In this document: positions 1 to 64,000 of the stretch, one piece after another
Numbering within the stretch: the stretch's first letter is position 1
Layout of the letters: the number at the start of each line of letters is the position of its first letter
Assembly: GCF_050920415.1 (NCBI RefSeq)
Contig: NZ_CP169309.1
Origin: Escherichia coli
GTDB lineage: Bacteria > Pseudomonadota > Gammaproteobacteria > Enterobacterales > Enterobacteriaceae
Direction: 5' to 3' (one strand)
DNA length: 64,000 nucleotides
The notes under the pieces: generated by a model
Told to the model about the DNA's origin: nothing
The model's database searches: none
Seen by the model: the letters and a program-made list of their open reading frames with translations, nothing else
Made by a program: the position numbers and the translations under genes

Positions 1-1033
1 CATGTCCGGTGCTTTTCAGCCCCAGTTTCCGCGCCGAATAGCTGGTCAGCAGCCACTGAGTCAGGATACCATCTTTGACGATATCGCGGCGCTCGGTGCG
101 CACACCTTCGCTGTCGAATGGTGTAGATGCCAGTCCTTTCAGCAGATGCGGATGCTCTTCAATGGTCAGCCAATCCGGCAGAATTTGTTTACCCAGCGAA
201 TCCAGCAGGAAGGTGGATTTACGGTAAACCGATCCACCCGCTATCGCCCCCACCAGATGCCCAAAAAGTCCGGTTGCCACTTCATTGGCAAAAATTACCG
301 GCGCTTTCATGGTGGAAAGTTTACGCGGTGACAGGCGCGATAAAGTACGACGAGCACAATCGGCCCCGACCCACTCTGGCGTCTGCAGATCGCTCATCGC
401 GCGACCAATGGTGTAGGCGTAATCACGCTCCATATCGCCATTTTCTTCGGCAATTACGCAGCTTGAGAGTGAATGACGCGTTGAGCAATAACCCTGCAAC
501 ATGCCGTGGCTGTTGCCAAAAACTTTTACGCCGTAGTGGCTGTTAAAACTGCCACCTTCGGTATTGGTAATACGCTTGTCCGCCTGTAATGCTGCCTGTT
601 CTGCGCGAGCCGCCAGTTCAATAGCTTCATCCGGGGAAACTTCCGCAGGGTGAAACAAGTCGAGATCCGGCGCGTCAAAGGCCAGCAGCTCTTTGTCTGC
701 CACGCCGGCACAGGGATCTGGCGAGGTATAACGGGCAATATCCAGCGCTGCCTGTACGGTGCGGGCAATGGCCTGCGGACTTAAATCGGTAGACGATGCG
801 CTGCCTTTGCGGTTCTGGTGATAAACAGTGATCCCCAGCGCGCCATCGCTATTGAATTCGACATTCTCCACTTCGCCATATCGCGTGCTAACGCTAATGC
901 CGGTGGTCTTGCTGACGGCAACTTCCGCACCGTCCGATTTGCCTGAGGCCAACTCCAGCGCAGTGGAAACTGCTTCTTCCAGAATCTTGCGCTGCGCTTC
1001 AACTTGAGAGATTACTTTCATTGCAAGTGCCAT
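1..1033 (-). CDS. pmbA: Metalloprotease PmbA (TldE), 5' portion; gene runs off the left edge
   Basis: Reverse-strand frame from ATG at 1031-1033 translates [20 protein letters not shown]... with no stop before position 1; divergent from yjgA as in E. coli. Not in ORF track because no stop lies inside the window. Confidence 0.85.
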
Positions 1034-1126
1034 AATGTAGAGAGTTTCTCTGAAGTCTAACAGAGAACCGTTTTTCAGTGCGCATCTTAACTGGTAACAT
1101 TAGCCTCTTTTTTTAAGGAGCCTGAG

Positions 1127-1678
1127 ATGACTAAGCAGCCCGAAGACTGGCTCGACGACGTTCCCGGTGATGACATCGAAGACGAAGACGATGAAATTAT
1201 CTGGGTCAGTAAAAGTGAAATTAAACGTGATGCCGAGGAGCTAAAACGCCTTGGCGCAGAAATTGTTGATCTGGGGAAAAACGCGCTGGATAAGATCCCG
1301 TTAGACGCGGATCTGCGCGCGGCTATTGAGCTCGCCCAGCGTATTAAGATGGAAGGTCGCCGCCGCCAGTTGCAGCTCATCGGTAAGATGCTGCGCCAGC
1401 GCGACGTAGAACCGATCCGTCAGGCGCTGGATAAGCTGAAAAACCGCCACAACCAGCAAGTGGTGTTGTTCCATAAACTGGAAAACCTGCGCGATCGTCT
1501 GATCGAGCAAGGTGATGACGCCATCGCTGAAGTATTGAATCTGTGGCCCGATGCCGATCGTCAGCAACTGCGAACTCTGATCCGCAACGCGAAGAAAGAG
1601 AAAGAAGGGAATAAGCCGCCGAAATCCGCGCGCCAGATTTTCCAGTATCTGCGTGAGTTAGCGGAAAACGAAGGGTAA
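1127..1678 (+). CDS. yjgA: Ribosome-associated DUF615 protein YjgA
   Basis: 183 aa [19 protein letters not shown]...; AAGGAG Shine-Dalgarno 7 nt upstream of ATG 1127; acidic N-terminus typical of YjgA. Confidence 0.93.
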
Positions 1679-1704
1679 TTTTCGTTGTTGATGTGAGTAT
1701 GGTT

Positions 1705-1812
1705 TGCCGGATGCGGTGCACCTGTAGGCCTGATAAGACGCATCAAGCGTCGCATCAGGCACTATGCTCAAATGCCGGATGCGGCGTGAACGCCTTATCC
1801 GGCCTACACACA
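1705..1812. repeat. REP/BIME cluster (repetitive extragenic palindromes)
   Basis: Repeated GCCGGATGCGG...CGCATCAGGC...CCTTATCCGGCCTAC motifs in alternating orientation between yjgA and mpl. Confidence 0.85.
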
Positions 1813-1833
1813 CTATATCAGGCTGAGGCCGAA

Positions 1834-3207
1834 TTACTGCGCGGCTTCCGCTTTCTTCGCTAGCCCATCCAGCAGTTTCTGATGAATTCCACCAAAACCG
1901 CCGTTGCTCATCACCAGAATATGGTCGCCAGGCTGAGCGGTTTTCACCACCATATCTGCCAGCGTATCAACATCGCCACTCCAGTGTGCAGGCTGAACGC
2001 AGGCTTCTGCCACTTCTGCGACCTGCCACGGAATATGCGCCGGTTGCAGCAGGAAGACTTCATCGGCACGACCTAATGAAGGTGCCAAATCGTCTTTGCA
2101 GATCCCCATTTTCATGGTGTTTGAGCGCGGTTCCAGCACGGCAATAATGCGCGCCGTACCGCCAACTTTGCCGCGCAGCGCAGCCAGCGTTGCCAGAATC
2201 GCCGTCGGGTGATGGGCAAAATCGTCATACACCGTCACGCCATTTGCTTCACCGCGCAACTCCAGACGACGACGAGCGTTAATAAACGAACCCAGCGCGT
2301 TAGCAGCATCTGCCGGCGCTACGCCAACATGACGGGCCGCCGCAATCGCCATCAGGCCGTTATGCATATTATGTTCGCCCACCAGCGACCATTTCACTTC
2401 GCCCACTTTTTCGCCATCCAGCAAGACTTCCCATTCGGAAGCGTCAGTGGTCAGCTTTTTCGCCTGCCAGTGCCCCTGCTCGCCCACCAGCTCCTGCTCG
2501 CTCCAGCAGCCCATCGCCATGGTTTGTTTCAGGTTGATGTCGTTTTCCGGCCAGATAATACGCCCCTGCCCCGGAACGATACGCACCAGATGGTGGAACT
2601 GTTTCTGGATCGCTTTCAGGTCGTCAAAGATATCGGCATGATCGAACTCAAGGTTGTTGAGGATCAGCGTACGCGGGCAGTAATGGACAAATTTAGAGCG
2701 TTTGTCGAAGAAGGCGCAGTCATACTCATCCGCTTCGATAACAAAGAAGTCGCTTTCGCCTAAACGTGCCGAAACGTCAAAGTTCCCCGGAACACCGCCG
2801 ATCACAAAACCCGGTTTATAGCCACACTGTTCCAGAATCCAGGTCGCCATTCCCGCGGTGGTGGTTTTGCCGTGTGTACCGGCAACGGCCAACACCCAGC
2901 GGTCACGCAGCACAAAATCGTGCAGCCACTGCGGGCCAGACATATAAGGGATGTTTTTTTCCAGTACCGCTTCCACACACGGATTTCCACGGGTCATGGC
3001 GTTGCCAATGATCACCAGATCCGGCTGCGGGTCGAGCTGGCTGGCATCGTAACCCTGAATCAGTTCAATGCCTTGCTTCTCAAGTAAGGTGCTCATCGGC
3101 GGATACACATTGGCGTCCGAACCCGTTACTTCATGGCCTAACTGGCGCGCCAGCATCGCCAGACCGCCCATAAATGTGCCACAAATTCCTAAAATATGAA
3201 TGCGCAT
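1834..3207 (-). CDS. mpl: UDP-N-acetylmuramate:L-alanyl-gamma-D-glutamyl-meso-DAP ligase (murein peptide ligase)
   Basis: 457 aa ORF MRIHILGICGTFMGGLAMLA..., Mur-ligase P-loop GTHGKTTT; expected neighbour of fbp. Confidence 0.95.
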   Translation of the reverse strand: MRIHILGICGTFMGGLAMLARQLGHEVTGSDANVYPPMSTLLEKQGIELIQGYDASQLDPQPDLVIIGNAMTRGNPCVEAVLEKNIPYMSGPQWLHDFVLRDRWVLAVAGTHGKTTTAGMATWILEQCGYKPGFVIGGVPGNFDVSARLGESDFFVIEADEYDCAFFDKRSKFVHYCPRTLILNNLEFDHADIFDDLKAIQKQFHHLVRIVPGQGRIIWPENDINLKQTMAMGCWSEQELVGEQGHWQAKKLTTDASEWEVLLDGEKVGEVKWSLVGEHNMHNGLMAIAAARHVGVAPADAANALGSFINARRRLELRGEANGVTVYDDFAHHPTAILATLAALRGKVGGTARIIAVLEPRSNTMKMGICKDDLAPSLGRADEVFLLQPAHIPWQVAEVAEACVQPAHWSGDVDTLADMVVKTAQPGDHILVMSNGGFGGIHQKLLDGLAKKAEAAQ

Positions 3208-3382
3208 ACGTCACTATCCTTTTTTAATCTGCCGCTCATTTTACGCATATGTCGGGCAAGTGAGAAACGCATTTCAGGATAATCCGTAATTTGCTGGCGC
3301 GATTCACCTGAGCGCGACATTGAGATTATTTGTTAAGATTGTTGCGGTCGCTTTACTCCATAAACATTGCAGGGAAAGTTTT

Positions 3383-4381
3383 ATGAAAACGTTAGGTGAA
3401 TTTATTGTCGAAAAGCAGCACGAGTTTTCTCATGCTACCGGTGAGCTCACTGCTTTGCTGTCGGCAATAAAACTGGGCGCCAAGATTATCCATCGCGATA
3501 TCAACAAAGCAGGACTGGTTGATATCCTGGGTGCCAGCGGTGCTGAGAACGTGCAGGGCGAGGTTCAGCAGAAACTCGACTTGTTCGCTAATGAAAAACT
3601 GAAAGCCGCACTGAAAGCACGCGATATCGTTGCGGGCATTGCCTCTGAAGAAGAAGATGAGATTGTCGTCTTTGAAGGCTGTGAACACGCAAAATACGTG
3701 GTGCTGATGGACCCACTGGATGGCTCGTCCAACATCGATGTTAACGTCTCTGTCGGTACCATTTTCTCCATTTACCGCCGCGTTACGCCTGTTGGTACGC
3801 CGGTAACGGAAGAAGACTTCCTCCAGCCTGGTAACAAACAGGTTGCGGCAGGTTACGTGGTATACGGCTCCTCTACCATGTTGGTTTACACCACCGGATG
3901 CGGTGTTCACGCCTTTACTTACGATCCTTCGCTTGGCGTTTTCTGCCTGTGCCAGGAACGGATGCGCTTCCCGGAGAAAGGCAAAACCTACTCCATCAAC
4001 GAAGGGAACTACATTAAGTTTCCAAACGGGGTGAAGAAGTACATTAAATTCTGCCAGGAAGAAGATAAGTCTACCAACCGCCCGTATACCTCACGTTATA
4101 TCGGTTCACTGGTCGCGGATTTCCACCGTAACCTGCTGAAAGGTGGGATTTATCTCTACCCAAGCACCGCCAGCCACCCGGACGGTAAACTGCGTTTACT
4201 GTATGAGTGCAACCCGATGGCGTTCCTCGCGGAACAAGCGGGCGGTAAAGCGAGCGATGGCAAAGAGCGTATTCTGGATATCATCCCGGAAACCCTGCAC
4301 CAGCGCCGTTCGTTCTTTGTCGGCAATGACCATATGGTTGAAGATGTCGAACGCTTTATCCGTGAGTTCCCGGACGCGTAA
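3383..4381 (+). CDS. fbp: Fructose-1,6-bisphosphatase class I
   Basis: ORF track begins at 3320, but ATG 3383 ([12 protein letters not shown]...) gives the 332 aa Fbp I remember; FBPase motifs present. Confidence 0.95.
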
Positions 4382-4413
4382 TCTCCTGCGCCTCTCCACA
4401 CGGAGAGGCGTTA

Positions 4414-5409
4414 TTATTCCTGCGCAATATTGATTCTTGTCACTGGCGAACTCTGGCGATTCTCCCACAGCACCGTTAATCCACGCTGTAAGGCAATAAA
4501 AATGAACAGCAAAATGCCGATAGCGATTTTCGTCCACCATGAGCTCAGCGTGCCATCAAAGTTTATGTAAGTCTGAATTAGCCCCTGAATCGCCACGCCA
4601 AAAAGCGTCCCTAATACCGTTCCAACGCCGCCGCTCAAAAGTGTACCGCCAATCACCACCGACGCGATAGCGTCCAGTTCCACACCTACGCCCGCCAGCG
4701 CATATCCAGCCTGGGTATAAATCGAGAAGACTATCCCCGCCAGTGTTGCCAGCCCGGTGGAGAGCATATAAATGCGTATAGTGGTGCTGCGAGTGGAAAT
4801 CCCCATCAGGTTCGCCGACGTCGCGTTGCCACCAATGGCATATACCTGATTACCAAAACGGGTACGATGCGCGAGGAATATGCCGATAACTACCACCGCC
4901 AGCATCAGTAGCCCCATCGCACTTAAGCGACCGCCGCCAGGGATTTTCCATGCAAGGCTTGAGAGCGTGTCATAAACAGGATGGTTTATCGGGATCGATT
5001 CTTCCGAAACGAGATAGCTGACGCCGCGCAAAAAGAACATTCCTGCCAGGGTAATGATAAACGCCGGGATCTTCAGGGCGTCGATCAGAAGCCCCATAAA
5101 TGCGCCGAAGGCACAGCCCATCACCAGCACCAGTGGAAACGCCAGCAGCGGCGAGAGGCCGAAATCGCCAATCACTTTTGCCAGAAACACGCCGGTAAAG
5201 GCGATCACCGAACCGACGGAGAGATCGATCCCACCGGAGAGGATCACAAAGGTCATGCCAACGGCGATGATCCCCAGAAAAGCGTTATCGGTCAGGATAT
5301 TGCAGATCACTCTTGTGGAAGCAAAACCGGGAAACTGCGTCAGACAGTAGAGATAACCCAGCACAAAGACGCCGATGGTGATCATAAGCGGCAGGTTACG
5401 TTTTATCAC
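4414..5409 (-). CDS. yjfF: Galactofuranose ABC transporter permease
   Basis: 331 aa polytopic membrane ORF, ABC sugar-permease family; 14 nt overlap with ytfT upstream. Confidence 0.92.
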   Translation of the reverse strand: MIKRNLPLMITIGVFVLGYLYCLTQFPGFASTRVICNILTDNAFLGIIAVGMTFVILSGGIDLSVGSVIAFTGVFLAKVIGDFGLSPLLAFPLVLVMGCAFGAFMGLLIDALKIPAFIITLAGMFFLRGVSYLVSEESIPINHPVYDTLSSLAWKIPGGGRLSAMGLLMLAVVVIGIFLAHRTRFGNQVYAIGGNATSANLMGISTRSTTIRIYMLSTGLATLAGIVFSIYTQAGYALAGVGVELDAIASVVIGGTLLSGGVGTVLGTLFGVAIQGLIQTYINFDGTLSSWWTKIAIGILLFIFIALQRGLTVLWENRQSSPVTRINIAQE

Positions 5410-6418
5410 GGCTACGCACTCCTTTAATCAGACTGATAAAGCGTTGCGACTGAACAATCAGCACGCAAAGCACCACCACTGCTTTCACTACCTGGTTCAT
5501 CTCTGGCGGAAAGCCAGAAAGTAAAATTCCGGTGTTCATCCCCTGAATAATCAGCGCCCCTACCACTGAGAGCAGCAGGTTAAAACGCCCGCCCATCAGC
5601 GATCCACCGCCAATCACCACCGCAAGAATGGCGTCCAGCTCCAGCCATAATCCGGCGTTGTTGGCATCGGCACCGCGAATATCCGCCGCCACGATAATGC
5701 CCGCAATCGCCGCACACAGCCCGCTCAACACATAAGTGAGCATGACGATGATTCGTGTGTTGACTCCGGCATTTTTTGCCGCCCGAATGTTGATACCAAC
5801 GGCTTCGATAAACATCCCCAGTGCCGTTTTGCGGGTCAACAGCCAGAAGAGGAGAAGCGTCAGTACCGCAATAATGACTGGTGTTGGCAGGAACACCAGC
5901 GATCCGCTGCCAAACCATGAGAGATCCGGCGAGTTAAACGTGACGATCTGTCCGGAGGTGATCAGTTGCGCCACGCCGCGCCCGGCGACCATCAGGATCA
6001 GGGTGGCGACAAACGGCTGAATTTTGAGGATCGCTACAAGTATGCCGTTCCACAACCCCGCCAGGATGCCGGTGCCCAGGGCGCTTAACAAAACAATCGG
6101 CAGGCTGAATCCCGCGACCGTCATCGCAGCCGTTGTGGCTCCGGCGATAGCCATCACCGCCCCTACGGAGAGATCGATACCACCGGTGGCGATAACCAGC
6201 GTCATACCGATAGCCAACAGCGCAACGGGTGCCGCACGGTTAAGAATGTCGATGGGGCTACCGAACAAACGCCCATCCTGAAGCACGACCTGCCAGAAAT
6301 GCGGGGCCACCAGGCTATCGACCAGCAGCACCAGCAATAGCGCCGCCAGCTGCGGCATTCCCGTTGGCCAGCGAAAGCGCCTTTTCGGCGGCGTAGTGTC
6401 CGGGAGAGATTGAGGCAT
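5396..6418 (-). CDS. ytfT: Galactofuranose ABC transporter permease
   Basis: ORF track start at 6442 is TTG; AAGGAG Shine-Dalgarno followed by ATG at 6416-6418 gives MPQSLPDTTPPKRR... (340 aa). Confidence 0.9.
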   Translation of the reverse strand: MPQSLPDTTPPKRRFRWPTGMPQLAALLLVLLVDSLVAPHFWQVVLQDGRLFGSPIDILNRAAPVALLAIGMTLVIATGGIDLSVGAVMAIAGATTAAMTVAGFSLPIVLLSALGTGILAGLWNGILVAILKIQPFVATLILMVAGRGVAQLITSGQIVTFNSPDLSWFGSGSLVFLPTPVIIAVLTLLLFWLLTRKTALGMFIEAVGINIRAAKNAGVNTRIIVMLTYVLSGLCAAIAGIIVAADIRGADANNAGLWLELDAILAVVIGGGSLMGGRFNLLLSVVGALIIQGMNTGILLSGFPPEMNQVVKAVVVLCVLIVQSQRFISLIKGVRSRDKT

Positions 6419-6431
6419 CACACAGTTCTCC

Positions 6432-7934
6432 TTACGCCGCAATGGCGTTCATGATCGCCGGAACGGAAAGCTCTGCCAACGGGATCTCCGCAACCTGTTT
6501 GCGATCGCGCATGATAATCACCCGGTCGGCATAGCCCACCAGCTCTTCCAGTTCGGAGGAGATCACCAGCAGCGCCAGACCATCGGCGCATAGCGTTTCG
6601 ATCAGGCGGATGATCTCAGCGTGGGCGCCAACGTCAATGCCACGCGTTGGCTCGTCGAGGATCAGAAATTGCGGCCGGGTCAGTAGCCAGCGTGAGAGCA
6701 GCACTTTTTGCTGATTGCCACCGGAGAGAAACTCAATCGGCTGTTCGCTGGAAGGTGTGCGAATGCCAAGCTGGCGGATAAAGCGTTCGGCAATCTCTTG
6801 CTGTTCTTTGCGCGAAATTGGCCGTAACCAGCCGCGCTGGGCCTGGAGAGCGAGGATGATATTTTCCCGCACCGAGGCGGCGGCGATGATGCCATCGGTT
6901 TTCCTGTCTTCCGGGCAGAAGCCGATACCCAGTACCGAAGCCTGATGTGGCGATCGCAGGGTTTGCTGTTTGCCTTTGATCAACGCCGTGCCGCTGTCAG
7001 CAGGTTTGATCCCGAAGATCACTTCGGCGGTTTCGGTACGTCCTGATCCCAGCAAGCCTGCCAGGCCAACGATCTCGCCGGGGCGTACTTCGAGATCAAA
7101 CGGTGCGATCGTTCCTTTTTTGCCGTAATTTTTGAACGCGGCAACGGGTTTGTCGCTCAGCAATGTTCGTCCGGCACGCTGTAGCGCGTGGGTGTCCAGC
7201 TCGCGCCCCAGCATCATTTTTACCAGTTCGATCTGCGGTAGCTCGCGGGTTTCCCGACAGCCTACGAAACTGCCGTTGCGTAAGACGGTGATCCGATCGC
7301 TGACCTGATAGACCTGATCGAGAAAGTGAGTGACAAAGATCAGGCTGACGCCGCGATCGCGCAATTGACGCATCAGGCCAAACAGTAACTCTACTTCCTG
7401 AGTGTCGAGGCTGGCGGTGGGTTCATCGAGGATCAGCACTTTGGCGGAGAGATCGATGGCCCGGCAAATGGCGACGATTTGCTGCATCGCGACTGAAAAG
7501 CGGTTGAGCGGTTCCCGCACGTCGAGGGAGAAACCGTAAGATGCCATCAGTTCGGTGGCGCGCTTTTCCATCTCTTTACGGCGTAGAAGGCCGAAACGTT
7601 TGGGTTCGCGACCTATGAATAGATTATCAGCGACCGACATATTGGGTAGCAGGTTGACTTCCTGATAGACGGTGCCGATGCCGAGTTGTTGTGCGTGGGC
7701 GGTATTTTTCGGTGAGATAGTCTGGCCTTCCAGCCAGATGGTGCCACGATCGGCGTGGTAGACACCGGTTAATGCTTTGATTAGCGTTGATTTTCCCGCC
7801 CCGTTTTCACCGAGCAGCGCCATAATTTCACCACGGCGCAGGCTGAAATCAACGTTGTCTAACGCTTTGACGCCGGGGAAAAATTTACTTAATCCTTCGG
7901 TGCGGAGGATTTCCTGGTGTTGGTTAGTATTCAT
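6432..7934 (-). CDS. ytfR: Galactofuranose ABC transporter ATP-binding protein (duplicated ABC domains)
   Basis: Start reassigned to ATG 7932-7934 (MNTNQHQEILRTEGL..., 500 aa); two Walker A motifs (GENGAGKST, GLLGSGRTE) and an LSGGNQQK signature. Confidence 0.92.
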   Translation of the reverse strand: MNTNQHQEILRTEGLSKFFPGVKALDNVDFSLRRGEIMALLGENGAGKSTLIKALTGVYHADRGTIWLEGQTISPKNTAHAQQLGIGTVYQEVNLLPNMSVADNLFIGREPKRFGLLRRKEMEKRATELMASYGFSLDVREPLNRFSVAMQQIVAICRAIDLSAKVLILDEPTASLDTQEVELLFGLMRQLRDRGVSLIFVTHFLDQVYQVSDRITVLRNGSFVGCRETRELPQIELVKMMLGRELDTHALQRAGRTLLSDKPVAAFKNYGKKGTIAPFDLEVRPGEIVGLAGLLGSGRTETAEVIFGIKPADSGTALIKGKQQTLRSPHQASVLGIGFCPEDRKTDGIIAAASVRENIILALQAQRGWLRPISRKEQQEIAERFIRQLGIRTPSSEQPIEFLSGGNQQKVLLSRWLLTRPQFLILDEPTRGIDVGAHAEIIRLIETLCADGLALLVISSELEELVGYADRVIIMRDRKQVAEIPLAELSVPAIMNAIAA

Positions 7935-7957
7935 AGTTTCCCCCGTAGTAAAGCGTG

Positions 7958-8062
7958 CGCCAGATAAGACACAACAGCGTCGCATCAGGCATCTCGCACA
8001 ACCGCCGGATGCGGCGTGAATGCCTTATCCGGCGGCCCACAAGTCGGCATCAGGCATTGATG
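7958..8062. repeat. REP/BIME cluster
   Basis: CGCATCAGGCAT...GCCGGATGCGGCGTGAATGCCTTATCCGGCGG...GGCATCAGGCATTGATGCC palindromic units between ytfR and ytfQ. Confidence 0.85.
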
Positions 8063-8066
8063 CCCC

Positions 8067-9023
8067 TCAATACCCCATGTTTTTCTTCTTCTCTAACTCT
8101 TCTTTTGCAGTATCAGGCAGATAAAGGGTGGACTTGGTCAGGGTCAGCTTTTCAGGCAGGGTGCCGTCTTTTTTATATTTCTCCAGCGCATCAAAAGCGG
8201 GGCCTGCCATGTTCGGCGTCAGTTCAACGCTGGCGTTCGCTTCGCCATCAATCATCGCTTTGTAGATGTCCGGCACGCCGTCGATAGAGCCTGTCAGGAT
8301 ATCTTTGCCCGGTTTCAGGCCCGCTTCTTTAATTGCCTGAATTGCACCAATCACCATGTCATCGTTATGGGCGTAAACCATGCAGATGTTTTTGCCGTTG
8401 TTTTCCGCTTTGATAAAGCTCTCCATCACTTCTTTGCCTTTACTACGGGTAAAGTCACCTGACTGCGAGCGGATAATTTTGATATTTGGCGCATTCTTAA
8501 TGGCTTCGGCAAAGCCTTTCTTACGGTCAATGGCGACACTGGCCCCAACGGTGCCCTGCAGCTCCACCACGTTACACGGTTTGCCATTCACTTCTTTTAC
8601 CAGCCAGTCACCGATCAATTTGCCTTCGAGGATGTTGTCGGCAGTGACGGTGGTCATATAGAGAGATTTGTCTTTCACATCGATGGAACGGTCAAGCAAG
8701 AAGACCGGGATTTCGGCATCTTTCGCCTCTTTTAATACCGGCTCCCAACCGGTCGCTACCACCGGAGCGATAAAGATCGCATCCACCCCTTGCGCGACGA
8801 AGGAACGTACCGCTTTAATCTGGTTTTCCTGCTTTTGCTGACCATCGGCAATTTTCAACGTAATTCCGCGCTTTTCGGCTTCACTTTTCGCCACATTGGT
8901 TTCTGCGGCGCGCCAGCCGGATTCCGATCCGACCTGCGAAAATCCAACGGTTAATGGAGCAGCCAACGCCATAGACGACATGGCTGCCGAGACTGCAGAG
9001 ACTACAAGTAAGCGTTTCCACAT
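8067..9023 (-). CDS. ytfQ: Periplasmic galactofuranose-binding protein
   Basis: 318 aa ORF with signal peptide MWKRLLVVSAVSAAMSSMALA; periplasmic sugar-binding fold; heads the ytfQRT-yjfF cluster. Confidence 0.94.
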   Translation of the reverse strand: MWKRLLVVSAVSAAMSSMALAAPLTVGFSQVGSESGWRAAETNVAKSEAEKRGITLKIADGQQKQENQIKAVRSFVAQGVDAIFIAPVVATGWEPVLKEAKDAEIPVFLLDRSIDVKDKSLYMTTVTADNILEGKLIGDWLVKEVNGKPCNVVELQGTVGASVAIDRKKGFAEAIKNAPNIKIIRSQSGDFTRSKGKEVMESFIKAENNGKNICMVYAHNDDMVIGAIQAIKEAGLKPGKDILTGSIDGVPDIYKAMIDGEANASVELTPNMAGPAFDALEKYKKDGTLPEKLTLTKSTLYLPDTAKEELEKKKNMGY

Positions 9024-9332
9024 AGGGTTGTCCTCGTCGGGGTAATTATTATTGGTGAAAAGATGTTCGCGAAAAAACTATAGACAATTCGTTATGTAAC
9101 GGATTGCGTTACATCACACTTCAAAAAAGTAAATAAAACGTTAATCACAAGTTTGTAATCGCTTTCATCTCACTATGAAAAATGCGGCTACGGTTATGGA
9201 TTTTCCTGCTCTGTAAACCTTCTTAAAACTGGCGAAAAAGGAAAATGAAGACGAAAACAAGCGAAGACATTCGGCGCGAGTTGGCTATAATACTCGGCAC
9301 TTGTTTGCCACATATTTTTAAAGGAAACAGAC

Positions 9333-9863
9333 ATGAGCTTACTCAACGTCCCTGCGGGTAAAGATCTGCCGGAAGACATCTACGTTGTTATTGAGATCCC
9401 GGCTAACGCAGATCCGATCAAATACGAAATCGACAAAGAGAGCGGCGCACTGTTCGTTGACCGCTTCATGTCCACCGCGATGTTCTATCCGTGCAACTAC
9501 GGTTACATCAACCACACCCTGTCTCTGGACGGTGACCCGGTTGACGTACTGGTCCCGACTCCGTACCCGCTGCAGCCGGGTTCCGTGATTCGCTGCCGTC
9601 CGGTTGGCGTTCTGAAAATGACCGACGAAGCCGGTGAAGATGCGAAACTGATTGCTGTTCCGCACACCAAGCTGAGCAAAGAATACGATCACATCAAAGA
9701 CGTTAACGATCTGCCTGAACTGCTGAAAGCACAGATCGCTCACTTCTTCGAGCACTACAAAGACCTCGAAAAAGGCAAGTGGGTGAAAGTTGAAGGCTGG
9801 GAAAACGCAGAAGCCGCTAAAGCTGAAATCGTTGCCTCCTTCGAGCGCGCAAAGAATAAATAA
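9333..9863 (+). CDS. ppa: Inorganic pyrophosphatase
   Basis: 176 aa [37 protein letters not shown]...; AGGAAA Shine-Dalgarno; divergent from ytfQ. Confidence 0.97.
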
Positions 9864-9879
9864 GTTCTTCTAGTGCCAT

Positions 9880-9917
9880 AACCCTGAACGCCGGGCTTCG
9901 GTTAGTAAGGGTTTTTT
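9880..9917 (+). terminator. Probable ppa terminator (imperfect hairpin with T6 run)
   Basis: AACCCT...AGGGTT inverted arms followed by TTTTTT at 9912-9917, directly after the ppa stop; stem is imperfect. Confidence 0.4.
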
Positions 9918-10210
9918 ATGCCCGCGATAAATAAACTGTCTATTCCCCTATCATTATTCTCAGCGCTTGCAAGGCTTGAACGGTAAGAACAAGCAAACAC
10001 GACCACCATTTTGCTGTTCATAGCCGCTTGCTGGAAATTAGCCGACCTCACTCATTCTCACCGTTCAAAGCATGCCCCCGTTTTACCCCTACGTAATTGT
10101 GAACGCCAGCAGAGTTTTTTATGCGTTTACGGATATGGAAAGCGGCTCGGAGAGAAAAGCTAAAGATAGGGAAGTTACAAAAAAAATCGCGAGATACATC
10201 GCATAAAACA

Positions 10211-10238
10211 ACGCCACCCGAAGGTGGCGTGCTTTTAT
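10211..10238. terminator. Rho-independent terminator hairpin (ytfP side; symmetric flanks)
   Basis: ACGCCACC-CGAA-GGTGGCGT stem-loop with a T-rich tract on the minus strand just past the ytfP stop and CTTTTATT on the plus strand. Confidence 0.75.
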
Positions 10239-10240
10239 TA

Positions 10241-10582
10241 TTACTTATCCCTGTCTAACCAGTCGCCGCTTTCAATTAGCTTTAATCCATCGACGGGTCG
10301 TTGATAAACGTACATCCATGCACTCCCGTACGGCGTCTGAATCAACTGGCGCGCGTATTCACCGCCCCTGGTGCGCAAGGCATCAAGTTCGGCCAGCGTG
10401 GCGTTGTCAATACGATAAACTTCACCGTGTACTGTTCCGTTCCCCGGAACTGCGCCTGGATAGTGGCCCAGGCTATACAACTGGTAGTTATCGATACTGA
10501 AATCGCCCAGTAACTGGGCATTGGTCATCCAGTGACTGTTGCCTTGTTTGTGGCGTAAACTGCCGTAGACAAATATTCGCAT
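10241..10582 (-). CDS. ytfP: Gamma-glutamylcyclotransferase-family protein YtfP
   Basis: 113 aa ORF MRIFVYGSLRHKQGNSHWM... (YGSL motif of the GGCT fold); adjacent to tamB. Confidence 0.93.
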   Translation of the reverse strand: MRIFVYGSLRHKQGNSHWMTNAQLLGDFSIDNYQLYSLGHYPGAVPGNGTVHGEVYRIDNATLAELDALRTRGGEYARQLIQTPYGSAWMYVYQRPVDGLKLIESGDWLDRDK

Positions 10583-10584
10583 TG

Positions 10585-16133
<5,549 letters not shown>

Positions 16134-16296
16134 TTAAACGGCTTAACAAAAATCCAGTAATATGGATTAAAAAGCAGACTAAACCCCAAATATTTCTTAT
16201 GTTTTACTTTAGACCTATTCACGGTGGTTATTGTGTGCAAATACGTCTCTTGTTACAACCTTAACCCCAATGACCGATTTTCGGGAGAGCGACACC

Positions 16297-16935
16297 ATGA
16301 GTTTATTTGATAAAAAGCATCTGGTTTCCCCCGCCGATGCCCTGCCTGGACGTAACACCCCGATGCCCGTAGCCACGCTGCATGCGGTCAATGGTCACTC
16401 AATGACCAATGTACCTGACGGAATGGAGATTGCCATTTTTGCGATGGGTTGTTTCTGGGGTGTGGAGCGTCTGTTCTGGCAGTTACCCGGCGTTTACAGC
16501 ACCGCCGCAGGTTACACCGGCGGATATACGCCAAACCCCACTTATCGGGAAGTGTGCTCCGGTGATACTGGTCATGCCGAAGCGGTACGCATTGTTTACG
16601 ATCCTTCCGTCATCAGCTATGAGCAGTTGCTACAGGTATTTTGGGAGAATCACGATCCCGCCCAGGGAATGCGTCAGGGCAATGACCACGGCACGCAGTA
16701 TCGTTCAGCGATTTATCCGCTGACCCCAGAACAGGATGCCGCCGCTCGTGCCAGTCTGGAGCGTTTTCAGGCGGCGATGCTTGCCGCCGATGACGATCGT
16801 CACATCACCACGGAAATCGCTAACGCCTCACCATTTTATTATGCCGAAGATGACCACCAGCAATATCTGCATAAAAACCCATATGGTTACTGTGGAATTG
16901 GCGGAATTGGCGTCTGTCTGCCGCCGGAAGCATAG
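16297..16935 (+). CDS. msrA: Peptide methionine sulfoxide reductase A
   Basis: ORF track starts at 16231; ATG 16297 gives [20 protein letters not shown]... (212 aa) with the catalytic GCFWG motif. Confidence 0.95.
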
Positions 16936-16981
16936 CGTTACGGTTACAAATTCAGATTGTTGATAAAGTGAGCTTTGTATA

Positions 16982-17092
16982 TGCCGGATGCGGCGTAAAC
17001 GCCTTGCCAGGCCTACAAAACCCTCAAAATTCAATGCATTGCAGAGACTTCGTAGGCCTGAACAGCATAGCGCATCAGGCAGTTTTGCATTT
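16982..17092. repeat. REP/BIME cluster
   Basis: GCCGGATGCGGCGTAAACGCCTT...AGGCCTAC and GTAGGCCTG...CGCATCAGGC units between msrA and ytfL. Confidence 0.85.
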
Positions 17093-17257
17093 ATCAGTCG
17101 TCTGAATTTTAACCCTCTGGCGACTTTACAGTACCTTACGCTATACTAGCCACTGAAAATGCCGGTTCACTTTCTTCGAATCGGCTTTCAATGTGTATTT
17201 CACACAAATTAATCAACTTCCCCTTCCGAGGATCTGGCCTGAAAGGTCGGATAAGAT

Positions 17258-18601
17258 ATGTTAAACAGTATTTTTGTCATACTCTGCTTGATCGCTGTAA
17301 GTGCGTTCTTCTCGATGTCCGAGATCTCACTTGCCGCTTCACGCAAAATCAAACTAAAACTGCTGGCTGATGAAGGCAATATAAATGCCCAACGCGTTCT
17401 GAATATGCAAGAAAATCCTGGCATGTTCTTTACCGTGGTACAAATCGGTCTTAACGCAGTGGCGATTCTCGGCGGTATTGTCGGTGATGCGGCGTTTTCT
17501 CCAGCTTTTCACAGCCTGTTCTCCCGCTATATGTCGGCGGAACTCTCTGAGCAACTGAGCTTTATTCTCTCTTTCTCGTTAGTAACTGGCATGTTTATCC
17601 TGTTTGCGGATTTAACTCCGAAACGCATCGGTATGATTGCGCCAGAAGCGGTGGCTTTGCGTATCATCAACCCGATGCGCTTCTGCCTGTACGTTTGCAC
17701 CCCGTTGGTGTGGTTCTTCAACGGCCTGGCGAACATGATCTTCCGTATCTTTAAACTGCCAATGGTACGTAAAGATGACATCACTTCTGATGACATCTAT
17801 GCAGTTGTGGAAGCAGGTGCACTGGCGGGCGTGTTACGTAAACAGGAACACGAGCTGATAGAAAACGTCTTTGAGCTGGAATCCCGTACCGTTCCGTCGT
17901 CAATGACACCGCGTGAAAACGTGATTTGGTTTGATCTCCACGAAGATGAGCAAAGTCTGAAGAATAAGGTGGCGGAACATCCGCACTCGAAATTTCTCGT
18001 CTGTAATGAAGATATTGACCACATCATCGGCTATGTCGATTCTAAAGACCTGCTGAACCGCGTGCTGGCTAACCAAAGCCTGGCACTGAACAGCGGCGTA
18101 CAAATTCGCAACACACTGATTGTGCCGGATACATTAACCCTTTCAGAGGCATTGGAAAGTTTTAAAACTGCGGGTGAAGACTTCGCGGTGATCATGAACG
18201 AGTACGCGCTGGTCGTTGGGATCATCACCCTCAACGACGTAATGACCACACTAATGGGCGATCTGGTCGGTCAGGGACTGGAAGAGCAGATTGTCGCCCG
18301 TGATGAGAACTCATGGTTGATTGATGGCGGCACCCCGATTGACGACGTAATGCGTGTGCTGGATATTGATGAGTTCCCGCAGTCAGGCAACTACGAAACC
18401 ATCGGCGGCTTTATGATGTTTATGCTGCGTAAAATCCCGAAACGCACCGACTCGGTGAAATTCGCCGGCTACAAATTTGAAGTGGTGGATATCGATAACT
18501 ACCGCATCGACCAGTTGCTGGTAACGCGGATCGACAGCAAGGCCACCGCCCTTTCGCCCAAACTGCCTGACGTTAAAGATAAAGAAGAAAACGTCGCGTA
18601 A
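17258..18601 (+). CDS. ytfL: Inner-membrane CNNM/CorC-family protein (DUF21-CBS-CorC) YtfL
   Basis: 447 aa ORF with N-terminal TM helices followed by a soluble C-terminal region. Confidence 0.93.
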   Translation: MLNSIFVILCLIAVSAFFSMSEISLAASRKIKLKLLADEGNINAQRVLNMQENPGMFFTVVQIGLNAVAILGGIVGDAAFSPAFHSLFSRYMSAELSEQLSFILSFSLVTGMFILFADLTPKRIGMIAPEAVALRIINPMRFCLYVCTPLVWFFNGLANMIFRIFKLPMVRKDDITSDDIYAVVEAGALAGVLRKQEHELIENVFELESRTVPSSMTPRENVIWFDLHEDEQSLKNKVAEHPHSKFLVCNEDIDHIIGYVDSKDLLNRVLANQSLALNSGVQIRNTLIVPDTLTLSEALESFKTAGEDFAVIMNEYALVVGIITLNDVMTTLMGDLVGQGLEEQIVARDENSWLIDGGTPIDDVMRVLDIDEFPQSGNYETIGGFMMFMLRKIPKRTDSVKFAGYKFEVVDIDNYRIDQLLVTRIDSKATALSPKLPDVKDKEENVA

Positions 18602-18616
18602 CCCCAAGAAACATCA

Positions 18617-18647
18617 ACGGCTCCTGAATCAGGAGCCGTCTTATTTA
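18617..18647 (+). terminator. Rho-independent terminator of ytfL
   Basis: ACGGCTCCTGA-A-TCAGGAGCCGT perfect hairpin followed by CTTATTT. Confidence 0.8.
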
Positions 18648-18663
18648 CTGCATAGCACTTTGG

Positions 18664-18870
18664 TTAAGCCATCTCTGTTTGCAGACGCATAACCTGACGG
18701 TTAACTTCGGACATCACTGACAAATGCAGCTTATCCTTCACTTTTGGGATAAGAATCTTACCCTTATCAAATTCAAAAGCGCCAACGTCCTTGATGTATA
18801 ACCGTCCACGGAACAGGATCTTTACGTACTTCGCCACCTGCAGTGGGTTGTACCGTTGGAAAATTTTCAT
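18664..18870 (-). CDS. ytfK: Small DUF1107 protein YtfK
   Basis: Start set to ATG 18868-18870 ([20 protein letters not shown]..., 68 aa) rather than the ORF-track extension. Confidence 0.88.
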
Positions 18871-19195
18871 TGTTATCTCCTGCTGAGTATTACGCCTTTG
18901 CGGTGCCACAATCGGCCCAACTATTATGAGGCGCAAATTTTAATGCTTAGTGACTATAGACTATCCGGGTAATGTTTCCACCGCGTATAACTTTTTTTAC
19001 CTAAAGGTTACAATTATTCAGAATTATCTTTTTACCGAAGCGCGGTCTTCAGTATAAGCATTCATTTTTCATATGATTTGTGCGCTTGACCGCAAACTGG
19101 CATCACACTTGCGGGAAATTCGATAAATAGCACATATGATTAAAATTCAGACCCCAAGTGGTCGGATCACCTGCATATCATAAGAAGGATACACC

Positions 19196-19750
19196 ATGAC
19201 CCTACGTAAGATTCTGGCACTCACCTGCCTGCTGTTGCCGATGATGGCTTCCGCACATCAGTTTGAAACCGGTCAACGAGTGCCACCGATAGGCATTACC
19301 GATCGGGGCGAGTTGGTGCTTGATAAAGATCAGTTTAGCTACAAAACCTGGAACAGCGCGCAGTTAGTGGGAAAAGTGCGAGTACTGCAACATATTGCTG
19401 GTCGCACCTCTGCAAAAGAGAAAAACGCGACGCTGATTGAAGCGATTAAATCAGCAAAGTTACCGCACGATCGTTACCAGACCACCACCATTGTGAACAC
19501 CGACGACGCGATTCCGGGTTCTGGCATGTTTGTGCGCAGCAGTCTGGAGAGTAATAAAAAGCTTTATCCCTGGTCGCAGTTTATTGTCGATAGCAATGGC
19601 ATCGCGCGCGGTGCCTGGCAGCTAGATGAAGAAAGTTCCGCTGTAGCGGTGCTGGACAAAGACGGTCGAGTGCAATGGGCCAAAGACGGTGCGCTCACTC
19701 AGGAAGAGGTGCAGCAAGTGATGAACCTGCTGCAAAAGTTGCTCAAATAA
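19196..19750 (+). CDS. ytfJ: Periplasmic protein YtfJ
   Basis: 184 aa ORF with signal peptide MTLRKILALTCLLLPMMASA; AAGGAT Shine-Dalgarno. Confidence 0.92.
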   Translation: MTLRKILALTCLLLPMMASAHQFETGQRVPPIGITDRGELVLDKDQFSYKTWNSAQLVGKVRVLQHIAGRTSAKEKNATLIEAIKSAKLPHDRYQTTTIVNTDDAIPGSGMFVRSSLESNKKLYPWSQFIVDSNGIARGAWQLDEESSAVAVLDKDGRVQWAKDGALTQEEVQQVMNLLQKLLK

Positions 19751-19783
19751 TGTTAATAACATAAATTCTGGAAAAATAAATTT

Positions 19784-19810
19784 CCCCTATCGATATATAT
19801 GGGATAGGGG
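19784..19810. terminator. Hairpin terminator between convergent ytfJ and ytfI
   Basis: CCCCTATC-loop-GATAGGGG stem with an A/T-rich tract on the minus-strand side. Confidence 0.6.
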
Positions 19811-19850
19811 AATTAAGTCTCTGAGTTTTTACGCCGAACTCATACTAGTA

Positions 19851-20774
19851 TCAATAACCCTTATTCGCGTTTAACGGTTTTACCTCTTTTTTAAACGCTT
19901 CAATGGTAGATTTATATTTCTTGTGAATCTTGTCTTCGGTATAATTACCGTTTGCGGCCAGATTTGCACTTACAATCGCTTCCACTTGCTCGGTTATTTC
20001 CACTTGTTGGTAACCTGCATTAACCAGAAAATTATAAATAAGAGAGTAATCTTCACCCTGCAAAAAAATATAAGAGCCAGTTCGAAGTTCCTCATCCCCT
20101 CCATAGATTTTAAGAGCAAAGCCCAAAGATTCTATGACCATGGCATAATTTCCATTATTTATTTTCTCGCAAAAATACCATCCTTCACATTCTTTAATGC
20201 TACCTCCTGGCCCTTCAAGTTCAAATTTACCCCGTTTTAATTTGCTTACTACATTCTCCAAATAAGCAGAATCGTAAGATAAGTTACCCGCCGCCTTCCG
20301 AAAATAACCGTTAATCCTTTCAGGTATGTCAGACTGTTTTTTCTGCAAAATATCATAGGCATACAATCTTCTATTTTGTGCTAGTGGAAATTCACGGTTT
20401 TTAAAGTCTATAAATGAGTTATACTCATTTATTGTTATAGGGATTTCTTCGTATTCAAATCCAGTGCCTCGCAATGTCATTGTATATTCGGCACCGTTAT
20501 CTTTAAGGCGGAAGCTGATAAGAAAATTATCCATGGAGTGAACGGTTTCATCTTTTAATGAAAGCACCTGATAACTATTTTTATCGATCTGTGTTGCTCT
20601 AAGAAAGAACTCCCTTAAAATTAACAGACTATCATAATTCGAAATCCAATCCCTTTTCTTAAATGCATGCTGAATATTATTAAAGAAATTATTTGAATGT
20701 ATTTTTGTATGCGATGACTTTACAAATAACTCCACTGCACCAAAAAAATTATTGTGTCTAATCTTGGGTAACAT
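19851..20774 (-). CDS. ytfI: Uncharacterized protein YtfI (AT-rich gene)
   Basis: 307 aa ORF, markedly AT-rich, flanked by AT-rich intergenic DNA; no recognisable domain. Confidence 0.8.
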   Translation of the reverse strand: MLPKIRHNNFFGAVELFVKSSHTKIHSNNFFNNIQHAFKKRDWISNYDSLLILREFFLRATQIDKNSYQVLSLKDETVHSMDNFLISFRLKDNGAEYTMTLRGTGFEYEEIPITINEYNSFIDFKNREFPLAQNRRLYAYDILQKKQSDIPERINGYFRKAAGNLSYDSAYLENVVSKLKRGKFELEGPGGSIKECEGWYFCEKINNGNYAMVIESLGFALKIYGGDEELRTGSYIFLQGEDYSLIYNFLVNAGYQQVEITEQVEAIVSANLAANGNYTEDKIHKKYKSTIEAFKKEVKPLNANKGY

Positions 20775-20986
20775 ATGACAACCTTATTATATTTGGTTAT
20801 TCTATGTCGCCATTAAATATCTTGTTAAAGAAGTAAACTATCAAAAAATGCTCATTATTAAGATATAACTCATTAGCGTTAGAATATTTACACTTTAAAT
20901 ACAATCCCTTTATATCTATAACTTTTTAGGTTGGAAACAAATCAGGATGGCAGAATCAGGAAATACACTGTTTCTGCCATATATAT

Positions 20987-21727
20987 TTAATAAATAGAGA
21001 CTCTGAACCCAGGATTCAGGAACGACTCGCGCGGGGTATAATCCAGCGGTTTACCCTGCCAGTCGTGAACGTGCGCTCCGGCCGCTGCCGCAACTGCGTG
21101 ACCGGCGGCGGTGTCCCAAATATTGGTTGGCCCGAAACGCGGGTAAAGCTGCGCCTGCCCTTCCGCCACCAGGCAGAATTTCAGCGAAGAGCCGATAGAC
21201 GTGGTTTGATGTTCGCCAAGCTGTTGCAGATACTCTTTCAGCTCCGCATCCGCATGGGAACGGCTGATCACCACCAGCGGCGGGCGCGCATCGCGGACCT
21301 GAATCTGCTTGCGTACACCGCACTCTTCTTTCCAGGCTTTGCCGTCTGCCGCGCTGTACATTACGTTCATTACCGGCGCATACACCACACCTAAAATCGG
21401 TTTGCCGTGGTCGATGAGCGCAATATTAACGGTGAATTCACCATTACGTTTAATAAACTCTTTAGTACCATCCAGCGGGTCTACCAGCCAGTAACGCTGC
21501 CAGTGTTGACGGACTTCCCAACCGGGAGGATCTTCTTCAGAAAGGACCGGAATATCCGGTGTCAGCGTACGTAAACCGTCCATGATAACGGTGTGTGCGG
21601 CAATATCCGCTGCCGTTACCGGAGAATTGTCCGCTTTGCTGACGACGTCCATCGGTTTCGTCCCGTCGTAGACCTGCATAATGGCATCGCCTGCATTCCG
21701 TGCAAGCTGGCATACTTGATCTAACAT
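20987..21727 (-). CDS. cysQ: 3'(2'),5'-bisphosphate nucleotidase
   Basis: 246 aa [23 protein letters not shown]...; inositol-monophosphatase-family motifs (DPLDGT, WDTAAG). Confidence 0.95.
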
Positions 21728-21916
21728 TTCTCCACCTCGTCTCTGTGAGCGGTGTTAACTTATTGTTTTACTTATACCCTATCGTTAAAGAATGCGCCAA
21801 CTGTGATAGTGTCATCATTTTCAAAGCGTTAAATTGTGGCATTCTTCACTGTTCTAAAAGTAAGAGGTTTATTCTCCCTTTTCTTTCGAATTCCCGATGA
21901 TAAAAGGATGTCCCTG

Positions 21917-23860
21917 ATGATTAAGTTTAGCGCAACGCTCCTGGCCACGCTGATTGCCGCGAGTGTGAATGCAGCGACGGTCGATCTGCGTATCATGGAA
22001 ACCACTGATTTGCATAGCAACATGATGGATTTCGATTATTACAAAGACACCGCCACGGAAAAATTCGGACTGGTACGTACGGCAAGCCTGATTAACGATG
22101 CCCGCAATGAAGTGAAAAACAGCGTACTGGTCGATAATGGCGATTTGATTCAGGGGAGTCCGCTGGCCGATTACATGTCGGCGAAAGGATTAAAAGCCGG
22201 AGATATTCATCCGGTCTATAAGGCATTGAATACGCTGGACTATACCGTCGGCACACTCGGTAACCACGAGTTTAACTACGGTCTGGATTACCTGAAAAAT
22301 GCACTGGCAGGAGCGAAATTCCCTTATGTAAACGCCAACGTCATTGACGCTAAAACCAAACAGCCCATGTTTACACCGTATTTGATTAAAGACACCGAAG
22401 TGGTCGATAAAGACGGAAAAAAACAGACGCTGAAGATTGGCTATATTGGCGTCGTACCGCCGCAGATTATGGGATGGGATAAAGCTAATTTATCTGGCAA
22501 AGTCACCGTTAACGATATAACGGAAACTGTGCGCAAGTACGTACCTGAAATGCGCGAGAAAGGTGCCGATCTCGTTGTCGTTTTGGCGCATTCTGGTCTC
22601 TCTGCCGATCCGTATAAAGTGATGGCAGAAAACTCAGTTTATTACCTCAGTGAAATTCCGGGCGTTGATGCCATTATGTTTGGCCATGCTCACGCCGTCT
22701 TCCCGAGTAAAGATTTTGCGAATATCAAAGGGGCTGATATCGCCAAAGGCACGCTGAACGGCGTTCCGGCGGTAATGCCGGGCATGTGGGGCGATCATCT
22801 CGGCGTGGTCGATCTGCAACTCAATAATGACAGCGGAAAATGGCAGGTGACGCAGGCGAAAGCGGAAGCACGGCCAATTTACGATATCGCCAATAAAAAA
22901 TCCCTCGCGGCGGAAGACAGCAAGCTGGTAGAAACACTTAAAGCCGATCACAACGCCACACGCCAGTTTGTCAGCAAACCAATCGGTAAATCTGCCGACA
23001 ATATGTATAGCTATTTGGCGCTGGTGCAGGACGATCCGACCGTGCAGGTGGTGAATAATGCACAAAAAGCGTATGTCGAACATTACATTCAGGGCGATCC
23101 GGATCTGGCAAAACTGCCGGTGCTTTCAGCTGCCGCACCGTTTAAAGTCGGTGGTCGCAAAAATGATCCGGCAAGCTATGTGGAGGTGGAAAAAGGTCAG
23201 CTGACTTTCCGTAATGCTGCCGATCTTTATCTCTATCCCAATACGCTGATTGTGGTGAAAGCCAGCGGTAAAGAGGTGAAAGAGTGGCTGGAGTGCTCCG
23301 CCGGACAGTTTAACCAGATTGATCCTAACAGCACGAAACCGCAGTCACTCATCAACTGGGATAGTTTCCGCACCTATAACTTTGACGTCATTGATGGTGT
23401 GAATTATCAGATTGATGTTACTCAGCCCGCCCGCTATGACGGCGAGTGCCAGGTGGTTAATGCCAATGCGGAAAGAATTAAGAACCTGACCTTTAACGGC
23501 AAGCCGATTGATCCGAACGCGATGTTCCTCGTTGCCACCAATAACTATCGCGCTTACGGCGGCAAATTTGCAGGTACGGGCGATAGCCATATCGCTTTTG
23601 CTTCACCGGATGAGAACCGCTCGGTGCTGGCAGCGTGGATTGCAGATGAGTCGAAGCGTGCGGGAGAAATTCACCCGGCGGCAGATAACAACTGGCGTTT
23701 AGCACCGATTCCCGGCGATAAGAAACTGGATATCCGTTTCGAAACCTCTCCGTCAGATAAAGCCGCAGAGTTTATTAAAGAGAAAGGGCAGTATCCGATG
23801 AATAAAGTCGCGACCGATGATATCGGCTTTGCGATTTATCAGGTGGATTTGAGTAAGTAA
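21917..23860 (+). CDS. cpdB: 2',3'-cyclic-nucleotide 2'-phosphodiesterase / 3'-nucleotidase
   Basis: ORF track starts at 21836; ATG 21917 ([19 protein letters not shown]..., 647 aa) with signal peptide and metallophosphoesterase GNHEF motif. Confidence 0.95.
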
Positions 23861-23887
23861 AACACTTTTCCCGTCTATAGATATGAA

Positions 23888-23982
23888 CCGCATCCGGCAT
23901 TTATTGGCGGATGCGGTGCTGCTGCATCTTATCCGCCCTACAGGTCATGAACCGTAGGCCGAATAAGCGCAGCGCATCCGGC
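23888..23982. repeat. REP/BIME cluster
   Basis: CGCATCCGGCA...GCGGATGCGGTG...CCGTAGGCCGAATAAGCGCAGCGCATCCGGC units between cpdB and the ytfH stop. Confidence 0.8.
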
Positions 23983-23984
23983 TG

Positions 23985-24365
23985 TTATGCCGCACGTTCA
24001 TCCCGCACTGCCAACACCTCAGGCAAATTCAACTCAATCCAGTCCGCCAGTGCAGCAACCTTTTCGCTCACCTGCTCGCCCAGCGGCGTGAGGCTGTATT
24101 CCACATGCGGCGGCACCACCGGATAAGAGATACGGTTAAGAAACCCATCCTGCTCTAACGCCTGTAACGACTGCGCAAGCATCTTTTCACTCACCCCACC
24201 CATCTTGCGGCGCAGGTCGCTAAAACGGTGCGTACCTTCGCGAAGCGCGACCAGAATCAATACCCCCCAACGGCTGGTGACGTGTTTCAACACCTCGCGC
24301 GACGGGCACTGTTCGGCGAAGAGGTTACCCTCTTTCAGTTGTTGCGACAGGCTAGCCTGGCTCAT
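23985..24365 (-). CDS. ytfH: HxlR-type winged-helix transcriptional regulator
   Basis: 126 aa ORF MSQASLSQQLKEGNLFAEQCPSREVLKHVTSRWG...; divergent from ytfG. Confidence 0.9.
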   Translation of the reverse strand: MSQASLSQQLKEGNLFAEQCPSREVLKHVTSRWGVLILVALREGTHRFSDLRRKMGGVSEKMLAQSLQALEQDGFLNRISYPVVPPHVEYSLTPLGEQVSEKVAALADWIELNLPEVLAVRDERAA

Positions 24366-24387
24366 TCATACTTACCTTTTTGTACGT

Positions 24388-24404
24388 ACTTACTAAAAGT
24401 AAGT
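24388..24404. promoter_or_regulatory. Perfect palindrome ACTTAC-TAAAA-GTAAGT in the ytfH/ytfG divergent region (candidate operator)
   Basis: 6 bp perfect inverted arms with a 5 bp A/T spacer, centred between the two divergent start codons. Confidence 0.3.
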
Positions 24405-24452
24405 TTAGGTGGTAGCGTATTTAAACACAAGACAAACCGATGGAGGCTTCCC

Positions 24453-25313
24453 ATGATCGCAATTACCGGCGCAACCGGCCAACTTGGTCACCATGTTATT
24501 AACTCCTTACTGAAAACCGTTCCTGCCAGCCAAATAGTGGCTATCGCGCGTAACCCGGCAAAAGCACACGCACTGACAGCACAAGGCATTACTGTACGTC
24601 AGGCTGACTACGGCGATGAAGCCGCACTGACATCTGCGCTTCAGGGTGTGGAAAAACTGCTGCTGATCTCTTCCAGCGAAGTGGGGCAACGTGCCCTGCA
24701 GCATCGAAATGTTATTAATGCCGCTAAGGCGGCGGGCGTGAAATTTATCGCTTATACCAGCCTGCTACATGCTGATACCTCCCCGCTCGGCCTCGCCGAT
24801 GAGCACATCGAGACGGAGAAAATGCTGGCTGTTTCTGGCATCGCTTACACCTTGCTGCGCAACGGCTGGTACACCGAAAACTATCTCGCCAGCGCCCCGG
24901 CAGCACTGGAGCACGGCGTATTTATCGGTGCCGCGGGCGATGGCAAAATTGCCTCAGCTACGCGAGCTGATTATGCGGTAGCTGCGGCGCGCGTAATTAG
25001 CGAAGCAGGTCACGAAGGCAAGGTTTATGAACTGGCAGGTGATAGCGCCTGGACACTGACACAGTTAGCGGCGGAACTCACCAAACAGAGCGGCAAACAG
25101 GTTACCTATCAAAACCTGAGCGAAGCTGATTTCGCCGCGGCGCTGAAAAGCGTCGGTCTGCCTGACGGGCTGGCGGATATGCTGGCAGATTCTGACGTTG
25201 GCGCATCGAAAGGCGGCCTGTTTGATGACAGCAAAACGCTGAGCAAATTGATTGGCCGCCCAACGACAACATTAGCCGAGAGCGTAAGCCATCTTTTTAA
25301 TGTTAATAACTAG
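24453..25313 (+). CDS. ytfG: NAD(P)H:quinone oxidoreductase (NmrA-like)
   Basis: ORF track starts at 24228; GGAGG Shine-Dalgarno then ATG 24453 gives MIAITGATGQLGHHVINSL... (286 aa) with a Rossmann GATGQLG motif. Confidence 0.93.
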   Translation: MIAITGATGQLGHHVINSLLKTVPASQIVAIARNPAKAHALTAQGITVRQADYGDEAALTSALQGVEKLLLISSSEVGQRALQHRNVINAAKAAGVKFIAYTSLLHADTSPLGLADEHIETEKMLAVSGIAYTLLRNGWYTENYLASAPAALEHGVFIGAAGDGKIASATRADYAVAAARVISEAGHEGKVYELAGDSAWTLTQLAAELTKQSGKQVTYQNLSEADFAAALKSVGLPDGLADMLADSDVGASKGGLFDDSKTLSKLIGRPTTTLAESVSHLFNVNN

Positions 25314-25411
25314 TTAATTAAAGTGGCATCCTCCCGTATCCTCTCTGATAATGACGGGATGCGGGGAGCAATCATGTCTGCTTCCTGAACTTTCTTCTGA
25401 CAGACCAATGG

Positions 25412-26386
25412 ATGCCAGTAATGATTAGCGGCGTGCTGTACGCCCTGTTAGCAGGGTTGATGTGGGGGCTTATATTTGTCGGGCCGTTGATCGTGCCGGA
25501 ATACCCGGCGATGTTGCAGTCGATGGGGCGTTATCTGGCGTTAGGGTTAATTGCGCTACCCATTGCCTGGCTGGGGCGCGTGCGTCTGCGTCAGTTAGCG
25601 CGTCGCGACTGGCTTACGGCCTTGATGCTCACTATGATGGGCAACCTTATCTATTACTTCTGTCTTGCCAGTGCCATTCAACGTACTGGCGCGCCTGTTT
25701 CCACGATGATTATCGGCACCCTGCCGGTGGTTATTCCTGTCTTCGCCAATCTGCTTTATAGCCAGCGTGACGGTAAACTCGCGTGGGGGAAACTCGCCCC
25801 GGCGCTGGTTTGTATTGGCATCGGCCTGGCATGTGTAAATATTGCTGAGTTAGACCACGGACTCCCCGATTTTGACTGGGTACGTTATGCCTCAGGCATC
25901 GTACTGGCGCTAGTCTCCGTGGTCTGCTGGGCGTGGTATGCCTTGCGCAACGCCCGTTGGCTGCGGGAAAACCCAGACAAACATCCGATGATGTGGGCGA
26001 CGGCGCAGGCGCTGGTCACGCTGCCGGTTTCGCTCATCGGTTATCTTGTCGCCTGTTACTGGCTGAATACGCAAACGCCGGACTTCTCCCTACCTTTTGG
26101 CCCCCGTCCGCTGGTGTTTATTAGTCTGATGATTGCGATAGCCGTGCTTTGCTCATGGGTTGGCGCACTTTGCTGGAACGTCGCCAGCCAGCGATTACCA
26201 ACGGTGATTCTCGGGCCGCTGATTGTCTTCGAAACGCTGGCAGGTTTGCTGTACACCTTTTTGTTACGCCAGCAAATGCCGCCGCTGATGACGCTGAGCG
26301 GTATCGCGCTGTTAGTGGTTGGCGTGGTCATTGCGGTCAGAGCAAAACCGGAAAAACCCTTAATTGAACCTGTCTCTGAAAGTTGA
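25412..26386 (+). CDS. ytfF: Inner-membrane EamA/DMT-family transporter
   Basis: 324 aa polytopic membrane ORF; the start may be the ATG 9 nt downstream (MISGVLYALLAG...). Confidence 0.88.
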   Translation: MPVMISGVLYALLAGLMWGLIFVGPLIVPEYPAMLQSMGRYLALGLIALPIAWLGRVRLRQLARRDWLTALMLTMMGNLIYYFCLASAIQRTGAPVSTMIIGTLPVVIPVFANLLYSQRDGKLAWGKLAPALVCIGIGLACVNIAELDHGLPDFDWVRYASGIVLALVSVVCWAWYALRNARWLRENPDKHPMMWATAQALVTLPVSLIGYLVACYWLNTQTPDFSLPFGPRPLVFISLMIAIAVLCSWVGALCWNVASQRLPTVILGPLIVFETLAGLLYTFLLRQQMPPLMTLSGIALLVVGVVIAVRAKPEKPLIEPVSES

Positions 26387-26444
26387 CACGCTTGCAGTGA
26401 GTTAAATAAGCCTCTGCTACGTAAGGGTTATAGCATTCACCTTA

Positions 26445-26467
26445 AAGATGCATTTAAAATACATCTT
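26445..26467. promoter_or_regulatory. NsrR operator in the ytfE promoter
   Basis: AAGATGCATTTAAAATACATCTT: 11-1-11 inverted repeat with one mismatch, matching the NsrR box, about 27 nt upstream of the ytfE ATG. Confidence 0.85.
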
Positions 26468-26493
26468 ATCTTATTAAGAATGAGGTATCAGCT

Positions 26494-27156
26494 ATGGCTT
26501 ATCGCGACCAACCTTTAGGTGAACTGGCGCTCTCTATTCCTCGCGCTTCGGCTCTGTTTCGTAAATATGATATGGATTACTGCTGTGGCGGTAAGCAAAC
26601 GCTGGCGCGCGCGGCGGCACGTAAAGAACTGGATGTTGAGGTCATTGAAGCCGAACTGGCAAAGCTTGCTGAACAACCGATTGAGAAAGACTGGCGTAGC
26701 GCCCCACTGGCAGAAATCATCGACCATATCATCGTGCGCTACCACGATCGTCACCGTGAACAACTGCCGGAACTGATTCTGCAAGCGACTAAAGTCGAAC
26801 GCGTTCACGCCGACAAACCGAGCGTGCCAAAAGGGCTGACAAAATACCTGACCATGCTGCATGAAGAGCTTTCCAGCCACATGATGAAAGAAGAGCAGAT
26901 CCTCTTCCCGATGCTCAAACAAGGCATGGGTAGCCAGGCGATGGGGCCAATTAGCGTAATGGAAAGCGAGCACGATGAAGCGGGTGAACTGCTGGAAGTA
27001 ATCAAACACACTACCAATAACGTCACACCGCCGCCGGAAGCCTGCACCACCTGGAAAGCGATGTATAACGGTATTAATGAACTGATTGATGACCTGATGG
27101 AGCACATCAGTCTGGAAAACAATGTGCTGTTCCCGCGCGCGCTGGCGGGTGAGTGA
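26494..27156 (+). CDS. ytfE: Iron-sulfur cluster repair di-iron protein (RIC)
   Basis: 220 aa [36 protein letters not shown]... with hemerythrin-like His/Glu residues; NsrR box upstream. Confidence 0.95.
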
Positions 27157-27188
27157 TCTAAAAGCTGGATGGCATTGCGCCATCCAGC
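27155..27188. terminator. Hairpin terminator between convergent ytfE and cycA
   Basis: GCTGGATGGC-ATTGC-GCCATCCAGC perfect 10 bp stem with TTTTAG on the minus-strand side. Confidence 0.7.
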
Positions 27189-27200
27189 ATGATAAAGCCG

Positions 27201-28613
27201 TTACTTCCGCAGTTCAGCAGTCCGCTTCTTACCAATAAACAACCAGCCCAACCCCAGCGCGATAAACCACAGCGGGGTAACCAGCAGCGCCTGGCGAGTG
27301 TCATCTTCCAGTGTCAGCAGCACGATCACGAACACAAAGAACGCCATACATACCCAGCACATCAGCTTACCGAGCGGCATCTTGTAGATTGATTTCTCAT
27401 GCAGGTGCGGACGCTGTTTGCGATACACCAGGTATGAGCAAAGGATAATCGTCCAGACGAACATAAACAGAATCGCGGAAACAGTCGTGATCATCGTGAA
27501 CGCGCCAATTACACTTGGATTCACATACAACATCACCACGCCGCCGAGCAGACAGATACAAGAGAAGGTCAGCCCTTTCGCTGGTACGGCGCGCTTAGAA
27601 AGTTTAGCGAACGCTTTCGGCGCAACACCTTCCTGGGCCAGACCAAACAGCATACGGCTGGTAGAGAAGACGCCGCTGTTAGCGGAAGACGCCGCAGAGG
27701 TCAGCACCACAAAGTTGATTACGCTGGCAGCCGCAGGCAAACCCACCAATACAAAAAGTTCAACGAACGGGCTTTTCTCCGGGACTACCGAACTCCACGG
27801 CGTCACGGACATAATCACAATCAGCGCGAAGACGTAGAACATAATGATACGGATCGGAATGGAGTTAATCGCACGTGGCAGTGATTTCTCCGGATCTTTC
27901 GTTTCCGCAGCGGTTGTACCGACCAGCTCAATCCCCACGAAAGCGAAAACCGCTATCTGGAATCCGGCAAAGAAGCCACTTAAACCTTTCGGGAACCAGC
28001 CGCCGTCATTCCACAAATGCGCAAACGACGCTTCCACACCGGTCGGTGACTGGAAGTGCATCATGACCATGACCAGGCCGACGACAATCAGTGACACGAT
28101 GGCGACAATTTTGATCATCGCAAACCAGAACTCCATCTCACCGAACATTTTCACGGTAGCGAGGTTGAGCGTCAGCAGCAGCACTATCACCGCCAGCGAG
28201 GCAACCCAGTCGGAGAGATCGGGGAACCAGAACTGAGCATAGGCAGTGATGGCCACCACGTCCGCCATACCGGTAACCACCCAGCAGAACCAGTAGGTCC
28301 AGCCAGTGAAATATCCCGCCCATGGCCCCAGTAAATCGGAAGCGAAGTCACTAAAAGATTTGTATTCCAGATTCGAAAGCAGCAATTCCCCCATTGCCCG
28401 CATCACGAAAAAGAGCATAAAACCGATGATCATATAAACGAAGATGATCGACGGTCCGGCAAGGCTGATTGTTTTACCGGACCCCATAAACAACCCCGTA
28501 CCAATGGCCCCACCAATGGCAATAAGCTGAATATGTCGGTTTGTGAGATTGCGCCGTAGCGACTGTTCAGCCGGAGCCTGATCATCGGCAACGACTTTTA
28601 CCTGATCTACCAT
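27201..28613 (-). CDS. cycA: D-serine/D-alanine/glycine:H+ symporter (APC family)
   Basis: 470 aa ORF MVDQVKVVADDQAPAEQSLRRNLTNRHIQLIAIGGAIGTGLF...; 12-TM amino-acid permease. Confidence 0.95.
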   Translation of the reverse strand: MVDQVKVVADDQAPAEQSLRRNLTNRHIQLIAIGGAIGTGLFMGSGKTISLAGPSIIFVYMIIGFMLFFVMRAMGELLLSNLEYKSFSDFASDLLGPWAGYFTGWTYWFCWVVTGMADVVAITAYAQFWFPDLSDWVASLAVIVLLLTLNLATVKMFGEMEFWFAMIKIVAIVSLIVVGLVMVMMHFQSPTGVEASFAHLWNDGGWFPKGLSGFFAGFQIAVFAFVGIELVGTTAAETKDPEKSLPRAINSIPIRIIMFYVFALIVIMSVTPWSSVVPEKSPFVELFVLVGLPAAASVINFVVLTSAASSANSGVFSTSRMLFGLAQEGVAPKAFAKLSKRAVPAKGLTFSCICLLGGVVMLYVNPSVIGAFTMITTVSAILFMFVWTIILCSYLVYRKQRPHLHEKSIYKMPLGKLMCWVCMAFFVFVIVLLTLEDDTRQALLVTPLWFIALGLGWLFIGKKRTAELRK

Positions 28614-28921
28614 GTTTTTTTCTTCCTGTACCTGTCTGTGTTGTTCAGGCTCTGCGGCCTTTAGTCAGTCTATGATACGACGAATCTGTATCGGGACTCA
28701 TCGATATTAGGTAACAATACGCGGGATGAATACTAAGATTTAGATCTAATGTTAATTTTATGTTTAAAGTGAGTGTCATATCACGGTGATAACGCGAAAC
28801 AGCTCACAAAAATACACGCTTACGTGGTCTTTGCAACACAAAATAGCGCCATTTGGCAAACTGAAGGGTTTATTGCTGAATGCCTGCTCCCCTCTGGCTC
28901 GAGGGGAACAGAATGCGCTGC

Positions 28922-29542
28922 TTAGAGGATTTCCAGCAGTTCGACTTCAAACACCAGGGTGCTGAACGGAGGGATGGACGCGCCTGCGCCACGCTCGCCA
29001 TAGGCCAGTTCCTGCGGGATAGTCAGTTCCCATTTAGAACCTACCGGCATCAGAGTCAGTGCTTCAATCCAGCCAGGGATCACGCCGTTAACCGGGAATT
29101 CAGCTGGCTCGCCACGGGCAACAGAGCTGTCAAACACAGTGCCGTCGATCAGTTTACCGGTGTAATGAACACGAACGCGGTCAGTGCGTGCCGGAATTGC
29201 GCCTTCCCCCTGATTGATCACGCGGAATTGCAGGCCAGATTCGGTGCTATTCACACCTTCTTTTTTGGCGTTTTCTTCCAGGTATTTCACACCTTCAGCA
29301 GCCATCGCCTGGAAACGCTGACGACGAACGGCATCGGCGCGTTCGTGGATTTCACGCAGCGCGCGGTGCACCACATCAACCGGAACAGCCGGATGTTTGC
29401 CTTCCAGCGCATCGGCAATGCCTGCAACCAGGGCTTCTGGCAGCAGCCCTTCCAGGCCTGATTCACTCAGTTGTTGCCCTACCTGCAAACCAATGCCGTA
29501 GCTTGCTTGCGCTTCGATGGTGTCAAAAGTTGGGGTGGTCAT
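28922..29542 (-). CDS. fklB: FKBP-type peptidyl-prolyl cis-trans isomerase
   Basis: ORF track begins at 29701; ATG 29540-29542 gives [18 protein letters not shown]... (206 aa) with a C-terminal FKBP domain. Confidence 0.93.
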
Positions 29543-29759
29543 CGTATTTCCTTTCTTAGGGTATAAAGTAGCGGGCAGCATATCAGCCACACTTCTTTGG
29601 GTAAAACTTTGTCGCGGGAATGATGACAAATCCCGGGGAAAAAGAAACAATAGCAATATCCCGTATGAATATAATAAAGGCGGGTTTACCACGGACATCA
29701 TAGCGTTAGCTTATTCATAGGCTATGATTGAGGAACAAGACGCGGAGCAGGAGGAAACC

Positions 29760-30398
29760 ATGCCCGGGCGCTTTGAACTAAAACCAACCCTGGAGAAAGT
29801 CTGGCACGCGCCGGACAATTTTCGCTTCATGGACCCGCTACCGCCGATGCATCGTCGGGGGATCATTATTGCCGCTATTGTATTGGTGGTCGGATTTCTA
29901 CTCCCGTCGGATGATACGCCAAACGCGCCGGTGGTGACGCGTGAAGCACAGTTAGATATTCAGTCGCAATCACAACCGCCGACAGAAGAACAGCTGCGGG
30001 CGCAATTAGTCACACCACAAAATGATCCTGATCAGGTGGCTCCGGTCGCTCCAGAACCGATACAGGAAGGCCAACCGGAAGAGCAGCCGCAAACCTCGCA
30101 AGTGCAACCTTTCCAGCCAGATAGCGGAATTGACAATCAATGGCGCTCTTATCGTGTCGAACCCGGTAAAACAATGGCGCAGCTGTTCCGCGACCACGGA
30201 CTGCCCGCTACCGATGTCTATGCAATGGCGCAGGTAGAAGGCGCGGATAAGCCACTGAGTAATTTGCAAAATGGGCAGATGGTGAAAATCCGCCAGAACG
30301 CCAGCGGCGTGGTGACGGGCTTAACCATTGATACGGGAAATAATCAACAGGTTCTGTTTACCCGCCAGCCGGATGGCAGTTTTATTCGCGCGCGGTAG
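29760..30398 (+). CDS. ytfB: OapA-domain cell-division/envelope protein YtfB
   Basis: GAGGAA Shine-Dalgarno then ATG 29760 ([19 protein letters not shown]..., 212 aa); TM anchor and Pro/Gln-rich linker. Confidence 0.9.
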
Positions 30399-31029
30399 AT
30401 GAAGGGTCAACCAGAAGCCAGCTAAGGATCGTCTCTTTGATGACCTTACGCCTGGCTTCCAGTGCCTGCGGTGAAACCATACTGATGTGATAAACCAGGC
30501 CAAGCGTATGTTGGTTGATCAAATAATATCCTCCAAGAGCAGCAATATTAATATTCACCTGCAACGGGTCGATATCTGGCTTAAAAATATTGCGCCGTTT
30601 GCCTTCAGCTAATAATGACTCCATTAACTGTAAGTGTGCGTGGTTAATTTCTAAAAGGCGCTGTGATTTTGCATAATGCACCCCTTTACTCTGGTTTTCA
30701 CTATGCACAATTTTTAAAAACCAGGGGTTAGCAATGTAATAATCCCAGGTGAAATCGATAATTTTCTCAATGGCTTTTTGTGGCGGAAGACCTGAGAAAT
30801 CAAGGGATTTTTCTTTTTGCCGAATATCATTCCAGGTATATTCCAGCACTTCGATAAATAAATTTTCTTTATTACCAAAGTGATGATAAACCGTCTGTTT
30901 ACTGCACTCCGCGGCCTTGACGATATTATCGACTCTGGCCCCTTCGTAACCATATTCGGCAAATTCATTAACCGCACATAACAACAGCTTTTCCTTCAGG
31001 CTTTGTACGTTGCTGGTATCAAGATACAT
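30382..31029 (-). CDS. TetR/AcrR-family transcriptional regulator (islet regulator)
   Basis: ORF track start 31089 is GTG; ATG 31027-31029 gives [58 protein letters not shown] (TetR N-terminal HTH), 215 aa. Divergent from the downstream operon; 3' end overlaps the ytfB 3' end by 17 bp. Confidence 0.85.
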
Positions 31030-31151
31030 TCCGCTTCCCCACGTCTTCTTCGTGATGACTATCTTAACCCGATTTGTTAGAAGCTCCACTAAAATGGCTA
31101 AAAACTCGCAATTTCATCGGGTTATCAAATGCTCTGTGATCATTATCGCAT

Positions 31152-31173
31152 ATCAACCAACTAGATGGTTGAT
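31152..31173. promoter_or_regulatory. Candidate TetR operator (22 bp palindrome) in the islet divergent promoter
   Basis: ATCAACCA-ACTAGA-TGGTTGAT: perfect 8 bp inverted arms with a 6 bp spacer, between the regulator start (31029) and the operon start (31241). Confidence 0.4.
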
Positions 31174-31240
31174 CTTTCTTGCCACACATTGCAAGCTAAT
31201 CGTCACTTAAGGAAATAATATTCAAAAAGAGGGTTATTGT

Positions 31241-32032
31241 ATGAAGTCAACACGTCCTGTTGCTGTCATCACTGGAGCCGCACGTGGTATTGGAAAGGGC
31301 TGTGCACTGGAACTTGCGCGTGGCGGATTTAATCTGCTGATTAATGATCGTCCGGATGCCGACAGCGTAGAAAAATTACATGCCACACAACAAGAATGTC
31401 TGGCGGAAGGCGTGGAAGTGATTTGCTTCCCTGCTGATGTTGGCGATCTCTCCCTTCATGAAGAGATGCTCGACGCGGCGCAAAACCAGTGGGGACGTCT
31501 GGACTGTCTACTCAACAACGCAGGCATTTCAGTGAAAAAACGCGGTGACCTCCTCGACCTCGAACCAGACAGCTTCGACCAAAACATTGCCATTAACACC
31601 CGTGCGCCGTTCTTCCTTGCTCAGGCATTCAGTAAGCGATTACTGGCACAGCCGAAACCGGAAGCAGAACTGCCGCACCGCTCGATTATTTTTGTCAGTT
31701 CCATAAACGCCATCATGCTGGCGATGAATCGCGGCGAATATACCATTGCAAAAACTGCCGTCTCCGCCGCAGCTCGTCTGTTTGCCGCTCGCCTTTGCAA
31801 TGAACAAATTGGCGTTTATGAAGTGCGCCCTGGCCTAATCAAAACCGATATGACCATTCCGGCAACGGCTTATTACGACGAACTGATTGCTAAGGGGTTA
31901 GTGCCGTGGGGACGTTGGGGTTATCCGGCTGATATTGCCTCAACGGTCCGCGCGATGGCGGAAGGCAAACTGATTTACACCTGTGGTCAGGCGGTCGCCA
32001 TCGACGGCGGCTTAAGTATGCCGCGCTTCTGA
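31241..32032 (+). CDS. Short-chain dehydrogenase/reductase (SDR) family oxidoreductase
   Basis: 263 aa ORF; TGAARGIG cofactor-binding motif, NNAG, and catalytic Y-x3-K (EYTIAK); AGAGGG Shine-Dalgarno. Confidence 0.85.
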   Translation: MKSTRPVAVITGAARGIGKGCALELARGGFNLLINDRPDADSVEKLHATQQECLAEGVEVICFPADVGDLSLHEEMLDAAQNQWGRLDCLLNNAGISVKKRGDLLDLEPDSFDQNIAINTRAPFFLAQAFSKRLLAQPKPEAELPHRSIIFVSSINAIMLAMNRGEYTIAKTAVSAAARLFAARLCNEQIGVYEVRPGLIKTDMTIPATAYYDELIAKGLVPWGRWGYPADIASTVRAMAEGKLIYTCGQAVAIDGGLSMPRF

Positions 32033-32041
32033 GGCTGAATC

Positions 32042-32884
32042 ATGAGAGATCTGTTACAACGCCCGGATTTATTCAGTATCAATACTGCGACACTGGGCTA
32101 TAAAACGCCGCTACCTGCCATTATTGATGCCTGCGCCGCACGCGGTATTGGCGCGATTGCCCCCTGGCGCAGGGAGTTGCAGGGTGAAGATCTCCAGCAA
32201 ATCGCCCGCCAGCTTGCTGCCAGTAACATGAGCGTTTCCGGTTTGTGTCGTAGCACCTATTACACCGCGCCGACGCTGACGGAACGCAAACTGGCGATTG
32301 ATGATAACCGCCGGGCGCTGGACGACGCCGCTGTACTGAACGCCGCCTGTTATATGCAGGTGGTTGGCGGTCTGCCAATGGGAACAAAAGATCTGTACGA
32401 AGCACGGGAACAGGTGAAACAAGGGATTCGCCAGTTGCTGCCACATTCGAAAGAGGTCGGCGTGCCAATTGCACTGGAGCCACTGCACCCGATGACTGCT
32501 GCCGATCGTTCTTGTCTGTGCACATTACGTCAGGCGCTGGACTGGTGTGATGAACTCGATCCCGATGGCGAATTTGGCCTCGGCGTGGCGGTAGATGTCT
32601 ACCATGTCTGGTGGGACCCGGATCTCGCCAGTCAGATCCTGCGTGCCGGAAAACGCATCCTCGCGTTTCATGTTTCCGACTGGCTGGTGCCAACCACCGA
32701 TTTAGTCAATGATCGGGGAATGCCGGGAGATGGCGTCATTAATATTCCCTCTATTCGTCGGCTGGTTGAAAACGCCGGATTTAATGGCGCTATTGAACTG
32801 GAAATATTCTCGCCGTACTGGTGGCAGAAAGATATTAACAGCACGCTGGATATTAGCGTCGATCGCATCGCGCATTATTGCTAA
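32042..32884 (+). CDS. Sugar-phosphate isomerase/epimerase-like TIM-barrel enzyme (xylose-isomerase-like fold)
   Basis: 280 aa ORF with the LEP / FHVSD signature pattern typical of this fold; 9 nt downstream of the SDR stop. Confidence 0.7.
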   Translation: MRDLLQRPDLFSINTATLGYKTPLPAIIDACAARGIGAIAPWRRELQGEDLQQIARQLAASNMSVSGLCRSTYYTAPTLTERKLAIDDNRRALDDAAVLNAACYMQVVGGLPMGTKDLYEAREQVKQGIRQLLPHSKEVGVPIALEPLHPMTAADRSCLCTLRQALDWCDELDPDGEFGLGVAVDVYHVWWDPDLASQILRAGKRILAFHVSDWLVPTTDLVNDRGMPGDGVINIPSIRRLVENAGFNGAIELEIFSPYWWQKDINSTLDISVDRIAHYC

Positions 32885-32893
32885 GGAATGATC

Positions 32894-33670
32894 ATGAGTG
32901 ACCAACCCGTTCTGTTCAGCAGAGCGGCGGCTTCCTGCCGCCTGACATTGAACCGTGAAGATAAATGTCATGCTATTAATGAAGAAATGATCGAATCTCT
33001 CGACCATTATTTAAATGAAATTGAAAACGACACCACATTACGATTAGTCGAATTAACGGCAACCGGCGATAAATTCTTTTGTGCGGGCGGCGATATTAAA
33101 TCGTGGTCAGCCTATTCGCCATTAGATATGGGCAGAAAATGGATTAAACGCGGCAATGACGTTTTTAATCGCCTGCGCAATTTACCTCAATTAACGGTTG
33201 CGAATCTCAACGGTCATACTATCGGCGGTGGTATTGAACTTGCCTTGTGCTGCGATATTCGTATTGCCCGCCCCAGTGCGAAATTCTCTAATCCGGAAGT
33301 AATGCTCGGCATGGTGCCTGGCTGGATGGGCATTGAACGCGTGCTTAATCAGGTCGGTCCGGTGGTCGGTCGCCAGATGCTGATGCTGGGTAAACGCCTG
33401 ACGGCGCAGGAAGCTCAGGCGGCGAATTTAATTGATGAAGTGGTAGAAAAAGAACAGGTGGAAAGCTGGATGGCGAATCAGTTAGCGCAGCTGGAAAAAT
33501 GCGGTCCGGTGGCGCTCGCACATATCAAGCAACTGATTCTGGCTCTAGAAAATAAACATGCTGATTACCCGCACCAGTTACTGGCTGGATTAATGTCCGC
33601 CACTCAGGATTGCCAGCAGGCGACGCGCGCATTTGCCGAAAAAAGTAGCGTGAGCTTCCAAAATCAATAA
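32894..33670 (+). CDS. Enoyl-CoA hydratase/isomerase (crotonase) family protein
   Basis: Crotonase hallmarks FFCAGGDIKSW and GHTIGGGIELALCCDIRIA; ATG 32894 is preferred over 32888 on Shine-Dalgarno spacing. Confidence 0.85.
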   Translation: MSDQPVLFSRAAASCRLTLNREDKCHAINEEMIESLDHYLNEIENDTTLRLVELTATGDKFFCAGGDIKSWSAYSPLDMGRKWIKRGNDVFNRLRNLPQLTVANLNGHTIGGGIELALCCDIRIARPSAKFSNPEVMLGMVPGWMGIERVLNQVGPVVGRQMLMLGKRLTAQEAQAANLIDEVVEKEQVESWMANQLAQLEKCGPVALAHIKQLILALENKHADYPHQLLAGLMSATQDCQQATRAFAEKSSVSFQNQ

Positions 33671-33679
33671 GGAAATTGT

Positions 33680-35221
33680 ATGCGTAAGATAACAACCGCC
33701 GAGACACTGGCGGCGCAAATTCAGGACGGCGCAACCATTGCCATTAGCGGTAATGGCGGCGGCATGGTGGAAGCGGACCATATTCTGGCTGCTATTGAAG
33801 CGCGTTTCCTGCAAACCGGACACCCGCGCGATCTGACATTAATCCACTCGCTGGGCATTGGCGATCGCGACTGCAAAGGCACTAACCGCTTCGCTCATGC
33901 AGATATGCTCAAACGCATCATTGCCGGACATTTTACCTGGTCGCCCAAGATGCAGGATCTGGTGAAAAACAATGCTATTGAAGCCTACTGCTTCCCTGGT
34001 GGCGTAATTCAGGCACTGCTGCGGGAGATCGGTGCCGGACGTCCAGGGCTTTTTACCCACGTTGGACTGGGATCGTTTGTTGATCCGCGCAACGGCGGCG
34101 GTAAGTCGAACGCCAGCACCACTGAGGATCTGGTAGAACTGATTGAAATCGACGGTGAAACCAAACTTCGTTATCGCCCTTTCAAAGTGGATTACGCGAT
34201 TTTGCGTGGCACTTATGCTGATCCGCGTGGCAACGTCAGCCTCGAAGAAGAGGCGATTGATATGGATAGCTATTCCATGGCGCTGGCAGCACACAACAGC
34301 GGCGGCAAAGTGTTCGTACAGGTGCGCGATGTGCTGGAAGCTGGTGCCATTGAACCACGCCGGGTCAAATTACCGGGCATTCTGGTTGATGGCATCGTTG
34401 AACACCGCGAACAACCACAAACCTATCTTGGCGGTTACGATCTGACCATTAGCGGTCAGCATCGCCGTCTAAGTTCTAACGACGCAATTGAACTGGTTAG
34501 TCATCCGGTGCGCCGCCTGATTGCCCGTCGGGCAGCACGCGAACTGGTAGCTGGCGCTTCAACCAACTTTGGCTTTGGCATTCCCGGCGGCATTCCTGGG
34601 GTTGCACTGCGCGAAGGCGTGCCTTATCAAAGTTTATGGCTGAGCGTCGAGCAAGGCGTGCATAACGGTATGATGCTGGATGATGCTCTGTTCGGCTGCG
34701 CCCGTAACGCCGATGCCATTATTCCATCACTCGATCAATTCGAATTCTACAGTGGCGGAGGGATCGATATCACCTTCCTCGGCATGGGAGAGATGGATCA
34801 GCATGGTAACGTCAACGTCTCCCATCTCAATGGCAATCTCATTGGCCCCGGCGGATTTCTCGAAATTGCGCAAAACGCCCGTAAAGTGGTGTTCTGTGGC
34901 ACGTTCGACGCCAAAGGTAGCAAGATTGATGTAACACCAGATGGCTTGCATATCGCCCAGTCAGGTCAAATCCCTAAACTGGTTACCCAGGTGGAAAAAA
35001 TCACTTTTAGCGCCGCCTACGCACAGCAAAGCGGTCAGGAAGTGTTGTATATCACTGAACGTGCAGTATTCCAGTTAACGGCAGAAGGCGTTGAATTAAT
35101 TGAAATCGCGCCGGGTGTGGAGATTGAACGCGACATTCTGCCGCATATGGCTTTCCGTCCAATTATCAATCAGCCACGCCTGATGGAAAGTAGCCTGTTT
35201 ACGCCGATGGAGGATGCATGA
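33680..35221 (+). CDS. Fused family-I CoA-transferase (acyl-CoA:acetate/3-ketoacid CoA-transferase-like)
   Basis: 513 aa ORF about the size of fused alpha/beta family-I CoA-transferases, with glycine-rich loops (ISGNGGG, SGGGIDITFLGMGE); AAGGA Shine-Dalgarno. Confidence 0.7.
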   Translation: MRKITTAETLAAQIQDGATIAISGNGGGMVEADHILAAIEARFLQTGHPRDLTLIHSLGIGDRDCKGTNRFAHADMLKRIIAGHFTWSPKMQDLVKNNAIEAYCFPGGVIQALLREIGAGRPGLFTHVGLGSFVDPRNGGGKSNASTTEDLVELIEIDGETKLRYRPFKVDYAILRGTYADPRGNVSLEEEAIDMDSYSMALAAHNSGGKVFVQVRDVLEAGAIEPRRVKLPGILVDGIVEHREQPQTYLGGYDLTISGQHRRLSSNDAIELVSHPVRRLIARRAARELVAGASTNFGFGIPGGIPGVALREGVPYQSLWLSVEQGVHNGMMLDDALFGCARNADAIIPSLDQFEFYSGGGIDITFLGMGEMDQHGNVNVSHLNGNLIGPGGFLEIAQNARKVVFCGTFDAKGSKIDVTPDGLHIAQSGQIPKLVTQVEKITFSAAYAQQSGQEVLYITERAVFQLTAEGVELIEIAPGVEIERDILPHMAFRPIINQPRLMESSLFTPMEDA

Positions 35222-37299
35222 GTCAGCTTGATGACACCCTCCTTGATGCGCTGACGCACGTCACTTTCCCGAAGGGTTTTGTGTCAGCAGAGCCAGCGTC
35301 AATTGTCACGGTTGAAGATGTCGATTACCCGATCTGGCAAGTTGATGCGCTAGTCGTTGGTAGCGGCGCGGCAGGGCTGCGCGCAGCGGTTGAACTTAAG
35401 CGCCGCCAGCAAAATGTGCTGATCGCCACCGCCGGGTTATATATGGGGACATCGGCATGTTCTGGTTCCGATAAACAGACGCTGTTTACCGCCGCTACCG
35501 CGGGCAACGGCGATAACTTCGCTAAACTGGCGGAAGCACTGGCGAGCGGTGGGGCGATGGATCACGACACCGCTTATGTCGAAGCGGTAGGTTCTCTGCA
35601 CACTCTTGGCGGGTTGCAATATCTTGGTCTGGAATTACCGGAAGATCGCTATGGCGCAATTCTTCGTTATCAAACCGACCATGACGAAGCCGGGCGAGCA
35701 ACCTCGTGTGGGCCGCGTACTTCTCGCCTAATGGTGAAAGTATTGCTGGAGGAAGTGCAGCGTCTTGCCATACCACTACTGACCAGTGCAACGGTGATTA
35801 AGCTCCTGCATCAGCACGGAGAGAATGGCGAAGATCGCGTTGCGGGGGCTATTCTCGCAACCGGTTCCCGCGCCTATAACCCTTGGGGGCTGGCTATTGT
35901 GACGGCGCCCAATGTGGTACTGGCAACGGGCGGACCGGGCGAGCTTTATCGCGACAGTGTTTATCCACATAAATGCTTCGGCTCGCTGGGGCTGGCGCTG
36001 GAAGAAGGTCTGACGCTAACCAATCTGACCGAAAGCCAGTTTGGTATAGGCACGCCGCGCAGCACGTTTCCGTGGAATTTGTCCGGCACCTATGTACAGG
36101 TGATCCCATATATCTATTCCGTGGATGCCGGGGGCAACGAGTATAACTTCCTCGCAGATTACTATCGCACCACCCAGGAGCTGGCTTCAAACATCTTCCG
36201 TAAAGGCTATCAGTGGCCGTTTCACGCCACACGAGTGATGGATTTTGGCTCCAGCTTGTTAGATATGGCAGTAGCGCAAGAGCAGCAATCAGGGCGTCAG
36301 GTATTTATGGATTTCAATCGCAATCCTGAACCTGTGCCGGGTGACCTGCCGTTCTCATTAGATCGACTGGACGACGACGTTCGCGCGTATCTGGAAAATA
36401 ACGACGCTCTGGCACCATCGCCCATCGAACGACTGCAACGAATGAATCCGCTGTCTATCTCGCTGTATAAGATGCACGGTTACGATCTCACCACGCAGCC
36501 ATTGCAGTTTGCCATGAATAATCAGCATATGAATGGCGGCATTGAAGTGGATATCTGGGGGCAAACCTCCCTGTCCGGCTGTTTCGCCGTGGGGGAAGTT
36601 GCTGGCACACACGGCGTCACTCGCCCTGGTGGTGCGGCATTGAATGCCGGGCAGGTTTTTGCTGTTCGTCTGGCACGTTTTATTGGTTGCACGCAAAAGC
36701 GGTCCGTTGAGGATGATGTCGCGCAGCTAGTAGCCTCACCTCTGCATACAATCAGAGAAGTTATCGCTCAGGCACTGGCAAACGAGAACGGAATGACGCT
36801 GGCAACGGTAAAAGAAAAAATCCAGGCGCGAATGTCTGATTACGCGGGATTTATTTGCCATGCTGATAAAGTTCGTCACGCCGCCCGTGACGCCATGCTG
36901 TTAAATGAATTTGCGCAGCAACATGGTCTAACTATCAACCACGCCGGTGAAATTGCCGAGCTATTTATGTGGCGGCATATGGCATTAACATCCGCTGCGG
37001 TGTTAAGCCAGCTATCACATTATATTGATGCTGGCGGTGGTAGTCGTGGAGCGCGGATGATTATTGATCCACAAGGAGAATATCTTCCACAAACTCGTCG
37101 CGGCGCAATCGAAGATTGGCGTTTTCGCTCTGAACAAGCTGAAGATAAAAATCACAGACTAACTCTCTCCTTTTCACAAGGTTTATTTATTAATGAAATT
37201 AAGTTCTTGAGAAACTTACCGCATATTAAAGGTATTTACTTTGAGAAGAATTGGCCTGATTTTCTTAACGGAACAATTTATCAGACACGGCATGAATAA
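35218..37299 (+). CDS. FAD-binding flavoprotein of the fumarate reductase / succinate dehydrogenase / L-aspartate oxidase superfamily
   Basis: 693 aa ORF; N-terminal dinucleotide-binding motif DALVVGSGAAGLRAAVEL; ATG overlaps the CoA-transferase stop (ATGA); the last ~300 nt are AT-rich. Confidence 0.75.
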   Translation: MSQLDDTLLDALTHVTFPKGFVSAEPASIVTVEDVDYPIWQVDALVVGSGAAGLRAAVELKRRQQNVLIATAGLYMGTSACSGSDKQTLFTAATAGNGDNFAKLAEALASGGAMDHDTAYVEAVGSLHTLGGLQYLGLELPEDRYGAILRYQTDHDEAGRATSCGPRTSRLMVKVLLEEVQRLAIPLLTSATVIKLLHQHGENGEDRVAGAILATGSRAYNPWGLAIVTAPNVVLATGGPGELYRDSVYPHKCFGSLGLALEEGLTLTNLTESQFGIGTPRSTFPWNLSGTYVQVIPYIYSVDAGGNEYNFLADYYRTTQELASNIFRKGYQWPFHATRVMDFGSSLLDMAVAQEQQSGRQVFMDFNRNPEPVPGDLPFSLDRLDDDVRAYLENNDALAPSPIERLQRMNPLSISLYKMHGYDLTTQPLQFAMNNQHMNGGIEVDIWGQTSLSGCFAVGEVAGTHGVTRPGGAALNAGQVFAVRLARFIGCTQKRSVEDDVAQLVASPLHTIREVIAQALANENGMTLATVKEKIQARMSDYAGFICHADKVRHAARDAMLLNEFAQQHGLTINHAGEIAELFMWRHMALTSAAVLSQLSHYIDAGGGSRGARMIIDPQGEYLPQTRRGAIEDWRFRSEQAEDKNHRLTLSFSQGLFINEIKFLRNLPHIKGIYFEKNWPDFLNGTIYQTRHE

Positions 37300-37319
37300 T
37301 ATTGCAAAGGTTAATCACT

Positions 37320-37796
37320 ATGCGAAATATAATCAGATCTATTAATTCATTGCTTTCCACATTGAACATTACCATTTTGGCAATTATTGTGATGTGCGTT
37401 ACATGGCAAGTAGTAGCACGATTTATCTTTAAAAGCCCCAGCATTTTTACAGATGAACTTAGTCGTTTACTATTTATTTGTCTTGGACTTTTTGGTGGTG
37501 CTTATACTGCCGGACAAAACCGACATCTGGCCATTGATCTTCTGCCAATGATGCTAAAAGGAAAATCCCGACGTTATTTATTCTTATGTATTCAGGCCAT
37601 TGTTATTCTTTTTGCCTCTATCATTATGGTTTATGGTGGCGGGTTATTAACACTGGACACATTTGATTCAGGGCAAACTTCTCCGGCTTTAGGCTGGCAG
37701 ATGGGATATATTTACATGAGCATTCCAATAAGTGGCATCCTTATTATTATATACACCATAGATACAGTTTTAACCGAACTTAAACAACCACTCTAA
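37320..37796 (+). CDS. TRAP transporter small permease (DctQ-like)
   Basis: ORF track start 37302 is TTG; ATG 37320 with AAGG Shine-Dalgarno gives a ~158 aa four-TM protein; strongly AT-rich. Confidence 0.8.
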   Translation: MRNIIRSINSLLSTLNITILAIIVMCVTWQVVARFIFKSPSIFTDELSRLLFICLGLFGGAYTAGQNRHLAIDLLPMMLKGKSRRYLFLCIQAIVILFASIIMVYGGGLLTLDTFDSGQTSPALGWQMGYIYMSIPISGILIIIYTIDTVLTELKQPL

Positions 37797-37818
37797 AATA
37801 AGTAGGGATGGAGAAAAC

Positions 37819-39120
37819 ATGGATTACTGGTTACCGATCATTGTGTTATTTGGTGCTTTCTTTTTTATGTTGGCATTAGGTGTTCCTATTGTCTATGCTA
37901 TTGGTTTATCAACACTGGCATCAATTACTACACAACTCGATTTCAACTCAGCGTTAAGTGTGGTTTCCCAAAAGTTAGCCTCCGGGTTAGATAGTTTTAC
38001 GTTGTTGGCAATCCCATTTTTTATTTTGTCTGGCAACATTATGAATCACGGAGGAATAGCGCGACGATTAATCAACTTTGCCCGAATTCTCGGCGGTCGT
38101 CTGCCAGGCTCACTTGCCCACTGTAATATTCTTGCCAATATGCTGTTCGGGGCAATTTCTGGTTCAGCCGTGGCTTCGGCGGCTGCGATGGGCGGCGTCA
38201 TGCATCCGCAACAGGTTAAAGAGGGCTACGACCCGGCATTCAGTACTGCAGTTAACGTTGCCTCTGCCCCGACGGGTTTGCTTATTCCACCCAGTAATAC
38301 GTTAATCGTCTATTCACTGGTCAGTGGTGGTACTTCTATTGCCGCACTGTTCCTGGCAGGATATGTCCCGGGAATTTTATTGGGCCTGGCGCTGATGACT
38401 GTGGCTGGTATTATCGCGGTACGCCGGGGTTATCCAAAACCAGAACGTCCGACTTTGCGCCAGGCTGGAGTGGCAATATGGATGGCGATCCCCAGTATTT
38501 TCCTGATTGTATTAATTATGGGTGGTGTACTAAGCGGTATTTTTACCCCGACAGAAGCATCTGCAATTGCGGTAATTTATACCCTTTTCCTTGCACTGGT
38601 TCTTTATCGTGAAATATCAGTTAAAGATTTACCTAAGATATTTCTGGAGTCCGTCATTACCACTGCAATTGTCTTGTTGTTAATTGGTTCTTCAATGGGA
38701 ATGTCATGGGCAATGTCAAACGCTGACGTTCCCTTCCTGATTCTCGATTTGCTTAACACTATTTCTGACAATCCAATAATCATCCTGCTTATTATCAATA
38801 TTATCCTGTTGATTATCGGCACATTTATGGATATGACACCGGCAGTACTGATTTTTACGCCGATATTTTTACCCGTTGTCACCGAACTGGGTATGGACCC
38901 GATTCACTTTGGTATTGTCATGGTACTGAACATGTGTATCGGTATTTGTACTCCGCCTGTAGGCAGTGTGTTATTTGTCGGTTGTAGTGTATCTAAATTA
39001 CCGATTAATAAAATTATCAAACCTATGCTGCCATTCTATGCCGTGATGGTATTGGTGCTGGCAATGGTTACCTATATTCCGCAAATCAGTATGGCATTGC
39101 CAAGAGCACTGGGCTACTGA
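37819..39120 (+). CDS. TRAP transporter large permease (DctM-like)
   Basis: 433 aa polytopic membrane ORF MDYWLPIIVLFGAFFFMLALGVPIVYAIGL...; AT-rich. Confidence 0.88.
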   Translation: MDYWLPIIVLFGAFFFMLALGVPIVYAIGLSTLASITTQLDFNSALSVVSQKLASGLDSFTLLAIPFFILSGNIMNHGGIARRLINFARILGGRLPGSLAHCNILANMLFGAISGSAVASAAAMGGVMHPQQVKEGYDPAFSTAVNVASAPTGLLIPPSNTLIVYSLVSGGTSIAALFLAGYVPGILLGLALMTVAGIIAVRRGYPKPERPTLRQAGVAIWMAIPSIFLIVLIMGGVLSGIFTPTEASAIAVIYTLFLALVLYREISVKDLPKIFLESVITTAIVLLLIGSSMGMSWAMSNADVPFLILDLLNTISDNPIIILLIINIILLIIGTFMDMTPAVLIFTPIFLPVVTELGMDPIHFGIVMVLNMCIGICTPPVGSVLFVGCSVSKLPINKIIKPMLPFYAVMVLVLAMVTYIPQISMALPRALGY

Positions 39121-39172
39121 TATGCATTAACTGGCGGCACCTGCCGCCATATTTATTAGAAAAGGAACATCT

Positions 39173-40144
39173 ATGAAAATAAAAGTATCCGCTGGCATTA
39201 TCGGTGCTGTTCTTATGCTATCCGCAAGCCAGTCCTGGGCAGTAACATTAAAACTTAGCCATAATCAGGATAAATCTCATCCTGTTCATAAAGCGATGGA
39301 GTTCTTTGCGAAAAAGAGCAAAGAGTACTCTAACGGTGATATTACTATTCGTATTTATCCAAATGGAACATTGGGTACTCAACGAGAAACAATGGAGCTG
39401 ATTCGTTCTGGTGCTATTCCGCTGGTAAAAACCAATGCGGCGGAGATGGAAGCCTTCGAGAGTTCGTATAAAATATTTAGCCTGCCTTATTTGTTCCGCG
39501 ATCGTGATCATTATTATCAGGTCATGCAAGGCGATATCGGAAGGAAAATCCTCGACTCAACGAAAAGCAAAGGTTATTTCGGGCTGACTTTCTATGATGG
39601 AGGCGCCCGCAGTTTCTACGGTAATAAACCGGTACTGAAACCAGACGATCTGAAAGGCATGAAAGTCCGTGTCCAGCCAAGTCCTGGCGCAGTTGAAATG
39701 ATCAAAGTCATGGGCGGTAACCCGACGCCACTGGATTACGGCGAGCTGTATACGGCCTTACAGCAGGGCGTGGTCGATATGGCAGAAAACAGCGTGATGG
39801 CACTGACCACTATGCGTCACGGTGAAGTGGCAAAATCCTTTAGCCTTGATGAGCACACCATGGTGCCCGATGTGGTTCTGATGAGTAATGCTGCATTTGA
39901 TAAACTCAGCCCTGAAAATCAGGCAGTTATATTAAAAGCAGCGAAAGAATCGATGAGTTACATGAAGGAGTTATGGAGCGAGCAAGAGAAACAAGAATTT
40001 GCAAAACTGGATAAAATGGGCGTAAAAGTCTACCCGGTTGATAAAGCACCGTTTATCGAGAAAGTACAACCGATGTACGCAAACTTCGCTAAAGATAACC
40101 CTGCCCTTGCCCCAATGCTGGCTGATATTCAGGCGGCTAAGTAA
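39173..40144 (+). CDS. TRAP transporter periplasmic solute-binding protein (DctP-like)
   Basis: 323 aa ORF with signal peptide MKIKVSAGIIGAVLMLSASQSWA; last gene of the operon. Confidence 0.88.
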   Translation: MKIKVSAGIIGAVLMLSASQSWAVTLKLSHNQDKSHPVHKAMEFFAKKSKEYSNGDITIRIYPNGTLGTQRETMELIRSGAIPLVKTNAAEMEAFESSYKIFSLPYLFRDRDHYYQVMQGDIGRKILDSTKSKGYFGLTFYDGGARSFYGNKPVLKPDDLKGMKVRVQPSPGAVEMIKVMGGNPTPLDYGELYTALQQGVVDMAENSVMALTTMRHGEVAKSFSLDEHTMVPDVVLMSNAAFDKLSPENQAVILKAAKESMSYMKELWSEQEKQEFAKLDKMGVKVYPVDKAPFIEKVQPMYANFAKDNPALAPMLADIQAAK

Positions 40145-40201
40145 TTACCTTCATGGGGCTGCTTATTGTGGCCCTTATCGATATCAGCAAGTGCTCGCTA
40201 T

Positions 40202-40236
40202 AAAAGCAAAACGCCGACCAATGGTCGGCGTTTTTA
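40202..40236. terminator. Bidirectional rho-independent terminator (islet operon / rplI)
   Basis: ACGCCGACCA-A-TGGTCGGCGT perfect hairpin flanked by AAAAGCAAA upstream and TTTTT downstream; sits between the convergent TRAP binding-protein gene and rplI. Confidence 0.85.
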
Positions 40237-40255
40237 CGTCTCGTTGAATAACGAA

Positions 40256-40717
<462 letters not shown>

Positions 40718-40746
40718 TCAAAGTCGTATTAATGGACCGTGACCGA

Positions 40747-41293
<547 letters not shown>

Positions 41294-41299
41294 CAGAAA

Positions 41300-41713
<414 letters not shown>

Positions 41714-42022
41714 TTATTCAGCCTCCTGTCTGGGTCAGCCGAATCCCGGGGAGGCAAGGAACGTGTTAAAGGTCGGCTGAAAAATGACGCGTTATAGTAC
41801 TGACATACCCCGTTAAACTCAAGGCCAGCCGACAAATAAATCTCATCTTTCACCAAATCGTACTAACACGCTGATTTGAAGTTCATCACACTTCATCATG
41901 GTGTTTTTTTGAACAACTGCATCAGAAATGGTCACCATCAACTTCTTTATCATTGATTAAAATTAAATCAGAAGATCACCACAAGAGGAGAGCACACAAA
42001 GTCAGCCGTCGAGGAGGTATCT

Positions 42023-42298
42023 ATGTTCAGCCGTGTTTTAGCCCTTCTGGCTGTGCTTTTGCTAAGTGCAAATACATGGGCAGCCATTGAAATTAATAAC
42101 CACCAGGCCAGAAATATGGACGATGTGCAAAGCTTAGGCGTGATTTATATCAATCATAATTTCGCCACTGAAAGCGAAGCGCGTCAGGCATTAAATGAAG
42201 AGACAAATGCGCAGGGCGCAACGTACTACCACGTGATTCTGATGCGGGAACCGGGGAGTAACGGCAACATGCACGCCAGCGCGGATATTTATCGCTAG
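42023..42298 (+). CDS. yjfY: DUF1471 (YdgH/BhsA/McbA-family) small periplasmic protein
   Basis: 91 aa ORF with signal peptide MFSRVLALLAVLLLSANTWA; GAGGAGG Shine-Dalgarno. Confidence 0.9.
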   Translation: MFSRVLALLAVLLLSANTWAAIEINNHQARNMDDVQSLGVIYINHNFATESEARQALNEETNAQGATYYHVILMREPGSNGNMHASADIYR

Positions 42299-42338
42299 CA
42301 CCAGGTATAACCAACGAAACATTGCCATAGTTTGCTTT

Positions 42339-42363
42339 GCCCCCTTCTCAGGGGGCTTTTTTT
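42339..42363 (+). terminator. Rho-independent terminator of yjfY
   Basis: GCCCCC-TTCTCA-GGGGGC hairpin followed by TTTTTTT. Confidence 0.85.
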
Positions 42364-42426
42364 GAAAAACGGCTGCGGACTTAGACCAGTTATCTCCCGA
42401 AGAAGGAAATTTCCGCAGCGCGTGTT

Positions 42427-43113
42427 TTACTTCTGCCCGTAATAGGCGTTAGGACCGTGCTTACGCATGAAGTGTTTATTCATGAGATAGCTGTCGATGT
42501 GATTCAGTTGTGGGTTAATGCCGCGGGCAATCCACGCCATTTTCGCCACTTCTTCCATCACCACCGCGTTATGCACCGCATCGTGAGCATCTTTCCCCCA
42601 GGCGAACGGCCCGTGCTGATACACCACAATTCCCGGCGTATGCAGCGGCTCGGCGTCACCCAGCGTTTCGATAATCACTTTGCCTGTGTTTAGCTCGTAT
42701 TCCCCCTGCACTTCTTCTTCACTTAACCCACGCGTACACGGGATATCGCCAAAGAAGTAGTCAGCATGCGTGGTGCCTAATGCCGGGATCGCCAGCCCCG
42801 CTTGCGCCCATGCGGTGGCATGCGTGGAATGGGTATGGACAATGCCGCCAAGCGACGGATAACGACGGTAGAGTTCAAGATGCGTCGCAGTGTCGGAAGA
42901 CGGACGATACTCCCCTTCCACCACCTTGCCGCTAATATCAACCACCACCATATCGTCTGCTTTCATGGTTTCGTAGGCGACACCGCTGGGCTTGATCACC
43001 ACCAGCCCGCGTTCGCGGTCAATGGCGCTGACGTTACCCCAGGTAAAGGTCACCAGCCCGTAACGCGGCAGATCCATGTTGGCTTCAAATACCTGCTGTT
43101 TCAGCTTTTGCAT
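42427..43113 (-). CDS. ulaF: L-ribulose-5-phosphate 4-epimerase
   Basis: 228 aa class-II aldolase-fold [32 protein letters not shown]...; last gene of the ula operon. Confidence 0.95.
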
Positions 43114-43967
43114 TATGCCGCCTCCACCATGCCTGCTTTAGCCATGCGCGCTTTCACCCAATCACGCGCTTTCGCCACTTCTGCCGCCGGGTCTTCCGCC
43201 GTTTCGCTCCACATCTCAATCAGGTACGGCCCGCAATAGCCACTCTGTTTGAGCGTTTCAAAGCAACGTTCGAAATCCACCACACCCTCGCCAAACGGCA
43301 CGTTTTTGAAGACGCCTGGTTTAGTGTCTTTCACATGCACCGCGACGATATGCCCGATTCCGGCCTGCAATTCCATCTGCACGTCGTTGTCCCACGCCGA
43401 CAAGTTGCCGATATCCGGGTAGAGCTGGAACCACGGGTTGTTAAGATAGTGCGCGTAACCCAGCGCCTTGCTGATGGAGTTCATCAACGGGTAATCCATG
43501 ATCTCCATTGCCAGCGTCACCTGCGCGCGGCTCGCCATCTCAACGCTCTCTTTCAGGCCGTCACGGAAACGACGACGCGTTTCGTTATTGGCTTCCTGAT
43601 AGTAAACGTCGTAGCCCGCCAGTTGGATCACGCGAATACCGACATCCTGGGCGAACTGGATAGCTTTTCGCATAATCTCAAGCCCCTGCGCCCGCACTGC
43701 GTCATCTTCGCTGCCCAGCGGGAAACGACGATGAGCAGAAAGGCACATGGATGGTACGCGCACGCCGGTTTCAACAATCGCGTTCACCAGCGCCAGACGC
43801 TGCTCGCGGCTCCAGTCAAGGCGCGAGAGGCGATCGTCCGTTTCATCTACCGACATCTCGACAAAATCGAAGCCTAACGTTTTTGCCAGTTGCAGCCGTT
43901 CCAGCCAGCACTCCCCGGCGGGGAGCGCTTTTTCGTAGATGCCAAGCGGGATTTGTTTGGACAACAT
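43113..43967 (-). CDS. ulaE: L-ribulose-5-phosphate 3-epimerase
   Basis: 284 aa TIM-barrel [30 protein letters not shown]...; 1 nt overlap with ulaF. Confidence 0.95.
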
Positions 43968-43976
43968 ATCCGCTCC

Positions 43977-44627
43977 TTAGCCCCACAGTTCGGCGATGGA
44001 ACGTTTGAACTGACGCGCGGCTTCAACCGGAGAGGCGGCATCACGGATACTACGCCCAGCGATAAACACATGAATCGGAATGCCTTTGAACAGCGGCAGG
44101 TCTTCCAGCGCCAGGCCACCGGTGACGGTGACTTTGAAGCCCATATCGGAAAGACGTTTGATCGCGGTGATATCCGCTTCGCCCCACGCCACGCCTGCGG
44201 CCTGCGCGTCACGGCTGCGGTGATAAACCACCTGCTGGATACCTGCGTCGCGCCACTGCTGCGCCTGTTCCCAGGTCCAGTAACCGGTCAGTTCGATCTG
44301 CACGTCGCCATTAAACTCTTTTGCCACGTCCAGCGCGCCTTTGGCGGTGTTGATATCTGCACAGCAAATTACGGTCACCCAGTCAGCGTTGGCTTCAAAG
44401 CACATACGAGAAAGGATTTTTCCGGCATCGGCGATTTTGGCGTCTGCCAGCACGATTTTGTGCGGATAAAGCGCTTTCAGATCGCGAACCGCACGCACAC
44501 CTTCGCCCACGCACAGAATGGTGCCCACTTCGATAATGTCGACTTCTTCGGCAATCAGGCGAGTAGTTTCGTAGGCGCTAGCCATAGTCTGGTTGTCCAG
44601 CGCGACTTGCAACATCGGTAATGACAT
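43977..44627 (-). CDS. ulaD: 3-keto-L-gulonate-6-phosphate decarboxylase
   Basis: ORF track starts at 44780; ATG 44625-44627 gives [15 protein letters not shown]... (216 aa). Confidence 0.95.
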
Positions 44628-44640
44628 TTTCAATTCCTTC

Positions 44641-45105
44641 TTAAGCAGCCGCGTTGGTGCGGTCAATGAGATCCAGGATTTCCTGCTCGGTACGGCAGGC
44701 GCGTAAACGGTCGAAATTCTCTTCATCTTCAAACAGGTTGACGATCTGCATGATGCCCACTTCCTGATGCGTGTTGGCATCGACCGCCGCCATCGTGATG
44801 AGGATATCCACCGGGTCGTTATCTTCGTGGTTGAACTCCAGCGGCTTTTTCAGCGTCACCAGCGCAAAACCGGTTTTCTTAACGCCCTCTTCCGGGCGAC
44901 CATGCGGCATTGCCAGGCCCGGTGCGAGCACAAAGTACGGACCGTGCTGTTCAACCGCATCCAGAATCGCCTGGTAGTAACGCGGCTCTACCACATCTGC
45001 CGCCACCAGCAGGTCAACGCCGATTTTCACTGCGTCCTGCCATGTCTCAGCTTCAGCCTGCAGACGGATAGATTTATTCTCCGCCAGCGAATCACGTAAT
45101 TTCAT
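44641..45105 (-). CDS. ulaC: Ascorbate-specific PTS enzyme IIA
   Basis: 154 aa [32 protein letters not shown]... Confidence 0.95.
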
Positions 45106-45114
45106 AGGGCGCCC

Positions 45115-45420
45115 TTACTTCACGTCCTGCGGGAAATGTTCTTTGATCACTTCCAGCAGTTTCGGGCCAAAGTCAGCAGGAGAGAGCATGTTGCGCACGC
45201 CAACGACATATTTGTTGCCGGTCACGGTGATCTCGCCCGCGATGTGCGTAGAAGCGATGATGATATCCGCGCCGCTCAACTCGCTTTTGTATTCACCAAC
45301 CGCGCAGCTGTTTACCGTATGGTCGATGTTCGACTGGGTTAAAAACTGGTCCACTTTCATTTTCATGATCATGGAACTGCCTTGTCCGTTACCACACACA
45401 GCCAGAATACGTACGGTCAT
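45115..45420 (-). CDS. ulaB: Ascorbate-specific PTS enzyme IIB
   Basis: ATG 45418-45420 gives [19 protein letters not shown]... (101 aa) with the CGNG phosphocysteine motif. Confidence 0.95.
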
Positions 45421-45435
45421 AATCAAAACTCCTTA

Positions 45436-47187
<1,752 letters not shown>

Positions 47188-48252
47188 ATGAGTAAAGTGA
47201 AAAGTATCACCCGTGAATCCTGGATCCTGAGCACTTTCCCGGAGTGGGGTAGCTGGCTGAATGAAGAAATTGAACAAGAACAGGTAGCTCCTGGCACATT
47301 CGCGATGTGGTGGCTAGGCTGTACCGGGATCTGGCTGAAATCTGAAGGTGGCACCAACGTTTGCGTCGATTTCTGGTGTGGTACTGGCAAACAAAGTCAC
47401 GGTAACCCACTAATGAAACAGGGTCACCAGATGCAGCGCATGGCTGGCGTGAAAAAACTGCAACCGAACCTGCGTACCACCCCATTTGTTCTTGATCCGT
47501 TTGCGATTCGCCAGATCGACGCGGTACTGGCAACTCACGATCACAACGATCATATCGACGTCAACGTCGCTGCTGCCGTGATGCAGAACTGCGCTGATGA
47601 CGTGCCATTTATCGGGCCGAAAACCTGCGTGGATTTGTGGATTGGCTGGGGTGTGCCGAAAGAACGTTGCATCGTGGTCAAACCGGGCGATGTCGTTAAA
47701 GTGAAAGACATTGAAATTCATGCCCTTGACGCGTTTGACCGTACTGCACTGATCACTTTGCCTGCCGATCAAAAAGCGGCTGGCGTACTGCCAGACGGCA
47801 TGGACGATCGCGCGGTAAACTACCTGTTCAAAACGCCGGGCGGTACCCTGTATCACAGTGGCGATTCCCACTACTCTAACTACTATGCGAAGCACGGTAA
47901 CGAGCATCAGATCGACGTGGCATTAGGTTCATACGGTGAAAACCCACGTGGTATCACCGACAAAATGACCAGTGCTGATATCCTGCGTATGGCAGAAGCG
48001 CTGAATACAAAAGTGGTTATCCCGTTCCACCATGATATCTGGTCAAACTTCCAGGCCGATCCGCAAGAGATCCGCGTACTGTGGGAGATGAAAAAAGATC
48101 GCCTGAAGTATGGCTTCAAGCCGTTTATCTGGCAGGTCGGTGGCAAATTTACCTGGCCGCTGGATAAAGACAACTTCGAGTACCACTATCCACGCGGTTT
48201 TGACGATTGCTTCACCATTGAACCGGATCTGCCGTTCAAGTCGTTCCTGTAA
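47188..48252 (+). CDS. ulaG: L-ascorbate-6-phosphate lactonase (metallo-beta-lactamase fold)
   Basis: ATG 47188 gives [21 protein letters not shown]... (354 aa) with HDHNDH metal-binding motif. Confidence 0.95.
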
Positions 48253-48359
48253 TCTGTCGTTTATACCGGATGGCGTGGAGAAGTTCGCGCTATCCGGCGT
48301 AGTATTTCCTGGCTATTTCAAATATCATCTAAAAAAATCAAATTTTATCGGAATAGCTC

Positions 48360-49115
48360 ATGACTGAAGCACAAAGACATCAAATTCTCCTGGAAATGCT
48401 CGCACAATTGGGCTTTGTGACCGTTGAGAAAGTCGTTGAGCGTCTGGGAATTTCGCCTGCTACCGCTCGACGCGATATCAATAAACTTGACGAAAGCGGC
48501 AAACTGAAAAAAGTGCGCAATGGCGCAGAAGCCATTACCCAGCAGCGCCCACGCTGGACGCCGATGAATCTGCATCAGGCGCAGAACCATGATGAAAAAG
48601 TACGTATCGCTAAAGCAGCCTCGCAGCTGGTTAATCCGGGCGAAAGCGTCGTCATCAACTGCGGTTCCACCGCGTTTCTGCTTGGGCGGGAAATGTGTGG
48701 CAAGCCAGTGCAAATCATTACTAATTATCTACCGCTGGCGAATTACCTGATCGATCAGGAGCATGACAGCGTGATTATCATGGGCGGCCAATACAACAAA
48801 AGCCAGTCCATCACCTTAAGTCCACAGGGCAGCGAAAACAGTCTCTATGCCGGGCACTGGATGTTTACCAGCGGCAAAGGACTGACCGCAGAAGGGTTGT
48901 ATAAAACCGATATGCTGACGGCAATGGCAGAGCAGAAGATGTTGAGCGTGGTAGGGAAACTGGTGGTACTGGTTGATAGCAGTAAGATCGGCGAACGTGC
49001 GGGGATGCTCTTTAGTCGTTCAGATCAAATCGATATGCTGATCACCGGCAAAAATGCTAACCCGGAAATCCTGCAACAACTGGAAGCGCAAGGGGTCAGC
49101 ATTCTGCGTGTTTAA
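48360..49115 (+). CDS. ulaR: DeoR-family repressor of the ula regulon
   Basis: 251 aa [46 protein letters not shown] (HTH) with a DeoR C-terminal sugar-phosphate-binding domain. Confidence 0.95.
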
Positions 49116-49861
49116 AGATGCTGGCGGAAAAATGTCACGGCGGTCTCTAACGCCTCGGGCGTAATGCGGTGACGCACGCCTGGCTGCCATGAACAGGTTA
49201 GCTGTTTATCCCGTCCCACCTCGCTTAAGGCCTGCTGCAAACGTAGTGATTCGTCGGCGGGGACGACATCATCGTCAAGGCCATGCCATAAGAGCAGAGG
49301 TCTGTTTCCCAACTCTTCCAGGTGGTTTGTCGCTTCCCACTCTGCCAGTGGCGCGATAATGTTATTAAATTCGTTCTGCTGTCCTGTCGTTTCAGATATC
49401 AGCGGTGGAAACAGTGAACGGGCGAGTGATGTAAAATAGCCCGATCCCATCATGCTGGCGGTACATTTCACCGTGGGGTAGCGAGCGGTAATTCCCAGAG
49501 CCGTCATCGCGCCCATCGATGCACCACCGATTGCCAGACGGTCATCAAGCAGCCAGTTTTCTTCAGCTACTGCCGCACGTAAAGTAATGAATTCCTGCAT
49601 ACTTTGTAGCAAGATTTGCCAAAATTGATTTAACCGCCGCGCTGCGTCGCCCCTAAAACGGCTACCGTGATCGGGCGCATCCGGCATGATCACCCGCAAA
49701 CCAGCCTGCGCCAGCGCAACGGCAAAATAGCTATACACCAGACTGGACGAAGTAAAGCCGTGATAAAAAATCACGCACGGTAACGGGGTATCTTTTTGCC
49801 CGACAGGATAAGCATGAAGAACGGGAATATCTGCCAGCACGCGCGAGTCTATTTCAATCAT
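49112..49861 (-). CDS. yjfP: Alpha/beta-hydrolase esterase YjfP
   Basis: 249 aa ORF with nucleophile-elbow GASMG; convergent 4 nt overlap with ulaR. Confidence 0.93.
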
Positions 49862-50042
49862 CTGTCTCTCCTTTTTGTCTGGTATGACATGAAGAAATCC
49901 TTAGCACAAGTTTCTGCTGGCGGTATTAGTTCATAATGTTGAGATGTGGGTTACGCTTTCATCACGTTTTCATTCGAAAATCGCGTACCAGGTAACAATT
50001 CGGGAACATTCCCCCAAAGTTAAATTAATAAGGCACTACACT

Positions 50043-50372
50043 ATGGTTAGCAGGAAACGTAATAGCGTTATTTACCGGTTTGCCAGTTTATTATTGGTGT
50101 TGATGTTAAGTGCCTGTAGCGCACTGCAAGGTACGCCACAGCCAGCACCGCCAGTAACGGACCATCCGCAAGAGATTCGCCGCGACCAGACGCAAGGGTT
50201 ACAGCGAATAGGTAGCGTAAGCACGATGGTTCGGGGTTCTCCGGATGACGCATTAGCAGAAATCAGAGCGAAAGCTGTCGCTGCAAAAGCTGATTATTAC
50301 GTTGTCGTCATGGTGGACGAAACCATCGTGACAGGACAGTGGTATTCACAAGCCATTTTGTACCGTAAATAA
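50043..50372 (+). CDS. bsmA: Biofilm stress and motility protein A (DUF1471 lipoprotein)
   Basis: ORF track starts at 49944; ATG 50043 gives MVSRKRNSVIYRFASLLLVLMLSACSA... (109 aa) with a lipobox LSAC. Confidence 0.9.
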   Translation: MVSRKRNSVIYRFASLLLVLMLSACSALQGTPQPAPPVTDHPQEIRRDQTQGLQRIGSVSTMVRGSPDDALAEIRAKAVAAKADYYVVVMVDETIVTGQWYSQAILYRK

Positions 50373-50520
50373 ATCAGACAACTTACATAGTCAGCTTTAC
50401 ATTGCTTTGCGTCCCTATGCGTTTACCTGTGCACAATAAATTACCAGCTGGAAGCTCGGGCGTTTATTACCGCGATGGAATGCCCTGCAACATGTGGGGA
50501 AACGAAAAATGGAGCTGACG

Positions 50521-50796
50521 ATGAAACAATTACTTGCCTCACCCTCGCTGCAATTAGTGACTTATCCTGCGAGCACCACGGCACAGTCTGCAGAATTCGC
50601 CAGTGCTGACTGCGTAACGGGCCTGAATGAAATAGGTCAGATCTCGGTTAGCAATATTTCAGGGGATCCGCAGGACGTGGAACGTATCGTGGCGTTAAAG
50701 GCCGATGAACAAGGTGCATCATGGTACCGCATTATTACCATGTACGAAGACCAGCAGCCTGATAACTGGCGCGTACAGGCGATCCTGTATGCGTGA
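50521..50796 (+). CDS. yjfN: DUF1471 small periplasmic protein YjfN
   Basis: GGAG Shine-Dalgarno then ATG 50521 gives MKQLLASPSLQLVTYPASTTAQSA... (91 aa); C-terminus resembles yjfY and bsmA. Confidence 0.88.
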   Translation: MKQLLASPSLQLVTYPASTTAQSAEFASADCVTGLNEIGQISVSNISGDPQDVERIVALKADEQGASWYRIITMYEDQQPDNWRVQAILYA

Positions 50797-50820
50797 GTGT
50801 CATCTACAGCAAATGAACAA

Positions 50821-50856
50821 TGCCGGATGCGGCACCTGTGCCTTATCCGGCCAACA
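50821..50856. repeat. REP element
   Basis: TGCCGGATGCGGCACCTGTGCCTTATCCGGCCAAC palindromic unit after yjfN. Confidence 0.8.
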
Positions 50857-50945
50857 GTTCCTGAAATTTCATTGTGTTAGTTGATAACACGTAATGCTGC
50901 TGTTGCCATTATAAGACGCGCTAGCATCACATCTGGCTGACTCGT

Positions 50946-52571
50946 TTATAAACATACTCCCCCCGTCGCCCGCAGCAATAAATCATTCTGGATCTGCTCT
51001 GACAACCGCACGCCGCCGCGCGTATCAAACATCATCTGACACCACGCCTGCGCCATTGGCGGAGAGGCATATTTCAACATTTGCGCGCCGCAACCCAGCA
51101 GGAATAGCTGACGAGTAATCTCTCGCCCCATTTCTTCAGCTGGCTTACGCAGTTGCTGCTGCAAACGACGAACCGCGCGATCAAAATAGCGATCCTGTCC
51201 TTTCACTTCCACAAATGCTTCTGTCAGCAAATCGTATACCCCAGCCTGCTTATTGAGAACGCGCAGCACATCGAGGCACATAATATTGCCAGAACCTTCC
51301 CAGATGCTGTTCACTGGCATTTCCCGATAAAGTCGCGGTAGTTCGCTCTCTTCGCAATAGCCAATACCGCCCAGCACCTCCATCGCTTCAGCCACAAACG
51401 GAATGCCACGTTTGCAGATAACAAATTTCGCCGCAGGCGTAAATAAGCGCGCCCACAGGGCTTCTTTGGCATCGGCACGCCGATCCCACGCTCGCGCAAG
51501 ACGAAACAGCAACGCTGTTTGCCCTTCAAGTTGGAGCGCCATGCGGCTTAAGACATGACGCATCAAAGGCTGTTGGATCAATGGATTACCAAAAACATGG
51601 CGTTGATGGGCATGATAAATCGCCAGCGAAAATGCACGGCGCATCATGGCATGGCTACCCAGGGCGCAATCAAAACGCGTCATCCCACCCATTTTCAGGA
51701 TCAGACGAACTCCTTCCCCTTCCTGCCCCAACAACCAGCCAATGGCATCCTGAAACTCCACTTCGCAGCTGGCGTTAGAGCGATTACCCAGCTTATCTTT
51801 CAGCCGCTCGAGGCGAATCGCGTTGCGTTGCCCGTCAGGCAAAAAGCGCGGCACAAAAAAGCAGGACAAACCGCCCGTAGTCTGCGCCAGCACCAGATGC
51901 GCATCGCTTTGCGGCACCGAGAAAAACCATTTATGCCCCACCAGCCGATAAGAGCCATCGTCCAGACGCTCTGCGCGGGTAGTGTTGCTCATCACATCGG
52001 AACCGCCCTGCTTTTCCGTCATGCCCATGCCAATCAACAAACCGCGTTTTTGCCCACCTGGCAATAAGTGGGAATCGTAGCGATCGCTCAACAGCGGCGT
52101 GGTCCAGTCCTGAAACGGCGCGGGTAACATCTGTAACAGCAATGGCGTGGCGGCAAAGGTCATGGTTATCGGACATAACGACCCTGCCTCAACCTGTGCG
52201 TGCAACATAAAACGCGCCGCGCGCGCCACAAATGCGCCGGAGCGAGCGTCTTCTTCCCAGGCAAGATTGTGCACCCGATTGGTACATAGCGCCTGCATCA
52301 GCAAGTGCCAGGCGGGGTGAAAACGCACATCGTCCAGACGGCGTCCTTGCGCATCGTAGCGCAATAATTCAGGCGGATTCACATTCGCCAGCCGCCCCAG
52401 TTCAAGAGATTCAGCCGTTCCTAACTGCTGACCAATACTGGCGAGAAAATCGCTATCCCAGCCAGCACCTTCACGCGTTACCGCTTCGCAGAGCGCGCCA
52501 TCAGACAGGTATAAGTTGCTGTTATTTAATGGTATAGGTTGATTAAAAACGGTGTGAGTTTGCCAGTGCAC
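50946..52571 (-). CDS. aidB: Acyl-CoA-dehydrogenase-like adaptive-response protein AidB
   Basis: ACAD-fold ORF; start taken at GTG 52569-52571 (..HWQTHTVFNQPIPLNN.., 541 aa) to match the length I remember; an in-frame ATG at 52584-52586 would add 5 residues. Confidence 0.9.
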   Translation of the reverse strand: MHWQTHTVFNQPIPLNNSNLYLSDGALCEAVTREGAGWDSDFLASIGQQLGTAESLELGRLANVNPPELLRYDAQGRRLDDVRFHPAWHLLMQALCTNRVHNLAWEEDARSGAFVARAARFMLHAQVEAGSLCPITMTFAATPLLLQMLPAPFQDWTTPLLSDRYDSHLLPGGQKRGLLIGMGMTEKQGGSDVMSNTTRAERLDDGSYRLVGHKWFFSVPQSDAHLVLAQTTGGLSCFFVPRFLPDGQRNAIRLERLKDKLGNRSNASCEVEFQDAIGWLLGQEGEGVRLILKMGGMTRFDCALGSHAMMRRAFSLAIYHAHQRHVFGNPLIQQPLMRHVLSRMALQLEGQTALLFRLARAWDRRADAKEALWARLFTPAAKFVICKRGIPFVAEAMEVLGGIGYCEESELPRLYREMPVNSIWEGSGNIMCLDVLRVLNKQAGVYDLLTEAFVEVKGQDRYFDRAVRRLQQQLRKPAEEMGREITRQLFLLGCGAQMLKYASPPMAQAWCQMMFDTRGGVRLSEQIQNDLLLRATGGVCL

Positions 52572-52654
52572 TGTGTCTCCCTCCATCAATGGCAGTCACC
52601 CTTAGTATGGTCACTGCCATGGATTCCTGACAGAAAGAGATTGCTAAAACATTC

Positions 52655-53818
52655 TTACCCAGCAATGTAATGCGGAACGAAACGTGAGGTGTCTTTGGTG
52701 ATCAGCGTGTTATCTTCACGGATTCCCATTCCGCACGCTTCATCATCGACAATCCAGCTACCGATGAGTGTGTAGCTATCGCCAAATCGCGGCAGAGGTT
52801 GAAACGCCTGATAGATCATCGGTTCATCGGCGTAATCACCCTCAGCGTGGTCAACGACGTTATTCTGACCGTCGAAAATGGTGACGTTTCCGCCTTCGCG
52901 TGAGTAGATCGGTTTACGCACATAGCTTTCGCCAGCGGCAATCTGCGGTTTTTCGCCATCAAACCAGGATGCAAGTAGGTTAGGATGACCAGGAAAGAAG
53001 CGCCAAAGCAGCGGCATTAACCCTTTGTTGCTCAAGATACTTTTCCATAACGGCTCCACCCATTGCTCGCGGCGCTTGCGCAGCAGAGGACCGTTATCGT
53101 CACGCATCATCCATTCCAGCGGATACAGCTTAAATGCACGCTGGATGACATTATCATCAAGATCGGTCAGTACACCGCCGACGCCCAAACCGAGATCTTC
53201 AATGTAGATAAACCGTGACTCCTGCCCAGCCTGCTGAGCGCAGTCCTGCAAGTACAGCACAGTACTCCTGTCTTCGTCGGTATCCTGACAACAGCAGAAA
53301 TAAAACGGTTCCCGACTGTAAAGCTCGCTAAAACGCGAAATCAGGCGTTCCTGAATGGCATTGTACTGATCGGCATCACGCGGAATAATGCCGCTACGCC
53401 GCGCATCTTCCAGCCACAGCCACTGGAAATAAGCCGATTCATACAACGAGGTTGGCGTATCGGCGTTGTACTCCAGCAGCTTCACCGGCGCATTGCCACA
53501 CCAGGCAAAATCCATCCGACCATACAGCGAAGGATCGCGTGCGCGCCAGCTTTCAGCGATCACATCCCAGTACAGCGGGGGGATCGCCAGTTGCGTCAGG
53601 ATTTCTTCGTCTTGAACCGCACGATCCACCACCTCAAGGCACATCTGATGCAGTTCCGCAGTTGGTTTTTCGATCTGCTCTTCTATCTGACGCAGAGTAA
53701 AGCGGTAAGCCCGACTCTCATCCCAATAGATTTCATTGTCGATGATATGAAAGTCGAAACCGTTGTCGGCGGCGATCTGGTCCAGATCCCGTCGTACAGG
53801 AACGTTGTGTCTCAGCAT
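52655..53818 (-). CDS. yjfC: Glutathionylspermidine-synthase-like ATP-grasp protein YjfC
   Basis: 387 aa ORF MLRHNVPVRRDLDQIAADNGFDFHIIDNEIYWDES...; last gene of the yjfI-yjfC cluster. Confidence 0.92.
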   Translation of the reverse strand: MLRHNVPVRRDLDQIAADNGFDFHIIDNEIYWDESRAYRFTLRQIEEQIEKPTAELHQMCLEVVDRAVQDEEILTQLAIPPLYWDVIAESWRARDPSLYGRMDFAWCGNAPVKLLEYNADTPTSLYESAYFQWLWLEDARRSGIIPRDADQYNAIQERLISRFSELYSREPFYFCCCQDTDEDRSTVLYLQDCAQQAGQESRFIYIEDLGLGVGGVLTDLDDNVIQRAFKLYPLEWMMRDDNGPLLRKRREQWVEPLWKSILSNKGLMPLLWRFFPGHPNLLASWFDGEKPQIAAGESYVRKPIYSREGGNVTIFDGQNNVVDHAEGDYADEPMIYQAFQPLPRFGDSYTLIGSWIVDDEACGMGIREDNTLITKDTSRFVPHYIAG

Positions 53819-53820
53819 GA

Positions 53821-54459
53821 TTAGCCTCCCCAGTGCCCACGGGCGCTGGAAGAACGACCATAGCCGCCGCGAGAAACAGTTGACGCTTTTCTGGTGGTAA
53901 AGCCGCCCGAGGAGTAAGACTCTTTTTTGCCAGAACCGGAGCGCCAGGAGTAATCACCGGAAGTATTGCGCCAGACGGGGCGGGAAGCAAATGAGGATCC
54001 ACCGCTGTTATAAACGAACGGCTCATCGCGATCTTTACGAATAACCCGGCTTAATAAAAATCCAGAAATGACCGGGATCCAACTCTGTTCAACATTGTCG
54101 TAGTAGCAATTTTCGTACTTAGACTGACAATTCTGCTGAGTCATATTCTTCGGAACATCGGCATAAAATGCCGCTTTGGCATTGTTCCAGCCATGAGCAC
54201 AGATATCTGAATTATTACCGTCATCAATACAATCCTGCACTGTCGAGTAAAACGTTCCGTCACCGTCGTTATCGACATCACCACTATCGCCACAACCTTT
54301 CAATACAAAAAAAGCTGCACCGCCCATTAGCGCCAACGTTAAGTATTTTTGTGCGTAGCGATTGCGTCGCGGCTCAAAAGGATTATTAGGTCTTCCAATG
54401 CGACTGATCGCTCCGTGACCAATTTTACTGTTATTTCTTGATTTGCGTTTTCTGGCCAT
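53821..54459 (-). CDS. yjfM: DUF1190 protein YjfM
   Basis: 212 aa ORF with basic N-terminus MARKRKSRNNSK..., one TM segment and a Gly/Ser/Tyr-rich tail. Confidence 0.9.
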   Translation of the reverse strand: MARKRKSRNNSKIGHGAISRIGRPNNPFEPRRNRYAQKYLTLALMGGAAFFVLKGCGDSGDVDNDGDGTFYSTVQDCIDDGNNSDICAHGWNNAKAAFYADVPKNMTQQNCQSKYENCYYDNVEQSWIPVISGFLLSRVIRKDRDEPFVYNSGGSSFASRPVWRNTSGDYSWRSGSGKKESYSSGGFTTRKASTVSRGGYGRSSSARGHWGG

Positions 54460-54468
54460 GATCGTCCA

Positions 54469-54867
54469 TTACCATGTCATACAAGCTGCGTTAAAAATAC
54501 CGCCAGCCAGCGCGGCGGTTCCCATAAACATTCCTGCTGCGGTATTGTGATTAATAATTTTTTCGCTTAATGCTGGCATATAAAGTCTGACGCCAGCAAA
54601 AACGAGTAACTGAATCACCAGTGCGATCCCGCCCCAGGCAAAATAATCCGGAATACTCACCGCATTGATTGCCGCACTAGATAATGGGATCACGTAACCC
54701 AACAATGTACCACTGAACGCCAGTGCCGCCGCGGTATTATTGTTTTTAATTAACTGCCATTCGTTGTGCGGTGTAATTTTGGAGTAGATAAACAGAAAAA
54801 TAATCACCATAGCCACGCCAATAAAAAAATAGGCGCTAAAGGCAAGAAGTGAATCCAGTATATGCAT
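54469..54867 (-). CDS. yjfL: DUF350 inner-membrane protein YjfL
   Basis: 132 aa hydrophobic ORF with about four TM helices. Confidence 0.9.
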   Translation of the reverse strand: MHILDSLLAFSAYFFIGVAMVIIFLFIYSKITPHNEWQLIKNNNTAAALAFSGTLLGYVIPLSSAAINAVSIPDYFAWGGIALVIQLLVFAGVRLYMPALSEKIINHNTAAGMFMGTAALAGGIFNAACMTW

Positions 54868-54884
54868 CGTAAACGTCCTTGTAA

Positions 54885-55544
54885 TTAACCAATAATATGA
54901 AGTGATGTCAGTGGGATATCAACACCCAGTGCGCGCGAAAATAACCACTCCGGCTCGCCGAGATCGTTAAAAGATTCCTCACCATTTAACAGCAAATATT
55001 CACAGGTATCTTCGGTCACCTGCCGTTCATAGCCCATGGTAAAATTATGCACTTCCCATTTGGCGTGGTTTTGATTTTCAACTTTTTCCAGCATATAGAC
55101 GGGTTCGATATTCCCCGGTTCTTCGCTGTTAAAAAATCGCTGCCAGCGTTTTTCCTGCCAGTTTAATGTCATTGCCCCCATCGCTTTGGCGTTGATCGCT
55201 TCGCGCCAGTGGCTCTCTTTGCTGATACCGTAGCTCTCTTCATAGACAAAGAGCTTTATATCATCAATGTCATCAATATCTTCGCCGCCGGTGGTATTGA
55301 TTTGCAGAAATTCATCGCCCGAAGTGTAGTAGCGGAAAATCTGACTACCGCCGCCCAGATCGATGTGGCTGACAGCGGCTACCGTAAATTCTTCACCCGG
55401 CAGCGCAATCAGCAATTCATCTTCCAGCAAACGAAACGCTAACGTGTCGAGCGTAAAGCCGCTATTGAGATGAAGTCCCAGCGGGCCACGTGCGGTTACA
55501 GGTTTATCATCCTTACCAAACAGACGCTTGAAAAAACTTGTCAT
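54885..55544 (-). CDS. yjfK: DUF2491 protein YjfK
   Basis: 219 aa ORF MTSFFKRLFGKDDKPVTARGPLGLHLNSG...; start overlaps the stop of the upstream channel-like gene (ATGA). Confidence 0.9.
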   Translation of the reverse strand: MTSFFKRLFGKDDKPVTARGPLGLHLNSGFTLDTLAFRLLEDELLIALPGEEFTVAAVSHIDLGGGSQIFRYYTSGDEFLQINTTGGEDIDDIDDIKLFVYEESYGISKESHWREAINAKAMGAMTLNWQEKRWQRFFNSEEPGNIEPVYMLEKVENQNHAKWEVHNFTMGYERQVTEDTCEYLLLNGEESFNDLGEPEWLFSRALGVDIPLTSLHIIG

Positions 55545-56611
55545 ATGCTTCCCTCAATGTCCTGCCATACCACTTCTTCAGCCAAAATACGGTTATTGCC
55601 AATAAGATGCAGCCACATACCGCCTTTAACTTCCGTTGCAATGACTGGATTCAGTTCCATTCCCCTACCATTTTTACAACTGCTTATTCCCAGGACGGTG
55701 GCATCATGATGAAGTTTCATATAATGCATCAATGCGCCATAACGCATCGAGGTAACCCGTTCAGGAATCGGTAAAACAAACCCCGTATCCCCCAGCATTG
55801 GATTCATAATCGATGCCACTGATTGAGATGAACCGGGATCTTGTATTGAACGGGAAAGTTGTTCTGCTGAAATATTTCGCACTATTTCAATACGTTGACA
55901 ATGAACCTCTAATAAACGAGCGTAGCGTTCATCTTCCAGATAAGCGACGATATGGCATCTTTCAGGAATAAAATCCGCCAGGGATAGTGCGGTCGTGAAC
56001 GTCTGCTCATCTGTTTGCGAAAAGATGATGACACTTTGGCAATTTGCCAGTCCCATGCGGGTATGTTCATGCGGATCATTAAAATTACTAATACGAATGA
56101 AATCGACCCAATTATTTCCAGGCATCGGATGTTGAATATCATCCCGCTCACACAAAAGTACCCGGCCAAATGCTCTTCGGGAATCAAACAACAATAATGA
56201 AATCATCTTTTCAGTCTGATGCCCGCGCCATCCAATGACCAGCATATGGTTGCGCAAATTGCTGTAGTCGCCCATTCCCGTCATTCCTTTCGCCAATATG
56301 TCTTGCACTAATGCAATGACTTTTCCCATTAAAGCGCCAAATAAACCAACACTCACAGGAATCTGCCAGAGCGCTGTGAACAGACGTCCCCCAACCGTTT
56401 GGGGTGTGATATCACCAAACCCCAGCGTTGATCCCACAACCGAGCAGTAATAAATAAAATTACTCAGTTGACCTACCAACGCCTCTTCATGCAACGCAGT
56501 TAACACCAGATAACAAAACAGATACTGTCCTGTAAATAATCCAGTCAATGCCGGCCAGGTAAGCCTGGAAAGGTGACGTCGGCAGGTTTTAATGATCCAG
56601 GAGAAGAACAT
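55541..56611 (-). CDS. Two-TM potassium-channel-like protein with C-terminal RCK/TrkA-N-like domain
   Basis: 356 aa ORF: TM1 (LTGLFTGQYLFCYLVLTAL), pore helix with selectivity-filter-like TLGFGD, TM2 (LFTALWQIPVSVGLFGALMG), then an RCK-type segment starting HMLVIGWRGHQTEK. Start ATG shares its A with the yjfJ TAA stop; stop overlaps the yjfK ATG. Confidence 0.8.
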   Translation of the reverse strand: MFFSWIIKTCRRHLSRLTWPALTGLFTGQYLFCYLVLTALHEEALVGQLSNFIYYCSVVGSTLGFGDITPQTVGGRLFTALWQIPVSVGLFGALMGKVIALVQDILAKGMTGMGDYSNLRNHMLVIGWRGHQTEKMISLLLFDSRRAFGRVLLCERDDIQHPMPGNNWVDFIRISNFNDPHEHTRMGLANCQSVIIFSQTDEQTFTTALSLADFIPERCHIVAYLEDERYARLLEVHCQRIEIVRNISAEQLSRSIQDPGSSQSVASIMNPMLGDTGFVLPIPERVTSMRYGALMHYMKLHHDATVLGISSCKNGRGMELNPVIATEVKGGMWLHLIGNNRILAEEVVWQDIEGSI

Positions 56612-57309
56612 TACTCGCCCTGTTGGCGTTGCAGTCTTGCTAATACATCCTGGGCGCTACTTTTGTTGCTACCGCCAATTCCGGCTTCCGCCAGTTTTTC
56701 ATCAAGATCGCGACCATCTGCCACTTTTTCCAGCTGTGCGGCAGCATCCAGGCGAGCTTGACGTTCGGCCTGACGCGTTTGCAGACGCTTTAAGGATTCT
56801 GCCGCTGTCGAAACGCTGGAAGATGCGCCAACAGTAGAGGTCGTTACGGCCTGTTGTGCACGCTGCATGGCTTCAGTAGCTTTAACGACTTCCATTTGTT
56901 GCTCAAATTGAGCGATACGCTGTGCTGTCGCTGTAACCGCTTTTTCCACACCATCGCGAGAGACCTCCAGATTCGACAACACTTGCTCTTCAGCGGTAAT
57001 GAGATTCTCAAGACGGGCGATTTCTTCAGCAACTTCGTTAATCAACGACGGATTAACATTCTTGCTTAACGCTTCCAGCGCGCGAGCTTCCAGACTGGCT
57101 TTACGCTCACGTAAATCTTTCAGTTTATCGTTGCTCAATTTCACTCTTGCCAGTAGATCGACACGTGATTTACCGGCCTTATCCAGTTCTGCTTTGGCAT
57201 CGCGTATATGCTGTTCAAGCATTCTAACGCCCTGTGCTTCTTCAATGGATTCTTCCGCTTGCGAGATCACCGATTTACCCAGCGTAAATAAAGTTTTTAA
57301 AATTCCCAT
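56611..57309 (-). CDS. yjfJ: PspA/IM30 (ESCRT-III-like) family protein YjfJ
   Basis: 232 aa predicted coiled-coil ORF MGILKTLFTLGKSVISQAEESIEEAQGVRMLEQHIRDAKAELDKA... Confidence 0.92.
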   Translation of the reverse strand: MGILKTLFTLGKSVISQAEESIEEAQGVRMLEQHIRDAKAELDKAGKSRVDLLARVKLSNDKLKDLRERKASLEARALEALSKNVNPSLINEVAEEIARLENLITAEEQVLSNLEVSRDGVEKAVTATAQRIAQFEQQMEVVKATEAMQRAQQAVTTSTVGASSSVSTAAESLKRLQTRQAERQARLDAAAQLEKVADGRDLDEKLAEAGIGGSNKSSAQDVLARLQRQQGE

Positions 57310-57327
57310 AAATACCTGTCCTTGTAA

Positions 57328-57729
57328 TTAGTGTGAATATTCTTCTGTAATTTCAGCAAGATCCAAAGCGTTATCTACCAGCGTGGTTATTTCCAGCAGG
57401 ATATCTTCAAGAGAAGATTTAAGCGATAACGCCCCGAAAACAATGTAATACTCTTCCTCTTGCACGCTGGAGATCCCTACCGATGACAACGGCATCATCT
57501 TCTGATTTCTTAATAAGAAGGTATTAAATTCATCTGGATTGCTGATACTACTTACCGGACAAATAAAGGTTTCGATAATCATTTGGCGGGAAGTAAAAAG
57601 AATATTGATTTGCAAATCGCCATAATCATTCATTTTAATAATTAATGCGTTTTCATTATTTGTTATATCAATATTTTGTTCAGGTACAGTTTGCAGCGCC
57701 GTCGCCAGCGCCAACGGATTCCATGTCAT
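57328..57729 (-). CDS. yjfI: DUF2170 protein YjfI
   Basis: 133 aa ORF MTWNPLALATALQTVPEQNIDITNNENALIIKMNDYG...; first gene of the cluster. Confidence 0.9.
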   Translation of the reverse strand: MTWNPLALATALQTVPEQNIDITNNENALIIKMNDYGDLQINILFTSRQMIIETFICPVSSISNPDEFNTFLLRNQKMMPLSSVGISSVQEEEYYIVFGALSLKSSLEDILLEITTLVDNALDLAEITEEYSH

Positions 57730-57807
57730 ATATTATTCCATATAAATTAAGTTTAAATATTAATAAAATGAATATTTGTAGTACGTAATTATCTTACCAG
57801 CTATAGA

Positions 57808-57840
57808 CAAAAAAAAACCATCCAAATATGGATGGTTTTT
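57808..57840. terminator. Bidirectional hairpin terminator after rlmB
   Basis: AACCATCCA-AATA-TGGATGGTT perfect stem flanked by A9 upstream and T5 downstream; a T-run follows on the minus strand after the rlmB stop. Confidence 0.85.
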
Positions 57841-57855
57841 CATAATTCAGAGAAA

Positions 57856-58587
57856 TTAGCTACGCTGGCGTACCGCTTCAAATAAGCAAATGCCTGTCGC
57901 CACAGAAACGTTCAGCGAAGAAACACTTCCTGCCATTGGGATGCTGATCAACTCATCGCAATGTTCACGGGTCAGGCGACGCATGCCTTCACCTTCTGCG
58001 CCCATCACCAGTGCCAGCCGTCCGGTCATTTTGCTCTGATAGAGCGTATGATCCGCCTCTCCTGCCGTACCGACGATCCAAATATTCTCTTCCTGCAACA
58101 TACGCATGGTGCGCGCCAGGTTAGTCACCCGAATCAGCGGAACGCTTTCTGCCGCGCCGCAGGCCACTTTTTTCGCCGTGGCGTTGAGCTGTGCGGAGCG
58201 ATCTTTCGGCACAATCACCGCATGAACGCCAGCGGCGTCCGCGCTGCGCAGGCACGCGCCGAGGTTGTGCGGATCGGTCACACCGTCGAGGATCAGCAGG
58301 AACGGTTGATCGAGCGAAGCGATCAGATCCGGCAGATCGTTTTCCTGATACTGACGTCCTGGCTTCACACGGGCGATAATGCCCTGATGCACGGCACCGT
58401 CGCTTTTCTCGTCGAGATATTGGCGGTTTGCCAGCTGGATAACCACGCCCTGGGACTCAAGGGCGTGAATCAGCGGCAACAGACGTTTATCTTCACGGCC
58501 TTTTAAAATAAAGACTTCCTGAAAACGTTCAGGGGCGCGCTCCAGCAGGGCCTGCACTGCGTGGATGCCGTAAATCATTTCACTCAT
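57856..58587 (-). CDS. rlmB: 23S rRNA (guanosine-2'-O)-methyltransferase (SpoU/TrmH family)
   Basis: 243 aa [36 protein letters not shown]...; downstream of rnr. Confidence 0.95.
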
Positions 58588-58609
58588 TAATGTACTCGTT
58601 GTTTACGTT

Positions 58610-58712
58610 TTGCCTGATGCGCTACGCTTATCAGGCCTACATGATCCCTGCAATGTATTGAATTTGCGTGATTATGTAGGCCGGATAAGGCGTTCACGCC
58701 GCATCCGGCATG
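58610..58712. repeat. REP/BIME cluster
   Basis: GCCTGATGCGCTACGCTTATCAGGCCTAC ... GTAGGCCGGATAAGGCGTTCACGCCGCATCCGGCA units between rnr and rlmB. Confidence 0.85.
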
Positions 58713-58767
58713 AACAAAGCGCATTTTGTCAGCAATCTGACCCTCTTCTGTTTGAAGGGGGTAATGA

Positions 58768-61209
58768 TCACTCTGCCACTTTTTTCTTCGCCGCACGCTT
58801 CGCTTTAGTTGCAGCGGCTATTTTCTGCGTTTTCGCCGATGGCTTTTTCGCTTTTCTCGCGTCTTTCTTCGCCGCTTTCGGCTTCGGTTTTTTCTCGCCA
58901 CGGAAGGCGCTGTCTGGCTCAAAGTTTACCTTTTTACCGACCTGGCGACGCTTGCCACCTTTTTTACCTGCATCGCCTTTTTTCGCTTTCTCGCGCGCGG
59001 TTTTACCGACGTTGCGCGGTGCGCGTTCGCTGGAGATCAGGCTAAAGTCGATTTTGCGCTCGTCCATATTAACCGCTTCGACGCGCACTTCCACGCGATC
59101 GCCCAGGCGATAAGTCTGGCCGCTGGATTCACCCATCAGGCGTTGTCCTACCTGGTCAAAGCGATAGTAGTCATTGTCCAGAGAAGAGACATGGACCAGA
59201 CCATCGATGAACAAGTCATCCAGGCGAACAAAGAAGCCAAAACCAGTGACGCTGGAAATCACGCCTTTAAAGACGTTACCTACCTGGTCGAGCATGAAGT
59301 CACACTTCAGCCAGTCAGCCACATCGCGCGTTGCTTCGTCGGCACGACGTTCCGCCATCGAACAGTGCTGACCCAGTTGCAGCATTTCTTCCATCGAATA
59401 ATGGTAGCCGCCGGTTTCAGTGGTGTTGCCCTGATGCCCCTGCTCTTTCGCCAGCAGATACTTAATGGCGCGGTGTAGCGTCAGATCAGGATAACGACGA
59501 ATCGGCGAAGTAAAGTGCGCATAGGACTGCAATGCCAGACCGAAGTGACCGCGGTTTTCCGGATCGTAAATCGCTTGTTTCATCGAGCGCAACAGCATGG
59601 TTTGCAGCATTTCTGCGTCAGGACGGTCAGCAACCGATTCCAGCAGTTCCGCGTAGTCACGCGGTTCCGGCTTGTTACCGCCAGGCAATTCCAGCCCCAG
59701 TTCCGCCAGCACTGAACGGAAAGAGGTTATCGCTTCAGTGCTCGGCTTGTCGTGAATACGGAACAGTGCCGGTTCTTTGGCCTTCTCAACGAAACGCGCC
59801 GCCGAGATATTCGCCAGAATCATGCACTCTTCAATTAACTTGTGTGCGTCGTTACGCTGGGTCTGTTCGATACGCTCAATACGGCGTTCAGCGTTGAAAA
59901 TGAACTTCGCTTCTTCGCTCTCAAACGAGATCCCGCCGCGTTCTTCACGGGCTTTATCCAGCACTTTATAGAGGTTATGCAGCTCTTCGAGGTGCTTAAC
60001 CAGCGGGGAGTACTGCTCGCGCAGATCCTGATCGCCCTGCAGAATATGCCAGACTTTGGTGTAGGTCAGACGCGCGTGAGAGCTCATCACCGCTTCATAG
60101 AATTTGTAGCCCGTCAGGCGACCTTTCGACGAAATGGTCATCTCACACACCATACACAGGCGGTCTACCTGCGGGTTGAGCGAGCACAGGCCGTTAGAGA
60201 GCACTTCCGGCAGCATCGGGATAACCTGCGAAGGGAAGTACACCGACGTGCCACGGTTACGCGCTTCCCTGTCCAGCGGCGTTGGCGGACGCACATAGTA
60301 GCTGACGTCGGCAATCGCGACCCATAAACGCCAGCCGCCGCCGCGTTTTTTCTCGCAGTAAACTGCATCGTCAAAGTCACGGGCGTCTTCGCCATCAATG
60401 GTGACCAGCGGTAAATCGCGCAGATCGACACGGCCAGCTTTCGCCTCTTCCGGCACTTCTTCTTTCAGCCCGGCAACCTGTTGCTCAACAGCCTGCGGCC
60501 AGATGTACGGAATTTCATGGGTACGCAGGGCGATATCAACCGCCATGCCGGTGCCCATATTATCGCCCAGCACTTCGACGATTTTACCCACTGCTTTGGT
60601 ACGGCGAGTCGGGCGTTGGGTCAGTTCAACCACCACCACAAAGCCCATCCGCGCGCCCATGATCTGATCGGGCGGGATTAAGATATCGAAGCTCAAACGA
60701 CTGTCGTCAGGAACCACAAAGCCGACACCCGCTTCGGTAAAGTAGCGACCAACAATCTGGCTGGTTTTTGGCACCAGTACGCGGACAATACGCGCTTCAC
60801 GGCGGCCTTTACGGTCAGCGCCCAGCGGCTGCGCCAGCACCTGATCGCCATGAATGCATGTTTTCATCTGCTCGCTGGAGAGATACAAATCATCTTTACG
60901 TCCTTCAACCCGCAGAAAGCCGTAGCCATCACGGTGGCCAATAACGGTACCTTTCACCAGGTCGAGGCGTTCCGGCAGCGCATAGCACTGACGGCGAGTA
61001 AAGACCAGTTGACCATCGCGCTCCATCGCGCGCAGGCGGCGACGCAGGCCTTCAAGCTGCTCTTCGCCTTCAATGTGCAGTTCTACCGCCAGCTCATCAC
61101 GGCTGGCCGGTTTTTCACGTTTGGTTAAATGTTCGAGGATAAATTCCCGACTAGGGATGGGATTCGCGTATTTTTCAGCTTCGCGTTCCTGGAAAGGATC
61201 TTGTGACAT
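58768..61209 (-). CDS. rnr: Ribonuclease R
   Basis: ORF track starts at 61251; ATG 61207-61209 gives [20 protein letters not shown]... (813 aa) with RNB and S1 domains and a Lys-rich C-terminal tail. Confidence 0.95.
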
Positions 61210-61247
61210 CTCGGTTCCTCCGTTGTCATCTCTGATGAAGATTTTCG

Positions 61248-61673
61248 TCACTCCACCAGCAATAATTTATAAAGCGGTTGATTCTCTTCAACCAAATCGG
61301 CAAGCGTGTAGTTATCCAGTTCCGTAAGAAAACTTTGCACGGCCTTAGAAAGTGCCTGTTTCAACCGACAGGCAGGTGTAATGTGGCAAAACTCACTGCT
61401 GCAATTCACCAGCGATAAGGGCTCCAGCTCGCGCACCACATCACCAATACGTATCGCACTCGCCGGTTTACCCAGACGAATGCCGCCATTTTTTCCACGA
61501 ACAGCAGTCACGTAGCCGGCACGACTAAGTTGATTGATTATTTTGACCATATGATTACGGGAGACGCCGTAGACGTCAGTCACTTCAGAAATACTGGTCA
61601 TCCGCCCTTCTGGCAATGACGCCATGTAGATCAGCGCACGTAATCCGTAATCAGTGAAACTCGTTAACTGCAC
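61248..61673 (-). CDS. nsrR: Nitric-oxide-sensing Rrf2-family repressor NsrR
   Basis: 141 aa ORF (GTG start) [31 protein letters not shown]... with a C-x6-C-x5-C cluster ligand motif. Confidence 0.93.
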
Positions 61674-61877
61674 ATCAACCTCAAAAGGGAAAGCGGGAAA
61701 AAATACATTTATATTGATGATAAACCAGCCACAAGCTGTGTCGCTAATTTATTTCAGTTCGGGGAAGGAAAAAAGCGAGGATTTAACACTGTGTCGGATA
61801 GCATAATGGCTAACCCGACACAGCAATGTATCACACTGTTAGCCCGGCAGGCAAAATATCTGCCAGGCGTACCAGAA

Positions 61878-63179
<1,302 letters not shown>

Positions 63180-63279
63180 TCAAAATCACCGTTTGCTTAA
63201 AAATGGATTCTACCATCGCTTTTTCAGAGTTACAGCACTTTTTGCACTCAAAAATGACCTCGATCAGTCTGTTTTTTGT

Positions 63280-63477
63280 TCAGCCAATCGTTTTCCTCAA
63301 CATGTAGTAGACCACAACGCCCGCAACCACAAGTCCACCGCCAAAACGACGTAAAATATTATCGGGCAAATTGGTCATCGCAGCGATCATCTTCTTCCAT
63401 GCCTTCGGGTAAAGCATCGGCCCTAAACCTTCCAGCACCAAAACCAGGGCAAGCGCCAGCCAGATTGTCGAATTCAT
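63280..63477 (-). CDS. yjeT: DUF2065 small membrane protein YjeT
   Basis: 65 aa ORF MNSTIWLALALVLVLEGLGPMLYPKAWKKMIAAM...; between hflC and purA. Confidence 0.88.
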   Translation of the reverse strand: MNSTIWLALALVLVLEGLGPMLYPKAWKKMIAAMTNLPDNILRRFGGGLVVAGVVVYYMLRKTIG

Positions 63478-63558
63478 TCATTATCCTTATAGAAAAAGAA
63501 AACCACCGACATCCCTGAGGATGCGGTGGCTTTATTGACCTGTACCGCAGTCGTTATA

Positions 63559-64000
63559 TTAACGCGTTGCGGAAGTCGGCGTCTTCATGTAGCGGAAGAA
63601 ATCGCTGTCCGGGCTCATGACCATCACGTCCTGATTGCCGGAGAAGCTGTTCTCATAAGCACGCAGGCTACGGATGAATGCGTAGAAGTCCGGATCTTTA
63701 CTGAATGCATCAGCAAACAGTTTAGCTGCTTCTGCATCGCCTTCACCACGCATGATGCGGCCCTGACGCTCAGCTTCTGCCAACGTTCTGGTCACTTCAT
63801 AGTCGGCAGTCGCGCGCAGTTTTTCCGCTTCTTCCTGACCTTGTGAACGGTGACGACGTGCTACCGCTTCACGCTCGGCGCGCATACGGTTGTAGATCGC
63901 TTCAGACACCTCGGTCGGCAGGTTGATCTGCTTGATACGCACATCGACAACTTCAATACCCAGCGCCGCCATACTGTTCGGGTTGATGACCGGTACTTTA
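63559..64000 (-). CDS. hflC: Modulator of FtsH protease HflC, 3' portion; 5' end lies beyond the right edge
   Basis: Reverse-strand frame ending ...FFRYMKTPTSATR at 63559 with no in-window start; band-7/SPFH sequence upstream of yjeT-purA. Confidence 0.88.
   Translation of the reverse strand, partial: KVPVINPNSMAALGIEVVDVRIKQINLPTEVSEAIYNRMRAEREAVARRHRSQGQEEAEKLRATADYEVTRTLAEAERQGRIMRGEGDAEAAKLFADAFSKDPDFYAFIRSLRAYENSFSGNQDVMVMSPDSDFFRYMKTPTSATR

Follow-up and report, generated by a model that had tools for sequence, protein, structure and literature searches.

A conserved palindrome as the likely operator of a YtfA-type TetR-family repressor in an Escherichia coli catabolic islet

Here we describe a 20-bp dyad, TCAACCAACTAGATGGTTGA, which is likely to be the operator of the adjacent TetR-family repressor and appears, on sequence comparison, to lie inside the promoter of the divergently transcribed operon. 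The site was found in a 64-kb stretch of an Escherichia coli chromosome, which we refer to as the window, meaning the whole of the DNA that was analysed. We establish that the site exists, that it is in statistical excess over chance, that it is conserved and that it co-occurs with the lineage of the regulator.

Results

The regulator gene starts with an ATG at 31029 on the minus strand and the operon with an ATG at 31241, leaving a spacer of 211 bp (31030–31240) between them. Both ATG positions agree with the RefSeq annotation of an identical strain, which confirms the intergenic gap proposed in a first-pass annotation of this DNA. The regulator gene (30382–31029, minus strand) encodes a 215-residue protein of the ytfA type, with matches to the Pfam families PF00440 (HTH, E = 2e-13) and PF17938 (TetR_C_29, E = 2.8e-30) that both lie above the Pfam cut-offs, and its relatives in the PDB belong to the TetR family without exception. 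It corresponds to ytfA and is an intact form of the K-12 pseudogene: ytfA has been described as a TetR-family gene that is variably present across E. coli (PMC6790063), and the K-12 copy is listed as a pseudogene in a CRISPRi screen. Our literature search on the ytfA regulator returned nothing on its targets, binding or ligand release; a search on PF17938 returned one Burkholderia paper, which holds no operator data, and a text search combining the operator 9-mer with 'TetR' gave irrelevant primer hits only.

The target operon (31241–40144, plus strand) was delimited from annotation, Pfam matches and orthologous gene order. It encodes a short-chain dehydrogenase/reductase (SDR), a xylose-isomerase-like TIM barrel, an enoyl-CoA hydratase, a CoA transferase, a 693-residue FAD flavoprotein and the small, large and binding subunits of a TRAP transporter. 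In the identical strain the gene order is ytfB, the TetR/AcrR regulator (minus strand), the divergent operon and then rplI, with the SDR annotated as a 3-ketoacyl-ACP reductase and the TIM barrel as a member of the sugar-phosphate isomerase/epimerase family, followed by the enoyl-CoA hydratase, the CoA transferase, an FAD oxidoreductase and three TRAP transporter genes. Pfam confirms the enzyme families of the operon. Within 31241–37299 the hydratase is a crotonase, the CoA transferase is of family I, its nearest named model, FadX, scoring below cut-off, and the 693-residue flavoprotein is fumarate-reductase-like. Comparison of this enzyme set (31241–37299) with NCBIfam gave no specific assignment, so that the pathway and substrate of the operon appear uncharacterised.

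Strains differ at the 3′ end of the islet (37300–40144 of the window; compare 18353–21536 of locus L003). The three TRAP transporter genes are found there in the window and in strain AR_0128, and in ATCC 25922 their place is taken by an MFS transporter gene and, after it, a HipA-family toxin gene with a frameshift and an HTH gene. Elsewhere in the window, a 307-residue open reading frame annotated as 'hypothetical protein' (19851–20774, minus strand) lies between ytfJ and cysQ and is also present in the identical strain; since ytfJ and cysQ abut in AR_0128 and ATCC 25922, it represents a strain-specific insertion.

The palindrome, our candidate TetR operator on grounds of symmetry and conservation, occupies 31152–31173 (ATCAACCAACTAGATGGTTGAT), with a conserved 20-bp core at 31153–31172 whose dyad axis falls between 31162 and 31163. 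It had been described as a perfect 22-bp palindrome; the coordinates are correct, but the 22-mer differs from its reverse complement at two positions (31160 and 31165) and is thus symmetric at 20 of 22. As the A at 31160 opposes an A at 31165, ten of the eleven pairs match, and the perfect portions are the 8-bp arms ATCAACCA and TGGTTGAT together with the central CTAG. This symmetry is beyond chance: ten of eleven pairs were reached by 0.1% of Markov shuffles of the 211-bp spacer (P about 0.001), and the 64-kb window contains just two such 22-mers, the operator candidate and one at 57816. Under a looser criterion, in which the arms need only be 8 bp or longer and may stand up to 10 bp apart, the shuffle P value is 0.036 and 28 such pairs occur in the window. 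The second 22-mer (57816–57837, AAAAACCATCCAAATATGGATGGTTTTT) lies between two minus-strand open reading frames, and its hairpin looks like an ordinary bidirectional intrinsic terminator.

Searching the 64-kb window at up to three mismatches gave no more copies of the operator, and no site of the embedded 14-mer type described below was detected there besides the operator candidate. Exact copies of the 9-mer TCAACCAAC occur in coding DNA at 30510–30518 (minus strand), within the regulator gene, and at 34559–34567 (plus strand), within the CoA-transferase gene. Neither has an inverted partner and the chance expectation is about 0.5 copies per 64 kb; we judged these two solitary 9-mers to be due to chance.

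We compared an 881-bp query, spanning the regulator gene and the spacer, with 5426 complete E. coli genomes. The query matched 5125 of them, only 18 at an identity of at least 99%, and the spacer was found in 3133 (about 58%). Nearly all E. coli spacer alleles are 78–86% identical to that of the window. Relative to the common alleles, the flanking genes are 92–96% identical, compared with 80–85% for the spacer, a divergence close to the silent-site rate that makes the spacer suited to footprinting. We aligned nine E. coli alleles and then 14 sequences including Escherichia whittamii, Escherichia albertii and Klebsiella spallanzanii. In the 14-sequence alignment, 17 of the 20 columns of the core (31153–31172) are invariant versus 45% across the spacer (hypergeometric P = 1.5e-4), and the spacer's two longest stretches without variation, 31163–31171 and 31154–31161, both fall here. 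Within the core, variation is confined to the outermost bases and to 31162, where alleles have either T or C. The palindrome is therefore the best-conserved block of a fast-diverging spacer.

From ytfB to the operon (29724–37299) the window is only 85–96% identical to common E. coli alleles, with ytfB itself at 90%, its spacer allele is found in about 18 of the 5426 complete genomes, and the SDR protein is identical between very different alleles. These observations suggest that the 29724–37299 haplotype is old or was imported.

Orthologues of the regulator were sought by scanning species-representative genomes with the protein, complemented by a protein search. The genome scan identified E. 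whittamii, E. albertii, K. spallanzanii (90% identity) and Entomohabitans (81%), and to these the protein search contributed Salmonella (87%) and Leminorella (82%), along with metagenomic relatives at 66% and 59%. The first four genes of the operon (SDR, TIM barrel, hydratase and CoA transferase) keep the same order, divergent from the regulator, at all orthologous loci. Each locus carries AACCAAC-N4-TGGTTG once only, and invariably in the spacer that parts the regulator from the SDR gene. This holds for E. whittamii, E. albertii, Klebsiella spallanzanii, Salmonella, Leminorella, Entomohabitans and two metagenomic contigs, at regulator identities of 59–97%. Conservation at orthologous loci had been put forward as a test of the palindrome; when run, it found the palindrome in every operon-linked locus examined, its 20-bp length and dyad axis unchanged down to 59% regulator identity, with the cross-genus consensus T[C/T/A]AACCAAC[T/C]A[G/T][A/T]TGGTTG[A/T]. 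In Entomohabitans (locus L016, about 3660–3970), an extra stretch of some 290 bp, rich in G+C, lies between the regulator gene and the CRP-like site and operator, and the portion from the operator to the SDR gene is unchanged.

The next-closest homologues of the regulator, at 32–39% identity, come from Alphaproteobacteria, among them Ferrovibrio, Oceanibaculum, Tistrella, Belnapia and a Xanthobacteraceae genome. Their neighbouring genes, which include an NMT1-type binding protein, an ABC permease, an amidase and an epimerase, are unrelated to the islet operon. Palindromes containing TCAACCAAC, of the TCAACCAACyrGTTGA type, nevertheless lie directly upstream and/or downstream of the TetR gene in these genomes. 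We counted 13 exact copies of the 9-mer in 102 kb from 12 alphaproteobacterial loci, each beside the TetR gene, and none in 441 kb from 58 control loci carrying other TetR subfamilies. Since the motif tracks homologous regulators into unrelated loci, we assign the site to the adjacent regulator and not to another factor. In a protein alignment, the recognition-helix residues K44 and Y48-H49-H50-F51-G52-N53-K54-E55 are invariant down to 32% identity, while the ligand-binding domain diverges. Such co-occurrence of helix and motif is the pattern expected if the recognition helix reads this DNA word. Conservation within the spacer, the orthologous loci and the related motif beside homologues that share the recognition helix together support the original suggestion that the palindrome is a TetR-family operator.

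Upstream of the operator lies a CRP-like site (31135–31150, TGTGA-TCATTA-TCGCA), which matches the CRP consensus core, TGTGA-N6-TCACA, at nine of ten positions. Among the E. coli alleles and Klebsiella, four of the five positions of each half-site are invariant, against two of six in the N6 spacer. GTGA-N6-TCAC or a near match is found in E. coli, Klebsiella, Salmonella, Leminorella and Entomohabitans, the halves in other genera reading GGTGA/TCACA, AGTGA/TCACA, TGTGA/TCACA and CGTGA/TCACG, and the site is weaker in two metagenomic loci, where one half-site is degraded. Across ten lineages, it stands at a fixed distance of 19–20 bp, centre to centre, upstream of the operator.

The right arm of the operator shares 4 bp with a candidate −35 hexamer of the operon promoter, TTGATC (31169–31174, plus strand), which is identical in nine of the ten lineages and reads TTGTTC in the remaining one. 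In all ten, exactly 17 bp of variable sequence separate this hexamer from a candidate −10 recognised through the cross-genus comparison, CAAGCT in the window (31192–31197, plus strand) and CATTTT, CATCTT or CATCGT elsewhere, with CA[A/T]nnT as the shared pattern. A spacer conserved in length and not in sequence is the behaviour of a −35/−10 pair, and we therefore predict a transcription start near 31204. The candidate E. coli −10 is weak, matching at A2 and T6 only, which would explain why a sigma-70 consensus scan of 30950–31320 called no promoter; a weak −10 is usual in activator-dependent promoters. The operon promoter is probably CRP-dependent, with the CRP-like site at about −61.5 counted from the predicted start near 31204, and from the ten-lineage comparison we infer that the operator overlaps the core promoter of the operon. 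In an alternative class II arrangement, with a start near 31184, the operator would still fall within the polymerase footprint. FNR (TTGAT-N4-ATCAA) and IHF consensus matches, inspected by eye, were set aside for wrong orientation or spacing. A minus-strand promoter using TTGATA in the left arm of the operator was rejected as well, there being no acceptable −10 at 16–18 bp. An Rfam scan of 30900–31400 at E values up to 1 gave no match, so no known riboswitch or sRNA is present.

For the regulator's own promoter, the candidate −10 is TAAGAT at 31061–31066 (minus strand), which is kept across lineages: a −10-like hexamer (TAAGAT, TATGAT, TATAAT or TATAGT) lies 30–50 nt upstream of the regulator ATG in every one of them (E. 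coli, Klebsiella, Salmonella, Leminorella, Entomohabitans and two metagenomic loci). The predicted tetR start, near 31054, is about 108 bp from the operator centre, which makes autoregulation by occlusion unlikely. Autoregulation through the palindrome, raised in the first-pass annotation alongside control of the operon, is thus left unsupported, though not refuted.

A second inverted repeat had been pointed out in the spacer as another possible regulatory element, and its exact 9-bp arms are indeed present 42 bp apart, TAACCCGAT at 31065–31073 and ATCGGGTTA at 31116–31124; a functional role does not follow, since the pairing is not maintained. Complementarity is 9/9 in four of the 14 sequences (the window, ATCC 25922, MRY15-117 and E. 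whittamii), 6–8/9 in nine and 4/9 in Klebsiella, and is absent in Leminorella and the metagenomic loci. A 9-bp inverted pair 11–100 bp apart arises in about 5% of shuffles (P about 0.05), which is weakly significant. Five of the nine columns of the left arm are invariant, close to the 45% spacer background, and the overlap of this arm with the conserved −10-like hexamer, the candidate tetR −10, explains its partial conservation. In the right arm, GTTA(TCAAAT) alone is conserved, and among the E. coli alleles the conserved arm bases are only the outer TAAC/GTTA. The pairing of the arms is probably due to chance.

We consider it improbable that the arms form a second functional element, whether as a distal autoregulatory operator pair or as a stem in the 5′ part of the regulator mRNA. 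They are exact in the window, their outer TAAC/GTTA is conserved in E. coli alleles, and one compensatory double change distinguishes the window (CCCGA/TCGGG) from ATCC 25922, MRY15-117 and E. whittamii (CCTGA/TCAGG). Against this stand the borderline shuffle value, complementarity that is broken in most lineages, a sequence unlike the operator motif and conservation equal to background; moreover, a tetR start near 31054 would leave the arms outside the tetR mRNA. We accordingly rejected the arms as a conserved structure, the single compensatory pair notwithstanding.

A separate element at 31119–31130 (GGTTATCAAAT), about 17 bp upstream of the CRP-like site, is conserved over the E. coli alleles and partly in Salmonella and Klebsiella (GGTTATTAA and AGTTATTAA), and accounts for the conserved half of the right arm.

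Two half-site spacings are found among these operators. The enterobacterial operon-linked sites have the form TCAACCA-N6-TGGTTGA (7-N6-7), 4 bp longer in the middle than most alphaproteobacterial sites, which are 16 bp long (TCAACCA-N2-TGGTTGA, 7-N2-7); Belnapia has a long-type site upstream and a short-type site downstream of its TetR gene. With half-sites 4 bp closer in the alphaproteobacterial form, the enterobacterial site could not be bound by one dimer in identical geometry. The long form also contains a tandem CAAC-CAAC, so that a short-spaced 14-mer is embedded in it, the two registers being offset by 4 bp. In the window this 14-mer, a possible alternative or second register, is CAACTAGATGGTTG (31158–31171; CAACCAGATGGTTG in many E. 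coli alleles), with the same 6-N2-6 spacing as the short sites near distant homologues; it is perfect when 31162 is C and matches at 5/6 in the window allele.

On sequence grounds, the operator could therefore be read by one dimer in the embedded register, by one complex over the full dyad or by two offset dimers. It is possible, although we hold it to be unlikely, that the functional operator is the embedded 14–16-bp site at 31157–31172 (CCAAC[C/T]AGATGGTTGA), a 7-N2-7 site with its dyad at 31164.5, the extra TCAA on the left being either incidental or a third half-site that serves a second, offset dimer. TCAACCA-N2-TGGTTGA flanks the TetR gene in Ferrovibrio, Oceanibaculum, Tistrella, Belnapia and Xanthobacteraceae, and Belnapia has both a short site and an E. 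coli-like long one, presumably for the same protein; in addition, the C at 31162 of many E. coli alleles yields a perfect CAACCA-GA-TGGTTG, and one strain has a perfect 16-mer. Yet a T at 31162 weakens the inner half-site in the window, in Salmonella, Klebsiella and Leminorella and in both metagenomic loci; conservation of the outer left half-site (31153–31159) and of the 20-bp dyad axis extends down to 59% regulator identity. Somewhat more tentatively still, the long operator might be composed of three half-sites, occupied either by a pair of offset dimers, each on its own face of the helix, or by a single dimer able to choose between registers. Three half-sites would give cooperative, switch-like control, which short sites would not have. 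The pairing of two half-site spacings with one nearly invariant recognition helix appears to be the most unusual aspect of the system.

In the metagenomic locus with the regulator at 59% identity (L091), a short-type-like sequence, TTCAACCGACTGGTGA, follows the regulator's −10-like hexamer at about 2960–2980, ahead of the ATG. This sequence, which has no E. coli counterpart, might serve as an operator for autoregulation.

Discussion

From the arrangement of these elements we infer binding, promoter positions, the direction of regulation, a ligand and the number of dimers, as follows. The candidate CRP site would be centred at 31142.5, about −61.5 from the start, as in class I promoters. The operator, centred at 31162.5, would span about −51 to −32, with its right arm sharing four bases with the −35 hexamer TTGATC. 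A bound repressor would block the contacts of sigma region 4 and the alpha-CTD, switching the operon off, until it is released by a ligand, for which the transported substrate and a CoA-thioester intermediate are plausible candidates; cAMP-CRP would also be needed for full expression of the operon.

Other explanations of the palindrome have to account for the same conservation. That it acts as an RNA hairpin, namely a plus-strand intrinsic terminator or attenuator with a stem formed by 31152–31159 and 31166–31173 and a T-rich tail, strikes us as very improbable. A terminator scan does flag an 8-bp stem with a 6-nt loop and the tail CTTTCTTGCC, the predicted free energy of the hairpin is −9 kcal/mol, and many alleles have a better T-run (TCTTTTTAT). 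However, only three of the eight stem pairs are G-C and the T-run is interrupted; no plus-strand unit ends here, as the gene upstream is the minus-strand regulator gene; and it is the arm sequence itself that is conserved, without compensatory changes. The T-run is missing in Entomohabitans, there is no Rfam match, and the related short sites, with their 2-nt spacer, cannot form a hairpin. We therefore rejected a Rho-independent terminator, the stem not being G+C-rich, the T-run interrupted and no plus-strand gene lying upstream.

There is likewise little chance, if slightly more, that another transcription factor binds the palindrome, or that its conservation is due to the −35 element only, with the TetR protein acting elsewhere. 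The candidate −35 TTGATC does lie within the right arm, and the link between the TetR protein and the site rests on sequence comparison. A −35 element nevertheless accounts for 6 bp and not for a conserved 20-bp dyad, and the 9-mer stands beside homologous TetR genes whose neighbours differ but is absent from the 441 kb around other TetR genes. An operator of the adjacent repressor, read over the 20-bp dyad, is thus the explanation that we prefer.

The palindrome is very probably a previously undescribed example of a well-known type of switch, as judged from its sequence and setting, and no current concept of gene regulation is challenged by it. Its interest lies in the islet. About 58% of complete E. 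coli genomes carry it, as do some Salmonella, Klebsiella, Leminorella and related lineages, and neither its YtfA regulator nor its CoA-dependent catabolic pathway had been characterised before. The operator, the predicted CRP-dependent promoter and the pairing of repressor and target provide an experimental handle: a reporter could be used to find the inducer, and hence the substrate of the pathway, and the parts could make up a TetR-type switch that is compact and perhaps orthogonal. For TetR_C_29 relatives with the same helix, the motif offers a recognition rule.

Several known systems resemble this one in part. RutR of E. coli is likewise a TetR-family protein whose gene is divergent from a catabolic operon, and its box has the consensus TTGACCAnnTGGTCAA, a 16-bp 7-N2-7 dyad (PMC2475637). 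The alphaproteobacterial short sites (TCAACCAnnTGGTTGA) share this architecture and the same ACCAnnTGGT centre, whereas the window dyad has ACCA-N6-TGGT, with N2 only in the embedded, imperfect register at 31158–31171. The outer bases also differ, being TTG/CAA in the RutR box and TCA/TGA in the window site, and the window regulator belongs to the TetR_C_29 subfamily, with RutR matching it over the HTH only (E about 1e-5).

The operator of the window (20–22 bp) exceeds the length of a single-dimer site and contains a repeated half-site (CAAC-CAAC ... GTTG) with two overlapping 14–16-bp registers, which recalls QacR IR1. Like some other TetR-family operators, IR1 is bound by two offset dimers. 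QacR is also among the nearest solved HTH matches to the regulator (E about 6e-8), but IR1 is 28 bp long and its sequence is unrelated to the window operator.

In the TetR/tetO and AcrR type of system, as in the islet, the regulator gene is divergent from its target and a palindromic operator lies in the shared spacer, over core promoter elements that in the islet are predicted; release by a ligand is presumed to apply to the window regulator as well. The tetA/tetR operators, however, overlap both divergent promoters and so allow autoregulation, whereas the window has a single site about 108 bp from the likely regulator start, and its target promoter, unlike that of tetA/tetR, appears to be CRP-dependent. 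In this last respect, the islet resembles class I CRP promoters with an intervening repressor site. A CRP-like site about 61.5 bp upstream of the predicted start, departing from the consensus in the TCGCA of one half and with positions that rest on that start, is here too separated from the candidate −35 by a putative repressor site, an arrangement whose logic would be expression when a specific inducer is present and glucose is absent.

Follow-up and report, generated by a model that had tools for sequence, protein, structure and literature searches.

A stand-alone FrdA/NadB-like flavoprotein as the possible flavin step of a sugar-acid operon in Escherichia coli

An open reading frame at positions 35218..37299 (plus strand, ATG start, 693 aa) of the 64,000-nucleotide stretch of Escherichia coli DNA analysed here, referred to as the window, encodes a real, intact and stand-alone flavoprotein of the NadB/SdhA-like type. 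We tentatively regard it, with somewhat less than even confidence, as the flavin-dependent reaction in an operon for breaking down an imported sugar acid, most likely a D-glucuronate-like hexuronate, along a pathway not described so far. It might act as an enoate-type reductase or desaturase, in which case a free sugar-acid intermediate is the most likely substrate. Its family numbers hundreds of divergent members, found in many bacteria and in an Asgard archaeon, and lies within a superfamily that is among the best studied; a literature search for the island and for the family returned no paper on either.

Results

Reading frame and cofactor domain

The translation is uninterrupted, and the RefSeq/PGAP annotation of a 100%-identical genome gives the identical coding sequence with the identical start. 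Values of dN/dS between 0.05 and 0.13 against the E. coli, Klebsiella and Salmonella orthologues indicate purifying selection. The start codon, ATG, shares bases with the TGA of the gene for a 513-aa CoA-transferase 5′ of it (...GGAGGATGCATGA...), as noted in the preliminary description, and a GGAGG Shine-Dalgarno sequence lies 4 nt upstream of this start codon. Residues 45–53 carry the FAD fingerprint V-V-G-S-G-A-A-G of the GxGxxG dinucleotide fold, and Pfam FAD_binding_2 (PF00890) spans residues 43–475 (E 9.7e-26), which bears out the N-terminal signature of the FrdA/SdhA/NadB superfamily described previously. The Pfam scan returned nothing besides this domain, that is, neither Fe–S or extra cofactor domains nor Succ_DH_flav_C, and no cysteine motif is visible in the sequence. 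An Fe–S subunit or membrane anchor is, in agreement with the same description, not encoded nearby, where the neighbours are the CoA-transferase and the TRAP genes dctQ, dctM and dctP. The protein exceeds FrdA (602 aa) by ~90 aa and NadB (540 aa) by ~150 aa; the earlier label "oversized" holds in this relative sense only, because 650–700 aa is the usual length in its own family.

Composition and regulation of the operon

The flavoprotein gene is part of an eight-gene operon between ytfB and rplI, all genes of which lie on the plus strand. The first gene (31241..32032) encodes a classical 263-aa short-chain dehydrogenase/reductase (SDR) with TGxxxGxG and YxxxK motifs that matches PRK12745 (NCBIfam) with 420 bits against a cut-off of 250; KduD is also among its NCBIfam matches, and an Asp at the end of β2 suggests NAD(H) as cofactor. 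It is followed by a xylose-isomerase-like TIM barrel of the sugar phosphate isomerase/epimerase family (32042..32884), closest to the uncharacterised SMc04130 (PDB 3QC0/3JU2, E 1e-85), whose orthologues carry Pfam AP_endonuc_2. The crotonase (32894..33670, PGAP start), of the enoyl-CoA hydratase/dehydratase family, has both catalytic Glu residues (GGGIELAL, NPEVMLG), and its NCBIfam matches all remain under their cut-offs. The CoA-transferase (33680..35221) is a YdiF-like family I enzyme (PDB 2AHU, YdiF, E 4.5e-116) with a SENG-like VEQG Glu motif and a FadX-like NCBIfam match under the cut-off. Downstream of the flavoprotein gene, a TRAP transporter is encoded by dctQ (small permease, 37320..37796, PGAP; NCBIfam YiaM-like, 9e-10), dctM (large permease, 37819..39120; TIGR00786, 461 bits against a cut-off of 268) and dctP (solute-binding protein, 39173..40144, by NCBIfam), with PDB matches 4OVR, 4X8R, 4N8Y, 4N15 and 4N91 at E 1e-73 to 1e-62. 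A terminator scan located a palindrome with a 12-bp stem and A/T runs on either side (40208..40234) between dctP and the convergent rplI, a probable bidirectional terminator.

A TetR/AcrR-family regulator is encoded divergently from the operon (30382..31029, minus strand; PGAP annotation in the identical genome), and its orthologues match Pfam TetR_N and TetR_C_29. The divergent promoter region contains the motif TGTGA-N6-TCGCA (31135..31150), unique in the window, which we take to be a CRP site from its resemblance to the consensus. Its half-sites are kept in E. coli, Klebsiella, Salmonella and Brenneria amid otherwise divergent intergenic DNA, and the operon is probably under CRP control. 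An inverted-repeat search further yielded a palindrome with perfect 8-bp arms, ATCAACCA-N6-TGGTTGAT (31152..31173), nearly unchanged in Klebsiella and Salmonella and still discernible in Brenneria, which we infer to be a candidate TetR operator. In the best explanation, the operon is governed by the TetR repressor and probably also by CRP. An Rfam scan found no riboswitch or leader in the operon, the RpsF leader lying outside it; a promoter consensus scan did not exceed shuffled expectation and was therefore left out of the argument.

Distribution and transport

Of 5426 complete E. coli genomes, 3126 (58%) carry the operon, which also occurs in synteny in Klebsiella and Salmonella. All that K-12 retains is a remnant, the pseudogene ytfA, which corresponds to the C-terminal 133 aa of the regulator at 97% identity, and the island is absent from O157:H7 Sakai. 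Brenneria keeps SDR, TIM barrel and flavoprotein without CoA-transferase or hydratase. The CoA-dependent deoxyribonate cluster of Klebsiella michiganensis (PMC6365646) consists of another gene set (CoA synthetase, thiolase, MFS pair) and was set aside.

The E. coli DctP is nearest to glucuronate/galacturonate-binding proteins, a group to which 4N15, 4N91 and 4MHF belong (PMC7660916). In Klebsiella and Salmonella the transporter position is taken by an ACS-family MFS protein that matches TIGR00893, a model named D-galactonate transporter, with 314–317 bits. The Brenneria transporter is nearest to the aromatic-acid PcaK family (369 bits), which counts against a hexuronate. Transporter similarity overall points to a hexuronate-like sugar acid as the imported substrate.

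Loss of the canonical active site

The best solved relatives of the flavoprotein are ~21% identical, the top structural match being NadB (PDB 1KNR/1CHU, 21%), which likewise stands alone; relative to NadB, the flavoprotein has additional N-terminal (1–35), cap (~323–343) and C-terminal (618–693) segments. It is best explained as a cytoplasmic protein that binds FAD non-covalently in the multidomain fold of L-aspartate oxidase, SdhA and FrdA. The histidine of FrdA that forms 8-alpha-N3-histidyl FAD (His44, RSHT motif) falls on a gap by hhalign, and MAFFT places it on the variable Met76, in a column occupied by G, L, W or M across 72 members. The divergence suspected at this position thus amounts to the lack of a counterpart. 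FrdA and SdhA, in contrast, combine the covalent-FAD histidine with FrdB/SdhB and anchor subunits.

Five of the six catalytic or binding residues of FrdA are replaced. H232 aligns with G276, H355 with Q436, R287 with S345 and T244/E245 with W286/N287, where the alignment is of low confidence, as is the part of the profile alignment from which the cap-domain equivalences derive; R390 alone is kept, as R469. Relative to NadB, Glu121 corresponds to Gln152, His244 (in QFHPT) to the invariant Gly276 and His351 (in HYTCGG) to Gln436, the TREGGHS region reads YxTDHD, and Arg386 is kept. The NCBIfam models for nadB (TIGR00551, 98 bits, cut-off 453), sdhA/frdA (TIGR01812, 87 bits, cut-off 567) and flavocytochrome c (37 bits, cut-off 285) all score far under their cut-offs, and neither curated HMM score nor closest fold places the protein among flavocytochrome-c-type soluble reductases or 3-ketosteroid dehydrogenases (KstD). 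Some family members are listed under generic names, for example "succinate dehydrogenase flavoprotein subunit", and the fold is common to all of these enzymes. An ordinary L-aspartate oxidase, FrdA/SdhA or KstD orthologue, the outcome against which the preliminary description was to be judged, is nevertheless refuted by HMM scores, residue alignment and gene context, and we assign it a negligible probability: the canonical active site is lost, an Fe–S partner is lacking, and separate nadB, frdA and sdhA genes exist elsewhere in E. coli.

A separate family with a conserved signature

The family comprises 417 representatives at E<1e-30, 650–700 aa in length, and more than 593 genome loci; its names in AFDB and NCBI are generic only. 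Across 72 members drawn from every type of gene context, about 40 residues do not vary, among them the carboxylate-binding Arg469. The signature motifs GSDKQT, YxTDHD, GPxTS, SQ(F)G, WNxSGxYxQ, KGYxWP, SSxxD, QHxNGG, GExxGxHGxxRPGGxALNxGQ and SRG, invariant in sets of 41 and 72 aligned members, are all found in the flavoprotein of the window. A distant branch is 35–41% identical and stems mostly from metagenome genomes of anaerobe-rich lineages. The best explanation is a separate large branch in which the residues that bind fumarate or aspartate have been exchanged for another, strictly conserved set.

Gene neighbours across the family

In the close branch (n=38), the neighbours include GFO (21), GMC (19), ABC (16), SDR (10), TIM (9) and KdgK (8, all adjacent); in the distant branch (n=25), they include SDR (17), OYE (13, counted within six genes of the flavoprotein), Eda (7), KdgK (5), GH28 (3) and BNR_4 (3), the latter being the ulvan-lyase fold. 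Ulvan-lyase-like or GH28 neighbours thus occur in some loci only. The SDR partners cluster family-wide with the SDR of the E. coli operon, the isomerase-type partner is a TIM barrel, which adjoins the flavoprotein repeatedly in several phyla, or in some loci a cupin, and LacI regulators and sugar ABC systems belong to the dominant context. Individual loci illustrate the coupling: one operon reads OYE-SDR-Eda-FAD-KdgK-GH28-GH28 (L072), another TIM-[OYE::FAD fusion]-SDR (L090), the fusion occurring once in the family (P0146), and in L030 the FAD and KdgK genes overlap by 4 nt. Some neighbouring PfkB kinases score under the KdgK cut-off, and none of the neighbours tested gave an equivalog-level match to KduI/KduD, UxaC or UxuA, as no cluster protein reached the cut-offs. 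Discarded as partners were a GltD-like neighbour in Pseudescherichia-type loci, which is gltBD, and the housekeeping genes UvrA and MtnA flanking Phycisphaerae operons.

This context resembles the KduI/KduD-KdgK-Eda branch in that the flavoprotein family has an SDR, an isomerase-type partner, KDG kinase and KDPG aldolase as neighbours, whereas the textbook hexuronate/pectin pathway has no counterpart of the flavoprotein, nor of OYE where present. NadB, in contrast, acts in NAD synthesis. The pairing of an OYE-like module with FAD_binding_2 in family relatives recalls the soluble NADH:fumarate/acrylate/cinnamate reductases Klebsiella FRD and Vibrio ARD (OYE-like + FMN_bind + FAD_binding_2), and an OYE-like domain feeding an FAD_binding_2 reductase has precedent (bioRxiv 10.1101/2022.01.20.477176). 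The E. coli flavoprotein and operon contain neither an OYE-like nor an FMN_bind domain, and the relatives with fused or adjacent OYE show no FMN_bind match, so that any likeness does not go beyond function.

Within six genes of the flavoprotein, a CoA-transferase is encoded in 3 of 63 non-Escherichia loci, with a few more by tblastn, and one is nearby in ~5 of ~70 loci. Adjacency of flavoprotein and CoA-transferase recurs independently in Clostridia (L076), and two further loci, L064 (Desulfobacterales) and L011 (a betaproteobacterium), have the enzyme in the same cluster as the flavoprotein. Several CoA-type loci encode a conventional acyl-CoA dehydrogenase (ACAD) as well, L011 additionally ETF, and MaoC-like genes occur among them.

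Discussion

Substrate class, chemistry at C4–C5, a KDG-type product and the roles of individual residues are inferred in the following scheme. Arg469, together with Gln436/His437, would hold a hexuronate-derived intermediate by its free carboxylate over flavin N5, with hydride/proton chemistry across the Cα/Cβ bond (C5–C4 of the uronate skeleton) and the new cap-domain residues Lys329/Tyr331, or Asp85-Lys86, as putative acid/base groups. Flavoprotein, SDR and TIM-barrel isomerase together would yield a 2-keto-3-deoxy acid of the KDG/DKI type, and KDG kinase and KDPG aldolase, host-encoded in E. coli and clustered with the flavoprotein in other phyla, would finish the pathway. In the distant branch, an OYE-like FMN protein is the probable electron-exchange partner of the flavin. 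CoA-transferase and crotonase would be a lineage-specific addition, probably for a neighbouring CoA-assisted β-elimination that would not supply the substrate of the flavoprotein.

Several points count against this scheme. E. coli already possesses ExuT/UxaCAB/UxuAB and KduID for hexuronates, and no redox partner for the flavoprotein is evident in this species. A route from hexuronate via DKI and DKII to KDG can be written with CoA-transferase, crotonase, TIM barrel and SDR alone, which would leave a redox flavoenzyme without an obligatory role; the actual substrate may therefore differ in its level of oxidation. The sugar-type ABC importers and GMC oxidoreductases of alphaproteobacterial loci suggest a neutral sugar there. 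Candidates for the exact reaction are those of a uronate 4,5-dehydratase, an unsaturated-uronate enoate reductase and an aldonate 2-dehydrogenase, as well as a C4 oxidation with subsequent decarboxylation.

Among the alternatives, oxidation of a hydroxy acid is unlikely, though it deserves consideration: a NadB-like α-hydroxy-acid dehydrogenase/oxidase would convert an aldonate C2-OH (or a uronate C5-OH) to the 2-keto acid, which would enter a 2-ketogluconate-type kinase/reductase route or serve epimerisation with the SDR. SdhA and FrdA oxidise malate to enol-oxaloacetate, a precedent for such chemistry, and the NadB-like stand-alone structure, the Arg469 retained for a carboxylate, the oxidative neighbours (GMC, GFO, ALDH), the PfkB kinases under cut-off and a D-2-hydroxyacid dehydrogenase in L032 are all compatible with it. 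However, the family abounds in lineages that offer no evident oxidant to an oxidase standing alone, the fused and adjacent OYE are better explained by electron input, and KDPG-aldolase neighbours imply a 3-deoxy product. Less probable still is a substrate in the form of a CoA ester, which the preliminary description had raised as a possibility in suggesting that the flavoprotein could act on the product of the CoA-transferase. Carnitine respiration combines the CoA-transferase CaiB, the crotonase CaiD and the flavoprotein reductase CaiA, and the E. coli operon similarly unites transporter, CoA-transferase, crotonase-type (de)hydratase and flavoprotein; the transferase would form a sugar-acyl- or hydroxyacyl-CoA, the crotonase dehydrate it to the 2-enoyl-CoA, and the flavoprotein reduce or, in reverse, desaturate the ester. 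The ATGA coupling, the catalytic Glu residues of crotonase and transferase and the clusters in L076, L064 and L011 agree with this order of events. CaiB is, however, a family-III transferase, CaiA has an acyl-CoA dehydrogenase fold fed by FixABCX, and the operon encodes an FrdA-like flavoprotein without ETF. The rarity of CoA-transferases among the loci, where the partners are otherwise SDR/GFO, KDG kinase, KDPG aldolase, TIM barrel and OYE, argues against a CoA ester, as do signature residues that are identical in CoA-type and CoA-free loci, the reduced Brenneria gene set and the acyl-CoA dehydrogenases (with ETF in L011), through which the redox role on CoA esters is already filled in several CoA-type loci.

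A reductase or desaturase for alicyclic or aromatic carboxylates, such as shikimate/quinate-type or hydroxycinnamate acids, with GFO and TIM barrel as IolG/IolE-like enzymes of the inositol type, appears improbable. The Brenneria transporter, a transferase paralogous to YdiF, whose K-12 gene lies beside ydiB/aroD, the ACAD/ETF and MaoC-like genes of CoA-type loci and the existence of cinnamate/acrylate reductases built from OYE and FAD_binding_2 speak for such acids. Against them, the prevailing gene context is one of KDG kinase/KDPG aldolase coupling, of GH28 and ulvan-lyase-like genes, and of LacI regulators and sugar ABC systems; the transporters of the enterobacterial loci belong to the sugar-acid type, and the TIM barrel gave no match to the dehydroshikimate dehydratase models of NCBIfam.

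Returning to the hexuronate reading, it is conceivable, although we consider it rather doubtful, that the family defines an unrecognised and widespread route from hexuronate (or unsaturated uronate) to KDG, in which a NadB/FrdA-like flavoenzyme acts with SDR and TIM isomerase, with an OYE-like partner in the distant branch and a CoA-assisted variant in Enterobacteriaceae. If so, more than half of E. coli strains would possess a second hexuronate pathway, with CoA-thioester chemistry that is rare in sugar-acid catabolism. The operon is in any case an intact, selected and regulated catabolic unit in 58% of complete E. coli genomes. Solving its function could reveal the use of pectin-, ulvan- or glucuronide-derived uronates without the textbook Uxa/Uxu/Kdu enzymes, a strain-variable nutrient niche for gut Enterobacteriaceae and a new use of the fumarate-reductase scaffold.

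The flavoprotein and its active site

The open reading frame at 35218–37299 on the plus strand, 693 codons from ATG to TAA, encodes the flavoprotein, and RefSeq/PGAP calls the same coding sequence in an E. coli chromosome that matches at 100% identity. Its dinucleotide-binding fingerprint is VVGSGAAG (residues 45–53), and its sole significant Pfam match is FAD_binding_2 (residues 43–475, E 9.7e-26), the superfamily to which it belongs; dN/dS values of 0.05–0.13 denote purifying selection. The start codon shares an ATGA with the TGA of the preceding 513-aa CoA-transferase, a GGAGG stands 4 nt upstream, and no Fe–S or anchor subunit is encoded near the gene. The preliminary description, which had proposed a real reading frame with an FAD fingerprint, a start/stop overlap with the CoA-transferase and the lack of an iron–sulfur or membrane-anchor partner among the neighbours, thus holds on these points. 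Two E. coli entries (P0024, 1078 aa; P0031, 1043 aa) carry CoA_trans and FAD_binding_2 on one polypeptide and are probably frameshift or annotation fusions over the ATGA overlap, not true fusions.

We compared the flavoprotein with E. coli FrdA, SdhA and NadB by profile–profile alignment (probability 99.9, 503 columns). The covalent-FAD histidine of FrdA/SdhA has no counterpart, which agrees with the divergence suspected earlier at this position. FrdA His232 (QYHPT) aligns with the invariant Gly276, His355 (HYTMGG) with the invariant Gln436, which an invariant His437 follows, and the proton-donor Arg287 with Ser345, which is preceded by a family-specific insert of 20 residues bearing an invariant Lys329-Gly-Tyr331-x-Trp333-Pro motif. 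Of the listed FrdA site residues Arg390 alone survives, in the form of Arg469; the C-terminal ESRG motif has likewise been conserved (Arg610-Gly611). Judged from this alignment, the dicarboxylate site has been lost, the carboxylate-binding arginine has been kept and a new set of invariant residues is present, and the protein can be classed neither with the fumarate reductases nor with the aspartate oxidases. In every defining feature tested it departs from SdhA/FrdA, NadB, the flavocytochrome-c-type reductases and KstD, and at most it works as they do in N5 hydride chemistry beside a carboxylate; an ordinary NadB, FrdA or KstD orthologue is for practical purposes ruled out. The added length lies in residues 1–35, in cap-domain insertions and in a conserved C-terminal segment (618–693); the protein is oversized, as had been claimed, relative to FrdA and NadB, but of normal length within its own family.

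When 1.84 billion cluster representatives were scanned exhaustively with HMMER, 417 related proteins emerged at E<1e-30, the full-length ones measuring 600–720 aa, and a scan of species-representative genomes gave more than 593 loci, with further ones from AFDB50. The family occurs in Enterobacterales, Rhizobiales, Rhodobacterales, Planctomycetota, Lentisphaerota, Verrucomicrobiota, Aminicenantes, Clostridia, Spirochaetes, Desulfobacterales and one Asgard archaeon, under database names that are generic throughout. About 40 positions are invariant across 72 members sharing 35–100% identity: GSDKQT 83–88, Y151-x-T-D-H-D, GPxTS, Q274/G276, WNxSGxYxQ 286–294, K329/Y331/W333, S345/S346/D349, R405, Q436/H437/N439, E460/R469/N476 and R610/G611. 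This uniformity points to one chemistry across the family, and its members probably share one reactive substrate moiety. Neither the family nor the operon is described by a curated model or by any paper in the library that was searched.

Operon organization and distribution

The window is Escherichia chromosome, in which the flavoprotein gene is the fifth of eight operon genes with short or overlapping junctions: an SDR (31241–32032), a xylose-isomerase-like TIM barrel (32042–32884), a crotonase (32894–33670), a YdiF-like family-I CoA-transferase (33680–35221), the flavoprotein and TRAP DctQ/M/P (37320–40144). A TetR gene (30382–31029) is divergent from the operon, and a strong palindromic hairpin (40208–40234) separates the latter from the convergent rplI. 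The divergent promoter region contains a perfect palindrome (31152–31173) and, adjoining it, a CRP-like site TGTGA-N6-TCGCA (31135–31150), putatively the TetR operator and a CRP site; both are kept in Klebsiella, Salmonella and partly Brenneria, where the surrounding DNA has diverged. In the 52-nt dctM–dctP gap, a GC-rich hairpin of 7 pairs followed by a T-rich tract (39132–39149) might attenuate internally or stabilise the mRNA, thereby setting the ratio of solute-binding protein (SBP) to permease. The RpsF leader upstream of rpsF-priB-rpsR-rplI (41693–41777, minus strand; Rfam RF02893, 110 bits) is ordinary and has no connection with the flavoprotein finding.

The operon block, situated between ytfB and rplI, occurs in 3126 of the 5426 complete E. 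coli genomes. In Klebsiella grimontii/oxytoca and Salmonella enterica this chromosomal site likewise holds the five enzyme genes and TetR, with the operon ending in an ACS-family MFS transporter instead of TRAP DctQMP (L086:12128-13405 and L087:12127-13404). This is a clean transporter swap, the rest of the unit being syntenic. In K-12 and O157 Sakai the site is occupied by yjfZ, in Sakai together with IS609. The K-12 pseudogene ytfA corresponds to the last 133 residues of the operon TetR at 97% identity, and a 102-nt remnant of the SDR gene adjoins it (L091:3588-4096; window 30382–30784 and 31330–31431). From these remnants and the shared enterobacterial site it follows that the operon is ancestral in Enterobacteriaceae and was deleted in some lineages; origin as a recent island is rejected on the same evidence.

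The source strain seems to come from a divergent Escherichia lineage labelled E. coli. Between 24000 and 48000, flanking core genes share only ~90–96% identity with the E. coli representative of GTDB (99% for rplI), just 2 of 5426 complete genomes match a 3.6-kb query at 99% identity or more, and dS inside the operon is 0.3–0.9 relative to the species representative (L004). Window 36500–37500, which covers the 3′ third of the flavoprotein gene and the start of dctQ, is just 74–80% identical to this representative, compared with 90–96% for the remainder of the operon and its flanks; protein identities are 86% for the flavoprotein, 91% for DctQ and 97–99% for their neighbours. Because the patch falls at the junction where Klebsiella and Salmonella have MFS in place of TRAP, recombination or cassette exchange is suggested.

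Gene neighbours across the family

ORFs were called in 80 loci and clustered, and clusters were annotated with NCBIfam and Pfam. In the close branch (identity to the E. coli flavoprotein 50% or more; 38 non-Escherichia loci, neighbours counted within six genes), Gfo/Idh/MocA (GFO) dehydrogenases occur in 21 loci, adjacent in 13, GMC oxidoreductases in 19, sugar ABC importers in 16, LacI in 15, SDRs in 10 and TIM barrels in 9. A KDG-kinase-like PfkB gene is found in 8 loci, adjacent every time, and in L030 overlaps the flavoprotein stop by 4 nt. The module reads TetR|SDR-TIM-FAD in Brenneria, TetR|SDR-GFO-TIM-MFS-FAD in Pseudescherichia, Phytobacter and Mangrovibacter, and TIM-GFO-SDR-FAD in Lentisphaeria, Opitutia and a betaproteobacterium. 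A conserved cluster of Rhizobium, Devosia and Rhodobacteraceae (L019–L049) comprises a sugar ABC importer whose SBP has an HWWTSGGE motif, two cytoplasmic GMC oxidoreductases, a ~103-aa protein that is Dabb-like by eye, LacI, a levoglucosan-dehydrogenase-like GFO enzyme, the flavoprotein and a KDG-kinase-like gene; it looks like an undescribed oxidative sugar pathway of its own.

The distant branch (35–41% identity, 25 loci) is accompanied by SDRs (17 loci), OYE-type flavoproteins (13, in some cases as a fusion with a GltD-like NAD(P)H module), KDPG aldolase (7), KDG kinase (5), GH28 galacturonidases (3) and a BNR_4 protein of ulvan-lyase fold (3), one Phycisphaerales operon reading OYE-SDR-Eda-FAD-KdgK-GH28-GH28. 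P0146 (L090:8001-11255, 1084 aa) is a natural OYE (Oxidored_FMN)::flavoprotein fusion, with the TIM barrel and the SDR encoded on either side of it; genes for an SSF transporter and an aminotransferase lie upstream. A CoA-transferase is near the flavoprotein in few loci only (the E. coli group, L011, L030, L042, L048, L064 and L076), several of which also hold a conventional acyl-CoA dehydrogenase, a MaoC-like hydratase or ETF.

Probable substrate and proposed reaction

Each of the two alternative enterobacterial transporters suggests a sugar acid. The Klebsiella/Salmonella MFS scores 314–317 bits with the NCBIfam model for the D-galactonate transporter, a family that also includes ExuT, GudP and related sugar-acid carriers. 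The E. coli TRAP SBP matches the EFI structures 4OVR, 4X8R, 4N8Y, 4N15 and 4N91 (E 1e-73 to 1e-62); 4N15 and 4N91, like 4MHF, are glucuronate/galacturonate binders (PMC7660916). Salmonella STM3169 contacts glucuronate through Asn35, Gln36, Glu74, Arg150, Arg170, Asn210 and Asp237 (PMC7660916), to which, at an inferred constant offset of four, Asn31, Gln32, Gln70, Arg146, Arg166, Asn206 and Asp233 of the E. coli SBP would correspond, that is, six of seven contacts with one Glu-to-Gln change. The transporters, the coupling to KDG kinase and KDPG aldolase, and the GH28 and lyase-like genes nearby are together explained most economically by a hexuronate-type substrate that would be channelled to a 2-keto-3-deoxy acid. 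Two points count against this reading: the alphaproteobacterial loci look like neutral-sugar systems, and CoA-transferase, crotonase (ECH), TIM barrel and SDR alone could reach KDG on paper, so that the true substrate may differ in oxidation level.

The recurrent partners of the family are NAD-type dehydrogenases, the TIM-barrel isomerase/eliminase-type protein, KDG-pathway enzymes and OYE. On the hexuronate-type reading, the flavoprotein would hold a free carboxylate over flavin N5 and perform fumarate-reductase-type hydride/proton chemistry over C-alpha/C-beta, corresponding to C5–C4 of a uronate skeleton; the four candidate reactions are a net reductive step, an oxidative step, a redox-neutral flavin-assisted elimination and C4 oxidation. 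In the distant branch, it may exchange electrons with the OYE-like partner, a pairing like that reported for Klebsiella NADH:fumarate and Vibrio NADH:acrylate reductases, in which an OYE-like domain feeds a FAD_binding_2 domain.

The preliminary description had suggested that the flavoprotein could act on the CoA-transferase product, and a Cai-like CoA-ester reductase is conceivable for the enterobacterial operon. In E. coli both catalytic Glu residues of the crotonase and the catalytic Glu motif of the CoA-transferase are present, and the two make up a competent CoA-dependent (de)hydration pair. We consider the CoA-ester role improbable, since the flavoprotein signature is identical in CoA-free loci. 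For the same reason, and because Brenneria has SDR-TIM-FAD without crotonase and CoA-transferase and several CoA-type loci already own an acyl-CoA dehydrogenase, the two CoA enzymes are probably an add-on for a neighbouring beta-elimination. A NadB-like alpha-hydroxy-acid 2-dehydrogenase would be chemically conservative and has a small but real chance of being correct; it fits poorly with the many members from anaerobe-rich lineages and with the OYE and aldolase links. That the enzyme serves alicyclic or aromatic acids is very unlikely, the sole hints being the PcaK-like transporter of Brenneria, the YdiF relationship and the ACAD/ETF neighbours.

Uncharacterised and deeply conserved, the family is a clade whose active site has been rebuilt; it is set in carbohydrate and sugar-acid catabolism and unusually joined in Enterobacteriaceae with CoA-thioester enzymes. 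The case is not bizarre: the operon represents an orphan pathway, well defined, within the pan-genome of the bacterium that has been studied best.

What the first reader, a model, noticed from the sequence alone, without database searches (positions are those of the whole stretch)
37000..39200. Compositional mosaic inside the islet: TRAP permease genes are much more AT-rich than the upstream enzyme genes
The SDR-to-CoA-transferase genes look GC-typical for the host. The 3' end of the flavoprotein gene and the two TRAP permease genes are visibly AT-rich, with long runs such as ATTATTATTATATACACCATAGATACAG and codon usage dominated by A/T-ending codons. This suggests the transporter module and the enzyme module have different origins and were joined, or that the membrane genes are under different constraints.
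Basis: seen in the sequence. Interest (0 to 1): 0.4.

Follow-up and report, generated by a model that had tools for sequence, protein, structure and literature searches.

The report
Swappable transporter end of old operon
The AT-rich stretch is real and marks the replaceable uptake end (here a TRAP transporter, in other strains an MFS transporter) of an old, conserved E. coli catabolic operon; this is a tidy but ordinary case of operon mosaicism, not a recent foreign insertion.

Summary
GC3 falls from 0.54 in the enzyme genes to 0.31 in the last 134 codons of the flavoprotein gene and in dctQ, 0.43 in dctM and 0.46 in dctP (p = 1.6e-11). The break lies inside the flavoprotein gene, not at a gene border.

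The window is E. coli chromosome. The operon sits between ytfB and rplI, the same place as in Salmonella, Klebsiella and other enterics, so it is ancestral rather than a recent islet. K-12 carries a deletion scar.

The "two modules joined" reading is supported. At this locus 1448 of 5426 complete E. coli genomes carry enzymes plus TRAP, and 1693 carry the same enzymes plus an unrelated MFS transporter. Klebsiella shows the same alternation. A Rhodocyclaceae genome has TRAP proteins 77–86% identical to these, but enzymes only 41–64% identical.

The AT-richness is not a fresh-import signature. The same downward offset appears in three enteric lineages of different genomic GC, although synonymous sites are saturated. 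Membrane-protein amino-acid bias explains part of the total GC deficit but not the GC3 deficit.

One detail is specific to this strain. The 1.3-kb junction at 36,660–37,960 is a rare haplotype, found in 4 of 1448 TRAP genomes and about 21% different from the common allele.

The kind of event is known. Interest is modest.

The parts
30382..31029 (-). TetR-family regulator gene (ytfA in E. coli nomenclature). It is divergent from the operon and AT-rich: GC 0.415, GC3 0.44.
   Evidence: Pfam TetR_N plus TetR_C_29. RefSeq annotation. GC values. Change points at 30,474 and 31,251. K-12 ytfA is a 402-bp pseudogene remnant. The name ytfA is used as a TetR-family regulator in PMC6790063.
31241..35221 (+). 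GC-typical enzyme genes: SDR (31241-32032), xylose-isomerase-like TIM barrel (32042-32884), enoyl-CoA hydratase (32894-33670) and fused family-I CoA-transferase (33680-35221).
   Evidence: Pfam and NCBIfam. GC3 0.49-0.57, all within 1 sd of the window's core genes. Proteins are 87-94% identical between genera and cluster by genus.
35218..36659 (+). Conserved, GC-typical 5' part of the FAD-dependent oxidoreductase gene (fumarate-reductase / L-aspartate-oxidase superfamily).
   Evidence: Pfam FAD_binding_2 covers residues 43-475. Only distant PDB matches. Residues 1-490 are 96-99% identical within E. coli and 87-94% between genera. GC3 0.55.
36660..37960 (+). Rare, highly divergent junction haplotype. 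It spans the flavoprotein 3' end (to 37,299), dctQ (37,320-37,796), the dctQ-dctM spacer with a 20-bp indel, and the first ~47 codons of dctM. It contains the lowest-GC stretch of the region.
   Evidence: Sharp rise and fall of mismatches against the common TRAP allele. At 99% identity or more in 4 of 1448 TRAP-bearing genomes; all others are at or below 81%. pS 0.77 in the flavoprotein tail, dS 0.92-1.0 in dctQ, dN/dS 0.04-0.06.
36898..37299 (+). Fast-evolving AT-rich C-terminal tail of the flavoprotein (residues 561-693), GC3 0.31. It is the homologous but scrambled left junction of the transporter slot.
   Evidence: GC3 profile. At least four deeply diverged tail classes occur in Escherichia, 59-82% aa identical to one another. 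The tail has lower GC3 than the rest of the gene in every version and genus, MFS forms included. Only the final G-I-[YW]-F-E-K-N-W-P motif stays alignable across all versions.
37320..37796 (+). dctQ, TRAP small membrane subunit. GC 0.367, GC3 0.31.
   Evidence: Pfam DctQ 3e-31. Composition. z=-3.3.
37819..39120 (+). dctM, TRAP large membrane subunit. GC 0.443, GC3 0.43, with a GC-normal core at about 38,050-38,500 driven by amino-acid composition.
   Evidence: Pfam DctM 5e-119. TIGR00786. Codon-position profile compared with Klebsiella and Rhodocyclaceae.
39132..39149 (+). G+C-rich stem-loop followed by a T-rich tract, in the dctM-dctP spacer.
   Evidence: Terminator-like scan, 7 pairs of which 6 are G-C. 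Its function was not tested.
39173..40144 (+). dctP, TRAP periplasmic solute-binding subunit. GC 0.452, GC3 0.46.
   Evidence: Pfam DctP 2e-84. The best solved relatives are 4OVR, 4X8R, 4N8Y and 4N15 at E 1e-73 to 1e-68. 4X8R and 4N8Y are bound to glucuronate and galacturonate (PMC11668362).
40208..40234 (-). rplI terminator hairpin. This is the right-hand point where all versions of the locus (TRAP, MFS, MFS+yjfZ, Klebsiella) become alignable again, so it is the right edge of the replaceable slot.
   Evidence: Alignment A1. Terminator scan, 12-pair stem.

Best explanation
Shown:
- The region is the 3' end of an old, TetR(YtfA)-controlled catabolic operon: SDR, TIM-barrel enzyme, enoyl-CoA hydratase, CoA-transferase and FAD oxidoreductase.
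- The operon occupies the same chromosomal slot (ytfB ... rplI) throughout Enterobacteriaceae.
- Its enzyme part is conserved and follows host composition. Its uptake part is a replaceable slot lying between the flavoprotein stop codon and the rplI terminator.
- In this strain the slot holds a TRAP transporter (dctQMP). Other E. coli hold an unrelated MFS permease, and a few hold MFS plus a MaoC hydratase and lack the ECH gene.

Inferred:
- Exchange happens by homologous recombination anchored on the left in the conserved part of the flavoprotein gene and on the right in the ribosomal-protein operon. That would explain why the last ~200 codons of the flavoprotein gene form a patchwork of deeply diverged allele classes.
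- The composition step therefore marks the boundary between a conserved module and a module with a separate history.
- The TRAP genes are long-term residents of enteric genomes, not recent arrivals. Their AT offset, like that of the flavoprotein tail and the regulator, looks like a stable gene-specific property that shifts in parallel with host GC.
- Roughly half of the total GC deficit of dctQ and dctM comes from hydrophobic-residue codons. The rest is low GC3 of unresolved cause.

Specific to this window: the 1.3-kb junction at 36,660-37,960 was replaced by a rare allele, probably from a diverged Escherichia lineage.
For: Composition step.

Same locus, alternative transporters:
- E. coli TRAP form in 1448 of 5426 genomes.
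- E. coli MFS form in 1693.
- MFS+MaoC form without ECH.
- Klebsiella sp. with TRAP against K. oxytoca with MFS. Salmonella with MFS. A third enteric lineage with TRAP.
- E. coli MFS is only 50-51% identical to the Klebsiella/Salmonella MFS, so the slot was refilled more than once.

Slot edges: flavoprotein stop and rplI terminator. No repeats or mobile-element genes flank it.

Discordant histories: against a Rhodocyclaceae operon, DctM is 86%, DctP 76.5% and DctQ 63% identical, but SDR 55%, TIM-barrel 61%, ECH 41%, CoA-transferase 62% and flavoprotein 55%. Between E. coli and Klebsiella, DctP (81%) is less conserved than the enzymes (87-93%).

Recombination patchwork in the flavoprotein 3' part.

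Old residence and stable offset (GC3):
- E. coli: enzymes 0.49-0.57; dctQ/M/P 0.31/0.43/0.46.
- Klebsiella: enzymes 0.61-0.71; dctQ/M/P 0.43/0.50/0.55.
- 59% GC enteric: enzymes 0.76-0.79; dctQ/M/P 0.60/0.71/0.70.
- pS is 0.73-0.84 between genera.
- TRAP and enzyme identities give the same branching among the three enteric lineages.

Functional genes: dN/dS 0.02-0.07 in dctQ, dctM and dctP.

Rare junction allele.

Ancestral locus and K-12 deletion scar.
Against: - No donor of the TRAP module was identified. Beyond Escherichia, Klebsiella, one unnamed enteric lineage and one Rhodocyclaceae genome, DctP identity drops to 53-61%.
- The direction of transfer between enterics and Rhodocyclaceae is unknown.
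- The cause of the persistent low GC3 is not established. In the Rhodocyclaceae operon the TRAP genes show no offset, so it is not intrinsic to the proteins.
- The substitution-direction test is low-powered: 7 alleles, polarised only by minor allele. It cannot by itself exclude slow amelioration.
- Recombination anchoring is inferred from mosaic patterns, not from a formal breakpoint analysis.
Confidence: 0.72

Rival explanations
1. Recent horizontal acquisition of the TRAP genes from an AT-rich donor, with composition not yet ameliorated to E. coli. This is the classic reading of a compositional step.
For: dctQ and the flavoprotein tail lie 3.3 sd below the window's core genes in GC3 and score low on a core-based codon index. 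The next-nearest DctP relatives (53-61%) are mostly from lower-GC gammaproteobacteria such as Vibrio, Psychromonas, Providencia and Morganella. The TRAP form is present in only 27% of E. coli.
Against: - The same relative offset is seen in Klebsiella and in a 59% GC enteric lineage, at the syntenic locus. Synonymous sites are saturated between them, and TRAP branching matches enzyme branching.
- Minor-allele synonymous changes in dctM and dctP are balanced (60 AT-to-GC against 68 GC-to-AT), and the implied equilibrium GC3 of 0.43 is close to the current 0.46.
- No low-GC donor turned up among 5.8 billion proteins.
- No mobility genes or flanking repeats.
- The closest non-enteric TRAP is in a 63% GC genome.
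Confidence: 0.13
2. No difference in origin is needed. The AT-richness simply reflects the amino-acid and codon constraints of integral membrane proteins.
For: GC1 is 0.42 in dctQ and 0.49 in dctM, against 0.57-0.64 in the enzyme genes. That accounts for about half of their total GC deficit. The GC-normal core of dctM and the AT-rich flanks follow first and second codon positions, and they are conserved in Klebsiella and Rhodocyclaceae.
Against: - GC3 is also low, at 0.31 and 0.43.
- Six core membrane-protein genes in the same window have GC3 0.59-0.70; only two (the K-channel gene and yjfL) are low at 0.42-0.45.
- The soluble flavoprotein tail, periplasmic DctP and cytoplasmic TetR are AT-shifted as well.
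- The Rhodocyclaceae dctQMP shows no offset from its neighbours.
- This reading does not explain the TRAP/MFS alternation.
Confidence: 0.1
3. The 3' end of the operon is decaying under relaxed selection, and AT-biased mutation is eroding it.
For: The flavoprotein tail is the fastest-evolving protein segment, 48-69% identical between genera against 87-94% for residues 1-490. It is AT-shifted at all three codon positions. Deletion and IS1-disrupted variants of the locus exist.
Against: All three TRAP reading frames are intact with full-length Pfam matches. dN/dS is 0.02-0.07 for dctQ, dctM and dctP, and about 0.09-0.11 for the flavoprotein tail where dS is measurable. The TRAP form is kept in 1448 genomes.
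Confidence: 0.04

Closest known systems
Mosaic operons formed by in-situ gene displacement
   Same: A conserved operon keeps its place and most of its genes. One functional slot is filled by unrelated or xenologous genes in different genomes, and the gene histories within one operon disagree.
   Different: Here the displacement is seen as a standing polymorphism within one species: TRAP in 27% and MFS in 31% of complete E. coli genomes. It recurs in Klebsiella at the syntenic locus, and a hypervariable 3' end of the adjacent enzyme gene serves as the junction.
Paired high-affinity TRAP and lower-affinity MFS uptake for one substrate, for example Salmonella STM3169-3171 (TRAP) and ExuT (MFS) for D-glucuronate (PMC7660916)
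   Same: A TRAP system and an MFS permease serve as alternative routes for a carboxylate. The solved structures closest to this DctP include the hexuronate binders 4X8R and 4N8Y.
   Different: In Salmonella the two transporters coexist at different loci. Here they are mutually exclusive alleles of one slot. The substrate here is unknown, and the neighbouring genes are CoA-dependent enzymes, not uxa/uxu genes.
Classical genomic islands recognised by atypical composition (Lawrence and Ochman amelioration model; from my own knowledge)
   Same: There is a compositional and codon-usage step inside an otherwise host-like region, and the element has a patchy distribution in E. coli.
   Different: There is no integrase, tRNA, direct repeat or IS at the edges. 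The locus is syntenic across genera. The offset is conserved although synonymous sites are saturated, which the amelioration model does not predict.

Membership tests
TRAP transporter (tripartite ATP-independent periplasmic) | Three components are present: small membrane subunit (DctQ), large membrane subunit (DctM) and periplasmic solute-binding protein (DctP). | tested here: met
   Pfam DctQ 108 bits, DctM 398 bits and DctP 284 bits, all far above the gathering scores and full length. TIGR00786 and TIGR00787 also match.
TRAP transporter (tripartite ATP-independent periplasmic) | Genes are intact, adjacent, co-oriented and under purifying selection. | tested here: met
   Open reading frames at 37320-37796, 37819-39120 and 39173-40144. 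dN/dS 0.02-0.07.
TRAP transporter (tripartite ATP-independent periplasmic) | Transport activity and its substrate. | not testable with these tools
   There is only similarity to solved binding proteins, some of them hexuronate binders. The closest non-orthologous DctPs sit in glucuronide/hexuronate loci.
Mosaic operon / in-situ gene displacement | Same operon and same chromosomal position, with one functional slot filled by non-homologous genes in different genomes. | tested here: met
   TRAP, MFS and MFS+MaoC forms all lie between ytfB and rplI in E. coli, Klebsiella and Salmonella.
Mosaic operon / in-situ gene displacement | Discordant evolutionary distances between the displaced module and the rest of the operon. 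| tested here: met
   Against Rhodocyclaceae, DctM is 86% and DctP 76.5% identical, while the enzymes are 41-64%. Between E. coli and Klebsiella the order is reversed: DctP 81% against enzymes 87-93%. No formal trees were built.
Recently acquired genomic island | Atypical base composition and codon usage. | tested here: met
   z=-3.3 for dctQ and the flavoprotein tail. The enzyme genes are not atypical.
Recently acquired genomic island | Mobility signatures at the borders: integrase, tRNA, IS elements or direct repeats. | tested here: not met
   No flanking repeats beyond chance-level short matches. No such genes are annotated.
Recently acquired genomic island | Absent from the syntenic position in related genera. 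| tested here: not met
   The operon is present at ytfB-rplI in Salmonella, the Klebsiella oxytoca group, E. albertii, E. whittamii, Entomohabitans and an unnamed 59% GC enteric. K-12 carries a deletion scar.
Hexuronate-specific TRAP binding proteins (4X8R / 4N8Y / 4N15 cluster) | Close sequence relationship and a hexuronate-catabolic gene context (uxaC, uxuA, uxuB). | tested here: not met
   These are the best PDB matches, but only at E 1e-73 to 1e-68. The gene context here is CoA-transferase, hydratase and flavoprotein, not uxa/uxu. Ligand-contact residues were not compared.

The most novel reading that the evidence does not exclude
The TRAP/MFS alternation, together with the multi-allelic C-terminal region of the flavoprotein, is a long-lived balanced polymorphism shared across enteric genera (a trans-species polymorphism of the uptake module). 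It would be maintained because high-affinity, binding-protein-dependent uptake and proton-coupled MFS uptake of the same unknown carboxylate pay off in different niches. On this reading, the persistent low GC3 of the alternative cassettes arises because each cassette can recombine only with the minority of genomes carrying the same form, which weakens GC-biased gene conversion.
Probability: 0.15. Interest if true: 0.55.

Novelty: new member of a known kind. Interest (0 to 1): 0.33.

Why it matters
The case shows that a compositional step inside an operon can mark an old module boundary and need not signal a recent import. That is a caution for composition-based island callers.

It also documents a clean natural experiment. 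One conserved, still uncharacterised CoA-dependent catabolic pathway is coupled to a TRAP transporter, to one of two unrelated MFS permeases, or is deleted, in thousands of sequenced E. coli. This could be used to identify the substrate, by ligand screening of DctP and growth tests on strains with each form. It could also be used to compare the ecological value of high-affinity and low-affinity uptake. None of this overturns current understanding.

Tried and rejected
1. Whether the GC-normal core of dctM (38,050-38,500) is a separate recombination patch. Rejected. It is a first/second-codon-position effect of a 100% conserved protein stretch, and it is identical in Klebsiella and Rhodocyclaceae.

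2. Search for a low-GC donor of dctQMP. The DctP search found only Escherichia, Klebsiella, one unnamed enteric lineage and one Rhodocyclaceae genome above 75% identity, then a drop to 53-61%. The two contexts read for those lower hits (Providencia, Vibrio) are glucuronide/hexuronate loci, not this operon.

3. Amelioration-direction test with 7 E. coli alleles. Enzymes: 141 AT-to-GC against 209 GC-to-AT. TRAP: 60 against 68. Fisher p = 0.21. This is inconclusive and gives no sign of upward drift.

4. Whether flavoprotein tails cluster by transporter type across genera. The tendency is weak: TRAP-linked tails are 61-62% identical across genera, against 53-60% for mixed pairs. Not convincing.

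5. Mobile-element scars, repeats and internal promoters. Nothing above the shuffled expectation.

6. Literature on the operon's function. The searches found no characterisation. They showed only that ytfA is counted as a variably present TetR-family regulator.

7. The genome-contig scan with the flavoprotein returned mostly distant homologues (54-61%) in other gene contexts. It added Escherichia and Entomohabitans loci, and it missed Klebsiella and Salmonella, which had to be reached through exact-protein look-ups.

8. My first GC3 test used the wrong codon position (first block). It was corrected.


Full report
**What the window is.**
The region 30,000-41,000 is 100% identical to the chromosome of E. 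coli strain MFDS1022581. RefSeq annotates it as follows:
- ytfB
- a TetR/AcrR regulator on the minus strand
- 3-ketoacyl-ACP-reductase-like SDR
- sugar-phosphate isomerase/epimerase-family TIM barrel
- enoyl-CoA hydratase
- acyl-CoA:acetate/3-ketoacid CoA-transferase
- FAD-dependent oxidoreductase
- TRAP small permease, TRAP large permease and TRAP substrate-binding protein
- rplI-rpsR-priB-rpsF on the minus strand

Pfam and NCBIfam agree with these assignments.

**Check of the observation.**
The composition step is real.
- Sliding GC drops from 0.52-0.57 to 0.37 at 37.0-38.0 kb.
- GC3 is 0.49-0.57 in the five enzyme genes, against 0.31 in dctQ, 0.43 in dctM and 0.46 in dctP.
- In-frame GC3 begins to fall near 36,900, inside the flavoprotein gene.
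- Likelihood change points on all bases fall at 37,057 and 38,047, and at 30,474 and 31,251 around the AT-rich regulator.
- Flavoprotein tail plus dctQMP against the enzymes gives GC3 0.406 against 0.537, p = 1.6e-11.
- Relative to 54 core genes of the window, the flavoprotein tail and dctQ lie at z = -3.3, dctM at -1.8 and dctP at -1.4. The enzyme genes are all within 1 sd, and a core-based codon index ranks the genes the same way.
- The quoted AT run is at 37,741-37,767.

**The membrane-constraint idea.**
About half of the total GC deficit of dctQ and dctM comes from first codon positions: GC1 is 0.42 and 0.49, against 0.57-0.64 in the enzyme genes. The GC-normal core of dctM at 38,050-38,500 is likewise a first/second-position effect of a fully conserved stretch, and it is seen unchanged in Klebsiella and in a Rhodocyclaceae homologue.

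GC3 is a different matter.
- Six core membrane genes in the same window (cycA, ytfF, ulaA, yjfF, ytfT, paeA) have GC3 0.59-0.70. Two others, the K-channel gene and yjfL, are low at 0.42-0.45.
- The soluble flavoprotein tail, periplasmic DctP and the TetR regulator are AT-shifted too.

This idea is therefore a partial contributor, not the explanation.

**The locus is old and polymorphic.**
The operon lies between ytfB and rplI in these other genomes:
- Salmonella enterica
- Klebsiella oxytoca
- a Klebsiella sp.
- E. whittamii and E. albertii, identified from sequence matches
- an unnamed 59% GC enteric lineage

The same enzyme set is also found in Entomohabitans; its flanking genes were not examined. 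K-12 keeps a 402-bp ytfA pseudogene and a 102-bp SDR fragment next to yjfZ, which is a deletion scar of the MFS+yjfZ form.

Among 5426 complete E. coli genomes:
- 1448 carry the TRAP form.
- 1693 carry the same enzymes followed by an MFS permease.
- 2 carry an MFS+MaoC arrangement like the L098 form, which lacks the ECH gene.
- The rest lack the transporter genes.

Klebsiella shows the same TRAP-or-MFS alternation. The E. coli MFS is only 50-51% identical to the Klebsiella/Salmonella MFS, so the slot has been refilled several times.

The non-homologous slot runs from the flavoprotein stop to the rplI terminator hairpin at 40,208-40,234. No repeats or mobility genes flank it.

**Separate histories of the two modules.**
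Enzyme proteins are 87-94% identical between genera and cluster by genus, whichever transporter follows them.

A Rhodocyclaceae genome (63% GC) carries tetR-MaoC-SDR-TIM-ECH-CoA-transferase-flavoprotein-dctQ-dctM plus an inverted dctP (organism identified). Identities to the window proteins are as follows:

| Protein | Identity to window |
|---|---|
| DctM | 86% |
| DctP | 76.5% |
| DctQ | 63% |
| CoA-transferase | 62% |
| TIM barrel | 61% |
| SDR | 55% |
| Flavoprotein | 55% |
| ECH | 41% |

Between E. coli and Klebsiella, DctP (81%) is less conserved than the enzymes. The much smaller TRAP distance to Rhodocyclaceae therefore cannot be a rate effect.

**Not a recent import.**
GC3 values are as follows:

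| Lineage | Enzymes | dctQ | dctM | dctP |
|---|---|---|---|---|
| E. coli | 0.49-0.57 | 0.31 | 0.43 | 0.46 |
| Klebsiella | 0.61-0.71 | 0.43 | 0.50 | 0.55 |
| 59% GC enteric | 0.76-0.79 | 0.60 | 0.71 | 0.70 |
| Rhodocyclaceae | 0.77-0.81 | 0.81 | 0.79 | 0.82 |

- Synonymous sites between the enteric lineages are saturated, with pS 0.73-0.84 in the TRAP genes.
- TRAP identities give the same branching as enzyme identities among the three enteric lineages.
- A crude minor-allele polarisation of synonymous changes shows no net AT-to-GC flow in dctM and dctP: 60 against 68, with an implied equilibrium GC3 of 0.43 against the current 0.46.
- The flavoprotein tail has lower GC3 than the rest of its gene in every version, MFS forms included.

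I conclude that the offset is a stable, gene-specific feature. Its cause is unresolved. Candidates are weaker selection on codon choice and weaker GC-biased conversion in a cassette that only a minority of genomes share. Neither was tested.

**The junction.**
Residues 491-693 of the flavoprotein are hypervariable. Within Escherichia there are at least four tail classes, 59-82% identical to one another. Residues 1-490 are 96-99% identical among the E. coli alleles compared. Different sub-segments group the alleles differently: the middle segment of the MFS allele L007 matches the common TRAP allele, while its tail matches the other MFS allele. This is the pattern expected from repeated crossovers. 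Where dS can be measured, dN/dS in the tail is about 0.1, so the tail is constrained, not decaying.

**A feature of this strain.**
Against the common TRAP allele, mismatches rise sharply at 36,660 and fall at 37,960, and there is a 20-bp indel in the dctQ-dctM spacer.
- This 1.3-kb patch is at 99% identity or more in only 4 of 1448 TRAP genomes. All others are at or below 81%.
- pS is 0.77 in the flavoprotein tail and dS 0.92-1.0 in dctQ, as deep as between genera. dN/dS is 0.04-0.06.
- The flavoprotein tail in the patch is closer to MFS-linked tails (78-82% aa) than to the common TRAP-linked tail (63%).
- The exact flavoprotein sequence occurs on a few hundred public contigs labelled E. coli or unnamed Escherichia sp..

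The patch is most simply an import by homologous recombination from a diverged Escherichia lineage. No donor was identified.

**Function (inferred, low confidence).**
- The enzyme set suggests CoA activation of an imported carboxylate, followed by flavin-dependent dehydrogenation or reduction, hydration and oxidation.
- The ECH gene is absent and a MaoC hydratase is present in the third form, which fits a hydratase step.
- The solved structures closest to this DctP include the hexuronate binders 4X8R and 4N8Y (PMC11668362).
- The closest non-orthologous DctPs sit in glucuronide/hexuronate loci.
- The gene context here lacks uxa/uxu genes.
- I found no published characterisation.

**Verdict.**
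This is a new example of a known kind of event, in-situ displacement within a mosaic operon, and it is of modest interest.

Noticed in passing
window 19851-20774 (- strand): A hypothetical gene between ytfJ and cysQ has the lowest GC3 of the 54 core genes scored outside the operon (0.318). It is probably another accessory insert.
   Followed up: no
window 53821-57729 (- strand; yjfM, yjfL, yjfK, K-channel gene, yjfJ, yjfI): A run of genes with below-average GC3 (0.40-0.45 for yjfI, yjfJ, the K-channel gene, yjfL and yjfM), compared with the window mean of 0.57.
   Followed up: no
window 39132-39149: A G+C-rich 7-bp stem-loop followed by a T-rich tract lies in the dctM-dctP spacer. It could modulate relative expression of the binding protein.
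   Followed up: no
window 30382-30398: The 3' ends of ytfB and the convergent TetR (ytfA) gene overlap by 17 bp. The regulator gene and the regulator-operon intergenic region form their own AT-rich segment (30,474-31,250, GC 0.39), which is AT-rich in every genus examined.
   Followed up: partly
L098 10176-11985; L008 10176-12004; L019 and L022: A third form of the operon lacks the enoyl-CoA hydratase gene and carries a MaoC-family dehydratase after the MFS gene. This looks like a non-orthologous replacement of the hydratase step. It is found in Salmonella, Entomohabitans, an Escherichia sp. and a few E. coli.
   Followed up: partly
L105 (K-12 MG1655, 4426628-4428095): K-12 ytfA is a 402-bp pseudogene remnant of this regulator. 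A 102-bp fragment of the SDR gene survives next to yjfZ, so K-12 lost about 7 kb of the MFS-form operon.
   Followed up: yes
L101 1488-2711; hits H46-H48: IS1-mediated damage to the MFS form. One genome has an IS1 replacing the region from the ECH gene to the flavoprotein tail. Others have an IS1 inside the MFS gene.
   Followed up: no
L102 4922-7744 (E. coli 21AH004, between ygiQ and ftsP): Some E. coli carry a second, unrelated TRAP system. It sits beside mannitol-dehydrogenase-family, zinc alcohol dehydrogenase, Ldh-family and GntR-family genes.
   Followed up: no
window 35100-35400, 35540-35900 and 39570-40000: Further short patches of 10-15% nucleotide divergence between E. coli alleles, inside the flavoprotein 5' half and dctP. 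The whole locus is a recombination mosaic, not only the junction.
   Followed up: partly
L004 1-1035 (E. coli 2017-02-2CC): In this strain ytfB and the regulator gene are 15-25% diverged from the window allele, and ytfB is annotated only as an OapA-family protein. This suggests an import that extends into the core flank.
   Followed up: no

Follow-up and report, generated by a model that had tools for sequence, protein, structure and literature searches.

Three diverged DUF1471 genes on either side of the ula regulon of Escherichia coli

Introduction

Members of the DUF1471/YhcN/BhsA-McbA family are small proteins of about 90-110 aa that carry an export signal at the N-terminus and one C-terminal domain, which has a mixed alpha+beta fold in the members whose structures have been solved (SrfN, YahO, YdgH-I and YdgH-III). 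Eletsky 2014 (PMC4092069) names YjfY, YjfO (BsmA) and YjfN as subfamilies, takes the adjacency of yjfN and yjfO to fit an expansion of the family by gene duplication, and gives lateral transfer as one possible route. The same study notes that the Salmonella yhcN gene adjoins a ycfR-like gene.

Two of the three genes have been studied individually. YjfN is described as a "suicide activator" of DegP/DegQ by Kim et al. 2018 (J Bacteriol 200:e00519-17), as that work is cited in PMC12096828 and bioRxiv 10.1101/2024.12.25.630354, and according to PMC12096828 activation of DegP needs a hydrophobic C-terminal residue. The CpxR iModulon includes yjfN, and the gene is listed among those under CpxAR control (PMC7657598, PMC5428311), and bsmA is transcribed from a sigma-S promoter (PMC4447067). 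A Klebsiella knockout of six DUF1471 genes had no phenotype (PMC11057644), so clear hypotheses for each paralogue may help in the design of better assays.

The literature already covers the three genes and their family, solved structures of related proteins, the action of YjfN on DegP and the neighbouring position of yjfN and yjfO, and the presence of the three genes at this locus is correct but ordinary, with little weight as a discovery. The modest gain is evolutionary bookkeeping: ula is a variable block in an old three-gene DUF1471 cluster. To the picture of Eletsky 2014 we add that yjfY, if the ula block is set aside, is linked to the pair as a third member, that the family divides by loop length, and that the YjfN C-terminal residue and a CpxR-like box are conserved across genera.

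Results and discussion

Membership of the DUF1471 family

The window is the whole 64-kb stretch of E. coli DNA that was analyzed, and an HMM scan of all six frames found exactly three DUF1471 ORFs in it. Gene coordinates are those of the RefSeq annotation of E. coli NZ_CP169399.1, which matches the window at 100% over positions 41500-51500, and the preliminary description had placed the three genes in exact agreement with the RefSeq CDSs: yjfY at 42023-42298, bsmA (yjfO) at 50043-50372 and yjfN at 50521-50796, all on the plus strand. Each protein differs from its K-12 counterpart by one residue (90/91 identical for YjfN).

That description took the products to be secreted proteins of about 90-110 aa with related C-terminal halves, and we agree on both points. 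The proteins are 91, 109 and 91 aa long, and all three carry export signals, which we judged by hydropathy and motifs and which are conserved in 67-78 orthologues per protein. The relationship of the C-terminal halves is one of family: the C-terminal ~56 residues of each protein match the full 55-position model of Pfam PF07338 (YdgH_BhsA-like, gathering score 27 bits), with 69.4 bits for YjfY (residues 35-91), 56.9 bits for BsmA (53-108) and 63.3 bits for YjfN (35-90), at E-values from 2e-15 to 3e-19. The description's term "envelope-stress proteins" suits YjfN (Cpx, DegP) and BsmA (sigma-S, peroxide, biofilm) by the literature; YjfY is uncharacterised.

The predicted folds have the mixed alpha+beta topology of the solved members. 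In size, export signal, C-terminal domain, enterobacterial restriction and low identity between subfamilies (20-40%) the three proteins are like the rest of the family, and we see no family-level difference. Among 100,044 species genomes we found 80 bsmA loci, all of them enterobacterial by record title except one titled Chryseobacterium, which has the same gene order and protein identities similar to those of a neighbouring Citrobacter record. A search of 1.8 billion representatives yielded only 486 family clusters (50% identity), so the family is small; it is restricted to the Enterobacteriaceae and close relatives. BsmA itself passes the cut-off of its NCBIfam equivalog model NF011433 (152.7 bits against a cut-off of 100), while YjfN (50.4 bits) and YjfY (32.2 bits) fail it, as is expected for paralogues.

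The ula regulon as a variable block in a conserved gene order

In the window, the ula regulon occupies 42427-49115, a 6.7-kb block between yjfY and yjfP in which ulaFEDCBA lie on the minus strand and ulaG and ulaR on the plus strand. The annotated esterase gene yjfP (49112-49861, minus strand), which is not a member of the family, stands between ulaR and bsmA and is divergent from bsmA. The three genes are thus interleaved with ula and yjfP, as had been noted, with yjfY on one side of ula and the bsmA/yjfN pair on the other.

The order rpsF-yjfY-[ula]-yjfP-bsmA-yjfN-aidB is kept in nearly all of the 80 species, which span about 15 genera, and the position of yjfP is conserved in 78 of the 80 loci. 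Of the 80 loci, 79 have both bsmA and yjfN, and in all 79 the two are neighbours on one strand, separated by 148 bp. One distant locus (L089) retains bsmA-yjfN-aidB, with an AidB of 71% identity, and two others (L088 and L082) have bsmA without yjfN; in those two, bsmA alone could reflect loss of yjfN instead of a state before duplication.

In 16 of the 80 species ula is absent, leaving a clean yjfY-yjfP junction of 68-173 bp (1.4 kb in two of them), and in one locus (L083) a C-terminal remnant of UlaR persists. Since yjfY lies about 1 kb from bsmA in the species without ula, and all three family genes fall there within about 2 kb, ula is a variable 6.7-kb block inside an old DUF1471 cluster, and it is ula that separates yjfY from bsmA/yjfN. 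The backbone is rpsF-yjfY-yjfP-bsmA-yjfN-aidB, with ula as a variable block between yjfY and yjfP; the polarity of its gain or loss we infer.

Such clustering is hard to attribute to chance. With the K-12 set of paralogues (n=10), three of the ten DUF1471 genes lie within 8.5 kb, for which 500,000 random placements gave P=0.0011. This value, together with the constant 148-bp, same-strand spacing of bsmA and yjfN and the lack of any sign of a mobile element at the locus, argues against separate arrivals of the genes, whether through translocation or through horizontal transfer among Enterobacteriaceae, with their proximity then due to chance or to a selected chromosomal context. Lateral transfer is among the routes of expansion named in Eletsky 2014 (PMC4092069), and the identities among the three proteins (21-34%) lie inside the general range between subfamilies (16-48%). 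YjfN is moreover as near to the unlinked YhcN as to BsmA. Against this, the nearest relative of BsmA is consistently YjfN and all three proteins share a loop length, and we consider independent arrival very improbable.

Relationships among the three genes

By BLASTP, BsmA and YjfN are 30% identical (E=4e-8) and YjfY and BsmA 27% identical (E=6e-5, the alignment lying partly within the leader), and YjfY and YjfN give no alignment. Significant similarity beyond the signal peptide is therefore present for the family as a whole and nearly absent when YjfY and YjfN are taken alone. A DNA comparison found no nucleotide similarity remaining among yjfY, bsmA and yjfN.

BsmA points consistently to YjfN. 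YjfN is its best paralogue in the K-12 set (BLASTP 34 bits) and, for 10 of 12 representatives of BsmA-type clusters, the subfamily that ranks second, hhalign scores between the two are 86-90 in both directions, and their mean domain identity of 34% is the highest value for BsmA. A neighbor-joining tree grouped the two in 105/200 bootstraps (52%). YjfN is tied between BsmA and the unlinked YhcN, with higher scores for YhcN (BLASTP 42 vs 34 bits, hhalign 90 vs 86, NCBIfam 51.6 vs 50.4 bits). YjfY has neither neighbour as its closest relative: it is about equidistant from every subfamily (16-25% identity; 21% to both BsmA and YjfN), and it matches best the unlinked YhcN and YdgH-I, and also SrfN/2JNA.

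One character does unite the three. Between two conserved alanines there are 20 residues in all 30 sampled YjfY, BsmA and YjfN domains and 17 residues in all 41 BhsA, McbA, YbiJ, YahO, YhcN and RclB domains. The corresponding bipartition appeared in only 2/200 bootstraps, and as the tree is unrooted the long loop could be the ancestral state. The domain, of only about 60 residues, does not resolve the deep branches.

A single local series of duplications of one ancestral DUF1471 gene could have given rise to all three genes, with yjfY diverging past the reach of sequence detection. The clustering, the compact ~2-kb arrangement where ula is absent, the common strand and the 20-residue loop missing from the six short-loop subfamilies all speak for it, as do other local DUF1471 clusters, such as ybiJ and mcbA, which lie 4 kb apart in E. 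coli, and the Salmonella yhcN and ycfR-like pair (PMC4092069); these are likewise family members within a few kb, and are consistent with expansion by local duplication. However, YjfY is no nearer to BsmA and YjfN than to other subfamilies, has no BLASTP match to YjfN and joins the other two as a three-gene clade in only 13/200 bootstraps (6.5%). The opposite-strand, non-family yjfP stands between yjfY and bsmA, and the long loop also occurs in the unlinked ydgH, hence it is not a marker of a locus-specific clade. We regard a single series as possible but doubtful. The yjf cluster is also far more diverged (21-34%) than the ybiJ-mcbA and Salmonella yhcN clusters; BhsA, McbA and YbiJ are mutually the closest subfamilies, with 42-48% identity and hhalign scores of 118-145. 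It differs from those clusters too in having three different export or anchoring modes and in the intervening yjfP and ula regulon, which are unrelated to the family.

We favor, with a probability of roughly 0.7, the reading that these are ancient, diverged DUF1471 genes in a conserved backbone, that bsmA and yjfN are likely tandem duplicates that pre-date the radiation of the Enterobacteriaceae, and that the copies have since specialised. No DNA similarity is left, and the gene order is fixed among genera of the Enterobacteriaceae, so no duplication here is recent. The BsmA-like lipoprotein may represent the older form, since bsmA is the sole copy at this site in more distant lineages; we infer the order of the duplications. 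The local duplication proposed in the preliminary description is thus reasonable for bsmA and yjfN, on the best-paralogue, hhalign, tree and loop-length results, and lacks specific sequence support for yjfY. The latter may derive from an even older local duplication, for which the argument is its position and the shared loop length, not sequence relatedness. After duplication the copies came to differ in role, and the bsmA/yjfN pair is a tidy example of paralogues whose anchoring, regulation and C-terminal function have diverged.

The yjfN gene

YjfN, annotated in RefSeq as "protease activator YjfN", has an AxA-type leader of residues 1-21 (ending in A-T-A, followed by QSAEF) that is only weakly hydrophobic in Escherichia (Kyte-Doolittle value 1.19), and its DUF1471 domain corresponds to nt 50623-50790. 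The protein ends in ILYA, and the last residue is A (70) or V (8) in 78/78 orthologues. The window protein thus retains the C-terminal Ala reported to engage DegP, whereas the last residue of BsmA is K, Q, R or P and that of YjfY is R, K or Q; since these are not hydrophobic, the DegP activation mechanism should not extend to either protein. YjfN is a soluble protein that, according to the published biochemistry, binds and activates DegP/DegQ by means of its conserved hydrophobic last residue. The distant YjfN-like protein at L089 ends in Arg, which suggests that the hydrophobic residue was acquired later.

The Shine-Dalgarno sequence GGAG (50511-50514, plus strand) lies 6 nt before the ATG and is 85-95% conserved across genera, and its position supports the annotated start over an upstream in-frame GTG and ATG. 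Farther upstream, in the bsmA-yjfN spacer, is a CpxR-like direct repeat, TTTAC-N5-TTTGC, at 50396-50410 on the plus strand, about 110-125 nt before the yjfN start; it is the complement of GTAAA-N5-GTAAA. It is the single match in the window, and as at least one match occurs in 33/100 shuffles it is not significant alone. Of 73 distinct spacers, 60 keep the box in the same place; its two pentamers are conserved and the N5 between them varies. The yjfN gene would have its own CpxR-type promoter and the box would be a putative CpxR binding site; PMC7657598 has no CpxR ChIP-exo peak there.

The bsmA gene

BsmA is a 109-aa lipoprotein with a lipobox, L-S-A-C, at residues 22-25 (nt 50106-50117) and Ser at position +2, followed by a Pro-rich linker (residues ~26-45) and the DUF1471 domain at nt 50199-50366. 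The +2 rule predicts that it would be directed to the outer membrane, with the linker as a tether.

This layout recalls RcsF (PDB 2y1b), the lipoprotein of the outer membrane that senses envelope stress for the Rcs system: a lipobox, a disordered linker and a domain predicted to have the RcsF fold. RcsF has two conserved disulfide bonds, whereas mature BsmA has no Cys besides the lipidated one. The two proteins are 16% identical, with no detectable sequence homology. On the disulfide bonds and the homology we reject BsmA as a member of the RcsF family. We also weighed whether BsmA might be a functional analogue of RcsF in which an envelope-monitoring domain of RcsF fold is tethered by the linker, or threaded by it through a porin, with the yjf cluster recording a stepwise conversion of bsmA to yjfN; this seems unlikely to us. 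The conversion would run from a tethered, sensor-like lipoprotein, bsmA being the sole copy in the most distant loci, to a soluble, Cpx-induced DegP activator, through duplication, loss of the lipobox and later gain of the hydrophobic C-terminal residue.

The yjfY gene

YjfY has a Sec signal peptide with cleavage after A-x-A at about residue 20-21 and a median leader hydropathy of 3.17, and it would be a soluble periplasmic protein. Its domain corresponds to nt 42125-42295, and the best structural matches of its AlphaFold2 model (pLDDT 76.6) are the solved DUF1471 domains 4evu and 2m2j. The motif NMDDV.SLGV.YINH (N31-H45) is invariant across genera. Upstream, a block of about 30 nt (TTTTTTGAACAAC..CATCAGAAATGGTC) at 41905-41935 on the plus strand, about -118 to -88 from the start codon, has at least 95% column conservation in 68 distinct Enterobacteriaceae upstream sequences, while the surrounding spacer is variable; it is presumed to be a promoter or a regulator site. 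The invariant motif and this upstream element make YjfY a well-defined uncharacterised target. Between the convergent yjfY and ulaF genes, a terminator scan found a hairpin resembling an intrinsic terminator (GCCCCC..GGGGGC, 42339-42366, plus strand), with a 7-bp stem containing 6 GC pairs followed by TTTTTTT.

Identity and gene order of the locus

The region 41500-51500 is 100% identical to E. coli NZ_CP169399.1 and is matched in 5425 of 5426 complete E. coli genomes. The annotated CDSs of yjfY (42023-42298, +), bsmA (alias yjfO, 50043-50372, +) and yjfN (50521-50796, +) in NZ_CP169399.1 coincide exactly with the coordinates in the preliminary description, their open reading frames are present, and RefSeq already carries names for all three. 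YjfY, BsmA and YjfN are each one residue away from their K-12 counterparts. The window is in the reverse orientation to K-12, with the order priB, rpsF (-), yjfY (+), ulaFEDCBA (-), ulaG, ulaR (+), yjfP (-), bsmA, yjfN (+), aidB (-), so that the RefSeq annotation bears out the interleaving of the three genes with the ula genes (42427-49115) and yjfP (49112-49861).

A six-frame scan with the family HMM found exactly three DUF1471 ORFs in the 64 kb. The family is small: a profile search of 1.8 billion proteins gave 486 clusters at E≤0.001, from which we retrieved 150 cluster representatives. The K-12 set has ten members (rclB, yahO, ybiJ, mcbA, bhsA, ydgH, yhcN, yjfN, bsmA, yjfY), and the chance probability of finding three of the ten inside 8.5 kb is 0.0011, indicating that the clustering is non-random. 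Eletsky et al. 2014 define subfamilies YjfY, YjfO and YjfN and explicitly cite the adjacency of yjfN and yjfO, consistent with expansion by gene duplication (PMC4092069). The essentials on these genes are all known already.

Similarity among the three proteins

All three proteins match the full 55-position model of PF07338 (YdgH/BhsA/McbA-like, formerly DUF1471; threshold 27 bits) in their C-terminal halves, with 69.4 bits for YjfY, 56.9 for BsmA and 63.3 for YjfN. Judged by family profiles, these halves are thus related as proposed, but direct pairwise similarity by BLASTP is much weaker: BsmA and YjfN align at 30% identity (E=4e-8), YjfY and BsmA at 27% (E=6e-5), partly inside the hydrophobic leader, and YjfY and YjfN give no BLASTP alignment at all. 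The three are distant paralogues, in a family whose subfamilies share 20-40% identity with one another (PMC4092069).

Among E. coli paralogues, BsmA scores best with YjfN (34 bits, next YjfY at 22 bits), YjfN with the unlinked YhcN (42 bits, next BsmA at 34 bits), and YjfY with YhcN (39 bits) and YdgH-I (38 bits), with BsmA at only 25 bits. The same pattern is found in the wider sample, where the second-best subfamily was YjfN for 10 of 12 BsmA-type representatives, YhcN for 11 of 12 YjfN-type representatives, and YdgH-I or YhcN for the YjfY type. Profile-profile scores were 86-90 for BsmA-YjfN, 89-90 for YjfN-YhcN and 63-64 for BsmA-YhcN, while YjfY scored 26-52 against every subfamily (36 against BsmA). 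BsmA passes the NCBIfam BsmA equivalog model (152.7 bits); YjfN scores 51.6 with the YhcN model and 50.4 with the BsmA model, and YjfY 49.8 and 32.2, respectively.

We built an unrooted neighbor-joining tree from Kimura-corrected distances (101 domains, 62 columns, 200 bootstraps). A BsmA+YjfN clade was recovered in 105 of the 200 bootstraps, and all three subfamilies came together in 13. The high reciprocal scores of YjfN and YhcN raised the possibility that these are sisters, but that grouping was recovered in none of the 200 bootstraps and conflicts with a loop of 20 versus 17 residues. This loop, between two conserved alanines, is a character independent of the alignment. It spans 20 residues in 30/30 sampled YjfY, BsmA and YjfN domains, 19-20 in nearly all YdgH domains, and 17 in all 41 BhsA, McbA, YbiJ, YahO, YhcN and RclB domains, placing YjfY, BsmA and YjfN together in a division of the family into two. 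Since the tree lacks a root and ydgH is not linked to these genes, loop length is no proof of a clade specific to this locus.

The nearest solved relative of YjfY is 2JNA. A placement of YjfY with SrfN/2JNA is possible; the partial 2JNA sequence is nearer YhcN-type proteins than YjfY, and the SrfN subfamily is absent among the 150 representatives.

Elsewhere in K-12, a second, younger local DUF1471 cluster is formed by ybiJ and mcbA (837665-842056; L003:7666-12057 in our K-12 locus), which are separated by 4.1 kb containing ybiI, ybiX and fiu and which rank among the closest subfamilies of the family (44% identity, hhalign scores of 118-121).

Age and polarity of the proposed duplication

A repeat search and a three-way DNA alignment detected no nucleotide similarity beyond chance among yjfY, bsmA and yjfN, which rules out recent duplication or gene conversion. 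In protein sequence the Escherichia YjfN leader (LLASPSLQL) resembles the lipobox region of BsmA (LSACSALQG), but the DNA gives this likeness no support, and we set it aside.

In orthologous loci retrieved from 80 species, the order rpsF-yjfY-[ula]-yjfP-bsmA-yjfN-aidB is kept in Escherichia, Citrobacter, Salmonella, Enterobacter, Klebsiella, Raoultella, Kluyvera, Leclercia, Lelliottia, Trabulsiella, Buttiauxella, Franconibacter and others. All three family genes are visible in 68 of the 80 loci, and in most of the others yjfY falls outside the fetched DNA. Given this conserved order and the lack of nucleotide similarity, any duplication must be older than the radiation of these genera.

More distant loci bear on its polarity. 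In L089 (AidB 71% identical) a bsmA-like gene, a yjfN-like gene and aidB stand in unchanged order, whereas L088 (AidB 53%, YjfP 48%) has yjfP, a single gene for a BsmA-type lipoprotein, and aidB, with yjfN absent, and L082, an Erwinia MAG, has bsmA without yjfN. These loci would fit a scheme in which bsmA is the older copy and yjfN arose from it as a duplicate, although it is possible that yjfN was lost from the two bsmA-only loci. The pair bsmA and yjfN is best explained by an ancient tandem duplication, and to this extent the local duplication proposed earlier stands. For yjfY, only its position and loop length suggest a shared local origin.

A variable ula block

The whole ula block is missing in 16 species, in which the yjfY-yjfP spacer is 68-173 bp (1.4 kb in two) and yjfY lies only ~1 kb from bsmA. 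Close relatives can differ in this respect, as in two Citrobacter amalonaticus loci (L033 versus L036) and in Kluyvera ascorbata versus K. cryocrescens, and Kluyvera georgiana retains a 24-residue C-terminal remnant of UlaR next to yjfP; at least some of the absences are therefore deletions. The interleaving thus consists of a variable 6.7-kb ula block within an older, tighter cluster.

One locus (L046), titled Chryseobacterium sp. 18061, carries the full enterobacterial rpsF-yjfY-ula-yjfP-bsmA-yjfN-aidB locus, and is very similar to 'Citrobacter sp. 18056' (L047) in gene order and protein identities. This assembly probably bears a wrong label or is contaminated.

Features of YjfN and BsmA

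The C-terminal residue of YjfN is Ala in 70 and Val in 8 of 78 orthologues; at the same position YjfY has R, K or Q, and BsmA has K, Q, R or P. In the summary of Kim 2018 given in PMC12096828, a C-terminal hydrophobic residue is the determinant of DegP activation, and YjfN-dependent degradation of CsgA by DegP/DegQ has been published in vitro. The YjfN-like protein of L089 ends in Arg, suggesting that the hydrophobic terminus was acquired after the duplication.

The Escherichia YjfN leader (50521-50583, residues 1-21) reads MKQLLASPSLQLVTYPAS(A/T)TA and is weakly hydrophobic. Its maximum 9-residue Kyte-Doolittle value is 1.19, compared with a median of 2.07 in other genera (leader MKRSLALTSLLLSAGLVSTTA) and 3.17 for YjfY. 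A longer leader starting from an in-frame GTG (50494) or ATG (50509) was rejected, since the 'ATGGAG' there is the conserved GGAG Shine-Dalgarno of the annotated ATG. Mature YjfN is highly conserved despite the weak leader; judging from the leader sequence, export may be less efficient in E. coli.

Within the 148 bp that separate bsmA from yjfN, the sequence TTTAC-N5-TTTGC (50396-50410) is complementary to the CpxR consensus. Its position and both pentamers are kept in 60 of the 73 distinct spacers compared, with a variable N5. In the literature, yjfN is in the CpxR iModulon and in Cpx regulon lists, with no ChIP-exo peak. The terminator scan detected no intrinsic terminator after bsmA, so read-through into yjfN is possible. 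Simple scans found no sigma-70 promoters around yjfY, bsmA or yjfN, and our statements on promoters therefore rest on conservation and literature.

YjfY and its flanks

The Sec leader of YjfY is strongly hydrophobic and has an A-x-A end, the protein contains an invariant NMDDV.SLGV.YINH stretch, and a clear terminator follows the gene. The Klebsiella orthologue belongs to a DUF1471 gene group reported to be induced by H2O2 and gut inflammation, and knocking out six DUF1471 genes together produced no phenotype (PMC11057644).

Upstream of yjfY, a block of ~30 nt (41905-41935) is at least 95% conserved in 68 enterobacterial sequences, in an otherwise variable spacer. The T-run and GAA of this block are similar to the end of the yjfY terminator (direct repeat D2); a marbox or OxyR-type site, compared by eye, does not fit. 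The rpsF-proximal part of the same divergent spacer holds an Rfam RpsF leader (RF02893, 110 bits) at 41693-41777 (-).

In the locus of Franconibacter helveticus (L079:8736-8960), yjfY has lost its domain after YINHN, and bsmA of the E. albertii type strain NBRC 107761 (L014:8002-8331) is interrupted by two in-frame stops (codons 43 and 100). Some lineages can therefore dispense with individual family members.

Strain variation and other observations

Divergence from K-12 is mosaic along the locus, with only 92.7-95.8% nucleotide identity in the ula genes, yjfP and aidB (42427-49861, 50946-52571) and 99.4-99.7% in bsmA, rpsF, priB and the yjfP-bsmA spacer (40979-41695, 49862-50372). Over 41500-51500, just one of the 5425 E. 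coli genomes has at least 99% identity, and 2959 are between 90 and 95% identical. This suggests that the ula, yjfP and aidB segments are alleles imported by recombination or deeply split.

Only 59% of the yjfN-aidB spacer (50797-50945) can be aligned to K-12, and BLASTN breaks its alignment at this point; the spacer contains a GC-rich palindromic REP-like sequence at ~50819-50852, and Enterobacter-type loci have an insertion of ~2.3 kb in this gap. The region next to rplI (40256-40705), just outside the yjf cluster, is strain-variable, with the end of a CDS for a TRAP transporter substrate-binding protein (~39999-40144) where K-12 has yjfZ and ytfA. Further Rfam matches above the gathering score, unrelated to the yjf genes, are two naRNA4 copies, STnc450 and the ES239 sRNA, at 1727-1804 (-), 7958-8034 (-), 17139-17196 (+) and 21794-21916 (-).

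Follow-up and report, generated by a model that had tools for sequence, protein, structure and literature searches.

The 83-nt spacer between yjfC and aidB in Escherichia coli carries an inverted repeat that lies within the core of the aidB promoter, with the promoter's -10 box held in the loop of the hairpin, and RNA folding predicts that this repeat is the inner part of a larger structure that buries the aidB Shine-Dalgarno (SD) sequence. We consider it about an even chance that the hairpin is a fold-back structure, one that would block the translation of AidB from RNA reading through from the yjfI-yjfC operon and would leave the transcript of the aidB promoter itself translatable.

All positions given here are those of the window, by which we mean the whole 64,000-nt stretch of E. 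coli contig NZ_CP169309.1 that was analyzed. The relevant genes (yjfK, yjfL, yjfM, yjfC and aidB) are all annotated on the minus strand. A 401-nt query spanning the finding matches NZ_CP169399.1 at 100% identity and occurs in 5,424 of 5,426 complete genomes, and 5,182 complete E. coli genomes have the spacer (52572-52654) at 95% identity or more. The coding-strand sequence of the spacer is GAATGTTTTAGCAATCTCTTTCTGTCAGGAATCCATGGCAGTGACCATACTAAGGGTGACTGCCATTGATGGAGGGAGACACA, followed by GTG. The features of the locus are as follows.

53818-52655, minus strand: yjfC
52657-52655, minus strand: yjfC stop codon, TAA, after which the spacer starts
52653-52641, minus strand: Ada box AATGTTTTAGCAA (A box AAT, B box GCAA), read from the sequence against the published consensus
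52640-52628, minus strand: 5' strand of the predicted outer stem, TCTCTTTCTGTCA, an anti-SD tract in the -35/spacer region of the promoter (RNA folds)
52627-52621, minus strand: asymmetric internal loop (7-nt bulge) GGAATCC, containing a G/T polymorphism at 52627 (RNA folds)
52620-52610, minus strand: 5' arm of the palindrome, ATGGCAGTGAC, at promoter positions of about -23 to -13
52609-52604, minus strand: CATACT, the -10 hexamer of the aidB promoter (sigmaS/Ada-dependent), which forms part of the apical loop
52599-52589, minus strand: 3' arm of the palindrome, GTGACTGCCAT, including the conserved 5'-UTR motif TGCCAT
52598-52596, minus strand: putative aidB transcription start, placed from the -10 box, 6-8 nt past it and inside the 3' arm
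52588-52576, minus strand: 3' strand of the predicted outer stem, TGATGGAGGGAGA, holding the SD GGAGGGAG (52584-52577) and a non-conserved in-frame ATG (52586-52584)
52571-52569, minus strand: aidB start codon, GTG
52571-50946, minus strand: aidB, with a 541-aa product

Elsewhere in the window, a gene annotated as a 'potassium channel family protein' (55541-56611, minus strand) lies between yjfJ and yjfK, overlaps both neighbors by a few bases and is missing from the yjfI-yjfC operon of MG1655. An unnamed cluster at about 30382-40144, between ytfB and rplI, encodes a TetR regulator, a 3-ketoacyl-ACP reductase, a sugar-phosphate isomerase, an enoyl-CoA hydratase, a CoA transferase, an FAD oxidoreductase and a TRAP transporter.

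The original prediction described a near-palindrome in the yjfC-aidB spacer with 11-nt arms and one mismatch, and this description was borne out: the plus strand reads ATGGCAGTCAC (52589-52599), CCTTAGTATG (52600-52609) and GTCACTGCCAT (52610-52620), with 10 of 11 positions paired around a 10-nt loop. A repeat search lengthens the arms to 16 nt at 88% complementarity (52585-52600 and 52609-52624). When repeats with at least 10/11 positions paired and a loop of 3-12 are counted as comparable, the window holds 29 hits at about 15 loci, and Markov simulations give 6.4 +/- 3.0 hits; one such repeat somewhere in 64 kb is thus unremarkable, and the expectation within the 83-nt spacer is about 0.008. 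The arms are identical in MG1655, which differs only at 52627 and 52602, both unpaired, and in other Escherichia lineages G replaces A at 52620, where a G.U pair would remain in RNA. In every other genus the pairing between the flanks of the -10 box is no stronger than in shuffled sequence (p > 0.07), and on this comparison the palindrome is an Escherichia-specific extension of the larger predicted fold.

The promoter that surrounds the repeat is already known biology, as is the GTG start of the gene: the E. coli aidB promoter studied by Landini, Volkert and co-workers, which is dependent on Ada and sigmaS, shares with the one described here the locus, the Ada box, the -12C and the 541-aa GTG-start gene. 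That the loop is the -10 box follows from three observations. First, the aidB -10 element is known to start with C (-12C) and to be recognized by sigmaS RNA polymerase (PMC3141248), and a -10 context of the sigmaS type, C-CATACT-AA, is found at 52610-52602. Second, the Ada box AATGTTTTAGCAA, which matches the consensus AAT-N6-GCAA for Ada binding at the ada and aidB promoters (PMC3788762, PMC4437013), lies 31 nt upstream of CATACT. Finally, C-CATACT-TA is near-invariant across 83 unique promoter-to-start variants, drawn from 31 Enterobacterales aidB loci in genomes and from 101 metagenome stretches, where it stands 29-33 nt ahead of the start codon (32 nt in 67 of the 83). A consensus promoter scan around the spacer returned 0 sites; a sigma70 scan misses the aidB promoter because of its poor -35 region and the C at the first position of the -10 element. 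The inverted repeat at the -10 box and the anti-SD tract go unmentioned in the accessible literature, and an earlier mention is possible in the primary promoter papers, which lay outside its scope.

Since the -10 box lies in the loop, transcription would start at about 52597, within the 3' arm, and aidB mRNA begun at this promoter would therefore lack the 5' arm and be unable to fold the hairpin. From the position of the -10 box we thus infer that the normal aidB mRNA is without the hairpin, which bears on the earlier suggestion that the repeat structures the aidB 5' leader. For the normal mRNA this suggestion did not hold; RNA structure nevertheless probably matters, in read-through RNA from yjfC only.

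At the position of the Ada box the variants differ by lineage. AAT-N6-GCAA is limited to the Escherichia variants (4/83), most other Enterobacterales have a conserved TTTTGTGA(C/T)C, and Yersinia, Serratia and Hafnia have TTGTGAT-N8-GCAAAAA; Ada control of aidB may, to judge from these sequences, be lineage-specific. Other regulatory motifs considered by eye were set aside: a sigma54 -24/-12 motif (TGGCA... without a correctly spaced TTGC partner), a RutR-like TGACCA half-site with the second half absent, and an FNR TTGAT half-site that is not conserved.

The placement of the repeat also invites the explanation that it is a DNA operator, with a dimeric regulator on half-sites flanking the -10 box and the start repressing the aidB promoter. 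Repressor operators typically lie over the -10 box and +1, as this repeat does, and several regulators of aidB are known: Ada and sigmaS (PMC4437013), Lrp, which is named only in the title of a cited reference, and AidB itself, through autoregulation (PMC3236019; also the MG1655 product name). Orthologous promoters, however, share the -10 box, the SD and the UTR motif but lack conserved half-sites, and the common Escherichia alleles in which A52620 is replaced by G weaken the DNA symmetry and keep the G.U pair in RNA. The known AidB site is moreover said, after Rippa et al. in 2010, to be the UP-element region upstream, which counts against an operator at the -10 box. We therefore hold the operator explanation to be quite improbable.

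The original prediction had also called the start codon of aidB ambiguous. Both candidate codons exist as it claimed, GTG at 52571, which gives 541 aa, and the in-frame ATG at 52586-52584, and a TTG is also present at 52589. The ambiguity was not borne out; by comparison of homologous starts, SD spacing, annotation and PDB chains, aidB starts at GTG 52571. The position homologous to this GTG is ATG in 77 of the 83 variants and GTG in the other 6, and the N-terminus that follows, MHWQTHTVFN, is conserved. An SD lies 5-16 nt upstream of this start in 83/83 variants (in E. coli GGAGGGAG, 5-8 nt upstream), while 57/83 are without an in-frame upstream ATG and the E. coli ATG at 52586 falls within the SD. 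Both the PGAP and the MG1655 annotations start aidB at GTG, and the AidB chains in the PDB have 541 residues, beginning MHWQTHTV. A separate perfect 10-bp palindrome, CAGTGCACTG (52564-52573), runs across the start codon and is present only with a GTG start; ATG-start relatives read CAATGCACTG.

The structure that includes the palindrome emerges when the spacer is folded as RNA. The 101-nt spacer fold has a z of -2.9, with the palindrome as the inner part of a bigger structure, and the segment 52640-52561 folds at -33.3 kcal/mol (z -3.76). The prediction is a 23-bp two-part hairpin, with the palindrome as its inner stem and with an outer stem that joins 52640-52628 with 52588-52576. In the outer stem TCTCTTTCTGTCA pairs with TGATGGAGGGAGA, which includes the SD GGAGGGAG; a 7-nt bulge comes next, and then the palindrome. 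With 4-5 G.U pairs, the outer stem forms in sense-strand RNA and is not a DNA palindrome. Both halves are present only in RNA begun upstream of the promoter, which in E. coli is read-through from yjfC.

It had also been proposed that the hairpin could terminate the yjfI-yjfC transcript. A stem is present, soon after a stop codon as in an intrinsic (Rho-independent) terminator, but the proposal failed on what follows it: the next bases are TGATGGAGGGAGACACAGTG, without a T-run, and the stretch directly after the stem, TGATGGAGGGAG, is not the U-run by which an intrinsic terminator is recognized. The difference extends to the loop of 8-10 nt and to the overlap of the stem with the promoter and SD of the next gene. 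A terminator scan of 52300-52900 found 0 terminator-like sites, and an Rfam search of the same interval at E <= 10 returned nothing relevant, only sub-threshold archaeal snoRNA models inside yjfC.

A broader form of this proposal is that the hairpin serves the yjfI-yjfC mRNA as a terminator, an RNase III processing site or a 3'-end stabilizer, with the SD pairing incidental. The hairpin does start 14 nt past the yjfC stop codon, the 23-bp structure is predicted to be stable, and pairing is strongest where yjfC is the upstream neighbor. Apart from the missing U-tract and the lack of a terminator-like site, however, the conserved stem is exactly the one that covers the SD, and a role confined to the upstream mRNA strikes us as distinctly improbable.

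A constitutively structured aidB leader, the other role first suggested for the hairpin, would have to be transcribed from a start upstream of 52640. The stable fold that is predicted to sequester the SD would suit such a leader. Upstream of 52640, however, the Ada box and the end of yjfC are all that is present, the -10 box, conserved and of the sigmaS type, sits in the loop, and the spacing of 31 nt between the Ada box and CATACT fits the class-I arrangement of the ada and aidB promoters (PMC3788762). We see very little likelihood in a constitutive leader.

The predicted effect of the larger fold on the ribosome-binding site (RBS) depends on where the RNA begins. Accessibility was expressed as the energy required to open the region from -15 to +6, which replaced the mean unpaired probability as the measure; the latter gave a weak contrast in E. 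coli, 0.35 for the short RNA vs 0.28 for the long. For RNAs starting 6-9 nt past the -10 box the predicted opening energy is 4.3 kcal/mol, and for RNAs starting 35-150 nt farther upstream it is 13.1-14.5 kcal/mol. In long context the value for aidB, 13.7 kcal/mol, ranks 4th of the 63 annotated genes of the window, for which the median is 7.1. For duplex energies of the SD alone, the overall z against shuffles was only about -2.0.

The short aidB mRNA has a predicted feature of its own. A 5'-UTR motif, (T)TGCCA(T/A)TGA (52589-52596), is conserved in 67/83 variants and is complementary to TGGCA(A) of codons 3-4 (52560-52566), and in the predicted fold of the short mRNA the two close a weak hairpin round the SD and the start codon. 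With a Trp codon as the partner of the motif, covariation is uninformative for this hairpin.

The comparison across lineages indicates that the pairing between the two halves is shared beyond Escherichia and is related to gene order. In 17 genera, the segment immediately upstream of the -10 box binds its cognate downstream segment more strongly, by 3.2 kcal/mol, than it binds non-cognate ones (permutation p = 1e-4; -0.4 to -1.4 kcal/mol in composition controls), and the cognate pairing is better on the sense strand than on the antisense strand. In most genera the rlmB terminator stands directly ahead of the aidB promoter. yjfC is found ahead of aidB in Escherichia, in two metagenomic groups (L096/L122/L149/L150 and L113/L137) and in Siccibacter. 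Among the variants adjacent to yjfC (12 variants, 4 lineages) the opening energy of the long RNA exceeds that of the short by +10.8 kcal/mol, an excess of +7.7 over shuffled upstream halves; the corresponding values are +3.8 and +1.1 for the 26 variants adjacent to the terminator, and +3.7 and +1.2 for the 45 with another upstream context. Where one and the same downstream sequence is joined to differing upstream halves (L096 vs L147; L113 vs L085), the predicted occlusion follows the upstream half.

The predicted anti-SD:SD stem is the part of the fold that is common to other lineages in which yjfC is next to aidB. In an alignment of 10 yjfC-adjacent spacers, 99.2% of the cells of the outer helix are paired, with 39-57% in slid-partner controls, and 6/6 variable pairs still pair, one of them being seen as G-C, G.U and A-U; with only 2 pairs changed on both sides, the shuffle control for this helix is a weak one for compensatory changes. 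The three strongly pairing yjfC-adjacent lineages have homologous spacers and may, on that evidence, represent a single evolutionary origin, and the fourth, Siccibacter (L012/L168), reaches only +2 kcal/mol over shuffles. Strong occlusion is also predicted in 9/71 variants without yjfC upstream, and the link with gene order is thus not exclusive.

Further details of the locus were noted in the course of this comparison. L099, a metagenome contig (OGDJ01001213.1), joins an Escherichia-like aidB 5' end (GTG start, identical SD region) to an L085-type, terminator-adjacent upstream half, and its predicted RBS occlusion is well below that of E. coli (11.2 vs 14.5 kcal/mol). In E. coli the rlmB terminator (57812-57841; AAAAACCATCC...GGATGGTTTTT) is followed by TTTTTTTTGTCTAT, and in genera without yjfI-yjfC, TTTTTGTGACC and the aidB promoter come straight after that terminator; the presence or absence of the yjfI-yjfC operon therefore looks bounded by short TTTTGT repeats.

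These comparisons bear on a further explanation, that the palindrome has no function and arose as a by-product of two separately constrained promoter segments (-17 to -13, and TGCCAT at the transcript start) or of the mutational correction of a quasi-palindrome, to be fixed in Escherichia by descent. About five comparable repeats per 64 kb are expected by chance, the arms are unconserved outside Escherichia, as the pairing of the flanks indicates, and the GCCA motif of the 3' arm is conserved without the 5' arm in 67/83 variants; the high identity of the E. coli spacers, furthermore, means that conservation within the species says little. A functionless repeat leaves unexplained, however, the outer anti-SD:SD stem with its wobble-preserving variation and its G-C/A-U swap, the excess pairing of cognate halves, and the association with yjfC adjacency. 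It must also be set against the shuffling of the flanks of the -10 box, in which the pairing observed in Escherichia was reached in 0/500 cases (local p below 0.002). A palindrome without function is, in our judgment, unlikely, although it deserves some weight.

The reading that we prefer, fold-back insulation of aidB, could operate as follows. Polymerase at the aidB promoter would begin at about 52597, and the regulated mRNA, being without the whole 5' half, would have an open ribosome site that takes about 4 kcal/mol to unfold by prediction. Transcripts of yjfI-yjfC would run on into aidB, as they should with both genes on one strand, 83 nt between the end of yjfC and the start of aidB, and no predicted terminator in between. 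Such read-through RNA would have both halves and could fold into the 23-bp hairpin, burying the aidB SD at a predicted cost of about 13-14.5 kcal/mol. The result would be translational insulation, in which AidB is made on the firing of its own Ada/sigmaS-controlled promoter and not on transcription of the upstream operon. Rho-dependent termination within or after yjfC could make the read-through negligible.

The insulation model is new for aidB and unproven, and the mechanism it proposes would be of a kind already known. In the insertion sequence IS10 the transcription start of the element lies within an inverted repeat; the two arms occur together only in RNA initiated upstream, which folds over the ribosome-binding site, and the transcript of IS10 itself remains translatable. 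This fold-back inhibition, a phenomenon associated with Davis, Simons and Kleckner in 1985, reportedly protects the transposase of IS10 (Tn10) from external promoters. In aidB, similarly, the 3' side of the repeat (52588-52576) covers the SD and is predicted to pair with 52640-52628; with the -10 box in the loop, the putative start of the gene would fall inside the repeat. The two cases differ in that aidB is a chromosomal stress gene rather than a transposase gene, that a fixed neighboring operon supplies the upstream transcription, and that the aidB case is predicted only. In IS10 the translation signals are sequestered (PMC13181058, which cites the 1985 work), and leader hairpins that sequester an SD, as in IS200 tnpA (PMC4513863), resemble the predicted aidB fold in that an anti-SD tract pairs with the SD, with a predicted block to 30S binding; there, however, both arms are in the gene's own leader, whereas the 5' arm of aidB lies upstream of the putative start. 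The wider proposal, that aidB, an alkylation/stationary-phase gene, represents an IS10-like insulation device in an ordinary chromosomal gene, whose anti-SD half co-evolved with gene order to be strong beside yjfC and weak beside a terminator, is tentative, and we would put it somewhat short of an even chance.

In summary, were the insulation model wrong, what is described here would be a lineage-specific repeat in a well-characterized promoter, and the confirmation of the GTG start alone would stay useful. If it is true, a tightly regulated gene can follow another operon without a terminator and yet be expressed from its own promoter alone, and the promoter would also serve as the 5' half of an RNA switch by which foreign transcripts are silenced. 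Genome annotation and the design of synthetic operons would then gain a compact rule that can be tested, and the locus would show promoter and ribosome-site sequences evolving together with the order of genes.
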